Source of the DNA: Mobula hypostoma
Taxonomy: Eukaryota
Direction of reading: 5' to 3'
Assembly: GCF_963921235.1 (NCBI RefSeq)
Contig: NC_086097.1
Coordinates: 118,236,001-118,300,000 of the forward strand
Length of the DNA: 64,000 nt
Shown: positions 1 to 64,000 of the stretch, one piece after another
Position numbering within the stretch: the first letter of the stretch is position 1
Layout: the number at the start of each line of letters is the position of its first letter
Made by a program: the position numbers and the translations under genes
The notes under the pieces: generated by a model
Told to the model about the DNA's origin: nothing
What the model saw: only the letters and a program-made list of their open reading frames with translations
Databases searched by the model: none

Positions 1-258
1 AGTTCAATCCCCAGCCGAGGCAGCTTGTTATGTCCTTGAGCAAGGTACTTAACCACACAGTGCTCTGCAATGACACCGGTGCCAAGTTGTATGGGTCCTA
101 ATGCCCTTCCCTTGGACAACATCGGTGGCGTGGAGAAGGGAGACTTGCAGCATGGGCAACTTCCGGTCTTCCATACAACGTTGTCCGGGCCTGCGCGCTG
201 GAGAGTGAAGACTTTCCAGGTGCAGATCCATGGTCTCGCAAGACTAACGGATGCCTTA
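1..258 (+). mobile_element. tRNA-derived SINE (family A), 5' end cut by the window edge
   Basis: B-box remnant GTTCAATCC, then TGTCCTTGAGCAAGGTACTTAAC; colinear with copies at 11583-11889 and 30474-30774. Confidence 0.85.
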
Positions 259-770
259 TTAATAATTTTAAAATAGTAAATTTTCAAGAATAAATTTTAG
301 TATTGAATTATTGATAAATATGTCTGTTTTTCACTATATTTTCAATACTCTGACAAATCCTCATTGATTTTGTCAGAGTTTCAATCTTAGCCTTGCATCT
401 TGTTGCAAGATTTTAGGGGGGTCTTGAAGTGGAAGCACAACTGCCCACATTGTGGGAGGTGTATTTTCACAATAGTGGTCTAGGCATGGGATAGTGCAGT
501 GTTGGAAGGTGGGAATAATACAAAAACCCATCACTCTGATAAAATATTAGGCAAACAAAGGTGTAGCTTGGAGAGTTAAACTGTAAAAATCTACAACATG
601 CATTTCAAGGCAATGTTTCGGAGTGAAACAGTGGAGTAGTATGTTTAATAACATGTTGATGAAACACTGTCATGGTGTCTGAATAGTATTGTTTACAGGT
701 AGGATTACTATATCAGATATGATAAGTGTTGAAAGGATCTATGCCACAAAGTAAAGGTAAAAGGTATCTG

Positions 771-902
771 GCAACACACATCAAAATTGCTGGTGAACGC
801 AGCCGGCCAGGCAGCATTTCTAGGAAGAGGTACAGTCGACGTTTCAGGCCGAGACCCTTCATCAGGACTAACTGAAGGAAGAGTTAGTAAGAGATTTGAA
901 AA
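771..902 (-). mobile_element. Short Penelope-like element 3' fragment carrying a hammerhead ribozyme
   Basis: Flanked by direct repeat AAAAGGTATCTG (759-770, 903-914); homologous to the other PLE-end fragments in the window. Confidence 0.8.
834..869 (-). ncRNA. Minimal type I hammerhead ribozyme (Penelope-type)
   Basis: Minus strand AGUC-CUGAUGA-AGG(GUCUCGG)CCU-GAAA-CG-UC-GACU: stem I AGUC/GACU, full catalytic core, stem II AGG/CCU, palindromic ACGU stem III, cleavage after GUC. Confidence 0.8.
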
Positions 903-930
903 AAAAGGTATCTGTTATGCTTTGTAACTT

Positions 931-3405
931 CAAAACAGTAGTAGTGAGGTCGGAGATGGTATTAAACAGGAAATTAGAAAAGTGTGCAATAAAGGAACAG
1001 CAGTTATAATGGGTGACTTCAATCTACATGTAGACTGGGTGAACCAAATTGGTAAAGGTGCTGAGGAAGAGGATTTCTTGGAATGTATGCGGGATGGTTT
1101 TTTGAACCAACATGTCGAGGAACCGACTAGAGAGCAGGCTATTCTGGACTGGGTTTTGAGCAATGAGGAAGGGTTAATTAGCGATCTTGTCGTGAGAGGC
1201 CCCTTGGGTAAGAGTGACCATAATATGGTGGAATTCTTCATTAACATGGAGAGTGACGTAGTTAATTCAGAAACAAAGGTTCTGAACTTAAAGAGGGGTA
1301 ACTTTGAAGGTATGAGACATGAATTAGCTAAGATAGACTGGCAAATGACACTTCAAGGATTGACGGTGGATATGCAATGGCAGGCATTTAAAGGTTGCAT
1401 GGATGAACTACAACAATTGTTCATCCCAGTTTGGCAAAAGAATAAATCAAGGAAGGTAGTGCACCCGTGGCTGACAAGAGAAATTAGGGATAGTATCAAT
1501 TCCAAAGAAGTAGCATACAAATTAGCCAGAGAAAGTGGCTCACCTGAGGACTGGGAGAAATTCAGAGTTCAGCAGAGGAGGACAAAGGGCTTAATTAGGA
1601 AGGGGAAAAAAGATTATGAGAGAAAACTGGCAGAGAACATAAAAACGGACTGTAAAAGCTTTTATAGATATGTAAAAAGGAAAAGACTGATAAAGACAAA
1701 TGTAGGTCCCCTGCAAACAGAAACAGGTGAATTGATTATGGGGAGCAAGGACATGGCAGACCAATTGAATAATTACTTTGGTTCTGTCTTCACTAAGGAG
1801 GACATAAATAATCTTCCAGAAATAGTAAGGGACAGAGGGTCCAGTGAGATGGAGGAACTGAGCGAAATACATGTTAGTAGGGAAGTGGTGTTAGGTAAAT
1901 TGAAGGGATTGAAGGCAGATAAATCCCCAGGGCCAGATGGTCTGCATCCCAGAGTGCTTAAGGAAGTGGCCCAAGAAATAGTGGATGCATTAGTGATAAT
2001 TTTTCAAAACTCGTTAGATTCTGGACTAGTTCCTGAGGATTGGAGGGTGGCTAATGTAACCCCACTTTTTAAAAAAGGAGGGAGAGAGAAACCGGGGAAT
2101 TATAGGCCGGTTAGCCTAACGTCGGTGGTGGGGAAACTGCTGGAGTCAGTTATCAAGGATGTGATAACAGCACATTTGGAAAGCGGTGAAATGATCGGAC
2201 AAAGTCAGCATGGATTTGTGAAAGGAAAATCATGTCTGACGAATCTCATAGAATTTTTTGAGGATGTAACTAGTAGAGTGGATAGGGGAGAACCAGTGGA
2301 TGTGGTATATTTGGATTTTCAAAAGGCTTTTGACAAGGTCCCACATAGGAGATTAGTGTGCAAACTTAAAGCACACGGTATTGGGGGTAAGGTATTGGTG
2401 TGGGTGGAGAATTGGTTAGCAGACAGGAAGCAAAGAGTGGGAATAAACGGGACCTTTTCAGAATGGCAGGCGGTGACTAGTGGGGTACCGCAAGGCTCAG
2501 TGCTGGGACCCCAGTTGTTTACAATATATATTAATGACTTGGATGAGGGAATTAAATGCAGCATCTCCAAGTTTGCGGATGACACGAAGCTGGGTGGCAG
2601 TGTTAGCAGTGAGGAGGATGCTAAGAGGATGCAGGGTGACTTGGATAGGTTGGGTGAGTGGGCAAACTCATGGCAGATGCAATTTAATGTGGATAAATGT
2701 GAAGTTATCCACTTTGGTGGCAAAAATAGGAAAACAGATTATTATCTGAATGGTGGCCGATTAGGAAAAGGGGAGGTGCAACGAGACCTGGGTGTCATTA
2801 TACACCAGTCATTGAAAGTGGGCATGCAGGTACAGCAGGCGGTGAAAAAGGCGAACGGTATGCTGGCATTTATAGCGAGAGGATTCGAGTACAGGAGCAG
2901 GGAGGTACTACTGCAGTTGTACAAGGCCTTGGTGAGACCACACCTGGAGTATTGTGTGCAGTTTTGGTCCCCTAATCTGAGGAAAGACATCTTTGCCATA
3001 GAGGGAGTACAAAGAAGGTTCACCAGATTGATTCCTGGGATGGCAGGTCTTTCATATGAAGAAAGACTGGATGAACTGGGCTTGTACTCGTTGGAATTTA
3101 GAAGATTGAGGGGGGATCTGATTGAAACGTATAAGATCCTAAAGGGATTGGACAGGCTAGATGCGGGAAGATTGTTCCCGATGTTGGGGAGGTCTAGAAC
3201 GAGGGGTCACAGTTTGAGGATAGAGGGGAAGCCTTTTAGGACCGAGGTTAGGAAAAACTTCTTCACACAGAGAGTGGTGAATCTGTGGAATTCTCTGCCA
3301 CAGCAAACTGTTGAGGCCAGTTCATTAGCTATGTTTAAAAGGAAGTTAGATATGGCCCTTGTGGCTACAGGGGTCAGGGGGTATGGAGGGAAGGCTGGGT
3401 TCTGA
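931..3405 (+). CDS. CR1 ORF2: C-terminal part of the APE endonuclease plus reverse transcriptase; uninterrupted but lacking its N-terminus
   Basis: Motifs [40 protein letters not shown]; no stop from 931 to 3405. Confidence 0.9.
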   Translation, partial: QNSSSEVGDGIKQEIRKVCNKGTAVIMGDFNLHVDWVNQIGKGAEEEDFLECMRDGFLNQHVEEPTREQAILDWVLSNEEGLISDLVVRGPLGKSDHNMVEFFINMESDVVNSETKVLNLKRGNFEGMRHELAKIDWQMTLQGLTVDMQWQAFKGCMDELQQLFIPVWQKNKSRKVVHPWLTREIRDSINSKEVAYKLARESGSPEDWEKFRVQQRRTKGLIRKGKKDYERKLAENIKTDCKSFYRYVKRKRLIKTNVGPLQTETGELIMGSKDMADQLNNYFGSVFTKEDINNLPEIVRDRGSSEMEELSEIHVSREVVLGKLKGLKADKSPGPDGLHPRVLKEVAQEIVDALVIIFQNSLDSGLVPEDWRVANVTPLFKKGGREKPGNYRPVSLTSVVGKLLESVIKDVITAHLESGEMIGQSQHGFVKGKSCLTNLIEFFEDVTSRVDRGEPVDVVYLDFQKAFDKVPHRRLVCKLKAHGIGGKVLVWVENWLADRKQRVGINGTFSEWQAVTSGVPQGSVLGPQLFTIYINDLDEGIKCSISKFADDTKLGGSVSSEEDAKRMQGDLDRLGEWANSWQMQFNVDKCEVIHFGGKNRKTDYYLNGGRLGKGEVQRDLGVIIHQSLKVGMQVQQAVKKANGMLAFIARGFEYRSREVLLQLYKALVRPHLEYCVQFWSPNLRKDIFAIEGVQRRFTRLIPGMAGLSYEERLDELGLYSLEFRRLRGDLIETYKILKGLDRLDAGRLFPMLGRSRTRGHSLRIEGKPFRTEVRKNFFTQRVVNLWNSLPQQTVEASSLAMFKRKLDMALVATGVRGYGGKAGF

Positions 3406-3501
3406 GTTGGATGATCAGCCATGATCATAATAAATGGCGGTGCAGGCTCGAAGGGCCGAATGGCCTACTCCTGCACCTATTTTCTATGTTTCTATGTTTC
3501 T
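931..3501 (+). mobile_element. CR1-clade LINE (family 1), 5'-truncated, young
   Basis: ORF2 plus 3'UTR ending in (TTTCTATG)n; possible TSD or microhomology AAAACA at 932-937 and 3502-3507. Confidence 0.95.
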
Positions 3502-3589
3502 AAAACATTAAACTAACTGAAAAAAAAGATTTAGGAGTCTGAAAATGCAGGTTTAACTTTGGGTTTACCTTCAGCCAGGTGCACACATA

Positions 3590-4182
3590 TGTAATGCCCT
3601 GGTTCACATGGTTGATATTTTTTCTCTGTTATGATTTTCTGTTCTCTGTGTAAGCTGCTTGTTTGGGTTACTGTGGAAGATAAGAGATAAGAGAAATGTG
3701 TGCCATCCAATGGAGATGAACAGATTCAGGGGAGGTTTCTCTGGTGACGGACACTAAGGTTGAGCTCGGGGCTTTTGAGAGGGGAGAAGAGAGAAGACGC
3801 CGGAGAGAAGTCAGAGGAGTCGACCAGGAGTGGGACCAGGATTCGATGAAGCCTGAGAAGATCAAAAGAGGATCGGCGAAGGGGAAACCATGAGCTCCAA
3901 CTTGTGCACGTTAGACTGTTTCATTGAAAATGGGCCCTTTTCTTTTTTTGCTTTTTCTTTACTAACCCTTTAGTCAAATGAAGAATTATAAAGCTAAATC
4001 TTTGAATTGTATGTGGTGTACTGTCTGTTATTTTGCAGTACTTATTTGCAACATGGTAACAAATCACACAGCATCTACCCCCACGGGGGATTTGGGGGGC
4101 TTGTTCTTTAATCTCCCATGATTGGCAGGGCCGGAGGGTGTCTTCCCTAGACCTACTCAGCTGATGGAACCGGAGTGTTACA
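3590..4182 (+). mobile_element. Solo LTR (Gypsy-like)
   Basis: TGTAA...TTACA termini, perfect 4-bp TSD CATA (3586-3589, 4183-4186); strand tentative. Confidence 0.85.
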
Positions 4183-4560
4183 CATAGCACGTGGTGGTGT
4201 GATGTCGTATGCAATTCACCTATTTATACAGATAACTAGTAAGGAATTATTTAAAGGAGCAAGTATGCTTAATCAAACAATATGTATACAAGGTTACATA
4301 AGTATTATTGGAATAGGAATACTAAATACACAACCGTATCAATGACATTCCTTTGTTGAGATACGAAGGTTAGGTCTGACAGAGAAGCACAGCCTTGTCA
4401 TTCACACAAAACATCACTTCTGATATTTTATTTTGACCTGTTTTACTTTATTAGCCATGTTAACACAGGGAATATACAGCAATAGTATATCTCTAGAATT
4501 GCAAAAAATATAAACACATGGCCTAGAAATTCAGAACCCAGCATTTGGTTCAGTGGGTGA

Positions 4561-5921
4561 CAGACATCCCACTCTACAAAAACTCATTTCAGGGAGATAT
4601 CACCACCATTTCAGGGAAGTAGCACCCCCACCCCACCCCCGCAACACCATATCCCCCCTGCCCCACCCGTCGACCTACAAGGGTGTATGTAATACTTTGT
4701 TTAGTGATTTTGTCTAATCTGTAAACCAAGTTAGGTATATGCAGCAAATGTGACATTAAAATATGTACTTATATTATATTATATTATCATGTTTATTCTA
4801 TTACAACTTTAAGAAAGTCTACAGGAGTTTGGCCTCATCACGTAGGACATCAATAGCGTAGCTCCTTAGCAGCCAGCCAGCTAGTTTAAATAACGTTAGC
4901 TGTGCTAATGAACGAATGACACCTGTTAAACTCACCTCAACGTGTCTTTTACGTTTTAACCCACCATGGGCAATAGAAAAGTCACTGTTGCAAACAGTGC
5001 AGTGAGCAACACTGTCATTATTTTTGAGGTTGACTGTGAAGCCCGCCCACAGAGAAAACTGATAGGTCTACTTAGCAGGGGTCCCCAACCTTTTTTCACC
5101 GCAGACCCGTTTAATATTGACAATATTCTTGCGGACCGGCCAACTGGGGTGGGGGGGTGGTGGGGGGGTGTTGATCACGACCAGAATATAGGTGATAAGT
5201 CAATAGTATCATAACATTTTAAGTAATGTTTGGATGTTAAACACACAGCGCATATATTCCCTGTATGAACATATAAAATCATTGCAACACACCAATATTG
5301 CTGAATCAGTGGGTGCCCGGGGTTTGCTTCCCTGCAACAAGACGGTCCCATCGAGGGGTGATGGGAGACAGCGATACTCGAAGGGGGTTCCTTATGTCCA
5401 GTCTATTCCGCAATTTAGTTTTCGTTGCATTCAATGCAGAAAACTCCGCTTCGCAGCGATATGATGTCGGAAATGGAAGCAACGTTTTCAGTGCTTTCGT
5501 GGCTACCTCAGGATATTCAGCCTTGACTTTGATCCAGAATGCCAGCAGAGATGTTATGTCAAACAAACTTTTCAGCCCGCCGTCATTTACAAGCTCGAGG
5601 AGTTGATCTTTTTCCCGCGCTGACATGGCTGACCCACGGGTAATGACCTCGCGTGCGTTCGCGTTCAACAGTGCATGACAGGGAATGAGGAAAGGTGCAA
5701 ATGACACATATCGTTTCATATCGCCAAATCATATTGTTTCTTCACAACCCGGTGGTTGGGGACCGCTCTTAGCACGAAGGAACACCAATCAGGATGCTCG
5801 CTCTCCCTCTCCCTCTCAAAAAAATCTACTTCCGGGATATTGTATATAATTTCCGGGCATCAGGGAGCCACTATCGATATGCGGGAGACTCCCGGATCTT
5901 CCGGGAGAGGTGGGATGTCTG
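4561..5921. mobile_element. Non-autonomous DNA transposon with a 6-bp TSD (possibly hAT6-like)
   Basis: 12-bp TIR CAGACATCCCAC/GTGGGATGTCTG, TSD GGGTGA (4555-4560, 5922-5927), subterminal CGGGAG motifs. Confidence 0.75.
5076..5767 (-). mobile_element. Internally deleted hAT-Charlie/Buster element nested in the previous element
   Basis: TIR CAGGGGTCCCCAACC / GGTTGGGGACCGCT; ORF 5306-5719(-) encodes a hAT C-terminal dimerisation region (FWIKVKAEYPE...PFPTSYRCEAEFS...KLRNRL); partial TSD CTTAG. Confidence 0.85.
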
Positions 5922-6129
5922 GGGTGATGAGTGGTTAGGATCAGGTGCTGAAGGCCTGTGACTGATGCAGAGGGTAGTGAGGTAGGCAGCTTGTTCCCAA
6001 GAACTTGTTGAGGTTTGTGGAAGTGTGTCATGGGAGACGAAGGACTGGCAGAATGATCTGGGATGTGGTGAGCGGGATGAGAGATATTCATTGTGGGGGG
6101 AATTATCAGGAACATCACTAAATTTAAAA

Positions 6130-6340
6130 GATTATATATTGGACTTATTTGCTACATGTGCATCAAAACACACAATGAAATGCAATAATCAAACCAGCTA
6201 AGGTTATGTTGGGTGGAATAGGGAGTCTACACGTGTCGCCATGCTTCCAGCACTAACATGGGATAAGCACAGCTGGAGCCATAGGCCTTTGGAATGTGGC
6301 AAGAAACTGGAGCATCTGAAAGAAGTGCAAGCTGTCTGGA
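6130..6340 (-). mobile_element. Degenerate HE1/V-SINE-like fragment
   Basis: TTTGGAATGTGG..GAAACTGGAGCA motif shared with the copy at 14430-14750. Confidence 0.55.
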
Positions 6341-6369
6341 TAGCCTCCAGCTTGATGGCACGGACAGCA

Positions 6370-6770
6370 ATTTCTCCTAATTTCCCACCCTGGCTCCTCT
6401 CTTACCTCTTCTCTTTTCCTCGCTTGCTTATCACTTTCCCTGAAGCCCTGCCTCCTTCCCTTCCTCTCCTATCAGATTCCTTCTTTTCCTGCCTTTTATC
6501 ATTTCCACCAGTCACCTTCCAGCTTCTTACTTCTTTCCCCACCCCCCACCCACCTGGCTTCACCTATCAACTTCCAACTTTTACTCTTTTCCCTCCCCCG
6601 AACCTTCTTATTCTGGCTTCTTCCTTCTTCATTTCTAGTCCTGATGAAGGATCTCGGCCAGAAATGTTGTTTCCATAATTTGTTTCCATAGATGCTGCAG
6701 GACCTGCTAGACCTGCTAAGATCCCCCAGCATATTCTGTGTGTTGCTCTGGATTTCCAGGGTCTCCAGAA
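6370..6770 (+). mobile_element. Penelope-like 3' fragment with a decayed hammerhead (6637-6668)
   Basis: CT-rich tract, then AGTCCTGATGAAGGATCTCGGCCAGAAATG and a GATGCTG...CCAGCA tail. Confidence 0.7.
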
Positions 6771-6771
6771 C

Positions 6772-6772
<1 letters not shown>

Positions 6773-6813
<41 letters not shown>

Positions 6814-6816
6814 TGC

Positions 6817-6854
<38 letters not shown>

Positions 6855-6872
6855 GCATGTGTGTATGCGTGT
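6773..6872. repeat. (GT)n microsatellite
   Basis: Direct inspection. Confidence 0.98.
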
Positions 6873-6936
6873 CAAACAAATCATGCTCCTTTTGTTCATA
6901 ATTTTGTTGCTGCTAATAAGCAGTCTACTTTCACAG

Positions 6937-6975
6937 GAGCAGAAAGTTCCAACATCAGATCATAATGATATTTCT
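6937..6975 (+). other. Candidate 39-nt exon (EQKVPTSDHNDIS) of an unidentified host gene
   Basis: Branch-like TGCTAAT at 6911, acceptor CTTTCACAG, donor GTGAGT, length divisible by 3; no recognised homology. Confidence 0.25.
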
Positions 6976-7879
6976 GTGAGTTAGAGGAGATGCAGAAAGA
7001 ATTTTACGCTCAGCAAATACACTGTTCTTCTTGATCTCAGCATACAGCAAAATGAGCTTTCCCATGAAATGCAAGTGAAGAACATCAGCATGAGACTTCA
7101 AGAACTCAACTGGAATTAACTTTTTTCTAAAGTTGGTACACTTTTATGTTCATTAAAAATCATTGTTCAATAAAAATTGTTAGACCTGTATAAAATAGGA
7201 AAACAACTTAGAAGCAGAGATACTGATTAATATTACTAACAAAGTTATCTTTCAGTCAATAAGATTGTATGAATTTTGAAGTTTCCATTTTCTATGTGCA
7301 TTAAGTATACCTTCCTTATCTTTATGAGTTCTCACCATTGAGTTACAAACTCATCTTAACCTCAAATTGCACGTGATATTATCTGAAATCTTATCGATTT
7401 CAGTTATATGCTTCCATCCAATGATGTAATACAACTTGTCAAGTTTCATTATGCTGTGGTACAAACATGAACTGTTCCTCCTGAGGTGCCATTTTCCAAA
7501 AGTGCTTTAACCTAAGGGAATATGTATTGAAATATGTATTCAAACTAAATTCAGGAGATTTTGCAATTTGAAGATGAGAGGGGATAATTCAAATTGGTCA
7601 TTCAGTCTTGTTTTGTCCAAAAGCAAATGTTGGGATTCAGAAAAAGGTCGGGGGAGGGAGAAGATGGTGGAAACACAGCAGATGAGTGTTTCTGGAAGGA
7701 AAAATGGGGGAGGACGCACTGGACAGCACCCTTCATCAGATCATTAACACATTGGTACTCTCTCTACATGCTGATTTTTTCTGGATGATTATGAAATGCA
7801 AATCTGGAGACTGTTAGTCAAGCAAATGATTTATTGGCCATGATTTGAAGATTTGAGCTTATCCCACTACCAATTAAAT

Positions 7880-8398
7880 GCTCCCAGTGGTGTGTGCCTC
7901 AAATAGCCTCTGACAATAAGGTCCAGCTTCTGGCCTTTGCATGTAGCTTAGATACTAAGCCTGGTGGAACCTTTCTACTGATAGGAAAAGTGGCAAAGGT
8001 GGGTTACTGGTGCCTTAAAATCAGTTGCTTTGGGCAGATGGGGCTCCACAACGATGACTGGTACCTCACCTAGAAGAAGCAAAACTAACCTCAAATCTCC
8101 GCTGCTGTGTGTGGGTATACCACTCATGGGGAAGGCTTCAGGAGTAAACCCTGAGGGGAAGTGCGGAGCTGCAGTCACTATCGCAGTCCAATGTTGAGTT
8201 GAACACTGACTCGTAACTCCTGTGATGTAGCTTGTGCCAAAGTGTATCGGCCTCTGCCATTCCTTTTGGGTTCACCAGATGCGTGGAGTGAGGGAGAGCC
8301 AGCTGCATAGACAACAGCTTGTGCTCCGTACCACACTGCCCTGATTTACATATCATGTAATCACGTAGTCAACGAGGATGTGATATCCATAATCAACC
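7880..8398 (+). mobile_element. Old non-autonomous retroposon, probably RTE-related
   Basis: Segment 8220-8345 is homologous to the body of SINE family A; RTE assignment is inferred. Confidence 0.55.
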
Positions 8399-11300
8399 AC
8401 ATTCATATATATATGCATGTGTGTGTGTGTGTGTGTGTATTCTCAGTGGTGACTTTGTTAGGTATCTCCTGTACCTTGTGGCCACTGAGTGTTCATGGTC
8501 CTCTGCCACATTGTGCATACACAGCACATTTTTTGTGTTGCACTGTACTGCTGTCAATAAACAACATATTGCATGGCCCATGTTAGGTGATAATAATCCT
8601 GATTCTCATTCTGATTCTGATGGACTTCAGAGTGAAAAGGTGAAGGAGAGTGAAAACTTCAGAAGGTGCTGAACTTCTACCACAATTGCTGCATACGAGA
8701 ACAATTCATCTGGGATCATGAAATCCTGTCACACTTTGGTACAAGGTGACACACCACATGTAAAGCTGATTTATGGTGATCGGCTCCTAGTAATTACCTA
8801 CCCAAGGCTTACAGTTAAGGTACAGCTGTGGATTCTTCCTCTTCCTGCTCTCCTCTACATGCTTCACGAAATATCATTATACTAAAGATATACAAGGATA
8901 AATTCATAATTTTTCATTTCTGCATGAAATTTTGTAGCTTCCTTTATACATGATAGCTTCTAAAAATTGCTCAGATAAACTCTGTAGGAAACCAAGCTGT
9001 CCAGCGATTTAACTTTCTATTGAAAATACAGCACTATAATGTTCAATCTAAAGATGATGCTTTATGTCATTTAACAATAAATATTTCCAGAATTTGTGCA
9101 ATTATTTTATCACTGGAAGAGCTGGGTCTTAGTCATTTATTTTCTACTGAACAGAACAAAAAGAATAGCAAAGCGCTTTGCCCAAATGTTCTTCAAAGAA
9201 GTTTCCAAATGATCAAATTAGATTTGATCCACATTTAATTGTCAAAGTGGTTCTGCATTCAGCACTACACCCAGTTGGGTCATCTGCAAAATATTGCGAA
9301 ATTAGTCAACAAGTCATTTAAAATAATGATTTACACTGAGAATGAAGTCCTAAAGCAAGAGTAACATGGAAAGTCCCTTTGATACTGATCAGAGGGAAAA
9401 TAATCTGGCCATAAAATAAATTTCTTCATGGCTGCCCAAGAAAGCTGCTTATGTGACCACAAGGGAAAGACAAAGGGAAAGGGTTCACTGATCCTCCAAG
9501 AGTGTAGGCACCTCCATCAGACTGCCTACCCTGATCAAGTCCTGTGATCAAAATAGCTCTGCACCACATGGCAAAGAAGAATTTGAGGTGAATATGTTGA
9601 AGTCTTGCATGTTCATGACTAATTTCCAACCATCTTTTTCCATTCAGTAATCTTAGGACTCAGGACTCTGTTTAGTATCACTGATATACTGTACATCATA
9701 ATTTTTGGGGTTTTCTGGCACTAGTACAGTGCAAGATATTAAAAAATACTATAAAATGCAATAAAAATAAAATAAAATAGTGCAAAAGAGGAATAGCGAG
9801 GTCATGTTCATGGGCTCATAGGCTATTCAGAAATCTGATGGCAGAGGGAAAAAACTCTTCCTAAAATCATTTTCATGCAGTTATCACATTGCTATTGGTT
9901 CACCAATTTTGCTAGGACAGATAAATAATTTTCCTTTGGTCCTTTTACCAATGAAGTACAGATCACTGCACACATTACTGAAGTAAGCAGTACAGAGAAG
10001 TTGCAAAAAAAACAATGCCAGGAACCTGTGCATGGAAAACTAATGCAAGCCCTTATTGTGTGGAAGACAATGGTGTTAGAATGGAGAATACTTTATTGAT
10101 GTCCAGTTCATCTTTTGCTTTATTTTGTCAACTTTCAATGAAAGTCACAGATTGCACTGTATTATGTTGGTAAGGGAGGACATATGTCGTGCACAACATG
10201 TAACATCACGAGGAGCATTACTAAAGTTGGAAGACCACCAGATGTGCTAAGGTTAACTGTGCGCTCACATCCCTGCTTCATTTTCCCTATTGGAGCATTT
10301 TAAATAATAAATGATCACCAACAAATGGGCTTCAATATATCTGATTTCTCAGTTGTGATTGTCAATCACAATCCTAGGGCAATGGTGCAGCATTTTTTTA
10401 AATCTTTCCTCCTCTTTCAGAAAGCGAGCTTCACTCAGAAAGCACCAGTTTGAATTCTGTCCCGCTACCAGAACTGTGATGCCATAACCGCAGAATAAAG
10501 AGGGAGCAACAGTTCGCCCAGCCATTATGGCAAGTGATGAACAACAGTGGTATGAAGTGCACATGAAGGCAGGGCAGAGACCCATCAGCATCCTTGGGAA
10601 ATTTGAATGGAGGAGAAGATACATCTAAAGAGTGAGCTCTTTTGTATTGTGGGCAACAAGAAGTCTGGAAGAGACAATGAGCTCATTTCAATTTGACAGA
10701 TACACAACAGTCTGTTACAATTAGGTACTATGACATCTCAGCCCATGTGAATGTGAGAGCTCTGCACCTTAAACTTGATGTAAACTGCGGGTGCAATATA
10801 AAGACCACCAAGAAACCAGTTCCCCATCTCCCATTCACTGATGATATAGTGGATGAAACTCCCTCTCCTATATTCACTTACGGCCAGAAACAGACACACG
10901 TCCTGAGCAAAGTGCACCAAACGCTAAACTGGAAGATTTGACCTAAATCAGCTACAGCCAGTTGGAAGGAACCTGAGGCTCAGAAGGTGAGAATGCTGTG
11001 ACCTTAGTCTCAATTAGCAGAGCAATCCAAGCATGGCATTGAGTTTCTTGCCTGGGAGCAGAAGGTTACCAATTATTGTAATGACTTCCCTGGTACTCAG
11101 GAAAGCTACCTGTGTGAGCATCGTTCCTTATAAAAGTCATGATTTGTGAGTGAGTCCCCATGGAAATGGATTGATGAAGGGAGAAGAAGGGTGGAGAAGG
11201 TATTCTGTCATGATCCATTCTATGTATCTTCCCTTAAGGTCACCATATCTGCCTACAGGTCCTCCAGCACCTGTCACTCATTTTCATAAACAAAACAACA

Positions 11301-11416
11301 GGCAACATTTCATAATGAGTTTCTAAGTTCTGAAATTTTGAGATTCAATAGGAGTCTAAGAGCAAGCAGGCTGCAAAACACTTGCAAACCACAAGACTGC
11401 TCTACTATCTCTGCAT

Positions 11417-11496
11417 CAGGGTTTCCCAACCTAGGGTATATAGACCCCTTGATTAATGGTATTGGTCTATAGTGTAAAATAGGTTGGGAACTCCTG
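11417..11496. mobile_element. 80-bp hAT MITE
   Basis: TIR CAGGGTTTCCCAACCT / AGGTTGGGAACTCCTG; degenerate 8-bp TSD CTCTGCAT / CTCTACAC. Confidence 0.75.
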
Positions 11497-11582
11497 CTCT
11501 ACACACATGACCCAGGTGGCTAGCACAGCTCAAACACCATCTATACATTTACTTTTTATTTATCCTTATTATATTGCAGTGT

Positions 11583-11889
11583 GGGCACGTGACCAAGTGG
11601 ATAAGGCGCTCGACTAGCGTCCTGAAGGTCGTGAGTTCGAGCCCCAGCCGAGGCAACGTGTTGTGTCCTTGAGCAAGGCACTTAATCACATAGTGCTCTG
11701 CGACGACTCTGGTGCCAAGCTATATCGGCCCTTGCCCTACCTTTGGACAACATTGGTGTCGTGGAGAGGGGAGACTTACAGCATGGGCAGTTGCCGGTCT
11801 TCCATACAACCTTGCCCAGGCCTGCGCCCTGGAGAATGAAGACTTTCCAGGCGCAGATCCATGGTCTCACAAGACTAACAGATACCTTA
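11583..11889 (+). mobile_element. tRNA-derived SINE (family A), full length
   Basis: A box TGACCAAGTGG (11590), B box GTTCGAGCC (11635), CORE-like TGTCCTTGAGCAAGGCACTTAA; three copies in the window. Confidence 0.9.
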
Positions 11890-11950
11890 ACATTATATTG
11901 TATAGTAATGTTTTATGTATTGCACTGTACTGCTGCTGCAAAACAACAAA

Positions 11951-12935
11951 CGCTCAGTAGACAACTTATTAGGTACACCTTTATACCTACTTGTTAATGA
12001 AGATATCTAATCAGCAATTATATGGCAGCAACTCAATGTGTGAAAGCATGCCGGTATGGTCTAAAGTTCGGTTGTTGTTCAGACTAAACATCAGAATGGG
12101 GAAGAAATGTGATCTAACTGACCTTGGTCATGGAATGATTACTGGTGCCAGACAGGGAGATCAGAAACTGCTGACCTTCAAGCACAGATTTTCAAGCACA
12201 GTAATCTCAGGAGTGTACAGAGAATGGTGTACATAGAACATAGAGCAGAGGAGATTTACAAGGATGTTGCCTGGATTGGGGAGCATGCATTATAAGAACA
12301 GGTTGAGTGAATTCAGCCTTTTCTCCTTGGAGTGATGGAGGATGAGGGGTGACCTGATAGAGGTGTACAAGATGATGAGAGGCATTGATCGCGTGGATAG
12401 TCAGAGGCTTTTTTCCCCAGGGCTGAAATGGCTAGCACAAGAGGGCACAGTTTTAAGGTTCTTGGAAGTAGGTATAGAGGAGATGTCAGGGGTAAGTTTT
12501 TTTATGCGGAGAGTGGTGAGTGCGTGGAATGGGCTACCGGCGACAATGGTGGAGGCAGATTCGATAGGGTCTTTTAAGAGACTCCTGGATAGGTACATGG
12601 AGCTTAGAAAAATAGAGGGCTATGGGTAACCCTAGGTAATTTCTAAGGTTAGGATATGTTTGGCATAGCTTTGCGTGCCGAAGGACCTGTATTGTGCTGT
12701 AAGTTTTCTATGTTTCTAGAGGTCAGAGGAGAAGGGACAGACTGATTCAAGTTGACAGGAAGGCGACAGTAACTCAAATAATGTGATACAGTAGTGGTGT
12801 CCAGAAGAGAGCATTTCTGAATGCACAACAGGTCAGAACTTGAAGTGGTTGGACTACAGCAGCAGAAGACCATGAACATATACTCAGTGGTTTCTTTATG
12901 AGGTGGAGTAGGTGCCTAATAAGGTGGCCACTGAC
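11951..12935 (+). mobile_element. Non-autonomous Tc1-like element interrupted by a CR1 fragment
   Basis: Colinear with 31102-31669; TIR remnants at both ends. Confidence 0.75.
12245..12717 (+). mobile_element. CR1 (family 3) 3' fragment
   Basis: MRGDLIEVYKMMRG...RVVSAWNGLP; TTTCTATGTTTCTA tail. Confidence 0.9.
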
Positions 12936-13358
12936 AGCACGTCAGTGAAATCTGATTCTGAAAGAATGAGGGGTTCTTTGAATTGCACTGTTACAGAGAA
13001 ATCCATGTAGTTAAAAGTTTCATTAGTAGTAAGTTCATTGCAGGTGAACCTTGAAAAAAAATGCACCGAAAATCAATGCTGAAAAATAGTGTTACATGAA
13101 GACAACATAAATTTGGTGAGCACTTAACATCAGAAATATTTCACCTGTGAAGAGGTAACTTATGCTGAGAAGATCCTGGTCTAATTTTTGGAGCTAACAT
13201 GAAATAACATGGAAATGTTTGTCATTAGATTCAGTCTGGGAAAAGTCAATCCTTAATTAGGCAATGGTGAAATTTACAATGTTTCATGCAATTAAATTTA
13301 CTAGCTTGGAAAATAAATAGCAAAGCCTCCCATACGTCAAGGTTTTTATTATTCCCTG

Positions 13359-13565
13359 TCAGGACTGGAATGGAAAAAGGAAGAAGCTAACTCTACCACC
13401 TTATTCTGGCTTCTTGCCCCTTCCTTTCCAGTCCTGATGAAAGGTCTCAGCTCCGAGCTTCAAATGTTTATTTCTCACCAGTGATGCTCTCTGTCCTGCT
13501 GAGTTCCTCCAGCATTTTATCTGTGCTACGCTGGATTTCCAGCATCTGCTGAATCTCTTGTGCTT
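13359..13565 (+). mobile_element. Penelope-like 3' fragment with a decayed hammerhead
   Basis: AGTCCTGATGAAAGGTCTC at 13430; CTGCTGAGTTCCTCCAGCA tail. Confidence 0.7.
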
Positions 13566-13914
13566 ATTATTCCTTGCTCATGTATGCAGTGCAATAAACA
13601 TATTTATAGGAATTACTAAGAGGCAAAATAAATTGTCAATAACTTATTATTTGTCCAAATAACTTAAAATCTGTTTATTCCACTGGTATTTTGCAATTAA
13701 TTGTTATCATTACATATTTCAGGTTATTAACTGTGTCATCTTGCAGGTTTTAATTTACCAATGCTCCTTAATTAATTCATGTAAAATAAGGTTTCCTACA
13801 AAACTGTAAACAATGTTGCACAAAAATAGCCTGTTTCATTTTGGAATGTAATTTGAACTACATTTTTACCACTACATCACTTCAGCTTCCTAAATATTCT
13901 TTAACTCTGAGTAC

Positions 13915-14378
13915 TGTCATAGTGCACGCCCACAGGACTGGACCCAAGTGTGGAGGGACAGCAGACTCTCTCTGTCATGGTGGTCACTGGCACCAACTCA
14001 ACCCAGGAACGGAGGAAAGGCAGCCTCTGTCACAGAATGCCCTGGCAATGACTTGACCTAGCAGCAAAAGAACTGCAGACTCCCCAGAAAGAGATGGAAA
14101 CAGTAAGTTAGACATAGGAATACCAACAGAACATTGGAGGGACAACTGGCCAACACCACAGAACAACTCATTCTCCACAAACACACAGTAGGACACCACT
14201 TACAGAGCATAAGGAGAGTCCCCTTTAAATAATCATGGAGTCTGGGAAACGTGCCAGTCGCAATTAACCGAAAACAGCTGGGCTTAACGGCTCTGACAAT
14301 CAGTAAATACAGGTGCTCGAGAAACCTCGAAGTCCAATGCTCGATGGCAAGCCTCAGAGGCCCGCAGTGCTCATGACA
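13915..14378 (-). mobile_element. Probable solo LTR related to the LTRs at 25185 and 27093
   Basis: TGTCAT...ATGACA termini; GGACCCAAGTG is the reverse complement of the CACTTGGGTCC 3' motif; TSD not matched. Confidence 0.6.
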
Positions 14379-14429
14379 GTTTACCTTGGTTACCAGGCCT
14401 TGACCAAGGTGACATGTTAACACGGATTT

Positions 14430-14750
14430 AAGATTAGTTTTATTTGTCATATGTACATTGAAACATATAGTGAAATGAGTTGTTTGCATCAAATCAAATT
14501 CGCAAGGATTGAGCTAGAGAAGCCTGGAAGTATCACCACGTTTCCAACACTAACATAGCATACCCACAACTTACCAACCCTAACCTGTACATCTTTGGAA
14601 TGTGGGAGGAAACCAGAGCACATGAAGGAAACCCACACAGTCATGTAGAGGACATACAAATTCCCTATAGGCAGTGGTGGGAATTGAACCTCTTTCTTAC
14701 AGTTGGTAACTTAAAGTGTCATGCTAACCACAATACTACTGTGCCTCCCC
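14430..14750 (-). mobile_element. HE1/V-SINE-like element
   Basis: TGTGGGAGGAAACCAGAGCAC...GGAAACCCAC; GGAATTGAACC is a reverse B box. Confidence 0.75.
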
Positions 14751-14764
14751 ATACGTAGCTCCAC

Positions 14765-15060
14765 AGCATGGCTTAGTGAGCAGAGTTGCTGTCTCACTGC
14801 CCTATCAGATTGCGTTTGATCACAGTCTTAGGTGCTGTCCATGTGGAGTTTATATGTTCTCGCTGTGACCATGTTGGCTTCCTCTTGGTATGCAGATCAG
14901 TAGGACATTTGGCTATTGCACAAGGACCGCGTGTGTAGGTGTGTAATAGAACTTGTGGTAGGTTAATGGAATTTGATAAGAATAATTCCCGGAGGAATAG
15001 AATTCCTCCGGGAGCCAGCATAGACATGAATGGCTGAAATGACCCACTTCTGAGCTGTCA
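14765..15060 (+). mobile_element. HE1/V-SINE-like element, divergently oriented to the previous copy
   Basis: A-box-like TGGCTTAGTG; GTGGAGTTT..ATGTTCTC..TGTGACC motif. Confidence 0.65.
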
Positions 15061-15249
15061 GGAAATATATGAATATTCAAACATGAAATAACCAGGCTCC
15101 TTTCTTCTAAGCATCCGTAAGTGAATGCTAAGGAGAGAAATGAACCCATATCTTCTTCTTTGTGTGGATTTTTTGTTATCTGAATGGACGATGAAACAAC
15201 CCATGAACACAACCTCACTATTTTTGCTCTCCTTTTACACTATTTTTTT

Positions 15250-16200
15250 TAATATGTTCGTGATTCTGCTGCTGAGCCCATCTACTTCAAGACTCAATGT
15301 GTTGTACATTCAGAGGTGCTCTCCTGCACACTACTGTTGTAATGTGTGATTGTTTGGGTTACTGTCACCTTCTTGGCAGCTAGAATCAGAATCAGAATAA
15401 GAAACGGGGTTAATGTCACTGTCACCATCATCATGTGCCATGTCATATGACATGGACGATCATAGTCTTACATCTGTCTTTACTCTGAGAAGTTCTAATA
15501 AGCTCTTTATATTTTTGCCTGTCCATCAAACTCCTAACGAAATATAGTCACTGTTGTAATTGCATTAATATATTAGGCCCAGATAGATCTTTGGAGATTT
15601 TGACTCCCCAACTTGAAACTGCTCACCCTTTCTACTGTTGATCCCTCTTTGAGGACTGGTGTGTGCTCTCTCAACTTCAGTCAATCAGTTCATTGGTCTT
15701 ACTGATGTTGAGGGCAAGGTTGTTGGTGGACACCACTCAACCAGCTGCACTATACCACTCCTGTACACCAACTGAAATTCTGCCAACAATAGTAGAGTCA
15801 TCGGCAAAATTACAGATGGCATTTCAGCTTGAACCAGTCTGGCCATTCTCCTCTGACCTCTCTCATTAACAAAACATTTTTACGCACTGCTGCTCACTGG
15901 ATTTTCTTTGGGGTGAGGTTTTCACACCATTCTCTGGACACTGTTGTGTGTGAAAATCCCAGGAGATCAGCAGTCTTTGAGATACTCAAACTACTACATC
16001 TGGCACCAACAATTGTTCCACAGTTAAAGTCACTCAGATTCCATTTATTCTCCATGCTAATGTTTGGTCTGAACAACTGAACTTCTTGATCATGTCTGCA
16101 TGCTTTTATGTATTGAGTTGCTGCCACATGATTGCTTGATTAGGTATTTGCATTAAAGAGCAGATATACAGATATACCTGATAAAGAGCCCACTGAGTGT
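15250..16200 (-). mobile_element. Non-autonomous Tc1-like element interrupted by Rex1-like fragments (about 15383-15825)
   Basis: Reverse complement of the 31102-31669 family; ends CCACTGAGTG-TA. Confidence 0.7.
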
Positions 16201-17199
16201 AGATTTCTTATTGTAATTTATAGTTTCATTTAATGTATTGCACTCTACTGCTGCCACAAAACAACATATTTAATAACATATATCAAGGATATTAAACCTG
16301 ATTCTGATTCTTCATAAAATCAAAACTTCTCTATGGTTACACAGCTATGGAGTCTGACCATGGGATTTTAAGGTAATCAATATGCCAGAAGATGATAAAT
16401 GCATAATTGAATCACATCTAATTAGGGTACCCAAGCTGTTGAATGTACCTTCAATCACATGGTGCTAACAGATTGCATTTATAAGATGATAATAAGATGA
16501 GTCGTCATATGATAAACATAAACATTCATCTTAAACTGAATTCTATGGAGGTCAATGAGGAGGTGTATGAGTGGGGAGACAGAAGGGGATAAATATATCA
16601 GAGATTATCAGGTTGTAAATGTTTGAAGTCTCAATGTGTGAGGATCATACTTTTGGAATTAATTTGGGACAATCAATAGGAAGTAAAGGTGCAAAGAATC
16701 CAACAGTGTCCATTTTCCTTCTGCAGCGTCACTGGGTGGGCTGTAAATTTGACTCTTGACCCTCATCTAGACAACCTAGATGGACAATCATGTGAATAGG
16801 CTCATCCATTTGAAGCAGTGAAGTTTCTCCTCTGCAGCTTTGAGGGATAGAATCAGAATCAGAATTAGTTTTAATACCTCCAACATAGAGTATGTTGTAA
16901 AAGTCATTGTTTCGTGGCAGCAGTACAGTGCAATAAATAATAAATATTATCAATTACTATGTATGTATATTATATATATATATATATATAATGTAATATG
17001 TATATGAGGGAAGCCATCATGGCTGTGTGTCAGTGGGGAATGGGGTGGCCTCACTTACTGGAGTTGGCTTTGCTTTCAGTGGTGCTGTGCAGACTGTAGG
17101 GGGTTCCAGGCCTACATTACAGTGCTTACGAGGGTAATTCTTCCTGGCCGAGTAGTAGGGCAGATAAAATCTGAAGCAGGCACTGGGGCCCACATGGAC

Positions 17200-17400
17200 A
17201 TTCGCACCAGTGTCTGTAATGAGTTTGTGCATTCTCCCTGTGACCCTGTGGGTTTCTTCCGGATGCTGCAGTTTCCACCCAAATTCCAAGGACATAGAGG
17301 TTAGTGTGTTAATTCGTCACATGGGTGGAATACGGTGGAGTGGGCTCGTTAATCTGGAAGGTTTCTGTATCTCCAAATAATAAATAAATAAAATAAAATA
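17200..17400 (+). mobile_element. HE1/V-SINE-like fragment
   Basis: GAGTTTGTGCATTCTCCCTGTGACC...GGGTTTCTTCCGGATGCTGCAGTTTCC; (AAATA)n tail. Confidence 0.7.
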
Positions 17401-17464
17401 CTGAGAAGAACTAATACCTATTCTTGGTGGCTGCTTGATGGCAAAACAAGTCGTCATCCTTCCC

Positions 17465-17975
17465 AAACAAAAGAAAATCTGCAGATGCTGGAAATCCAAG
17501 CAACACACACACAAAGTGCTTGAGGAACTCAGCAGGCCACACAGCATCTATGGAAAAGAGTAAACAGCACACATTTTGGGCAGAGACCCTTCATCAGGAC
17601 TGAAGAAAAGAAGAGGGGAAGTCAGAATTAGAAGGTGGTGGAGGGGAGGAAGAAATACAAGGTAGAAGGTGATAGGTGAAGGAGGGAGGGGGAGGCGTGA
17701 AGTATGGAGGTGGGAAGTTGATTGGTGAGAGAGATAAAGCACTGGAGAGGTTGGAGAAACTGGAGGTATCCTCTTCTCCAGCCCTCCCCCTACCTTCTTA
17801 CTCTGACCTCACCTTTTTTCTCCAATCCTGTTGAAGGATCTTCCTTCCTTCCCCCCACCATCTTACTCTGACTTCTCATTTTTTTTAATCCAGTCCTGAT
17901 GAAGGGTCCTGGCCCAAAACTCTTCAATAGATGCTGCCTGGCCTGCTGAGTTCCACCAGCAATCTGTGTGTGTTT
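17465..17975. mobile_element. Two Penelope-like 3' fragments in inverted orientation, each with a decayed hammerhead
   Basis: 17465-17755(-) with CCCTTCATCAGGACT; 17765-17975(+) with AGTCCTGATGAAGGG. Confidence 0.75.
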
Positions 17976-18349
17976 TCCAGTCTTTCCCTATCCTCAGTTT
18001 TTTTAGACAAGATTGTGCATATGGGTTGATTGCTGAATATTTTGTACATGTAATATTATGTTAATAAGGTCCAAAGTTATCATTCGTTCCTACATGCAAA
18101 ATCTGCCATTGTATGACAGTGATAAATTTTCTGCTGCAGCTACTGAAGGACACAATGGGAATCATTGCTTTGACTGTAAATTACTAAGGTTCTCAATGCA
18201 TGAAGGCAGACCTGTAATGTTAAAATCATAAGCATGGTCACTTTTTAACCATTTAATAGATTGCTTTTCTCATAAGATAGTTGGAATAGCTCTGTGATTT
18301 ATTTTTCATAAAGAGAGCTTCTAAATACAGAAACAGCTTCTGTAATTCA

Positions 18350-18995
18350 AAATGCAAAGTTCAAAGTAAATTTATTGTCAAAGTACATATATATCATCAT
18401 ATTCAACCCTGCGATTCATTTCCTTGCAGGCATTAAATACAAGAAATGCAACGGAGTTAATGAAAGACCACCCCCAGCAGGATGGACAAACAATCAATTT
18501 GCAAAATACAAAAAGAAAAAAATAAATAACAATAATAATAATAATAATAATAAGCAATAAATATTGAGAACATGAGATGAAGAGACATTGAAAGTGTGTC
18601 CAGGATGTAAGGGGAGCAGGGAAAGATAGCACCAGAGGTTTTTGTAGACCCAGGAGACTTCTTCCAGATCATCCATGAAACAGTTTATTCTTCCTTTCTT
18701 ATGTCTTTCTTGTCGTTTCAAGGCTGCTGGGTTTCTGTCAGAATCTATGATCCACAGCTACATTTCAAATTACGGTTCTCCACAGATGATGGGTTTTCGC
18801 ACTGGCTGTGCGGCCTCTTGTTTCGATATCTCCAGATGCAGCCTGGAAGGTGTGCACTTTCGAGGAGCAGCCCTGTAGACAACCCAGTTCCTCACCGATT
18901 TCGACGACTGAAGTACTGTGCGTGGGACCTTTAAACGTCCGGACAGCAGGTGGAACACGCAGCTGTCGGAAGAAAGTCCCTGTACTCAAATGATT

Positions 18996-19040
<45 letters not shown>

Positions 19041-19550
19041 CTTTCTCTTGATGAAGGGTGAGAGCCTGCCAGATTGCAACATTGGAACAGCGAACCGCTG
19101 GTCTCTTGCTCTCGTCATTGCAAGAGCGATCTCTCTCTCCCTTGCTGATGAGAGAGAGCCTGACTGAGATAGAAAAGTGCTGGGTTATGGACTGTAGTTT
19201 TTGATGGACTCCAGATTCAGGTTTTTTTGATGCTGCTTTCCTGCGACAGTGCTCGGTTTAGATATGCTTAATCATGGGGAGGGCATTACCCGTGATGAAC
19301 TAGGTTGTATCCATTACTTTATGTAGGCCTTTCTGTTCAAGAGCATTTGTGTTTCCATACCAGGCTGTGATACAATTAGTCAGTACACTCTCCAACACAC
19401 ATCTATAGCGGTTTGTCAAAGTTTTAGGTGACATGCCTAATCTTCACAAACTTCTAAGTAGAGGTGCTGCCATACAAATCCTCGGAAATGATAATTGAGG
19501 AATTGAAGGTGACTGACCCTCTCCACCTCTATCTCCAAATGATCCAATTT
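18350..19550 (-). mobile_element. Rex1/Babar-derived relic interrupted by an unclassified repeat (about 18600-19230, with (TC)n)
   Basis: TTCAAAGTAAATTTATT tail shared with 35130, 51225 and 59660; Rex1-like RT remnant at 19270-19540. Confidence 0.6.
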
Positions 19551-19681
19551 TTTCACTTCAATTCCTAATCTAATGACTGGGATGCAGATTAAAGTTGTTC
19601 TTTTAAGGAGTATGGCGTAGTCTTCATCCCTTACAAAGACTTAGAAAATCCCTATTGTCAGGTTTGTTTTTTTGCGCTGGA

Positions 19682-19945
19682 TAGTCATAGTCATAGTCAT
19701 AGTCATACTTTATTGATCCCGGGGAAAATTGGTTTTCGTTACAGTTGCACCATAAATAATAAATAGTAATAGAACCATAAATGGTTAAATAGTAATATGT
19801 AAATTATGAAATAAGTCCAGGACCAGCCTATTGGCTCAGAGTGTCTGACCCTCCAAGAGAGGAGTTGTAAAATTTGATGGCCATATGCAGGAATGACTTC
19901 CTATGACGCTTTGTGTTGCATCTCGGTGGAATGAGTCTCTGGGTG
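19682..19945 (-). mobile_element. Rex1/Babar-like LINE 3' end
   Basis: (TAGTCA)n tail; C-terminal RLIPPRCNTKRHRKSFL..AIKFYN. Confidence 0.7.
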
Positions 19946-20220
19946 GATACAGCTGTGAATTGTGACCTTCCTGAATCACTCCTGCCTAAGTTATGGTTGA
20001 AAGTTGTCACATTAAATGAAAATTTTCATTAAAATTGATAAGTTTGTGTAATGTTATGAGACTTTATTATTGTTACAAATTGGTATCATCATTGAGATTT
20101 ATATAAATTCCCTATCTGGAAACTAACAGAACAAAATCATTATATTAGTTACATCAGTACACTCAACATTACAAAGTCAATATTTTAAATGAGTGTGTTT
20201 TCTCATTTTATTGTTCTTTT

Positions 20221-23200
20221 AGAACCATAGAACCATAGAACCATAGAAACTACAGCACAGAAACAGGCCCTTTGGCCCTTCTTGGCTGTGCCGAACTATT
20301 TTCTGTCTAATCCCACTGACCTGCACAACGACCATATCCCTCCATACACCTCCCATCCATGTATCTGTCCAATTTATTCTTAAATGCTAAAAAAGAACCC
20401 GCATTTACCACCTCATCTGGCAGCTCATTCCATACTCCCACCACTCTCTGTGTGAAGAAGCCCCCCCTAATGTTCCCTTTAAACTTTCCCCCCCTCACTC
20501 TTAATCCATGTCCTCTGGTTTTTTTCTCCCCTTGCCTCAGTGGAAAAAGCTTGCTTGCATTCACTCTATCTATACCCATCATAATTTTATATACCTCTAT
20601 CAAATCTCCCCTCATTCTTCTACGCTCCAGGGAATAAAGTCCTAACCTATTCAACCTTTCTCTGTAACTGAGTTTCTCAAGACCCGGCAACATCCTTGTA
20701 AACCCTTTCTGCGCTCTTTCAACCTTATTTATATCCTTCCTGTAATTTGGTGACCAAAACTGAACACAATACTCCAGATTCGGCCTCACCAATGCCTTAT
20801 ACAACCTCATCATAACATTCCAGCTCTTATACTCAATACTTTGATTGATAAAGGCCAATGTACAAAAAGCTCTCTTTACAACCCTATCTACCTGTGATGC
20901 TACTTTTAGGGAATTTTGTATCAGTATTTCCAGATCCCTCTGTTCCACTGCACTCCTCAGTGCCTTACCATTAACCCTGTATGTTCTACATTGGTTTGTC
21001 CTTCCAACGTGCAATACCTCACACTTGTCAGTATTAAACTCCATCTGCTATTTTTCAGCCCATTTTTCCAGCTGGTCCAAGTCCCTCTGCAGGCTCTGAA
21101 AACCTTCCTCACTGTCTACTACACTTCCAATCTTTGTATCATCAGCAAACTTGCTGATCCAATTTACCACATATCATCCAGATCATGGATATAGATGACA
21201 AATAACAATGGACCCAGCACTGATCCCTGTGGCACACCACTAGTCACAGGCCTCCACTCAGAGAAGCAATTCTCTACCACCACTCTCTGGCTTCTTCCAT
21301 CGAGCCAATGTCTAATCCAATTTACCACCTCTCCGTGTATACCTAGCGACTGAATTTTCCTAACTAACCTCCCATGCGGGACCTTGTCAAAGGCCTTACT
21401 GAAGTCCATGTAGACAATATCCACTGCCTTCCCTTCATCCACTTTCCTGGTAACCTCCTCGAAAAACTCCAACAGATTGGTCAAACATGACCTACCATGC
21501 ACTAAGCCATGTTGACTCTCCCTAATAAGCCCCTGTCTATCCAAATGCTTGTAGATTCTGTCTCTTAGTACTCCCTCCAATAACTTACCTACTACGGACG
21601 TTAAACTCACCGGCCTATAATTTCCCGGATTACTTTTTGATCCTTTTTTAAACAACGGAACAACATGAGCCACTCTCCAATCCTCCGGCACTTCATCCGT
21701 AGACAGCGACATTTTAAATATTTCTTCCAGGGCCCCCGCAATTTCAACACTAGTCTCCTTTAAGGTACGAGGGAACACTCTGTCAGGTCCGGGGATTTAT
21801 CCACTTTAATTTTCCTCAAGACAGCAAGCACCTCCTCCTTTTCAATCTGTACAGTTTCCATGGTCTCACTACTTGATTCCCTCAATTCCATAGATTTCAT
21901 GCCAGCTTCCTTAGTAAATACAGAAGCAAAAAATCCATTTAAGATCTCCCACATTTCCTTTGGTTCCGCACAAAGCCGACCACTCTGATCTTCAAGAAGA
22001 CCAATTTTATCGCTTACAATCCTTTTGCTTTCAATATACTTGTAAAAACTCTTTGGATTATCCTTCACTTTGACTGCCAAGGCAACCTCATGTCTTCTTT
22101 TAGCCCTCCCGATTTCTTTCTTAAGTATTTTCTTGCACTTCTTATACTCCTCAAGCACCTGATTTACCCCCTGTTTCCTATACATTTCATACAACTCCCT
22201 CTTCTTCTTTATCAGAGTTGCAATATCACTTGAGAACCAAGGTTCCTTATTCCTATTCAATTTGCCTTTAATCCTGACAGGAACATACAAACTCTGCACT
22301 CTCAAAATTTCCCCTTTGAAGGCTTCCTACCTACCAATCACATCTTTGCCAGAGAACAACCTGTCCCAACCCACGCTTTTTAGATCCTTTCTCATTTCTT
22401 CAAATTTGGCCTTCTTCCAGTTCAGAACCTCGACCCTAGGACCAGATCTATCTTTGTCCATGATCAAATTGAAACTAATGGTGTTATGATCACTGGAACC
22501 AAATTGCTCCCCTACACAGACTTCTGTCACTTGCCCTAATTCGTTACCTAACAGGAGATCCAATATTGCATCCCCTCTAGTTGGTCCCTCTATATATTGA
22601 TTTAGAAAACTTTCTTGAACACATTTTACAAACTCTAAACCATCTAGACCCCTAACAGTATGGGAGTCCCAATCAATGTATGGAAAATTAAAATCCCCTA
22701 CCACCACAACTTTATGTTTCCTGCAGTTGCCTGCTATCTCTCTGCAGATTTGCTCTTCCAAGTCTCGTTGACAATTGGGTGGTCTGTAATACAATCCCAC
22801 TAATGTGGCCATACCTTTCCTGTTTCTCAGCTCCACCCATAAGGACTCAGTAGACAAGCCCTCTAATCTGTCCTGCCTGAGCACTGCTGTAATATTTTCC
22901 CTGACAAGCAATGCTACTCCCCCACCTTTCATTCCTCTGCCTCGATCATATCTGAAACATCGGAACCCTGGAATATTAAGCTGGCAGTCCTGCCCCTCCT
23001 GTAGCCAAGTTTCATTAATTGCTACAACATCATAATTCCACGTGTCTATCCACGCCCTCAAATCATCCGCCTTCCCCGCAATACTCCTAGCATTGAAATA
23101 TATACACCTCAGAAGATTTTTACCACCACTCACAACCTTTCTATCAGCGGATTTGCTTAAACTTTCAACACCATTTATTTTCACCCCAGCCACACTGTCA

Positions 23201-23797
23201 GTTCTGACACTCTGGTTCCCATCCCCCTGCAAATCTAGTTTAAAGCCTCCCCAATAGCACTAACAAATCTCCCTGAAAGGATATTTGTCCCCCTGTGGTT
23301 CAAGTGTAACCCGTCTCTCTTGTACAGGTCCCACCTGCCCCAGAAGAGGTCCCAATGATCCTGAAATCTGAAACTCTGCCCCCTATACCAGTTCCTCAGC
23401 CACTTGCTCCTCCTCCAGAGCATCCTATTGCTACCCTCACTGGCACCTAGCACAGGTAGCAATCCTGAGATTACCACCCTGGAGGTCCTGCTTTTCAACT
23501 TCCTACCAAGCTCTCTATACTCACTGTCCAGGACCTCTTCACTCTTCCTTGCTATGTCATTGGTACCGATGTGCACCACGACATCTGGCTGGTCACCCTC
23601 CCACTTCAGAATGTCATGCAATCGATCAGAGACATCCTTGACCCTGGCACCCGGGAGGCAACAAATCATCCTGGATTCTCTGTCACGACCACAGAACCTT
23701 CTATCTGCACCTCTAACTATCGAGTCCCCTATCTCTACCGCTCTCCTCTTTCCCCCCTCCCTTCTGCACTGCAGAGCCAGACTCAGTGCCAGAGATC
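20221..23797 (-). mobile_element. CR1-clade LINE (family 2) copy 1: partial SGNH-esterase ORF1 plus disrupted ORF2
   Basis: ORF1 CLPGA..VVVHIGTND..DGLHLN (23235-23669); ORF2 EN (YFNARSI, ETWL, GDFN, SDHN) and RT split by a TAG at 22327 and frameshifts near 21790 and 21172; (TGGTTCTA)n tail. Confidence 0.95.
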
Positions 23798-24149
23798 CAA
23801 TTAGGATACAATTACTGACTTCAATTTTAAACGTGAAAAGATTGTGATGCTAATACTAGCCTGTTGAGAAAATATTTAACATCTTCTTTTTTTCGAAACA
23901 ATATGTGTGTGCCTGCCTGGCTATAATATTGCATTAACACTGCTTACTCCAGGAACCTCAGGTAACTGGAGAGAATTATTCAGTTCTTCATAGACGCAAG
24001 TAATCTAATGCAAAAATTCCTGTTCCTGTTGAACAGAAGATAATACACGAATGATAAATTGGAATTCATAACCACCAACTATACAAGAATTAACATAAAC
24101 AATCAAAGTTGGAATTGAAACTAAAATTCTGCTGAAATTCTGGTAATTC

Positions 24150-24370
24150 TGGAAATCCAAGGGATTCACCATCTCACAAAGGGCAGTAAATATCTGGAAT
24201 TCCATACCCTGAAGATCTGTGAAGGTAACATTTTTGCAGGAATTTAAAGACGTGGTGGTAAATGCAGTTTTGAATGATCAGGGAAGTGAAAAAAAGAGGA
24301 GTTGAGACCAAGGGCAGATAAGCCAAAGTCCCACTGATTGAGCTGTTAAATGGCCTACTCCTGTTTAATG
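24150..24370 (+). mobile_element. Old CR1 3' fragment
   Basis: TCACAAAGGGCAGTAAATATCTGGAATTC...AATGGCCTACTCCTG. Confidence 0.6.
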
Positions 24371-24496
24371 TCCATGCAATCTTGGGTTTAATGCTTGGTT
24401 GACTCTTTTACTTTTATAATCATAGAGTGTCACATTATTGCAGAGAAGGTTAAAGGAGAGCCCACCACACATGCAAAATGAAACCCGAACCAGTGA

Positions 24497-24770
24497 ACCA
24501 CACAAAATGCTGGAGGAACTCAACAGGTCAGGCACATATATGGGGAGGAATAAACAGTCAATGTTTCAGGCCGAGTCCATCCATCAGGACTGGAAAGGAA
24601 GGAGGAAGAAACCAAAATAAAAAGGGAAGCAGTGAAAACTGGTGGGTAATAGGTGAACCTGGTGAGGGGGAAGGTGGGTGGGTAGGTGAGGAAGGAAGAC
24701 AAAGTGAGAAGCTGGAAGGTGATCAGTGGAAGAGGTAAAGGGCAGAAGATGAAGGAATCAGTGAAATGAG
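24497..24770 (-). mobile_element. Penelope-like 3' fragment with a decayed hammerhead (24556-24591)
   Basis: CACACAAAATGCTGGAGGAACTC...GTTTCAGGCCGAG...CATCAGGACT. Confidence 0.75.
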
Positions 24771-25184
24771 CTGAAGTCTTAGATGAAGCTAAGGTGAGCA
24801 AAGTAAATCTGACAGCAAAGCTGCAACACATCTCAATTGTAAGGCTATCTCTCTATCTCTACCACTACCCTTTATCCCACTGGTTTTGAGCAATGTTTCA
24901 GAGAATGCAGTCCCTCAAATGTAACAAATCCCATTGAGAGTACAAGTAAAGAAATAGGTTTCAAACTGCAGGGATATGCAAATTGAAGAGCCATGAAAAT
25001 CTTTGTCAGGGGCCCTTTTAATGCTTCATTTTATAAATGAAATTCAATAAATGTGTTAAAGGTATCAAAATAAAGGGTAATATTATCTGTAAGGGGGAGG
25101 GGTATAAAGGTACTGAAGCTGAACAGAAGTAGGGTTACGTTGTAATCTGATGGATAAATAAATAAAGATTATATGTGCTCTTTA

Positions 25185-26207
25185 TGTCATGGTCCAGTCC
25201 GTGAAGTCCGTATTCCGGTTCAAGGTCCAGTCCATTGACCCTTGCTCCAGGTTTTCCTATCTACCCTGTTTCTGTTCTTGTTGAGCTCTAATTGAGGCAG
25301 CTGATGCTCGTTGGGGCTGGCTGCATAAATACCTTCAGAGACCAGGGCGTGGCTGCTGGATTGTTCTTGTCCTTACTCCTTGTATCCCTTCCTCTGCCTT
25401 CTGTTTCCTCGCCTGAAGCCTTGCCTTTTCTTGTTGGTAACTATTGCCTCACCTGAAGTTCTTGCCTTGCTTTGCATTGCCTGAAGCCTTGCCTTATCTT
25501 GCTGGTAACTCTCACCCCGCCTCGCCTGCAGTCTTGCCCTGGAGCCACCTGTCCCTTGCCTCTGCTGGGTAAGTCAGGCTGTCTTGCCATTACCCTGTGG
25601 CTGGTTCTGTCCCTTGCCTCCGTCGGGTAAGCCAAGCCGTATTGCCGTTATCTATGGTTGGTTCTGTCCCTTCCTAACCCTCGCCTCCATCGGGTAAGCC
25701 AGGCCATCTTGCCGTTACCTGCGGTTGGTTCTGTCCCTTCCTGTCCTTTGCCTCTGTCGGGTAGTGATCCGTGCCCCGCCCAGGAGTACTGCGCCCCGGC
25801 CCAAGAGTACTGCACCCGGCCCAGGAGTACCACGCTCCGCCCAGGAGGAGCCTGCCTAGCTTCAAGCCTGAAGACTCCAGCCTCCTTCCTCCTGCCAAGC
25901 CTCGCCTCAAGTCTCTAGCCTCTAGCCTCAAGCCTGAAGACTCCACCCTCATCCTGCCTGCCTGCCAAACCTCATCCTTGCCTAGTTCTGGGGTCTGAGA
26001 CAGAGGCAAGACCCAGGTACTGGGTCCTTGCCCAGTCTCTGGCTCGGAGTCCAAGCCTGGGCTCCTAGCTCTCTTATCCAGTCCTGTTCCAGGTTCCTGG
26101 TTTTCCTGTCCATGTCCTTGCCATCACCCTGTATCCTAATCCTGTCCCTAGTACTTCAGTGTCTGTGTCTTGCACTTGGGTCCGTTCCCAGCCACCTCCG
26201 TATGACA
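25185..26207 (+). mobile_element. Solo LTR with internal tandem repeats
   Basis: TGTCATGG...TATGACA termini; shares blocks with 27093-28370; flanks do not form a TSD. Confidence 0.75.
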
Positions 26208-26949
26208 GGTAGTATATGGTACTTCAATTATATATTTACTTTGTACTTTGACCTTTGAACTTCAATGTTTTCATAGCTCTCTTGCAGGAATCCCAGCCAT
26301 GCAATTATGACACTTTAATATCCTTCACCCTGGAGCCTTGTCAACAATAAGTGGTTGGAGCTAAGCTTTCTTTGCCTCAGTGCCACACTTCTCAGTATAC
26401 CCTCTGAAAGAGCTATCCAGAAATTCTCCCATCTTCTACCTCACTCCTCAGCTGAAAGACTGAGTACATTGATAGAAGTAATAATCTGGGACAGTCTCAC
26501 AAGTCACAAGCTTCCACCTATAGCAATCTCAAGGCATAGCTGTACTGTCAACTATTTATTAACAATAAATTAATTCTAAATATAATAGAATCACTTGATG
26601 ATAGATTACAGTCAGTACATTGACTTAACTTAATTTCAAGTTAATTTGTGCTATTAGTCATGTTTATTAAGTTATATTTTTAATATCTACTTAATTCTTA
26701 TTTATTATTTATGAATATCAGATCTTAACTTAATTAAGTTTGCTACTGTTCAACTTGACATCTTCTATTTAGCTGTATTTAATACTATCCCCAAAGTTCT
26801 AATTAATGATATTATCTATTTAAATAATCATATGTTCTTTCCACCTGATTTAAATTGAATCATGCCTTCCCATTCTCATCAAATTCCTGACACCCGAGTT
26901 ATTTAGCAGATTCTTCAACCAAAGTGTATAAACAAATAACAACTAAATA

Positions 26950-28430
26950 CACTTCTGTACCTCCTGTACCTAATAACGTGGCTACTGAATGTACATTCAT
27001 GGCTTTCTGCTCAATTGCCCATACACTTCAAAGTTCAATGTGTTGTCTCTTCAGAGATACACTGTTGTAACACGAGGTTATTTGAGTTACATTGTCATGG
27101 TCCGGATCGGGTTATCTTTAAATTTACCTCATTTATGTTAGGATCTGGACCGTTGATTCCCTGTTTTCCCGTGTCCCTCGACTTTGGTGATTAGAGGCAA
27201 TTAACACTCGGCTGAGCTGGTAGTTTATAGTCTCCGGCTTTCAGCCATCCGGCGCAGGAGCTTCTGCAAAGTCACCAAGCTACGGCGTGCCAATGTCATC
27301 TGGCCGGAGCAAGCCTGGTCTCCGCCTGAAGCGAGTGCCGGTAATTTGCCTTTCCTTACCGGAGCAACCATGTCAAGTTACCCCGCTAAAGTGAGCCTGC
27401 AAAGTTTCCTCACCGAGGTTGGTCCATCAGTTAACCCGCCGGGGGGAATCAAGAACCGCTGTCTACTGTTCCCGAGCCGAGTCGAGAGCTCGCCACTACC
27501 CGGAGGCTCCAAGTCAAGTCCTGGCCCTGGCGGCATTCTGGCACCAAGTCAATTCTGGCCCTGGTGGTCTGTGATTCCTGTCTTATCCCCTTGTCTCAAT
27601 CCCTTCTCTGCCCCTCTCACCTCTAGCCCTCGTCTGCAGCCTCCGCCTGCACTTCTGTCTAGTTCCATCGCTGGAGCTAGATAGGTACTGTCTGGAGTTC
27701 ATTCGTGTTGGTCTTGTGTTGTCTTGTCCTCGTCCCCGTGGGGTAAGTCAGGCCATCTTGCCATTGCTCTGCAGGGGATCATGTCTTGTCTTGTCTGGTC
27801 CCTGCCTCTGTGGGGTAAGTCAGGCCGTCTTGCCATTGCCCCACGGGGGGTCATGTCTTGTCTTGTCTTGTCCTTGCCTCCGTGGGGTAAGTCAGGCCAT
27901 CTTGCCGTTGCCCCGCGGAGTGTCATGAGTCCCAGCCCTATGTCCTGTACCCAAGGAGGGGTCCTGACTCTGTGTTCTGTGTATGTGTCCATGGTTCCGT
28001 GTACACGCTCTCCCGAGACCGAGGCTGTGTTTTCCATGTTCCTCCTCTCCCTAGCCTATGGCATGTCCTTGCCTAGTTCTGGGGTCCGAGCCAGAGGCAA
28101 GACCCAGGTACTGGGTCCTTGCCCAGTCTCTGGCTCGGAGTTCATACCCTAGCCTCTTCATGTCTCCTCTAGTTCTGGAATCCAATTCCGAGTCCCAGCC
28201 CAGACCCCTAGTCCCAGCCTAGTCGTAGTCCTGAGTCCTTGTCCAGTTCGCTATTTCCTGCTCCTGCCTTGCTCTCCTGGTATCGAACAATAAACTAAAT
28301 CTAAGTAACCTCACAAGATGTGTCTTGCATTTGGGTCCACCCTTGCTCCCAATGCCCCACCGTTGTGACATACATCTGCTTTCCTGTCAACTTGAACCAG
28401 TCTGACCATTCCCCTCTGACCTTTCTCACT
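26950..28430 (-). mobile_element. Tc1-like non-autonomous relic split by a solo LTR
   Basis: 26950-27092 and 28376-28430 join into the reverse complement of the 31102 family. Confidence 0.6.
27093..28370 (+). mobile_element. Solo LTR, 1278 bp, with 72-bp internal repeats
   Basis: TGTCA...TGACA termini, perfect 5-bp TSD TACAT (27088-27092, 28371-28375), AATAAA near 28289. Confidence 0.88.
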
Positions 28431-28779
28431 ATTGATTATAATCTTTTCCAGGATTGTCTCTTACTTTGGGATCACATGAATAAAAGTATAGCCTGCCATG
28501 ATTATCTGCAGCCTGTCCTGATGTTGGAAGCCTGGGTGGGTGGGAAGGAGAGAGGAAATGGACTTATTTTGTTGCTGTTGTGTCTTTGTTGTTGTGGTGG
28601 CTTATTTTATACTGATAAGCGCAGTGGGCATACTATGTTGGTACTGGAAAGTGTGGCGACAGCTACAGGTTGCCCCAGCATATCCTTAGTGTTGTGTTGG
28701 CTGTTAATGCAATTAATGCTTTTTACTGTATGTTTCGCTCCACATGTGATAAATCAATAAATGCAGAATGCAATGAGAT

Positions 28780-29160
28780 GCAGAATGCAGATGACACTCA
28801 TGTTTCTATAGGCTCAGAGGTCAGACTCATGATATCATCAATTTGTTCAATAAAACATAAGAGGAAGGGACTTACAATCAATGCCTGCAAGACCAGGATT
28901 CTTTACTTACATCCTTCCACACTGCTTTCTGGCAATAAAGATTCACAGTGAGATCTAGGACAATGTGGACAACTTCACAATTTCCTCCAAGACCGGCCTT
29001 TTGGTTGAGGCAAACACAGAAGATGAAATTCAGCAATGGGCTTCAATGTTCTATCAGTCCTTTGCTCGGTTGAGGAAAAGGATACATCAGCATCAAGACT
29101 TCAGACATGTCATGTTATCAGACAGCAATAATCTTTGCCTTCCTATACTGTGACCTGGGC
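28780..29160 (+). mobile_element. Old RTE-like RT remnant
   Basis: ADD...GLTINACKT...SFARLRKR-like translation with stops. Confidence 0.45.
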
Positions 29161-29344
29161 AACCTACTATTCACCAGCTCTAATTGGTCAATTAATACTC
29201 AAACATAATTATTAGTCAGATAGTCGGGCATCCATTCGCAGGTGATCGGTTGTGAACGACCATTAACCTACTGATGAAATGAAGAAAGTTAAATTAAAAA
29301 TAATCCACCATTTTTTATAACTTAACCCTCTTGCTATGATAAAT

Positions 29345-30195
29345 ACTTTGTACTTCATTGTCGCCAAACAATTGCTACTAGAACGTACAATCATCACAGT
29401 GATATTTGATTCTGCGCTTCCTGTTCCCTGGATTACAAATCGATAGTAAATATTAAAAATTTAAATGATAAATCATAAATAGAAAACAGAAAAATGGAAA
29501 GTAAGGGAGAACAAAAAAACCGAGAGGCAGGTCCGGATATTTGGAGGGTACGGCCCAGATCTGTGTCAGGATCCATTCAGCAGTCTTATCACAGTTGGAA
29601 AGAAGCTGTTCCCAAATCTGGCCAAAGGGAAGAGGCCGGAGGGAAGACGGACGAAAAGTGTGTTGGCTGGGTGGGCCTTGTCCTTGATTATCCTGGCAGC
29701 ACTGTTCCGACAGCGTGTGGTGTAAAGTGAGTCCAAGGACAGAAGTTTGGTTTGTGTGATGTGCTGCGCCGTGTTCACAATTTTCTGCAGCTTCTTCCGG
29801 TCTTGGGCAGGGCAATTTCCATACCAGGTTGTGATGCACCCAAGAAGAATGCTTTCTATGGTGCAGCTATAAAAATTAGTGAGGGTTTTAAGGGACAGGC
29901 CAAATTTCTTTAGTTTTCTCCGGAAGTAAAGGCGCTGGTGGGCCTTCTTGGCAGTGGACTCTGCTTGGTTGGACCAAGTCAGGTTATTTGTGATATTGAC
30001 CCCGAGGAACTTAAAGCTTTTGACCTGTTCCACTTGTGCACCACCGATGTAAACTGGGTCGTGCCGTCCACTACTCCTTCTGAAGTCAACAACCAATTCC
30101 TTCATCTTGCTGACGTTCAGAGATAGGTTATTGTCTTCGGACTATGCCACCAGTTTCTTAATTTCCTCTCTGTACTCAAACTCATCATTACCCGA
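29345..30195 (-). mobile_element. Rex1/Babar LINE 3' fragment
   Basis: ORF 29566-30105: KELVVDFRR...SFKFLGV...QRLYF..LTNFYSCTIESIL..CITTWYGNC. Confidence 0.9.
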
Positions 30196-30473
30196 GTAAT
30201 GAACGTAGTAACAGAGTCATGTTCTGTGTACATTTACCAGAATAGAAACAGGCAGCGTTCTCCTACCTAGTCCATGCTAAGCTTTTATTCTGCCTAGTCC
30301 CATCAACTTGCACAGAATAATGTTAAAGTTTATTGCTGGTTAAAGTCTGTTTGCATCTGAGACAAAGGAAATCATAGAGCAGGCCATCACAATATTTTAT
30401 ATTTAGCAGAGGGAATTAACCTTCGGTTGCTAACCACATGACCATTTCAGAATATCAGTCTCCTGTTGTATTA

Positions 30474-30774
30474 AAGGCATCCATTAGTCTTGCGAGACCA
30501 TGGATCTGCACCTGGAAAGTCTTCACACTCCAGGGCACAGGCCTGGGCAAGGTTGTATGGAAGACAGGCAGTTGCCCATGCTGCAAGCTCCCCTCTCCAT
30601 GCCACTGATGTTGTCCAAGGGAACGGCATTAGGACCCATACAGCTTGGCACCAGTGTCGTCACAGAGCAATGTGTGATTAAGTGCCTTGCTCAAAGACAC
30701 AACATGTTGCCTCGGCTAGGGCTTGAACTCACAATCTTCAGGTCGCTAGTCGAATGCTTTAACTACCTGGCCAC
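30474..30774 (-). mobile_element. tRNA-derived SINE (family A)
   Basis: Reverse complement of 11583-11889. Confidence 0.9.
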
Positions 30775-31101
30775 TTTGAATGTATTGTTCAACTGCCTTC
30801 AGCACCATCGCCAGCATCTATCATTATGGATCCCCCACCATCCTGGTCATGCCATGTTCTCAATACTACCATGAGGTAGGAGTTACAGAAAACCTAACTT
30901 TCATACCGCCTGACTCAGGAACAAATACTCTCCTACAACCATCAGACTCTTGAAGCATACTGCATAACCCTAATCTCACCTTAGCAATGGAACACCACAA
31001 GCCACCTCTTACACTACCATGGGCTTGCCACTGATAGTGTTTTGTTTCCTGTACTAATGTCTTGCTTTGCGTCTTTTAATCTTCACTGTCCTGTATATTT
31101 A

Positions 31102-31669
31102 CACTCAGTGGCCACTTTATCAGGTGCACTTGTACACCTGCTCGTTAATACAAATATCTAATCAGCTACATTCATATGTCAGCAACCCAATGCATTAAAA
31201 CATACAGATATGGTCAAGAGGTTTAATTGTTCTTTTGAGCAAACATCAGATTGGGGAAGAAATGCAATCTAAGTGACTTTGACCACGGAATGATTGTTGA
31301 CGCCAGATGGGGTGATTTGAGTATTTCAGAACCTGCTGATCTCCTGGGTTTTTCACACACATGAGTCTCTAGAGTTTACAGAGAATAGTGTGAAAAACAA
31401 AAAAAAACAATGAGCAGCAGTTCTGTGGGAAAAAATGCTTTGTTAAAGACAGAAGTCAGAGGAGAATAGCCAGACTGATTCAAGCTGACGGGAAGGCAAC
31501 AGTAACTTAGGTAACCCCATGTTATAACAGTGGTGTGCAGAAGGGCAGCACTAAATGTACAACAAGTGAAACCTTGAAGTGGATTGGCTACAGCAGCAGA
31601 AGATCACAAACATATACTCAGTGACCACTTTATTAGGAACAGGAAATACCTAATAAAGTGGCCACTGAG
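31102..31669 (+). mobile_element. Non-autonomous Tc1-like element
   Basis: TA-CACTCAGTGGCCACTTTAT ... ATAAAGTGGCCACTGAG TIRs; remnant of a transposase N-terminus (LSDFDHGMIV). Confidence 0.8.
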
Positions 31670-31989
31670 ACCATGTAAAACTTATATTATTCATCTTGCC
31701 TGAATCCACATGTTGGTGATGCCTCTGCAAGCAACTTTTTCATTACACCTCAACCTCACTGTATTGTGTACATGATAATAAACTCAACTTCATTTCAGTG
31801 AAGCTGCATGTATCAGGGTGAGTAAACTGACTGCTGACATTATGCACCAAAGGAATTTCTCTGCAAGATTATTTTCTTTCACACTTTATCAGTTCTTTGT
31901 GATAGCACCCACACTCTTATAAATCTCTGTCGAGGCAACCTTGAGTAACTGTGGGAATCTCACAATTGTACCACTGACTCTAGGTAATG

Positions 31990-32560
31990 ATTGACTAGTT
32001 GTCTGTCGTATCTGACATTGACAGAATGGTTCAGTTCTTCAATGATGTGATGTGAAGTACACTAAAAACCCACGTGGGAGAGCTTTAAAAGTGGAAAAGC
32101 CATTGCATTAGGACAGTTCTACTCTCACGATCTCAAAAGTCTGTGTCCAGTGTATGAGTACTCATCACAACTGGGGCCTTCCATGATTACAGTGGATGAC
32201 CTTGACTTCTTCTGTGCTTTTACATGCCCTTCGCTCTCCACGAAGAACGGCAGAATTACGTTCAAGGCCTTTAGATCTCACTGTTGGTCTCAGCCACCCA
32301 GTCAGCCAGAGCTGACTTAGCATGCTAGGACAGGCATGTTCCTCTTGCACTGAGGAATGAGGCCCACCAGCTACCCACTTCTGGTTTAGCACACCTGTCA
32401 AAGCAGAGTTCCAGGGTGTGGACGCTTCACGTGCAGACAGCTACTTGGAGCCATACAGGAGAACTAAGTGTCTGGTGGGGACCAAAGATGCCCCAGAGCG
32501 TACATGACAAACCCCTTCACCACAGGTGATATCCCTCCCTGGACACTTCACATACCCCAG
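31990..32560 (-). mobile_element. Old non-autonomous retroposon, possibly RTE-related
   Basis: GC-richer island with several hairpins at the presumed 5' end; family assignment uncertain. Confidence 0.35.
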
Positions 32561-33249
32561 CCCTAGGTAATATACACACAAATTAAGACACTCGGAACCT
32601 GCTAGACAAATTAAAACTTGTTACATAAGCATGAAGAAATTCAACAGGACATGGACAGTCAGTGAGCTGTCTGAATTTGCAGGGTCTGGAATTTTCACTG
32701 CATTTTCTGTAACCTGCTGTTGTGCCCAGACTGGTACAGATGTTCATCCTCCATTCATTCAGCTTCATCCCAGTAATTTCAACAGTGTACAGCTCTCTGC
32801 ATTCTCCAAAGCTCCTGTGTGAGCTGTGAATAATTATGCAAATAAACTGATGCATGAACATTGAGTATCTTTGGCACATTATCATTCCAGCAAAGGCTGC
32901 ACCTATTCATAATTAATTAGAAACGACTAGAACTAGTGCAAAAAAAATTGGTTCACATTTGCTATGCAATAACTTTTGTGAAATCATTTGTTTCCAAATG
33001 CAATAAATCTTCACCCTATTTGAAAGCCTCCAGGTCCCTGTTCAATAAGTTGCTACATGATTCAGGGATAATGGGTTCTATGTTCTGTTCTCAACCTATC
33101 CTTAGTTAACATCTGTGGCCTTAGATCTCTAAATGTCCTAAGGTTAGGAGAGGAAAAGTTCATGATAACTGTTATGGAGAAGAGCTCAGATAAGACTTAT
33201 AGTAACACTCATATCCTTTGACATTTAGTGCCTGCATCTGTATATTGAT

Positions 33250-33540
33250 TTGTATTTATTTACTGAGAGACAGTGCAGAATAGGCCCTTCTGGCCCTTCG
33301 AGCCACGCAACCCAGCAATCCCCTGATCTACTCTGAGCTGAATCACAGGACAGTTTATAATGACCAATTAACCTACCAACTGGTACACCTTTGGGCTGTG
33401 GGAGGAAGCCAGAACACCTCTTGGAAACACACACGGTCACAGGGAGAACGTATAAGCTCCTTACAGGCAAAGGTGGGAATTTAACTTGGGTCACCTGTAC
33501 TGTAAAGCCTTGTGCTAACTACAATGCTACCTTGCCACTA
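33250..33540 (-). mobile_element. HE1/V-SINE-like element
   Basis: TGACCAATTAACCTA...GTGGGAGGAAGCCAGAACACC...CACACGGTCACAGGGAGAACG. Confidence 0.8.
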
Positions 33541-33967
33541 CAGTATATGAAGACTAACCCTTGTGGTTGGGCACCGGGAGAGATCTGTGAACTGTATTCT
33601 AGCAAAGAGACAAAGATGTCAGCAAGAGGTGCAATATGGCAATAAAATAAGAATAAAATAGCGTACATTGACCTACACCTTAGTTTGCAATTAAGTTTGA
33701 GCTACGATTTGGCAATAATTTGACTAAACTTAAAGGACAACTTGGCTGAATATTCATAATAGCACTGAATATTAACTTAAGGAAAAAAGTTTGATGCCAT
33801 TAATGAATTGAAATGTTTTAACTGTTATAGACAAAGTAGAAAGAACAGAAGATCTGAGCAGTTCACATGCCTAGTAGAAAATTCATTGTTTATCATAACT
33901 CCCAAATAGGTGGATTGTGGTCATATGAGACTCTAAGGATCTCAAACCTAACCTCAGGCCACCCATT

Positions 33968-34670
33968 TTATTTTATTTAGAAATACAGCACAGTAACTGG
34001 CCTTCCAACCCAATGACCCAAAACACTCAATTACACCCGTGTGTAACGGTAACAGGCCTTCAGACCCAATGACCCAAAACACTCAATTACACCTGTGTGT
34101 AACAGTAACAGGTCTTTCAACCCAACGAGCCCAAAACACTCAATTACACCCGTGTGTAATGGTAACAGGCCTTCTGACCCAATGAGTCCAAAACACCCAA
34201 TTACACCCGTGTGTAACGGTAACAGGCCTTACCGACCCAATGAGAACAAAACACCCAGTTACACCCGTGTGTAACGGTAACAGGCCTTGTTGAACCAATG
34301 AGTCCAAAACACCCATTTACACCCGTGTATAACGGTAACAGGCCTTGCTGAACCAAAGAGTCCAAAACACTCAATTACACCCGTGTGTAACGGTAACAGG
34401 TCTTTCGACCCAATGAACACAGAACACTCAATTACACCCGTGTGTAACGGTAACAGGCCTTACCGACCCAATGAGCCTGTGCTACTCAATTATCCCACAT
34501 GACCAATTAACCTACGAGTCCTAACTGATATGTCTTTGGGACGTGGGAGAAAACCGGAACACCCAAAGGAAACCCACACGGTCACAGGCAGAATGTATAA
34601 CTGCTTTAGAGACAGTGCCGGGTCACTGGTGCTGTGAAGGGTTGTGCTAACCACCTTGTTACAGTGACAC
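33968..34670 (-). mobile_element. HE1/V-SINE-like element containing a minisatellite
   Basis: Tail TTTATTTAGAAATACAGCAC; body GACCAATTAACC...GGAAACCCACACGGTCAC. Confidence 0.75.
33991..34495. repeat. Minisatellite with a 56-58 bp unit, 8 full copies plus a partial one
   Basis: Unit about CGGTAACAGGCCTTnnGACCCAATGAGnnCAAAACACTCAATTACACCCGTGTGTAA. Confidence 0.95.
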
Positions 34671-34879
34671 CACTTGTTAATGGGGATAAGACAACCACCC
34701 TGCTTCCAAGGGGTGGGTCAGCCAGTGAAGCTCACTACATCTTTTTGAAGTTCACTCCCACACTGTTACATTGCTTTGTAGTTTAACTCTTTGAATTAAT
34801 GATCCACAAGGAAATCTTGCAGTTAGAAAGAGGTGAAGACGGCTGCAGGGAGAAGGCATGTGTTTTATCCACAGTCTAG

Positions 34880-35100
34880 TTGATTAGCCAGCCAATTGGA
34901 TACCTTTGCACCACAAGCACTGATTTACCACTGTAATCGTTGAAGTGGCACCTTATCAAATCGCTTCTGGAAATCGAAGTACTGTGTATCCACCAGTTCC
35001 TTTCATATATTGCATAACCCACGAATAAATTCAAATAAATTAGACAAACATGATTTTCTTTGCACCAAACCATGGTGATATTGCCTAATTTTGTTTTCAA
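34880..35100 (-). mobile_element. Old CR1 RT fragment
   Basis: GTGGCACCTTATCAAA and TTAGACAAACATGATTTTC are reverse complements of the FDKVPH and KSCLSN motifs. Confidence 0.6.
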
Positions 35101-35124
35101 AATACCATCGTACATCATTAACAG

Positions 35125-35760
35125 CTCAGAATCAGAATCAAAATCAAAGTTCAAATTAAATTTGCTATCAAAGTACATATACGTCACCATATACTACTGT
35201 GAGATCCATTTTCTTACAGAAATTTGCAGTAGATGCAAAGAAACCCAATAGAATCAGTGAAAAACTACACACCATCAAAGATAGACAAACAGCCAATGTG
35301 CATAAGAAGACAAACTGCAATTCCCAAAAATGATAATCAAGTCAGTGAGTAAGTAAGTAAATAAATAAATAATACTGAGAACATGAGTTGTCGAGTCTTA
35401 GGAAGTGAGTTCACAGGTTACAGAATAGTTCATTGACATCGTGACTGAAGTTATCCATGCTTGTTCAGGAACATGATGGTTGATGGGTAATAGCTGTTCC
35501 TGAACCTGCTGGTGTAGAACCCAGGTCTCCTGCACTTCCTTCCCAATGGCTGCAGCAAGAAGAGGATACAGCCTTGATGGCAGAGATCCTTGATGATGGA
35601 TGGTGCTTTCTTGTGGCAGCTGCCCTTCTAAATGTGTTCAATGGTAGGGAGGGCTTTCCCTGTGATGACCCTGACTGCATTCACTACTTTGTGTAGGCTT
35701 TTCCTTTCATGGGCATTGGTGCTTCTATACCGAGCCATAATGCAGTCAGGATACACTCAG
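35125..35760 (-). mobile_element. Rex1/Babar-derived relic
   Basis: Same tail and body as 51225-51900 and 59660-60300. Confidence 0.7.
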
Positions 35761-37494
35761 AAATCACGATCAGATTTATTATCCTAATTAAGATAATGTG
35801 ACATTTGTTGTTTCACAGCTTCTCTATGGATACCATTAAATGACTAGTCTGGTTTCATGCTTTCTGTTTCTTTTTCTTGTCAATAAAAAATTACATTTAC
35901 CGATTTCCAAATTAAAGGAATTTTCCCCCAAAAGTAGAACTTTTAGCAAAATTAAAAGCAGTGTGGCAATTAGCTGATGAGAACTTTCTGAAACAGCTAG
36001 TAATCCTTCCAAATGAGCTGTGTTGTTTCACTTATGGGGAAAGGCTGAGTAGTCTTGGTTTCTAAAAGTGAAGATTAGAAAAAGATATTAGATCCAATTG
36101 AGAGTATTGATCCTCTAACAATAAAGGTTATTAACAGGGTTGATGTGGAGAGGATATTTTCACTTGAGGAAGAATGCAGAACAAATATTCACTATTTCAA
36201 AGAGGCCACTTTTCTAAGGGAGAAGTGAGTCAAGATTCTTTTTACAGCGACTTTGATTTTGGTAATGTATTAATTTTACTGTTAGATTTTACACACATTT
36301 GTAACTAGCAGTGGGAAGCAAGAAGCATAAAGTGGTGGACAACTAGCTTGCAGCCCATGTGTTGTGAGTTTAAATCTCAAACTGATGTACTAGGAGATAG
36401 GGGATGGGGGAGTCTATAAAAGCACAGCATGTTTTAGTGCAGAATATGAGAACCTACAATGTCTATCGAGTATGGATTTCTGATTTGCATGGTCCCTCTG
36501 TATGGTGAAGATAATAGTGTAGCTTTATACCTAAATCATTAAATAGTAAATTAATTAGAGACAGGTACATGCCGTTTATGTGAATGGATAGGAACCATTG
36601 CAATCTATACCAAGCAAATCTGCAAGAAGTACCTAAAACTCGGTGAACTTCAGTTCAGAGCTGATAAGCAGGATCCTGAGATTTGAACACAACGTCACTT
36701 CAGGGAGGAGGTAAAGTACTAATGTGTTCTTTCCCCAAGAGGCTGCTTTACCATTGAGGATTAGCACTGTAGAGCTGGTATTGTGTGAAATTAGGTTTGC
36801 GGGTGCATGAGTGGGAACTCCCTACAGGAAAGTAAGTTAACTGTCTATTTACAGTGTAAGACAGACATTAAAACATTCAGTAAACCCTTCAATTTACACT
36901 CGGTTGCAGATTCTTATCTAAACTGAGCGCTCGAGGTGGCACACAAGACGGGCATTAAACATTCAGTAAACTATTCGAGTTACAAACAGAGGCAAATGCA
37001 CAGGTTCTCACTTATTGCAGCACACTTCCAATGTTTACAGTTTCCACAGTACTGGCCACATCTCCTAGCCCACGGTGACCCGGACAGCATAAAGAGAGTA
37101 TGTCCTTTCAGCGTGCTGGATTTATACTCTATCGGATCATGTTGTCATCAGCTAAACAGCAGCTATTGAGAGGGGCTGAAGTGCTCCTTAATTGGACCAG
37201 GCCCTAGCTAGGACAGGGGAGCGGCTTTTGGTGAACAGGTAAGAAGGAGACTTACTGCAACCCCTGGTCAGCAAAAGAGAGTAGATGGTACAGCAATGAG
37301 TGACATAGATGTGGGGTTTCAGATGATAGGGCAGGAAGAGTGCAGACCTTGCAAAAGTAAGCAGGTTTATGGGGTTCAGGCAGCTTGTTTTAATAACAGC
37401 AGAATGCAGTCTGAAAGAGAAAACAGATCACAACATCACAGTGGAAAGTAAAGAGAGAGAAAAGCAATATAATATTCATAGAAGACTGTATGGC

Positions 37495-40230
37495 TACTTA
37501 AGAAACAGGAGCAAGAATAGGCCATCTGTCCCGTCGAGCCTACTCCACCATTCAATGTTATCATGGCTGATCTGGCCATGGACTCGCTCACCGAACTGTC
37601 CTTTCCTCATAACCTTTAACTGCTGTTTTGCAAAAATCTATCAAACTGTGTTTTACATATACTTTGAGGTAGTGTGTACTGCTTCAGTGGCCACAGACTT
37701 CCATAGATTCATAACTCTTAGGAAAAGCAATTTCTCCTCATGTCCATCTTAAATCTATTATTAAATGATATTATATATTATTCTATTATATTATAATATA
37801 TATTATTCTATCATATATTATTCTCCTCATCTCCATCTTAAATCTTGAGACTATGTCTGCTAGTTCTAGTCTTACTTACCAGTGGAAACAACAGTCCTGA
37901 AGCTATCTTGACAATCACTTTCATAACTTTATCTGCTTATATTCCTACTTCATAGGCAAACCCCTTCATTTCTTGACTCAACCTCATAAACCTCTGCACC
38001 TCCTGCAAAGCCAGTATATTTTTTCATAAGACCAGAAATTTATATAGTACCCCAGGTGTAGCATCTCCAGTACCCTGTACAGTTTCTGCACAACCTCCCA
38101 CTCTTAAATTCAATCCCTCCAGCAATGATAACCAATATTCCATTTGCCTTCTTGATAACCCAGGGCACCTGCAAACCAACCTTTTACCATTCATGCACAA
38201 TCCCTCCCAAATCTTTCTGAACAATAGCGTGCTGTAATCTTAAATAATAAAATGATCTTCTATTTTTCCTCCCAAAGGGGAAGCCCTCACATTTACCTAC
38301 ATTGTACTCCATCTGCCACACACCTGCTCATTCATTTAACCTATCTATAGCCCTCCACAGGCTTTTTGCACCCTTAGCTCAATTTGCTTTTTCATTCAAT
38401 TGAGTGTCATCAGCAAGTTTAGAAACATTATACTCAATCTTGTCTTCCAAACTATTGATATATATTTTGAAAATTTTCAGGGCCAGCACTGACCCCTGTG
38501 ACAGTCCGTTCACCAGTGACCGCCGACCAGAGAAGCATCCATTTAGAAACATAGAAAACCTACAGCACAATACAAGCCCTTCGGTCCACAAAGTTGTGTC
38601 GAACATGACCTTACCTTAGAAATTACTAGGCTTTCCCATAGCCCTCTATTTTTTAAGCTCCATGTACGTATCCAAAAGTCTCTTAAAAGACCCTATTGTA
38701 TCTGCCTCCACCACTTACCCAACATCTCCTCTGTACCTACTCCCCAGCACCTTAAACCTGTGTCCTCTTGTGGCAACCATTTCAGCCCTGGGAAAAAGCC
38801 TTTGACTATCCACACGACCAATGCCTCTCAACATCTTATACACCTCTATCAGGTCACCTCTCATCCTCCGTCGTTCCAAGGACAAAAGGCTGAGTTCACT
38901 CAACCTATTCTCATAAGGCATGCTCCCCAATCCAGGCAACATCCTTGCAGATCTCCTCTGCACCCTTTCTATGGCTTCCACATCCTTCCAGTAGTGAGGC
39001 AACCAGAACTGAGCACAGTACTCCAAGTGGGGTCTGACCAGGGTCCTATATAGCTGCAACATTACCTCTCGGCTCCTAAATTCAATTCCACGATTGATGA
39101 AGGCCAACACATCATATGCCTTCTTAACCACAGAGTCAAACTGCGCAGCTGCTTTGAGTATCCTATGGACTCGGACCCCAAGATCCCTCTGTTCCTCCAC
39201 ACTGCCAAGAGTCTTACCATTAATACTATATTCTGCCATCATAGTTGACCTACCAAAGTGAACCACTTCACACTTATCTGGGTTGAACTCCATCTGCCAC
39301 TTCTCCGCCCAGTTTTGCATCCTATCAATGTCCCGCAGTAACCTGTGGCTGCCCTCCACACTATCCCAACACCGTCAACCTTTGTGTCATCAGAAAACTT
39401 ACTAACCCATCCCTCCACTTCCTTATCCAGGTCATTTATAAAAATCACGAAGAGTAAGGGTCCCAGAACAGATCCCTGAGGCACACCACTGGTCACCGAC
39501 CTCCATGCAGAATATGAGCCGTCTTTAACCACTCTGAATTCTCAATTCTCTCCCTTCTATTTAATTACCAATCTTCTACCCATTCTAATATATTGCCTTC
39601 AACTCCATGCATCCTTATCTTATGGATACGTTTTTATGTGGCACTTTATTGAGGGCCTTCTGGTAATCCAGTTATACAACATCCACCTGCTCCGCTCTAT
39701 TTACTGTGTTCATTATACCCCCAAAGAACTCCAGTATGTATGTCAAACAGATTTTCCCTTCATGAATCAGCTTCTATCCAAATGTTTCATTATTTTTTCC
39801 TTATTGATAGTTTCAAACATTTTCCTGACAGCAGCCTTAATCTATCTGGCTGATAGTTACTCGACTTTCGGCTACATCATTTATTAATCAGTGCAATGAC
39901 ATTTGCTGTATCCCAGTTTGCTGGGATTTACCCTGAGTCCAGAGAATATTGGTAAATTATCACAAATGCATCTATTTCAATGTCTGCCATTTTTTTTCCA
40001 GTAACTAGGGATTCATCCTATCAGGGTCAGGGGATTTGTCTACTTTTTGGCCACTAGTTGTCTCATCTTTACATCTTTAGTGTTTGCGATTGTCTGAAGG
40101 TCCTCACCTCCCAATGTGCTCATAACATTTCTAATTATCATGTTAGAAGTGTTCTCCACCATAAGAACTGAAAAAAATAGTCAATCAAAGCTTTGACTAT
40201 TTTCACATTACCATATTAAAACACTCTTCT
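37495..40230 (-). mobile_element. Old degenerate CR1 (related to family 1), host of a younger CR1
   Basis: 3'UTR AGAAACAGGAGCAAGAATAGGCCAT; RT remnants (QGSVL, KLADD) on both sides of 38545-39535. Confidence 0.75.
38543..39535 (-). mobile_element. CR1 (family 3) 3' portion, nested
   Basis: ORFs 38715-39359 and 39239-39532 ([14 protein letters not shown]); TAGAAACATAGAAA tail; small internal deletion near 38714. Confidence 0.9.
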
Positions 40231-40317
40231 CATCTTAGACACAATTCTATGAGGTTATGAGTGTGACACATCAAAGTCAAAGTAAATTATGCATATGTCA
40301 CTCTGTGTATTTTAGGA

Positions 40318-43300
40318 TGTGCTATGTTTCTTCTTAACAAAGCCAGACTTAGCGTGGATAAGCGCTTGAACATTTTTATTCAGGGCACTGTTCTGCTCTC
40401 AGTACATGCAACCAGTTTGCCAACATCACTTCCAGTTCCAGGTGAGCCACCCACATTGCACACTGGGAATTGAAGATCCTTATTATGCACACATAATAAC
40501 ACATCTTGCCCCTTTAAAGAAAAACAAATTCAAAACTATGCTCTCATAAACCTGCAAGGAACAATAAACCTTTCTAACAAAGAATTCTACATTCTGTAGT
40601 CAGTCCTTTCTTCATTCATCAAATTTAAATCAGTCTTTGAGGTGGTTTAATGATACTTTTTGGTCTGCTGTTTGTTTCCACAAGTGTATTACTTGCATTC
40701 GTTGTAACTCTCTGAGAATTCTGATCAACAAGTTCATTTTTTACATATGCTGGCTCCTTTGCTGTACTGACAAGTGATGTGTCACAGCTATGGGTTGGAG
40801 CTTGTGGTTGTAGATCCACACAATTCCTTCTCAGGGGTGTTCCTCGCTCTATCTGGATCTGATAAGAATGTGGACTTACTTCCTCTTGCACATATCCTTG
40901 CATGGACCATCTGCCGGAATCATGATTGCATATTCACACTTGATCTCCAGGGTTCAGGACTGGTAGGCAGTCTTGTTGTGATACTATTTAACTTCCCCCT
41001 TCAGGTAGCCAATTTGACCTTGTGAGCTCCTTTAGGTGTCAACAGATTTTTATACACTGGAAAGTTAGTTTGAATGCTTCTAGCCATCAGCATTTGGACT
41101 CGTGCAAGTTTCTTCTGCAGTGGTGCACTTCAGTAAATCATTAAATTTTTGTGGAAATCCTCTTGTCATTGTGCTTTCTTCATGAGGCCCTTCACTACCT
41201 TGACCAAATTCTCTGCTAGGCTATTTGAATATGCGTGATGTGGGCTTGAAGTTATATGGCTATACACCCAATCATTGGGAAAGGACTCAAATTCACAGCT
41301 CGAAAATTGTGGACCATTGTCTGATAATACTTCACATGGAACTCCATGCCTCAGAAACACAGCTTTCATGAAGGTGATGACTGCTTTGCTGGATGTTGAT
41401 TGCAGTGTTGCAACCTCTGGGTAATTGGATAAGAGGTCTCTTACAACAATACAACTCTTCCCATTACAAGCAAACATATCCACTTCATATTTGAAGTACA
41501 GAATGTCTGATACAGGGTGTGATGTAAGCGGTTCTGCTTGCTGCTTTGGTCTGTAGCTAAGGCATAGTTCACTTGAAGCAATGGTCTGGCTGATGACTTG
41601 GTTCATTCTTAGCCAGTACATCTCTTCCCGAGCTCTATGTTTGCATCTTTTCTACCTTTTGGAGCATTTCAATGTGTAGCAACAGTGGAATCACAAATCT
41701 GTTCCCTTTGAAGACCATATCTTCTACTACCAGTAGATCAATTCTGCATGCCCAATAATCAAGAGCACACATTTGACAGTCTTTCTTGGCTGCTGGCCAT
41801 CCTTTCTGTATTGTGTATTTGAGTACTTTCACTGCTTCATTTGTCCCTGCTGCTTTCCTAATCCTCCCTGTTCTATCAGGAGATGCTTCAATGAAGACGA
41901 CAATTATGTCAACATAGCCCTGCACGAATCTCTCGGTCACTCTTTCCTTTCTTGTTGACTGTTGGAGACAGCACATCAGCAGCAAACATATATTTTCCCA
42001 GTGTGTAGATTATCTTCATATCATACTACTGCAGCCTTATCAACATGCGCCGGATCCTCATGGTTTGGAAATAATTGAGAGCGGTGGTTTATGGTGTGTC
42101 TCCACTTCAAAAGCCTGTCCACTGATGGAAAGATTTGCATGCAAATGTGCTGGCAAGAAGCTTTTTCTCTCTCTGCGCTTTGTTGGCTTCTGCACTTGTT
42201 AAAGCCCTTGATGTTTAGGCCACCAGCTGCCAGGTGTCATCATGCTGCTGCAGTACTATTGCTCCAAGGCCGTACCGAGACACTTCAGCCGAGATCCTCG
42301 TACACCTTTCCAGATCATAAGACTATAGCACAGGTTCTTCACTTAGGGCTCTTTTCAGTATCTGGAAACAATCTTCTTGCTTGTGAGACCAAATCCACTT
42401 ATTTTGCTGCTCAAGGAGTGCCTTATGTTGTGCTGACACAGTAGGCTGCCGAAGGATCAACTTAGCCAGGTAAGTCACCATCTCTAAGAAACATCACACC
42501 TCCTTTTTGTCCTAGGGCTTCTCCATGTCTTCAATAGCTGATGTCTTTCTTGGGTCAGGCTTCACTCCTTCTTCCAATATGACATCTCCTATGAAAGTCT
42601 AAACTCACTTTTCTCTTTATTTAATTTCAAATTGACATTCTGTATCACATCAAGCACATGACTCAGTGGTGCATCACGTTCATCCTTGGTGGACACCCAG
42701 ATGATGATACATCCATTATCATCTTGATTCCAGGTATGCCCTCAGAGATCATGTGGTTGGCTTTATGGTGGACTTCTGGTGCAGACATCATCCCATACAG
42801 TAGTGAAAGAAAGTGATACCTTCTTTGTGGTGTGTTAAAACTACACAGTCTCATATCTGCCTCTTCAAGCTTCCTCTGCCAAAACCTAGAGAACATGTTG
42901 AATTTGCTAAACCACTTGGCACCTGCAAACTGGGACATGACCTCTTCCCATGTTGGCAATTTAAAATGCTCTTGCCATGGCTTTAGTGAGTTCTTTTCAT
43001 CTAGACATATCCACAATGCTCCATTTTTCTTTTGTTTGATGACTAGTGAGCTCACCCAAACTGATGGTTCTTCAATTTTCTGTATGATGCTTATCTGTTC
43101 CATGCGTGCTCTTTCCTGTTTAGGATTGTCTCTAACTGCAAACAGAACTTCCTAGCATGTATGAACACCAGGAGCTAACTGTCTGATCTACATGAATTTT
43201 GTGTACTCCAGGTAATCATCTGAGCCCCTCAAAGCTGCCTGCATACTCTTCCATGAGAGTTGTGTGATCACCTTCAGTCTGTGAAGCCACTATGCATAAC

Positions 43301-44628
43301 TGTTTCACCAGGTTGAGCTTTTCACATGCACTCAAACCTAATATTGGCTGTACTCACTTTTCTACCATCAGTAGTGGTGCCTTTAGGTGTGTCCCTCGTG
43401 CTTGATTTCACTATACAGCCCTCTTTTTCTGGAAAGATCTTTCTAATGTAATCTGTCACTTTTAAGTTCACTGGGTAAATATAGATTTTTATTTTGAGAG
43501 TCTTGTTATCATCAATGGATAACAAATTCATCTGGGCTCCAGTGTCAAGCTTGAATGGAATTACTGTCTCATTCACAGTTAGCAGATCAACCCGTTCCAT
43601 CTTATCAGCACCAGTAGTCTGGACAGAATCCACAAAGACTTCCACCATCTCCTCAGTAATAATGTGCACCTTTCTCTTGATAGCCCCAGCTTTGCAGCAC
43701 TTTGCAAAATGATTCTTCTTCCTACAATTATTGGATGAATTTCCATAAGAAGGACACGTCCTTGGGATGTGCCTACATCCACATTTGCCGCATTTGCTGT
43801 AAACCCTACCTGTACACTTTGCTGGTGCTTTGGGAAACTCCTTTACTCTGTTCCATTGTTTTCACAGCATGCACTGTTATGTCTGCTCTGAGCTGCTCCT
43901 TAGCTTGTGATTGTGTGGTCTCTGCTGCCCTGCACATACACACAGGCATTTCCTGTGCCAAACTTAACACCTTACTTCTGATCACAGGAAAATAAATTAT
44001 ATCTCTCAGATGTGATGTTTTTACATGTGATGTTTTACTTTTATTTGGCAACATACTCCTTAAATGTTGCCATTAGTGTGTTGAACATAAAGGTTGCCTC
44101 ATCAATTGAAAAGCTGTTTTAGATTTCCAAAGCATCTTTGCCAATTACATGTAGAAAAATAGAGGCATTGAAATTTTCACCAGTCCTTCCCACTCCACTA
44201 GCTGCTAAATATATATTGAATCCTTGTTTGAAGTATTTCCAGTTATCAGATTTCCTGTAAAATGCATTGGTGCAGGAGGACATAGCTTACCCATGCAGGA
44301 ATTTATGGCCCCTCACCTGAATTTATTAGAAGTCCTGTGAACGTTGAACTTCAAGAACACTTGCTTCCCTCTGTCACTAATGGTTCTTTCTTAGTCGCAC
44401 ACTGTATTGATTTACACTCTGTGTTTAAACCTTATGCCGACTTCTAACACCGTGTTATGTTTGTTCTTAATAAAGACAAATTTAGCATGAGTAAACACTA
44501 ATGCATTTTTATTTGGAATACTGTTCAAAACTCAACGTGTACAACCAGCTCACCAAAATCTCTTCCTGATCTGGGTGAACCACTCGCATTGCTCACTGGG
44601 ATCTTTATCATGCAGACATAATGACACA
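40318..44628 (-). mobile_element. Decayed full-length Gypsy LTR retrotransposon with short LTRs
   Basis: LTRs at about 40318-40503 and 44453-44628; PBS-like GACTTCTAACACC and PPT-like TCTTGCCCCTTT adjacent; gag, protease (FKLDTGAQ), RT (WVSSLVI), RNase H and integrase (SDNGPQF) in Gypsy order, with many stops. Confidence 0.9.
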
Positions 44629-44769
44629 TCATTTTCTGCAGGAATTACTGGAAAATAAAGAAATACAATAGAATTGATGAAAAACTATAAATAACAAAGA
44701 CTGACAAACAACTGGTATGCGAAAGATGACAAATCATAAATAAATAAACACATAAATACTTGTTAGGAC

Positions 44770-46099
44770 TATGGCTTGTCACAGTTATCGTTTGGAAAGG
44801 CCAGGTGATGCAGATTTCAAAGCTTTATAAATACACTGACTCCTCAAACCTTGCCCCAACCATCACCAGCCATGGGCTCCTCTATGCAGTTGCCCAGCAC
44901 TCTTAAAATTAAAATAAATGATGTCCACAAAGCAGGAGAAGGCTATAACAAGATAGCAAAGGGTTTTCAGGTAGCCGTTTCCTCAGTTCGTAATGTATTT
45001 AAGAAATGGCAGTTAACAGGAACTTTGGAGGTCAAGTTGAGGTCTGGAAGACCGAAAAACATTCCAAGAGAACCAGAGAGGCAAATCAAAACCCCCATCT
45101 GACTGCAAAAGACCTTCAGGAAGATTTAGCAGACTCTGGAGTTGTGGTGCACTATTCTACTGTGCAGTGACATCTGCACAAATATGACCTTCATGGAAGA
45201 GTCATCAGAAGAAAACCTTTCCTGCATCCTCAACACAAAATTCAGCGTCAGAAGTTTGCAAAGGAACATCTGAACAAGGCTGATGCATTTTGGAAACAAG
45301 TCCTGTGGACTGATGAATTTAAAATAGAACTATTTGGCCACAATGAGCAAAGGTATGTTTGGAGAAAAGAGGGTGCAGAATTTTATGAAAAGAGCACCTC
45401 TCCAACTGTTAAGCACAGGGGTAGATCGATCATGCTTTGGGCTTGTGTTCCAGCCAGTGGCACGGGGAACATTTCACTGGTAGAGGGAAGAATGAATTCA
45501 ATTAAATACCAGCAAATTCTGGAAGCAAACATCACACCATCTGTAAAAAAGCTGAAGATGAAAAGAGGATGGCTTCTACAACAGGATAACGATCTTAAAC
45601 ACACCTCAAAATCCACGATGGACTACCTCAAGAGGCGCACGCTGAAGGTTTTGCCATGGCCCTTGAAGTCCCCTGACCTAAACATCATTGAGAATCTGTG
45701 GATAGACCTCAAAAGAGCAGTGCATGCAAGACGGCCCAAGAATCTCACAGAACTAGAAGCCTTTTGCAAGGAAGAATGGGTGAAAATCCCCCAAGCTAGA
45801 ATTGAAAGGCTCATAGCTGGCTACAGAAAGCATTTACAAGCTGTGATACTTGCCAAACGGGGTGTTACTAAGTACTGACCATGCAGGGTGCCCAAACTTT
45901 TGCTTCGGGCCCTTTTCCCTTTTTGGTATTTTGAAACAGTAAAAGATGGAAATAAAAAAGGAACCTTGCTTAAAATATTAAAGAAATGTGTCATCTTTAA
46001 CTTTATGCCTTTTGGAAATCAGGTCATCTTTTACTCGCTGAACTATTCACAGTAACAGAGGTTTTGTCCAGGGATGCCCAAACTTCTGCATGCAACTGC
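44770..46099 (+). mobile_element. Tc1 transposon (IR/DR type) lacking its left end; transposase pseudogene about 44872-45878
   Basis: SGRP, VLWTDE, QQDNDLKH, SPDLNIIENLW; right end with inner and outer DR GCCCAAACTT(T/C)TGC near 45889 and 46076. Confidence 0.92.
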
Positions 46100-46548
46100 A
46101 TACAGTGAAGTGTGTCATTTAAGTGAAACCATAGAAACCATAGAAACTACAGCACAGAAACAGGCCCTTTGGCCCTTCTTGGCTGTGCCGAACCATTTTC
46201 TGCCTAGTCCCACTGACCTGCACACGGACCATATCCCTCCATACACCTCCCATCCATGTATCTGTCCAATTTATTCTTAAATGTTAAAAAAGAACCCGCA
46301 TTTACCACCTCGTCTGGCAGCTCATTCCATACTCCCACCACTCTCTGCGTGAAGAAGCCCCCCTTATTATTCCCTTTAAACTTTTCCCCCCTCACCCTTA
46401 ACCCATGTCCTCTGGTTTTTTTCTCCCCTTGCCTCAGTGGAAAAAGCCCGCTTGCATTCACTCTATCTATACCCATCATAATTTTATATACCTCTATCAA
46501 ATCTCCCCTCATTCTTCTACACTCCAGGGAATAAAGTCCTAACCTATT

Positions 46549-46810
46549 CATAGAAACATAGAAACATAGAAAATAGGTGCAGGAGTAGGCCATTCGGCCC
46601 TTCAAGCCTGCACCGCCATTTATTATGATCATGGCTGATCATCCAACTCAGAACCCTGCCCCAGCCTTCCCTCCATACCCCCTGACCCCTGTAGCCACAA
46701 GGGCCATATCTAAATCCCTCTTAAACATAGCCAATGAACTGGCCTCAACAGTTTGCTGTGGCAGAGAATTCCATAGATTCACCACTCTCTGTGTGAAGAA
46801 GTTTTTCCTA
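46549..46810 (-). mobile_element. CR1 family 1 3' end inserted in CR1 family 2
   Basis: Reverse complement of about 3248-3501; imperfect duplication AACCTATTCA / AACCTTTCA. Confidence 0.92.
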
Positions 46811-48763
46811 AACCTTTCAACCTTTCTCTGTAACTGAGTTTCTCAAGACCCGGCAACATCCTTGTAAACCCTCTCTGCACTCTTTAAACCTTATTTATAT
46901 CCTTCCTGTAATTTGGTGACCAAAACTGAACACAATACTCCAGATTCGGCCTCACCAATGCCTTATACAACCTCATCATAATATTCCAGCTCTTATACTC
47001 AATACTTTGATTAATAAAGACCAATGTACCAAAAGCTCTCTTTACAACCCTATCTACCTGTGATGCTACTTTTAGGGAATTTTGTATCAGTATTCCCAGA
47101 TCCCTCTGTTCCACTGCACTCCTCAGTGCCTTACCATTAACCCTGTATGTTCTACGTTGGTTTGTCCTTCCAACGTGCAATACCTCACACTTGTCAATAT
47201 TAAACTCCATCTGCCATTTTTCAGCCCATTTTTCCAGCTGTTCCAAGTCCCTCTGCAGGCTCTGAAAACCTTCCTCACCGTCTACTACACCTCCAATCTT
47301 TGTATCATCAGCAAACTTGCTGATCCAATTTACCACATTATCATCCAGATCATTGATATAGATGACAAATAACAATGGACCCAGCACTGATCCCTGTGGC
47401 ACACGACTAGTCACAGGCCTCCACTCAGAGAAGCAATTCTCTACCACCACTCTCTGGCTTCTTCCATCGAGCCAATGTCTAATCCAATTTACCACCTTTC
47501 CACGTATACCTAGCAACTGAATTTTCCTAACTAACCTCCCATGCGGGACCTTGTCAAAGGCCTTACTGAAGTCCATGTAGACAATATCCACTGCCTTCCC
47601 TTCATCCACTTTCCTGGTAACCTCCTCGAAAAACTCCAACAGATTGGTCAAACATGACCTACCATGCACTAAGCCATGTTGACTCTCCCTAATAAGCCCC
47701 TGTCTATCCAAATGCTTGTAGATTCTGTCTCTTAGTACTTCCTCCTATAACTTACCTACTACTGACGTTAAACTCACCGGCCTATAATTTCCTGGATTAC
47801 TTTTTGATCCTTTTTTAAACAACGGAACAACATGAGCCACTCTCCAATCCTCCGGCACTTCACCCGTAGACAGCGACATTTTAAATATTTCTGCCAGGGC
47901 CCCCGCAATTTCAACACTAGTCTCCTTCAAGGTACGAGGGAACACTCTGTCAGGTCCCGGGGATTTATCCACTTTAATTTTCCTCAAGATAGCAAGCACC
48001 TCCTCCTTTTCAATCTGTACAGTTTCCATGGTCTCACTACTTGATTCCCTCAATTCCATAGATTTCATGCCAGCTTCCTTAGTAAATACAGATGCAAAAA
48101 ACCCATTTAAGATCTCCCACATTTCCTTTGGTTCCGCACAAAGCCGACCACTCTGATCTTCAAGAGGACCAATTTTATCGCTTACAATCCTTTTGCTCTT
48201 AATATACTTGTAAGAGCTCTTTGGATTATCCTTCACTTTGACTGCCAAGGCAACCTCATGTCTTCTTTTAGCCCTCCTGATTTCTTTCTTAAGTATTTTC
48301 TTGCACTTCTTATACTCTTCAAGCACCTGATTTACCCCCTGTTTCCTATACATTTCATACAACTCCCTCTTCTTCTTTATCAGAGTTGCAATATGACTTG
48401 AGAACCAAGGTTCCTTATTCCTATTCAATTTGCCTTTAATCCTGACAGGAACATACAAACTCTGCACTCTCAAAATTTCCCCTTTGAAGGCTTCCTACCT
48501 ACCAATCACATCTTTGCCAGAGAACAACCTGTCCCAATCCACGCTTCTTAGATCCTTTCTCATTTCTTCAAATTTGGCCTTCTTCCAGTTCAGAACCTCA
48601 ACCCTAGGACCAGCTCTATCCTTGTCCATGATCAAATTGAAACTAATGGTGTTATGATCACTGGAACCAAAGTGCTCCCCTACACAGACTTCTGTCACTT
48701 GCCCTAATTCGTTACCTAACAGGAGATCCAATATTGCATCCCCTCTAGTTGGTCTCTCTATAT

Positions 48764-49617
48764 TGTTACGTACCCCGTAACTGGGTTGCCAAACCAGCAG
48801 AAATGGATCACTCAGTTGGAGTCTGGAGTACTAGAACTAAGAAAGTTTTATTAAAGAAACAAGCAACACAGTAATCGAAAGGATAATAAATGCAACAGTT
48901 CAGCGATGATAAACACACGTGCACAGAATTAAGATAACAGCATCAATCAAGCTCTATCGTTGTCTAGGGGTAAATGACCAAATTTCAAAATGACTCAAAG
49001 TTCAGTCCAGTTCAGTTCGCAGTAATCGTTGCCATGGCGATGGACAATGTGGGGGAAGAGAGAGATAGAACAGGAACAACTGATCATTCAGAACACTGCT
49101 TCACTCACAGACCTGCGAGATGGCTCACAAGCAGCTTTTGGGCGGGTCTTTGGTGATGTCACCTGAGGTCACCGACTGTGACCCCTCCTCCAGATGCGGT
49201 CGATCCTCTGCAGTGAACCCGGCACCCAGGCAAGGGCGGACACACACCGGGTTCCCACTGATCGTACCTTTCCACCCTGGCCATTGTCTGGTACTTCCCA
49301 CTGACTCGTGAGAAGCGTACCGCTTCCAGGGTCTCGTTACCTCGGGTGGCGGGTGTCCCTGTCTTAGCGAACCTGTCCCTTTTTATCCCCCTGCTGGGGC
49401 ATCGCCTGTCCACCACTTCAAACAGTTCAGGGTTCAAAGGGGGAGCCGCTCCAGACAGCTCTCTCTCTCCCACGTCCCTTCATTACACATCTCCAGACGC
49501 TGCTCCATTGTTCCTTATCTCTCCTTCCCCTGAGGGCAGGTGGCAGACCAACTGCTGATGCCACTGATGCTAGCCCAGGCCAGCAAACATCTTAATTTTA
49601 TGTGTATTCTCGTAACA
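48764..49617 (-). mobile_element. Young solo LTR (854 bp) inserted in the CR1 endonuclease region
   Basis: TGTTACG...CGTAACA termini, TSD ATAT (48760-48763, 49618-49621); AATAAA on the minus strand near 48850; many CpGs retained. Confidence 0.92.
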
Positions 49618-51224
49618 ATATATTGATTTAGAAAACTTTCCTGAACACATTTCACAAACTCTAAACCATCTAGACCCCTAACAGTATGGGAGTCCCAATC
49701 AATGTATGGAAAATTAAAATCCCCTACCACCACAACTTTATGTTTCCTGCAGTTGCCTGCTATCTCTCTGCAGATTTGCTCTTCCAAGTCTCGTTGACTA
49801 TTGGATGGTCTGTAATACAATCCCACTAATGTGGCCATACCTTTCCTGTTTCTCAGCTCCACCCATAAGGACTCAGTAGACAAGCCCTCTAATCTGTCCT
49901 GCCTGAACACTGCTGCAATATTTTCCCTAACAAGCAATGCTACTCCCCCACCTTTCATTCCTCTGCCTCGATCATATCTGAAACATCGGAACCCTGGAAT
50001 ATTAAGCTGCCAGTCCTGCCCCTCCTGTAGCCAAGTTTCATTAATTGCTACAACATCATAATTCCACGTGTCTATCCATGTCCTCAACTCATCCGCCTTC
50101 CCCGCAATACTCCTAGCATTGAAATATATACACCTCAGAAGATTTTTACCACCACTCACAACCTTTCTATCAGCGGATTTGCTTAAACTTTCAACACCAT
50201 TTATTTTCACCCCAGCCACACTGTCAGCTCTGGCACTCTGGTTCCCATCCCCCTGCAAATCTAGTTTAAAGCCTCCCCAATAGCACTAACAAATCTCCCT
50301 GAAAGGATATTTGTCCCCCTGTGGTTCAAGTGTAACCCGCCTCTCTTGTACAGGTCCCACCTGCCCCAGAAGAGGTCCCAATGATCCTGAAATCTGAAAC
50401 CCTGCCCCCTACACCAGTTCCTCAGTCACTTGCTCCTCCTCCAGAGCATCCTATTCCTACCCTCACTGGCACCTAGCACAGGTAGCAATCCTGAGATTAC
50501 CACCCTGGGGGTCCTGCTTTTCAACTTCCTACCAAGCTCTCTATACTCACTGTCCAGGACCTCTTCACTCTTCCTTGCTATGTCATTGGTACCGATGTGC
50601 ACCACGACATCTGGCTGGTCACCCTCCCACTTCAGAATGTCATGCAATCGATCAGAGACATCCTTGACCCTGGCACACGGGAGGCAACAAACCATCCTGT
50701 ATTCTCTGTCACGACCACAGAACCTTCTATCTGCACCTCTAACTATCGAGTCCCCTATCACTACGGCTCTCCTCTTTCCCCCCTCCCTTCTGCACTGCAG
50801 AGCCAGACTCAGTGCCAGAGATCTGGCTACTGCAGCTAGTCCCAGGTAAGTCATCCCCCCCAACAGTATCCAATGCGGTATACTTGTTGCTGAGGGGAAT
50901 GGCCATAGGGGAACCCTGCTCTGCCTGCCCTTTCCCCTTCCCTCGCCTGACAGTGACCCAATTTCCTGTCCTCTGCTCCTTTGGCGTAACTACCTCCCTG
51001 TAGCTACGATCTATAATCTCCTCATTCTCCTCATGTTGAAGAACCAACACAGTCTGAGGAATACACCAAGGTTACTCTACATATCATCATTTTCCAATGA
51101 TAACCATTTTAAAAATACGAAGCATTCTGTTCTTTTCCTGTCAAATTGGATAGTCTCACATTTTTCACATTGTCCACATTTCCATATTGTTCCTCATCTA
51201 CCATCTGCTCAGCTTATTTATTCA

Positions 51225-51900
51225 AAATTCAAAGTTCAAAATAAGTTTATTATCTGAATATGAATACGTCACCATATGCTACCCTGAGATTCATTTTCTT
51301 GCAGGCATTCACAGTAGAACAACAAAATACAATAGAATCAATGAAAAATCTACACACCAAGTCCAATAAACAGCTAGTGTACAGAGAATACAAACCTTGG
51401 AAATATAAAAACGTTGAAAACAACAACAAGCAAATAATAAATAAATACACAAATTATACTGAAGACATGAGTTGTAGAGTCCTCGAAAGTGAGTCCAGAG
51501 GTTATGGGATCTGTTCAGAGTTGAGGTGAGTGAAGCGATCCACATTCATTTAGGAGTTTTGTAGTTGAAGGGTACTATCTGTTCTTGAACCTGGTGGTGT
51601 GAGACTTAAGGCTCCTTTGCCTTCTTCCTAATGGCAGCAGCGAGAAGACAACATGGCCTGGATGTTAGCAGTCTTTGCTGATGGGTGCTGCTTTCTTGTG
51701 GTAGTGTTCCTTTGAATGAGATGAATTGTGGGAGTTATTTTCCTGTGATGGACTGGGCTGTATCAATCATTTTTTGTAAGGGTTTTCTGTTCCTGGGCAT
51801 TAGTGGTTCCATACCTGGCTGTGATGCAACCAGCGTGCATCTGTAGAATTCTGTCAAAGTTTAGGTGATGTGCTGAATCTGAGTAAACTTCTAAGGAACT
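51225..51900 (-). mobile_element. Rex1/Babar-derived relic
   Basis: TTCAAAGTTCAAA tail; GCITARYG remnant. Confidence 0.7.
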
Positions 51901-52199
51901 AGTGGCAAGGCTGTGCCTCTTTGAATCCCCATATCCTCTTACTTTTCCAATTTTGATTTTGTTTTGTGTCATCAGTAAACTTGGAAATATTGAATTTGTT
52001 TCCGTCATCCAAACCACTCATCTGGATTGTGAATAGTTGAGCCCAACTATGAACTTGTGTAGTTCCATACAATCTAAAACCTGCCAATCAGTGTAGGTCC
52101 TGTTTATTTCTGTAATCTGATTACTTCCATTAACCAGCTCTTAATCCACTCAAACAAAGCACCCCTCTGTTTACAAGCCACAAGAAGCAACAGCAAGGG

Positions 52200-53310
52200 A
52201 GGGAAACAGGTAAAAGGCAAAAACTGGACATTCTAGGTCTGAATCTGAACTTAGATCAAAACAGGATAGATGAATTAATGATATAAATAAAAACAAACAG
52301 GAATGATCTCATAGCTACTGTAGAGCATTGGTGGCAAATTGACCAAAGATGAGAAATACATTTTCTAGGATAAATTTCCTTTATAATCTATTGGCAAAAG
52401 AGAGCAGCAGAGAGAAAACATCTTGGTTCCACCAGTGAAGAATCTGATAGGCTGTGTAGACTTAAGACATAGAAAGAGATCAGACAACACTGATTGGAGT
52501 TGTATACAATGCTGCACGTAGTAAATGGCATTATATAGGCTAGGTAATTAGAGGAAAATGTAGCGACGGTATGGAGCATTTTATCCTACATGTGGGCTAA
52601 GTAAACCAAGTGAGATTGTAGAGAACAAATTCATGCAGTGATCAAGAGAGATTTTTCTACATCAATGTGTTTAAATAAAAAAAACTCTGTTCAATCTAGA
52701 ATTGTGCTGTGAGAAAGGGTTAACTAATGAAGAGCTGGTTAGTGAGCCTTTGAGAAAGAGTTATCAAATGATAGAATTATATGTTAATGATGAACTGATA
52801 TAGATCAGTCAGAATCCAAGTTATTGTAGGTGATAGGATGGTGCACAAGCAATGGCTAATATTTAAAGAACTAATGCATAATGTACAACTAAAGGATATC
52901 CCTTCAGGCAGAAATTTCCAAACAGTTGTCGAACCATAGCTAACAAGAGAAGTTCAAGATTGTTTTAGATCTGGGGAAAATGTTTATAATATTACTCTGT
53001 CAAAAAGAGCATTAAGACTGCAGGACAATAAAATATGACAATTAAGCAAAGGAAAATGGAAAATACAAAACAAAATAACTTAGTCAGAAACATACAGATT
53101 GCATATTTCTATATCCTTCTATAGATATATGAAAGCAGATTTCTAAAAATTAATGTTGGCCCTTACAGATTGAGGCAGGAAGGATTATACTGAAGGATGA
53201 GGAAATAATAAAGAAAAATAAATAATGTCTTTTCTGCCTTTGCAGAGAATAATAAAACAGGTGAAGTTGTGAGAAGTATGGGTGAGAGGAATTAGAGATC
53301 TTCTGGGTAA
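52200..53310 (+). mobile_element. Very old CR1 endonuclease-region relic
   Basis: Degenerate IDEL..DLIA..E.W and NVGP-like stretches. Confidence 0.5.
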
Positions 53311-56300
53311 GTTGAGTGTTGACACAACAATGCCTCTAATTTCTTAGAAGTTTACATAGATTCAGCATGTCATCTAAAACTTTGACAAATTTCTATAGAT
53401 ACACAATAGAAAATATCCTGGTATGGAAACACCAAAATCCAGAAAGGAAAAGTCCACAGTGTGATCGATATTCACTGTTCAAGGCCATGTGGCTTTTTTG
53501 CCAAGCTCAGTTTTCAAAACACAGCAGTTGTGAGCTGCTGAAGGTCAAAGGTCTTTGATTAAGTTAAAATTCCAACTAATATTTTTTATCTAGTTTCTTA
53601 CCATAAATGTGAACCAGTCTTCAGTTCTTAATGTAAATGGAAAACAATAATCAGTCTGTAGTTAAAAGGACTGCTTTGCAAACAAACACACTGTCTATAG
53701 AACACAGGATGCTGGCCCACAACACGGGGCTGGCTGCTCAGGAAATGCAGTGTTAGACAATGGAGTTAGGTTACCTGGCTTGAATCAAAGCACACCACTG
53801 GCTATGCTTTCTAGTTCATGGGAGTTTGTAGACCAGATTGGTACTATCACTTAGCACATAAAATAGCTAATCTATAAATAGTTGGAAAGTTTGTGTACTC
53901 AGAGAGTCAGCTTCATAGCATTAATTGTGGATAGCTATGAATGTCTTCCCTAGAAGCTTTCAGACCAGCTGTGTGAAAATATCTGAAAAAATATCAAAAG
54001 CATGTGAGGTCAACCAAGTGGCAAAACAAATATAAATCTCAGAGAGCAGTCAGGCTTTTAGGTATGTTTCAAAACATCAAGAAGAATGACAGAAAAGTGC
54101 TGAACTAGAATCCATTCTGCTGCCTTTAATTTCTGTGATGGATAATTCATAATCTCGGTAACTCATTGGGATGTCTTTTTAGCTAACAAATTGTACCTGT
54201 ACTATGGAAATCCTTTGTATTTTAGAAATGGCTTGTAGTTTGGAAATCTTTTATAAGATAGAAAACCTCTGTGTTTTAATGTGTTTTAAAAACTTCGTCT
54301 GGATTTAAAAGTGTATCACTAAAAACAAATATGTATTCTTTCTACAGACAGAATTTAGGATCATATGCCTTGGAGCTATAAATTTGAATCTGACTCTCTC
54401 CAGCCATTGGTTATCTTCTGTGGTTAGATGAGACAAAATTAATGATACCCCTGTGGCAACAGCTATAAAATGGCTGAATATTTTGACAAGATAGCTTACT
54501 GAAATTTAGATTTAGATTATGCATATAGGCCTATCTGAAGCAATTTTCTGGAAGTAATGTGGTAGTTTCCAGTAAATTACTTATTTGGGGTCTTGCCTTT
54601 TACAATGTTGTTAATCAATTATTGGGGAGATAAGGGAGCCCCTGCACAGTATAATAGTGAGATTATTTCAATGGATCTTTGGAGCTTCTCTATGAGCTGG
54701 ATTGTCACCAGAGCCTCGGGTCTCTGATGCCCCTTCATGTCTTATCAAAGTGCTGGGACTCCCTGGCAGCTAAAGACTGAGTGGTTAAAAGTATACAGAT
54801 CTTCTGAGTTCCTCCACCACTTTGTGTGCGTTACTTGAGCTACCATTTTTGGTCTTTTAGTTAAGTGTTAAATAAAGTTACTTAATCATACCATCGTGAA
54901 GTAGTACCTTGTATTGCCTTTAGGGACTGGATGTGAATCAGTAGCTCTGTTTTGACACATCTTGTCAATAACATGTATTATCAAAGTTGACTTTGTTACT
55001 ATTTTATTAATAATTTTCTAAATTGTATTCTGTACACTTTTCCCTTATACAACAGACATTTTTTTTTCAGTCACTGAGATTACCATCCACAATTCCTGCA
55101 ACAACTAAGTAGCCTGAGCGCTACTTCTTTTTTCTCCCGTTTGTCTCATTCTTCACCAAATTTACTTATTACATTCAGCCATTTAACATATCTAACCTAA
55201 CCTTGGACAATGTGAAAGCTTTGCATGGCTTATTCACTTTTCAGAATTAACCCTATTTCATGTGGGAGCTTTTCCTTCTGCTTAGACATCCTCCTAATCT
55301 GCCTAGCAACTACATCTGATATCAATCAAAAGCTCCATTTTGAGAGCATCAAAGGAATATCCGTGCTCAGTAGAAATGGTTGACAAGACTGTGCTTGAAT
55401 CAGAGTTTCCAATGTTGAGTGACATTCCTCCAAACTGAACACAAGATAGCTGGTCACATGGCTCAGCTGAGAATTCACGTGATGGAAGAAAATAAAGATT
55501 GGATTTCTAGGCACATAACAGATATAAAATGATGGGAGGAGCTCATTCTCTATGTTCCTGTACTTGCCAAATGTTTTATTTCTGGCTAGGTTATGATGCA
55601 TCTCATTTGAGAGTTTTCTGGTTATATAATCCTTTTCCTAATATAATTATTAATTTCATCTGGTCTGCCTTAATCATAGCAATATGCAATATGAACTCTT
55701 CTCCCTATTCTATAGTTGTTAATTACCTGAAAATCTACTTGCTCAGCAACATGTTTTTTGTTCGATTGTGTACATTCTCAGTTGAATCACATGGCTGGTT
55801 GTCTCTTGATGTAAACTTAATTTGTGGGGAAATCACTCCCTGTATTTGCTATACTGATTCAGGCACAGTGTCTACATTTCATGGTGTACTCAGCTAATAT
55901 TTCTGAGACCTTGCCAGTTTTGATGGAAAGTCAGTAATCTATTAGTTCTGTTTCTCTCTCCACAGATGCCACCTAACCTGCAGAGGACTTCCAGCGTTTT
56001 GGACTGTAACAAAGATACTCTATTACAGACAACCCCAATAGGCGGACCGCGGACCAGGTCCAGACCGCGAGAACCGATTGTTTGGACCGTGCCAACTGAT
56101 TGGCACTTACGTGAACGCACCTGTCATAACACGTAAATAAAGCGTGCGCTGCTCTACTTTATTTTAACCTCATCCCACACCGTACACTTGACCTATGCCC
56201 CCGCAGAGCACGCGATGCCGAGTTGATTAAAATGTGTGCAATTGATATGGTTGGCGAAGTTTTAAGTCATGATGAGAAAACCAAGAAAACGGTTGTGGAG

Positions 56301-57958
56301 CTAACACGGTAACAAGAAGAGTAGAGGTTTTAGCGGAGGAGTGTTTTTACAATCTACTCACTGATTTGGAGAAAGCAGAAGCCATATCACTACCTATGGA
56401 CTCGTCATGTGACCGAACCGATATGGAAGAGCTATCTGTGTTCGCAAGATTTTTTGATGGAAAGATCTTTTGGGAAGAGCTACTTTGATTGCTTCCTCTG
56501 CCTGGGCGCACAACTGGGGAAATAATTTTTAACAAATTGACACAGTTCTTTGAGAAGAATGGCTTGGATGTGAGCAAAATTGTGTCCGTTGTCACCGATG
56601 GGGCTCTGTCGATGGTGGGACAACACAAGGGCTTGATAAGCAGATTTGCTGCTGTTAACCCAGCACTCTTGGCATTTCATTGCATTATTCACAAATCAGT
56701 GTTGTGCATTAAACTGTGTGGGGAAATGAAAGAGGCTATGGATACTGTGACGTGACTGGTAAATTTCGTTCGTGAGAGATCAAGTCTGCAACATTGCCCC
56801 TTCAGAGCATTGCTGGAGGAAATGTCAGCGGAACACAAAGAACTTTTGCTGCATAATGATGTTCGTTGGCTGAGCAAAGGCTGTGTGTTAGAGAGGGTGT
56901 GTGACCTGCATAATGAGCTTGTGACATTTTTATCTAGCCTGCAGAGCCAAAAACCCCAACGATTTAAGAGGTTTTTAAGTGACAACAATGTGATGGCACA
57001 TTTTTTTTTGTGTGACATCTTGTCTCATCTAAATGAACTTATTCTGCAATGACAAGGCAACAACCACACTGTTGCGGACATGTACGAGGCGATTGAAGCT
57101 TTCCGGTCGAAGCTGAACTTTTGGAGAGACATTCACGGGAGAAAGTTGCACTTTCCACCTCTGCAGGAGCATTGCGAGAAGAATGAAATGCAAGAGGATC
57201 CGGTGATGAAGGATTTCGTGATGAGCCTGGCAGAAAACTTCAGGGAACAATTTGAAAGCTCCCCTAAACTCTCAGGTGACATCCTCCTCTTCCTGAGACA
57301 GCCATTCTCCATTTCGGATGATGTCCAGTGGACTGCAGAGGCCAAAAGGCTGGTGCCTTCCATAGATGAGGCAACTCTTCAGATGGAGGTCTTGGAAATG
57401 GGAACATGTGATTTGCTCAAAGCACAACACAAGGACATTGGGGCGAGTGACTTTTGGATCAACGTGGCTCCCCAAGCTCAACTTAAAAACATGAGAGCTA
57501 TTGCAATGCTCCTACTCACACTGTTCCCCTCCACATACATATGTGAGTCATCGTTTTCTTCAATGAGCTCTATCAAGAATCAGGACAGAAACAGACTCTC
57601 CAATGCACATCTTGGCCAGTGCCTCAGGATTGCCACAACAGAATACAGGCCCGACATCAGAAATATTGCCTCAACCCATCACTGTTATTTCTCTCACTGA
57701 TTGGTGAGTGAATCAATTTATTTTTGTCCATTTGGCAATCTTATTGTGGTATAATAATATTACAACAACAATAATACTGAATATTTCATTTATAGCTACA
57801 CTGCATGCTTCAAATGCTACATAGCTTAATTAAAAAGAACAAATAGATTAACTGAGAGAACAGAAACAGTGGAAAAGACAGCACTACTAAAACTCCTTGT
57901 GTGTAAGAGAAGTGTTATTTGTGTGGAAGAGAAGTGGTGAAGACTACGATGTTTACTC

Positions 57959-57961
57959 TGT

Positions 57962-58005
<44 letters not shown>
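57959..58005. repeat. (TG)n microsatellite
   Basis: Direct inspection. Confidence 0.95.
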
Positions 58006-58012
<7 letters not shown>

Positions 58013-58171
58013 CATGTATTTTAAGTCCCAGATGAGTTCTCAATATGACAGCTGACAGTTGTGATAAATAGAGTCATAATTAAATGGTTGGTTTTGGACT
58101 TATTTTGTTTCAAGAGTGCATTTTTTTTCTTGTGTGTGCCACAACACGGGCTTTGAGAATCCCAGGCCTAA

Positions 58172-58275
58172 ATTATTACTACTACCACTACTACCACTAC
58201 TACCACTACTACCACTACTACTACTACTACTAATAATAATAATAATAATAATGGTAATAGCAACAACAACAACAT
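58172..58275. repeat. Compound trinucleotide repeat (CTA/CCA, ATA, CAA)
   Basis: Direct inspection. Confidence 0.95.
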
Positions 58276-58429
58276 CTGCCCATAATACAACTTACTGGTG
58301 CAATGAATAAAAAACCCTGGACGTTTTGGCCCTTGGCTTGGCATGTTTGACATAATTTGGCTCTTGTGAAAAACTAATTGGAGAACCCTGCTCTATTAAA
58401 TAAGCAGAAATTGCAATGTCAGGATAAGA

Positions 58430-58750
58430 AAAGATAAGATTAGCTTTATTTGTCTCCTGTATATCAAGCCATATAGTAAAATGCATTGTTCATGTCAAAC
58501 CAGATCAGCAAGGGTTGTACTGGGGGCAGCCTGCGAAATCACCTGAGATGTTCAGTACATTTCAGCCCTATACTCAAAACCATGCTTCTGGCGCCAGATG
58601 AGTAGGCCCACAACTAACAAATATGTCTTTGGGATGTGGGTGGATACCGGGCGACCTACAGGAAACCCATGCAGTCACGGGGAGAACGATCAAACTCCTT
58701 GCATCCTGAAAGGCGATCGCTGGTGCAGTAATGCAATTGCACCAACGACT
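58430..58750 (-). mobile_element. HE1/V-SINE-like element
   Basis: Homologous to 14430-14750. Confidence 0.7.
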
Positions 58751-59659
58751 GTGCTGTTTGTTGCTCCACAAGCAACATCTCTCACTATCACTTCGTTCTA
58801 GAGAGGCTCTGCATCTTTCCACAAGAAGTATTATTCCATAAGACAGAGATTTATTGATCATATGATTATAATCCTGAAAGTGGTAGAGCATTAAGAAAGC
58901 AATAATTGTCCACAGCACTTACTACATGTGAGTCAGCTGAAAGCCAGCAGACTGCAGCATTCCAGGCGATTTCTTCAGTTTAATTATAATGGTGTTATTT
59001 TGAAAAAAAACATTAGCAGCAGAACTATTAGGTTTTGAAGGAAGATCACAACCCTCATGCAACTTATTAAAACTGAATAGATGCTGAAACATTTTTAAAA
59101 CTCCTAAACCTGAGGTGAATGATTCCTAGGCCAGTAGATTTTATGATCTGAAGCTGAACCAATGCCGCAGCAGAGTTAATTATTTCCTTTTGGATCATAT
59201 CTAAACCTGAGATTGACACTCCTCTCATTCTAAAATCATTTTAAAGCTAATTTATAATTTAATAGCTAATAAGATGGTAAAAAATTCAGTCATTCCAAGG
59301 ACAGAATCTGATCTTGTTTTATGACTATCTTAAAATGGGTTTGAGTACAGGGCTGAAATGTACTGAATATCTCAGGTGATTGATTGCCAAATAATGCGTC
59401 ACATTTCTTTTAAGAATAAAAAGGATGAGTCAAAACTAGAATCATCTCTGGGTACAAGAAGAGCTTTGGAAAAATATGCCCTGTAGTGATAAATTTTAAC
59501 ACAGCTGTACAGTGCTTTGTTGGTTCCACACATGTATTACTGCATTTGGTGTTAGTCTGCATGTCAAGGAGGAAAAACACATTCTGAAGATTCACCAAGT
59601 TGAATTTTCAATATTAAGAAAGTTCACTAAGTGGATTCCTGAGGTGAAGGTATTGTTTT

Positions 59660-60300
59660 AAAGTTCAATATTCAAAATAAATTTATTATCAAAGTACATA
59701 CATGTCAGCATATACAACCTTGACATTCATTTTCTTGTGGGCACACTCAACAAATCCATAATAGATTAATAACCATAATAGAATCAATGAAAGATTACAT
59801 TAACTTGGGCATTAAACCAGTGTGCAAAAGACAACAAACTGTGCAAATACAAAAAGAAAGGAATAACAACAACAACAACAACAATAATATTAATAATAAT
59901 AATGATGATGATAATTAATAAATAAATAAGCAAGCAATAAATATCGAGAACATGAGATGAAGAGACATTGAAAGTGAATCCATAGGTGTGGGAACATTTC
60001 AATGATGAGGTAAGTGAATTTGAGTGAAGTTATCCTTTCAGGTTCAAGAGCCTGAGGGTTGAACAGTAATAACGGATCCTGAACCAGGCATTGTCAGTCC
60101 TCCGGCTCCTGTACCTTCTTCCTGATGGCAAAAAACAAGTGGAGAGCATGACCCAAGTGCTGGGCGTCCCTGATGATGGATGCTGCTTTCCTGCAACAAT
60201 GTTTTATGTAGATGTGCCCAATGATGGGAAGGGCTTTACCCGTGATGGACGGGGCTGTATCCACTACTTTTTGTAGGATTTTCCATTCAAGGGCATTAGT
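59660..60300 (-). mobile_element. Rex1/Babar-derived relic
   Basis: Same tail as 18350 and 35125. Confidence 0.7.
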
Positions 60301-60459
60301 TCATGAAGAGAAGTTGAGCAGACTGGGTCTTCACTCCAATGTTTAGGAAAATGATAGGCAATCTGTCGAGAAAATAACAGGGAAGATCAACAAAGCTGAG
60401 TCTGTGATGTGGTTTTACTTGGATTTTCAGAAAGCCTTTGACAAGATGCCACACATGGG

Positions 60460-62600
60460 ACTTATTCGTGGCAGATTTATTTTCCCCAACAAGCCCATTC
60501 TCCTGCTTTCTCCACCATAGCCTTTGATGTCATACTATTCAAGAACCTATCAACTTCTGCATTAAATATACCTAATGACCTGACCTACACAGTTGTTTGA
60601 GGCAATTATTCTACAGTTTTATCTCAATTGGCTCAAGAAATTCCTCCTTTCAAAGTTCTAAAGGGAAATCCTTCCATTCTGATGCTATATCTTCTGCCCC
60701 TTGACTCTCCCACTGTTAGAAACACCTATTGATGTATATTCTATCCAGAACTTACAATATTCAGTAGGCTTCAATGAGAATCACCCTTATTTTCCTAAAC
60801 TCCAGTGAGTACAGGCCCACAGACGTCAAAATCTTCTCCCACACCCAGGTTCATTCGAAGAAACTTTTCCTGGACCCTCTCCAATGTGGGCACATCCTTC
60901 CTTAAATATTAAACTACTCACAATATTTCACATGTGGTCTGACCAGTGGCTTATAAAACATCATCATTACATCCTTGCTTTTACATCCTTGCCCTCTCAA
61001 ATTGAATGCTAACATTGCATTTGCCTTCCTTACCACCAACTCAACCTGTAACCTTTAGGGAATCTTGCACGAGAACTCCCTTTGCACCTCTGATATCTGA
61101 ATTCCTCCTGCTCAGCAGGTCTCACTCAGAGCAACAATGTCAAAGTTGAATTTTTGGAGTTCCCGGGCAACAAAGGCACTTCTCCTCGCTGGTTGGTCCG
61201 AATTTGGGTTATCTATCAGAGTTCATATATTCCAGGTTCCAAATTTTATCGTTTCACTTATCGATGTTTTTCAACCGCATGATGGTGAGCCCTCTGGATG
61301 TGGCTTTCCAGACAGGATGGGGTGAAGCAGACTATTTTTAGGGCACCTTTTCCAGCCCCTTCCCAGTTCAGGTAAACAGAGTTGATCCTAAATAGGGCTG
61401 CTCAGGTGTGAATATTGCTGCCTAACAACTTTCCTGCTTCTGTCCAAAAGTTGAGTGACCGAATCAAGTATTCACTGCTTCTGTGTCGGTTCTTGACTAG
61501 GAGCTTCGAGCCATCACATTGCCTGCTCCCGTCGGCCTCCCCCGATCGCCGAAGGACTTGAAGAAATGCCCCACAGAGCGAAGATGCCTGTGTGTGTATT
61601 TGTTTACAGTGTACTTGATGTTGCACTCCAAGAAGGACACGATACTTCACAGATCAACCAACTAATTCCAATGGCATGGAGGCCACGACGATTGGAGCTG
61701 ATGGGTTTGTTGCAGCCTTCATCCACCTTCACAGCCGTTAAGTTCGAAGTAACTTTGTCCACCTGTTCCACCGTTGAGGTCTTGGTTGGATTGTCCTTTG
61801 TCAGGGACCTCACCCTCGACCTTACCACCATGGGTGACCCTACCAGGAGCATAGCTCCAGACGGCATCACTCTCGGGATCTCAGGACCACACATGCTTCT
61901 CCACCTATCTTTGTATCATCTGTAAACTTGGGCATAATACCATCAATTTCATTATATACTGTAGATCATTCGTATATAACGGGAAAACTAGCAGACTCAG
62001 CACCGACCCCTGTGAAACACCATCAGCCAATGCAGAAAATGCTCCCTTTATTCCCACTCTTTGTCTTCTGCCATGGGCTTTTATCTTGTTTATCAGCCTC
62101 ATGTGTGGCACCTTGTCAAAGGCCTTCTGAGAAACAACATCCACAGACTCTCCTTTGTCTATCGTCCCTGTTACTTCCTCAAAGAATTCCAACAGATTTG
62201 TCAGGCAAGATTATCCCTTTAGGAAACCACACTGACTTTACTCTATTTTATCACTTGTCTCCAAGTACTGCAAAACTTCATCTTTAATAATGGATTCCAA
62301 CATCTTGCCAACCACTGATGTCAGGCTAACTGGCTTGTAATTTCTTTTCTTTTGCCTCCCTCATTTTTTAAAGAGTGGGATGACATTTGCAAATTCCAAG
62401 TGTTCCAGAATCTAGCAATTCTTGAAAGATCATTGCTAATGCATCCATAATCTCTTTAGCTACCTCCTTCGTAACCTTCTATTTAACAATGATAGCTGCA
62501 CTCACTTCTGCCACCCGACTCTCTCAAATTTCTGGCATGCTGCTAATATCTTCCACAGAGAAGACTGACACAATATACTTATTTGGTTTGTCCGCCATAA
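60460..62600 (-). mobile_element. Old CR1 split by an RTE fragment
   Basis: [20 protein letters not shown] (61905-62192) and 3' remnants at 60480-61100. Confidence 0.75.
61105..61905 (-). mobile_element. RTE-clade LINE 5' portion (5'UTR plus endonuclease N-terminus)
   Basis: Minus-strand translation FGTWNI*TL...RRSAFVARELQKFNFDIVALSET; 5' motif AGGGTCACCCATGG typical of RTE 5'UTRs. Confidence 0.75.
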
Positions 62601-63390
62601 ATGAGGTAAAGAGGAACCCTATCTCTGGTGGTGTGGCAGGAGGATGGGGTGAGGCCAGATGTGTGTGAAATGAAAGAGATGTGGGGTGAGGGCAGTGTTG
62701 ATGCTGGAGGAAGGCACCCCTTTCTTTGAAGAAGCAATACATCTCATTAGCTTTAGAATGAAAAACTTGCCCTCAGAGTCGATGTGGTGAAGATAGAAGA
62801 AATGAGAGAAGGTGATGGCCTTATTACAAGTGACAGGGTGGGAAAAGGTATAGTCCAGATGAAAATCAGTGAGTTTGTAAAAGATATCAGTAGATAAATT
62901 GTCTCCAGAGATAGAGACAGAGAGATCGAGAAAGGGGAGGGAGTTAGTTGGAAGTGGGCTAGGTAAATCTGAGGACAGGGTGGAAATTGGAGGCAAAGTT
63001 GATGAAGTCAACGACCTCAGCATGGGTGGAAGAAACAGCCCCAATGTAGTTGTTGATGTGTTGGGGAGTGACACCGGAGTTGGCTTACAACATAGACTGT
63101 TCCACATAGCCAACAAAAAAGCAGGCATAGCTGGAATCCATGCGTGTGCCGATTGCTACACCTTTGGTTTGGAGACAGTGGGAGGAGCCAAGGAGAAATT
63201 ATTGAGAGTGAGGACCATTTGCAGCAGACGGAAGAGAGTGGTGGTGGAGGGGAGCAGATTGGGTCTGTTATCTAGAAAGAAGAGGAGAACATTAAGGCCC
63301 TCCTGACAGGGGATGGAGGTGTATTGGGACTGGGCATCCATGGTGAAAATGAGATGGTCGGGGCCAGGGAATTTGAAATCATTGAGAAGC
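62600..63390 (-). mobile_element. Penelope-like element reverse transcriptase fragment
   Basis: MDAQSQYTSIPCQEGL, VLTLNNFS, LPFLDLSV, TDIFYK..LDYTFSHP; frameshifted. Confidence 0.85.
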
Positions 63391-63469
63391 CATGCTGGAA
63401 GTGGTATTTATAAAAAAATACAGCTTGCATGCAGGAAGAGGTGTCTGATACAAAATGAACTGTGCTTCT

Positions 63470-64000
63470 TAGTCAGAACACTCAATAATTAATAAATGAA
63501 TAATTCAAAAGGACAGCTGCTTATTTGGGATGACTCTTAAAGGACAAAAAGAATTGAGAAAATAGCCAGGATTCCCTTTCTTTAATTGGGATACCATGCC
63601 GCATAATTGTGACAAGAGACTGCTGCTGAACAGTTTCTAACTAATGCCAGTCAAGTGCACATTGTGTGGCTATTGAGCACTACATCATGCTTAGACTGAA
63701 CGGATTTTAAATAACATCATTTGCTTGTGCTTATATTCACAGAGCAGTGATTTTTCTCATTGATAGTTGGCAAGGAATAAGCAGTAAGACAATTCAGACT
63801 GTTTTACTCATAGTGGTTTCAAGTGTTCAGGCTTGGAGATGCCAGAAACGACCGGGAGTGAAAATGAAACAGTTTCAATACTTCAGCAAGTTAGGAATCA
63901 TGAAGAATTTGTAGATATCAACAATTATCTTGAATGTTACTATGGAAATGAAGATTTAGAGGGTGCAATCATCAAAAGCATTTTATGAAAGTAGTCCATT
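63470..64000 (+). mobile_element. Tigger/pogo-like transposon relic
   Basis: WQGISSKTIQ..F..SGF and EEFVDI..LEC..EDLEGAII resemble the Tigger transposase C-terminus. Confidence 0.55.

Follow-up and report, generated by a model that had tools for sequence, protein, structure and literature searches.

Minus-one ribosomal frameshifting is textbook knowledge for retroviruses and coronaviruses. The ORF1a/1b frameshift site of IBV, for example, is U_UUA_AAC, and this heptamer, G_GGA_AAC and A_AAA_AAC are among the four most shifty in mammalian ribosomes according to the portion of a review available to us (PMC5009743). The same portion describes arterivirus frameshifting as stimulated by poly(C)-binding protein and a natural G-quadruplex stimulator as anticipated but unknown as of 2016, and leaves CR1 unmentioned in its first 300,000 characters. 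How ORF2 is translated has been settled for few LINEs (SART1 and L1, both by reinitiation). According to the accessible part of a review (PMC5911963), TRE5-A and TRE3-A of Dictyostelium depend on a −1 frameshift, and since these elements are, like CR1, APE-type non-LTR retrotransposons, they offer a precedent in LINEs for a −1 frameshift to ORF2, although lineage and ORF1 differ. For Paramecium LINEs, +1 shifting, reinitiation or readthrough has been suggested (PMC5405496, in the sections seen). In most vertebrates CR1 itself makes up the leading group of retrotransposons (PMC13343379, in part). Full-text literature searches found, in the sources they covered, no claim of frameshifting for CR1, and an earlier remark is possible, for instance in the chicken and turtle CR1 work of 1997 or in Repbase; the word frameshift is absent from the main texts of PMC13343379 and PMC3905857, PMC4120745 makes no mention of it, and the excerpts seen of PMC11835228 and PMC4255032 contain nothing relevant to CR1 frameshifting.

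The window, by which we mean the whole stretch of 64,000 nt of Mobula hypostoma DNA that was analysed, holds two minus-strand copies of one subfamily of a CR1-type LINE. Copy 1 (20220..23797) is 5′-truncated and decayed, with stops and frameshifts in ORF2, and copy 2 (46123..51035, the 5′ end being approximate) is interrupted at 48764-49617 and 46551-46805. Because the copies are 95.8-98.0% identical and have an ORF1 frame break in common, copy 2 is not independent evidence and the junction was counted once. That break lies in a G/A run just before the ORF1 esterase domain (23757-23775, minus strand, and the matching stretch of copy 2) and may be a defect of the source element or a homopolymer error. 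Both decayed copies are fossils, and any mechanism belongs to the source element. A second CR1 subfamily, 5′-truncated and with an ORF2 open for 825 codons, occupies 928-3500 on the plus strand; its 3′ end appears to be inserted in copy 2 at 46551-46805, and the interruption at 48764-49617 is a further insertion of 854 nt. Open reading frames at 41166-43861, 45171-45878, 57053-57700 and 62619-63155 resemble gypsy-, Tc1-, hAT- and Penelope-type remnants.

The ORF1 domain of copy 1 (23235..23756, minus strand), which ends in ALN-stop, is an SGNH/GDSL esterase (PF13472, E 3e-11) whose profile matches the ORF1 esterase 4C1B of ZfL2-1 (E 7e-40), and its named best homologues are from rays and sharks. 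The −1 frame that follows encodes an endonuclease (PF03372, E 5e-19) and then a broken reverse transcriptase (RT); this ORF2 survives in pieces (20307..23244, minus strand), and copy 1 aligns along the entire endonuclease-RT relative P0204. The 3′ tail consists of short tandem 7-mers without poly(A) (20220..20246, minus strand). The hallmarks of CR1 are thus present (SGNH ORF1, APE endonuclease and RT, tandem-repeat 3′ tail, 5′ truncation), and from this architecture, together with a by-eye match to CR1-labelled consensus rows, we classify the element as a CR1 LINE with an esterase ORF1. It has the same domain layout as canonical vertebrate CR1 (PMC13343379; for ZfL2-1 esterase 4C1B, PMC3905857), and its junction matches shark and ray rows by eye.

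As the original prediction had described, ORF1 of copy 1 terminates in GCT TTA AAC TAG on the minus strand, with the slippery heptamer U_UUA_AAC in ORF1 phase at 23238..23244 and the stop UAG abutting it at 23235..23237. The second copy was likewise said to carry this junction, and does so at 50261..50270, with TTTAAAC in phase at 50264-50270. A −1-frame stop five codons upstream of the heptamer (23260..23262) closes the overlap between the two ORFs, and there is no AUG between that stop and the heptamer. The linker from the heptamer to the endonuclease motif YFNARS (23101..23237, about 45 codons) is open in the −1 frame only, with five stops in each other frame, and contains no in-frame AUG; its openness in this frame was matched by 3% of dinucleotide shuffles. 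Counted from the heptamer, YFNARS stands at codon 49 and ETW at codon 78 (23005..23100), and the first in-frame AUG follows at codon 105 (22930..22932), which bears out the claim that it lies past the endonuclease motifs; translation begun there could not give a complete endonuclease. In an alignment ETW matches E43 of the L1 endonuclease, a catalytic residue, and a protein started at codon 105 would lack the ETW glutamate because this AUG lies 3′ of the aligned residue. Three AUGs occur in the first 170 nt, all out of the ORF2 frame. The assertion that ORF2 has no usable AUG holds for AUG itself, but in-frame near-cognates (UUG at codon 5; GUG at codons 18, 21 and 38) make a start elsewhere possible. 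In copy 1 the density of canonical heptamers is 0.003 per base, giving a chance of about 0.02 over the six to seven in-phase positions of the overlap, so that the heptamer at this one locus alone is only modestly unusual and weak evidence.

In the window, as at a metagenome locus described below (L016), a heptamer of the form X_XXY_YYZ, in phase with the upstream ORF, precedes a −1 ORF that is open from that site and has no start of its own, the arrangement by which frameshift signals are recognized. The junction resembles retroviral gag-pol and coronavirus ORF1a/1b in heptamer class, phase, the upstream structural ORF and a −1 enzyme ORF without its own start; it differs in that the host is a non-LTR retrotransposon, that no stable hairpin was found 3′ of the site and that the stop abuts the heptamer. 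On this anatomy, and on the conservation and in-phase heptamer swaps documented below, we infer that ORF2 is very probably made by programmed −1 ribosomal frameshifting, to give an esterase-endonuclease-RT fusion. Termination at the UAG, which yields the esterase ORF1p by itself, would be the usual outcome; a minority of ribosomes would move back by one base on U_UUA_AAC and continue into a fusion of ORF1p, linker, endonuclease and RT, after the manner of retroviral Gag-Pol, and the ratio of enzyme to ORF1p would be set low. No protease domain was seen in this element, in contrast to gag-pol, so the fusion would stay whole or need host cleavage.

To follow the terminus through relatives, we combined 47 matches from a search with the ORF1 esterase and the 150 top-ranking matches to a profile, which itself ended in LN, into a set of 186 distinct proteins besides the query, of which 113 were judged C-terminally complete. 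Among these complete proteins 67 end in LN, 11 in GN, 2 in KN, 2 in SN and 31 otherwise. LN, GN and KN are the in-phase translations of U_UUA_AAC, G_GGA_AAC and A_AAA_AAC, respectively, so that 80/113 have a heptamer-type end, and the terminal residue is Asn in 83/113. Clustering the 96 whole-domain sequences kept, at 60% identity, gave 44 representatives, and a heptamer-compatible terminal tripeptide is present in 25 of the 44 against a background of 3.4%, although one of the 25 (PPL of L016) is due to chance. The distance from the DGLHL motif to LN varies from 25 to 39 residues, which ties LN to the stop rather than to the fold. The residue before the dipeptide appears, at the protein level, to track the first base of the heptamer as the heptamer demands: before LN it has pyrimidine-ending codons only in 10/19 clusters and purine-ending codons only in 1/19, and before GN the figures are 0/6 and 5/6 (LN versus GN, Fisher p 0.0014, a value that overstates independence, as p-values do here, since the clusters are kin to one another and all GN rows form one clade).

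No heptamer-type end was found in 33/113 proteins and 19/44 clusters, some of them broken and some with an internal KN, FF or GF, seen at the protein level only. In the tree, 12 of the 14 rows in the clade that includes the window protein end in LN, another clade, of 12 rows, combines GN, LN, EN and near-terminal FF or GF, and in a clade of 4 rows that resemble the ZfL2-1 esterase the terminal heptamer dipeptide is missing, unlike in the window CR1; since that clade does without it, the terminal motif is not a requirement of the esterase. Many of the unnamed ORF1 clades, we infer, have invertebrate hosts. One unnamed CR1 family ending in YLN (P0196, P0198, P0200) has an SH3-like stretch before the esterase (PF00018/PF14604 for P0196 and P0198). 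Three shark-like CR1 proteins, P0010, P0036 and P0204, are filed under Pseudomonas, Proteus and Carnobacterium, probably through host contamination of bacterial assemblies.

Such a frequent terminal Asn could mean that LN-stop is a C-terminal signal of ORF1p acting in the protein, with the heptamer as a by-product. Every DNA junction observed, however, uses, out of the 12 ways to encode Leu-Asn, the single codon pair that makes the heptamer; the residue before the dipeptide covaries with the first base of the heptamer, and the motif is internal in L016; we consider this protein-level reading largely refuted and give it hardly any weight.

The supplement of PMC13343379 gives the first 400 nt of each vertebrate consensus, from which we selected rows on TTTAAACT, and in 19 of the 44 TTTAAACT-containing rows the heptamer was seen by eye at the end of ORF1. 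The host prefixes of these 19, as we interpret them, stand for sharks, rays, a chimaera, bowfin, a teleost, coelacanth, a frog, a lizard and crocodilians, and the codon after the heptamer is TAG in 11, TAA in 6, TGA in 1 and no stop in 1. A check with Gly-Leu-His 9-mers of ORF1, picked after inspection of the heptamer rows and hence not blind, returned 17 matches, 9 of them in ORF1 and 8 showing the junction, with the heptamer in 8/8. Conservation of heptamer and phase in relatives, which the original prediction had put forward as a check, extends well beyond the window family and includes in-phase swaps to other canonical heptamers. The upstream in-frame AUG that was named as counter-evidence is absent in the window family, but UAAUG with its AUG in the ORF2 frame occurs in 3 of the 19 rows (ScyCan_CR1-1a, SquAca_CR1-17a and SquAca_CR1-6c), and metagenome locus L015 has a nearby AUG. 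The searched part of the PMC4316615 supplement yielded 3′-end matches only. In the rows SquAca_CR1-18 and SquAca_CR1-3 the 5′ UTR, which precedes ORF1, holds another TTTAAACT-stop motif as well as a motif resembling a splice donor.

The consensus rows also bear on the idea that ORF2 is reached by splicing or from an internal promoter. An acceptor-like TTTGCAG/G does stand at the window junction, but its AG is not kept in the crocodilian, frog or lizard rows, and a transcript from an internal promoter would likewise offer no AUG in the ORF2 frame ahead of the endonuclease. We consider this explanation very improbable.

Contigs from sequencing runs were mapped to 22950-23560, and three of the four runs were informative, with 12,500-16,886 contigs each (run X21 had 2 reads). 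None of the 40 variant rows listed, beside which 82 more exist, falls in 23208-23261, and another variant-free gap, of 60 nt, lies at 23063-23121; the seven linker variants among those listed create no stop and no in-frame AUG. Contigs of a divergent subfamily break off behind 23244 (270-307 per run) and before 23208 (158-176 per run), and these break points delimit a 37-nt island (23208..23244, minus strand) that has the heptamer's first base as its 5′ end and that both subfamilies share. The same contigs speak to the idea that slippage during transcription, or some other one-base insertion of non-ribosomal origin at the T/A runs, brings ORF2 in frame. In-frame ORF1-ORF2 fusions, natural or mis-called, do exist in databases (P0188 and P0192). 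The T/A runs, however, are just 3-6 bases long, no indel row at a frequency of at least 3% is present among the variant rows listed for these 12,500-16,886 DNA contigs per run (contigs drop rare variants), and the X_XXY_YYZ phase is a ribosomal signature, so that we see next to no likelihood in such an insertion. Two more database fusions, P0197 and P0199, join P0188 and P0192; the linker has one Met in P0188 and none in the other three. We set all four aside as proof of a ribosomal slip, since indels of one base or errors in gene calling may account for them, and they show an open linker only. A search for longer ORF2 homologues gave 2 proteins, uninformative on starts.

Metagenomes were scanned with a pattern of the ORF1 core that did not include the heptamer, giving seven loci, four of which end before the junction, and all three that reach it carry an in-phase canonical heptamer. 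L014 and L015 have G_GGA_AAC-UAG. L016, the cleanest junction of the three, has A_AAA_AAC inside a 14-codon overlap: its −1 frame opens three codons before the heptamer, the ORF1 stop follows 11 codons after it, and the intact −1 frame runs for 958 codons, with its first Met at codon 156. In L015 the −1 frame contains an AUG two codons upstream of the heptamer and, ahead of the endonuclease, a further one at codon 64, and the openness of its linker in −1 was matched by 0.3% of dinucleotide shuffles (the shuffle test covered the window and L015). ORF1-based scans of viral contigs, prokaryotic genome contigs, plasmids and phages found no CR1; nine loci on prokaryotic contigs were set aside, all being weak matches to prokaryotic SGNH proteins. 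Because three canonical heptamers held in one phase before a −1 ORF would be hard to obtain otherwise, this pattern points to selection for ribosomal slippage.

It is against these loci that termination-reinitiation, of the SART1 UAAUG type or the AUG-independent L1 type, has to be weighed. Ribosomes would stop at the UAG and restart at the UUG of codon 5, which is in frame in the window ORF2, or at another near-cognate, with the heptamer as a passenger. Reinitiation is the established mode for SART1 (PMC2881922) and L1 (PMC5972666), in the parts of those papers seen, and CR1 shares with both a bicistronic LINE RNA whose ORF2 relies on translation of ORF1; some shark rows have UAAUG as well. 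The nearby AUG of L015 would also suit reinitiation, as would UGGGA motifs (motif 1 of the TURBS, known from the calicivirus type of reinitiation) 92-117 nt upstream of the ORF1 stop. These motifs, however, belong to Trp-Asp codons, and with 154 occurrences in the window the 5-mer is not above chance. No AUG overlaps or adjoins the ORF1 stop in the ORF2 frame in the window family, and the codon after the stop varies freely whereas the heptamer does not. SART1 and L1 yield a separate ORF2p, and the conserved feature of CR1 is the heptamer, not a start codon. Reinitiation leaves unexplained both the three different canonical heptamers in one phase and L016, in which 11 codons separate the heptamer from the stop. 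We regard it as unlikely to be the way ORF2 is made, although it may be a second, coexisting route in the UAAUG subfamilies.

Frameshifting in the viral systems raises the matter of a 3′ stimulator. The G-rich tract reported 3′ of the heptamer is there, at 23218..23227 (minus strand), 10 nt after the site, and is a candidate for this role. Most consensus rows share with the window, L014 and L015 a G-tract 10-12 nt past the heptamer (G4Hunter 1.1-1.5), which in the latter three ranks in the top 1-3% of element windows by G4Hunter. L016 has no G-tract and its 3′ stretch is C-rich, so the tract is not universal. The G-quadruplex or pseudoknot stimulator that had been implied is thus no more than a candidate: the tract is present, but the local folds modelled 3′ of the heptamer, of the hairpin type, are no better than shuffles (z −1.7 to +1.4). 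A hairpin 3′ of the copy-1 heptamer (z −2.2) was rejected as private to copy 1 and absent from copy 2. Pairing with the far 3′ end of the element beat shuffles in one of three query windows of copy 1 (1 and 6 of 200), mostly through G-U pairs and not with the best partner; copy 2 and L016 did no better than shuffles, and the L015 sequence lacks its 3′ end. Support for long-distance pairing of the luteovirus type was weak and not convincing in the window copies. Our guess is that the stimulator would be the abutting stop codon and the G-rich island and not a stable hairpin. The C-rich tract that takes the place of the G-tract after A_AAA_AAC in L016 (about 2975-3013) is reminiscent of the arterivirus type of shifting stimulated by poly(C)-binding protein.

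More broadly, the −1 slip might be both the ancestral and the principal way in which CR1 LINEs with an esterase obtain their RT throughout the animals, retained for about 450 million years and stimulated by the abutting stop and the conserved G-tract, as a G-quadruplex or a protein-binding site, and not by a pseudoknot; we offer this tentatively and think it doubtful as a whole. If frameshifting at the heptamer is true, the CR1 enzyme would be an ORF1p fusion made at a fixed ratio, the missing AUG of ORF2 would be explained and the starts of CR1 ORF2 would have to be re-annotated. It would also guide the building of working CR1 retrotransposition assays, and host factors that influence frameshifting could then act on CR1.
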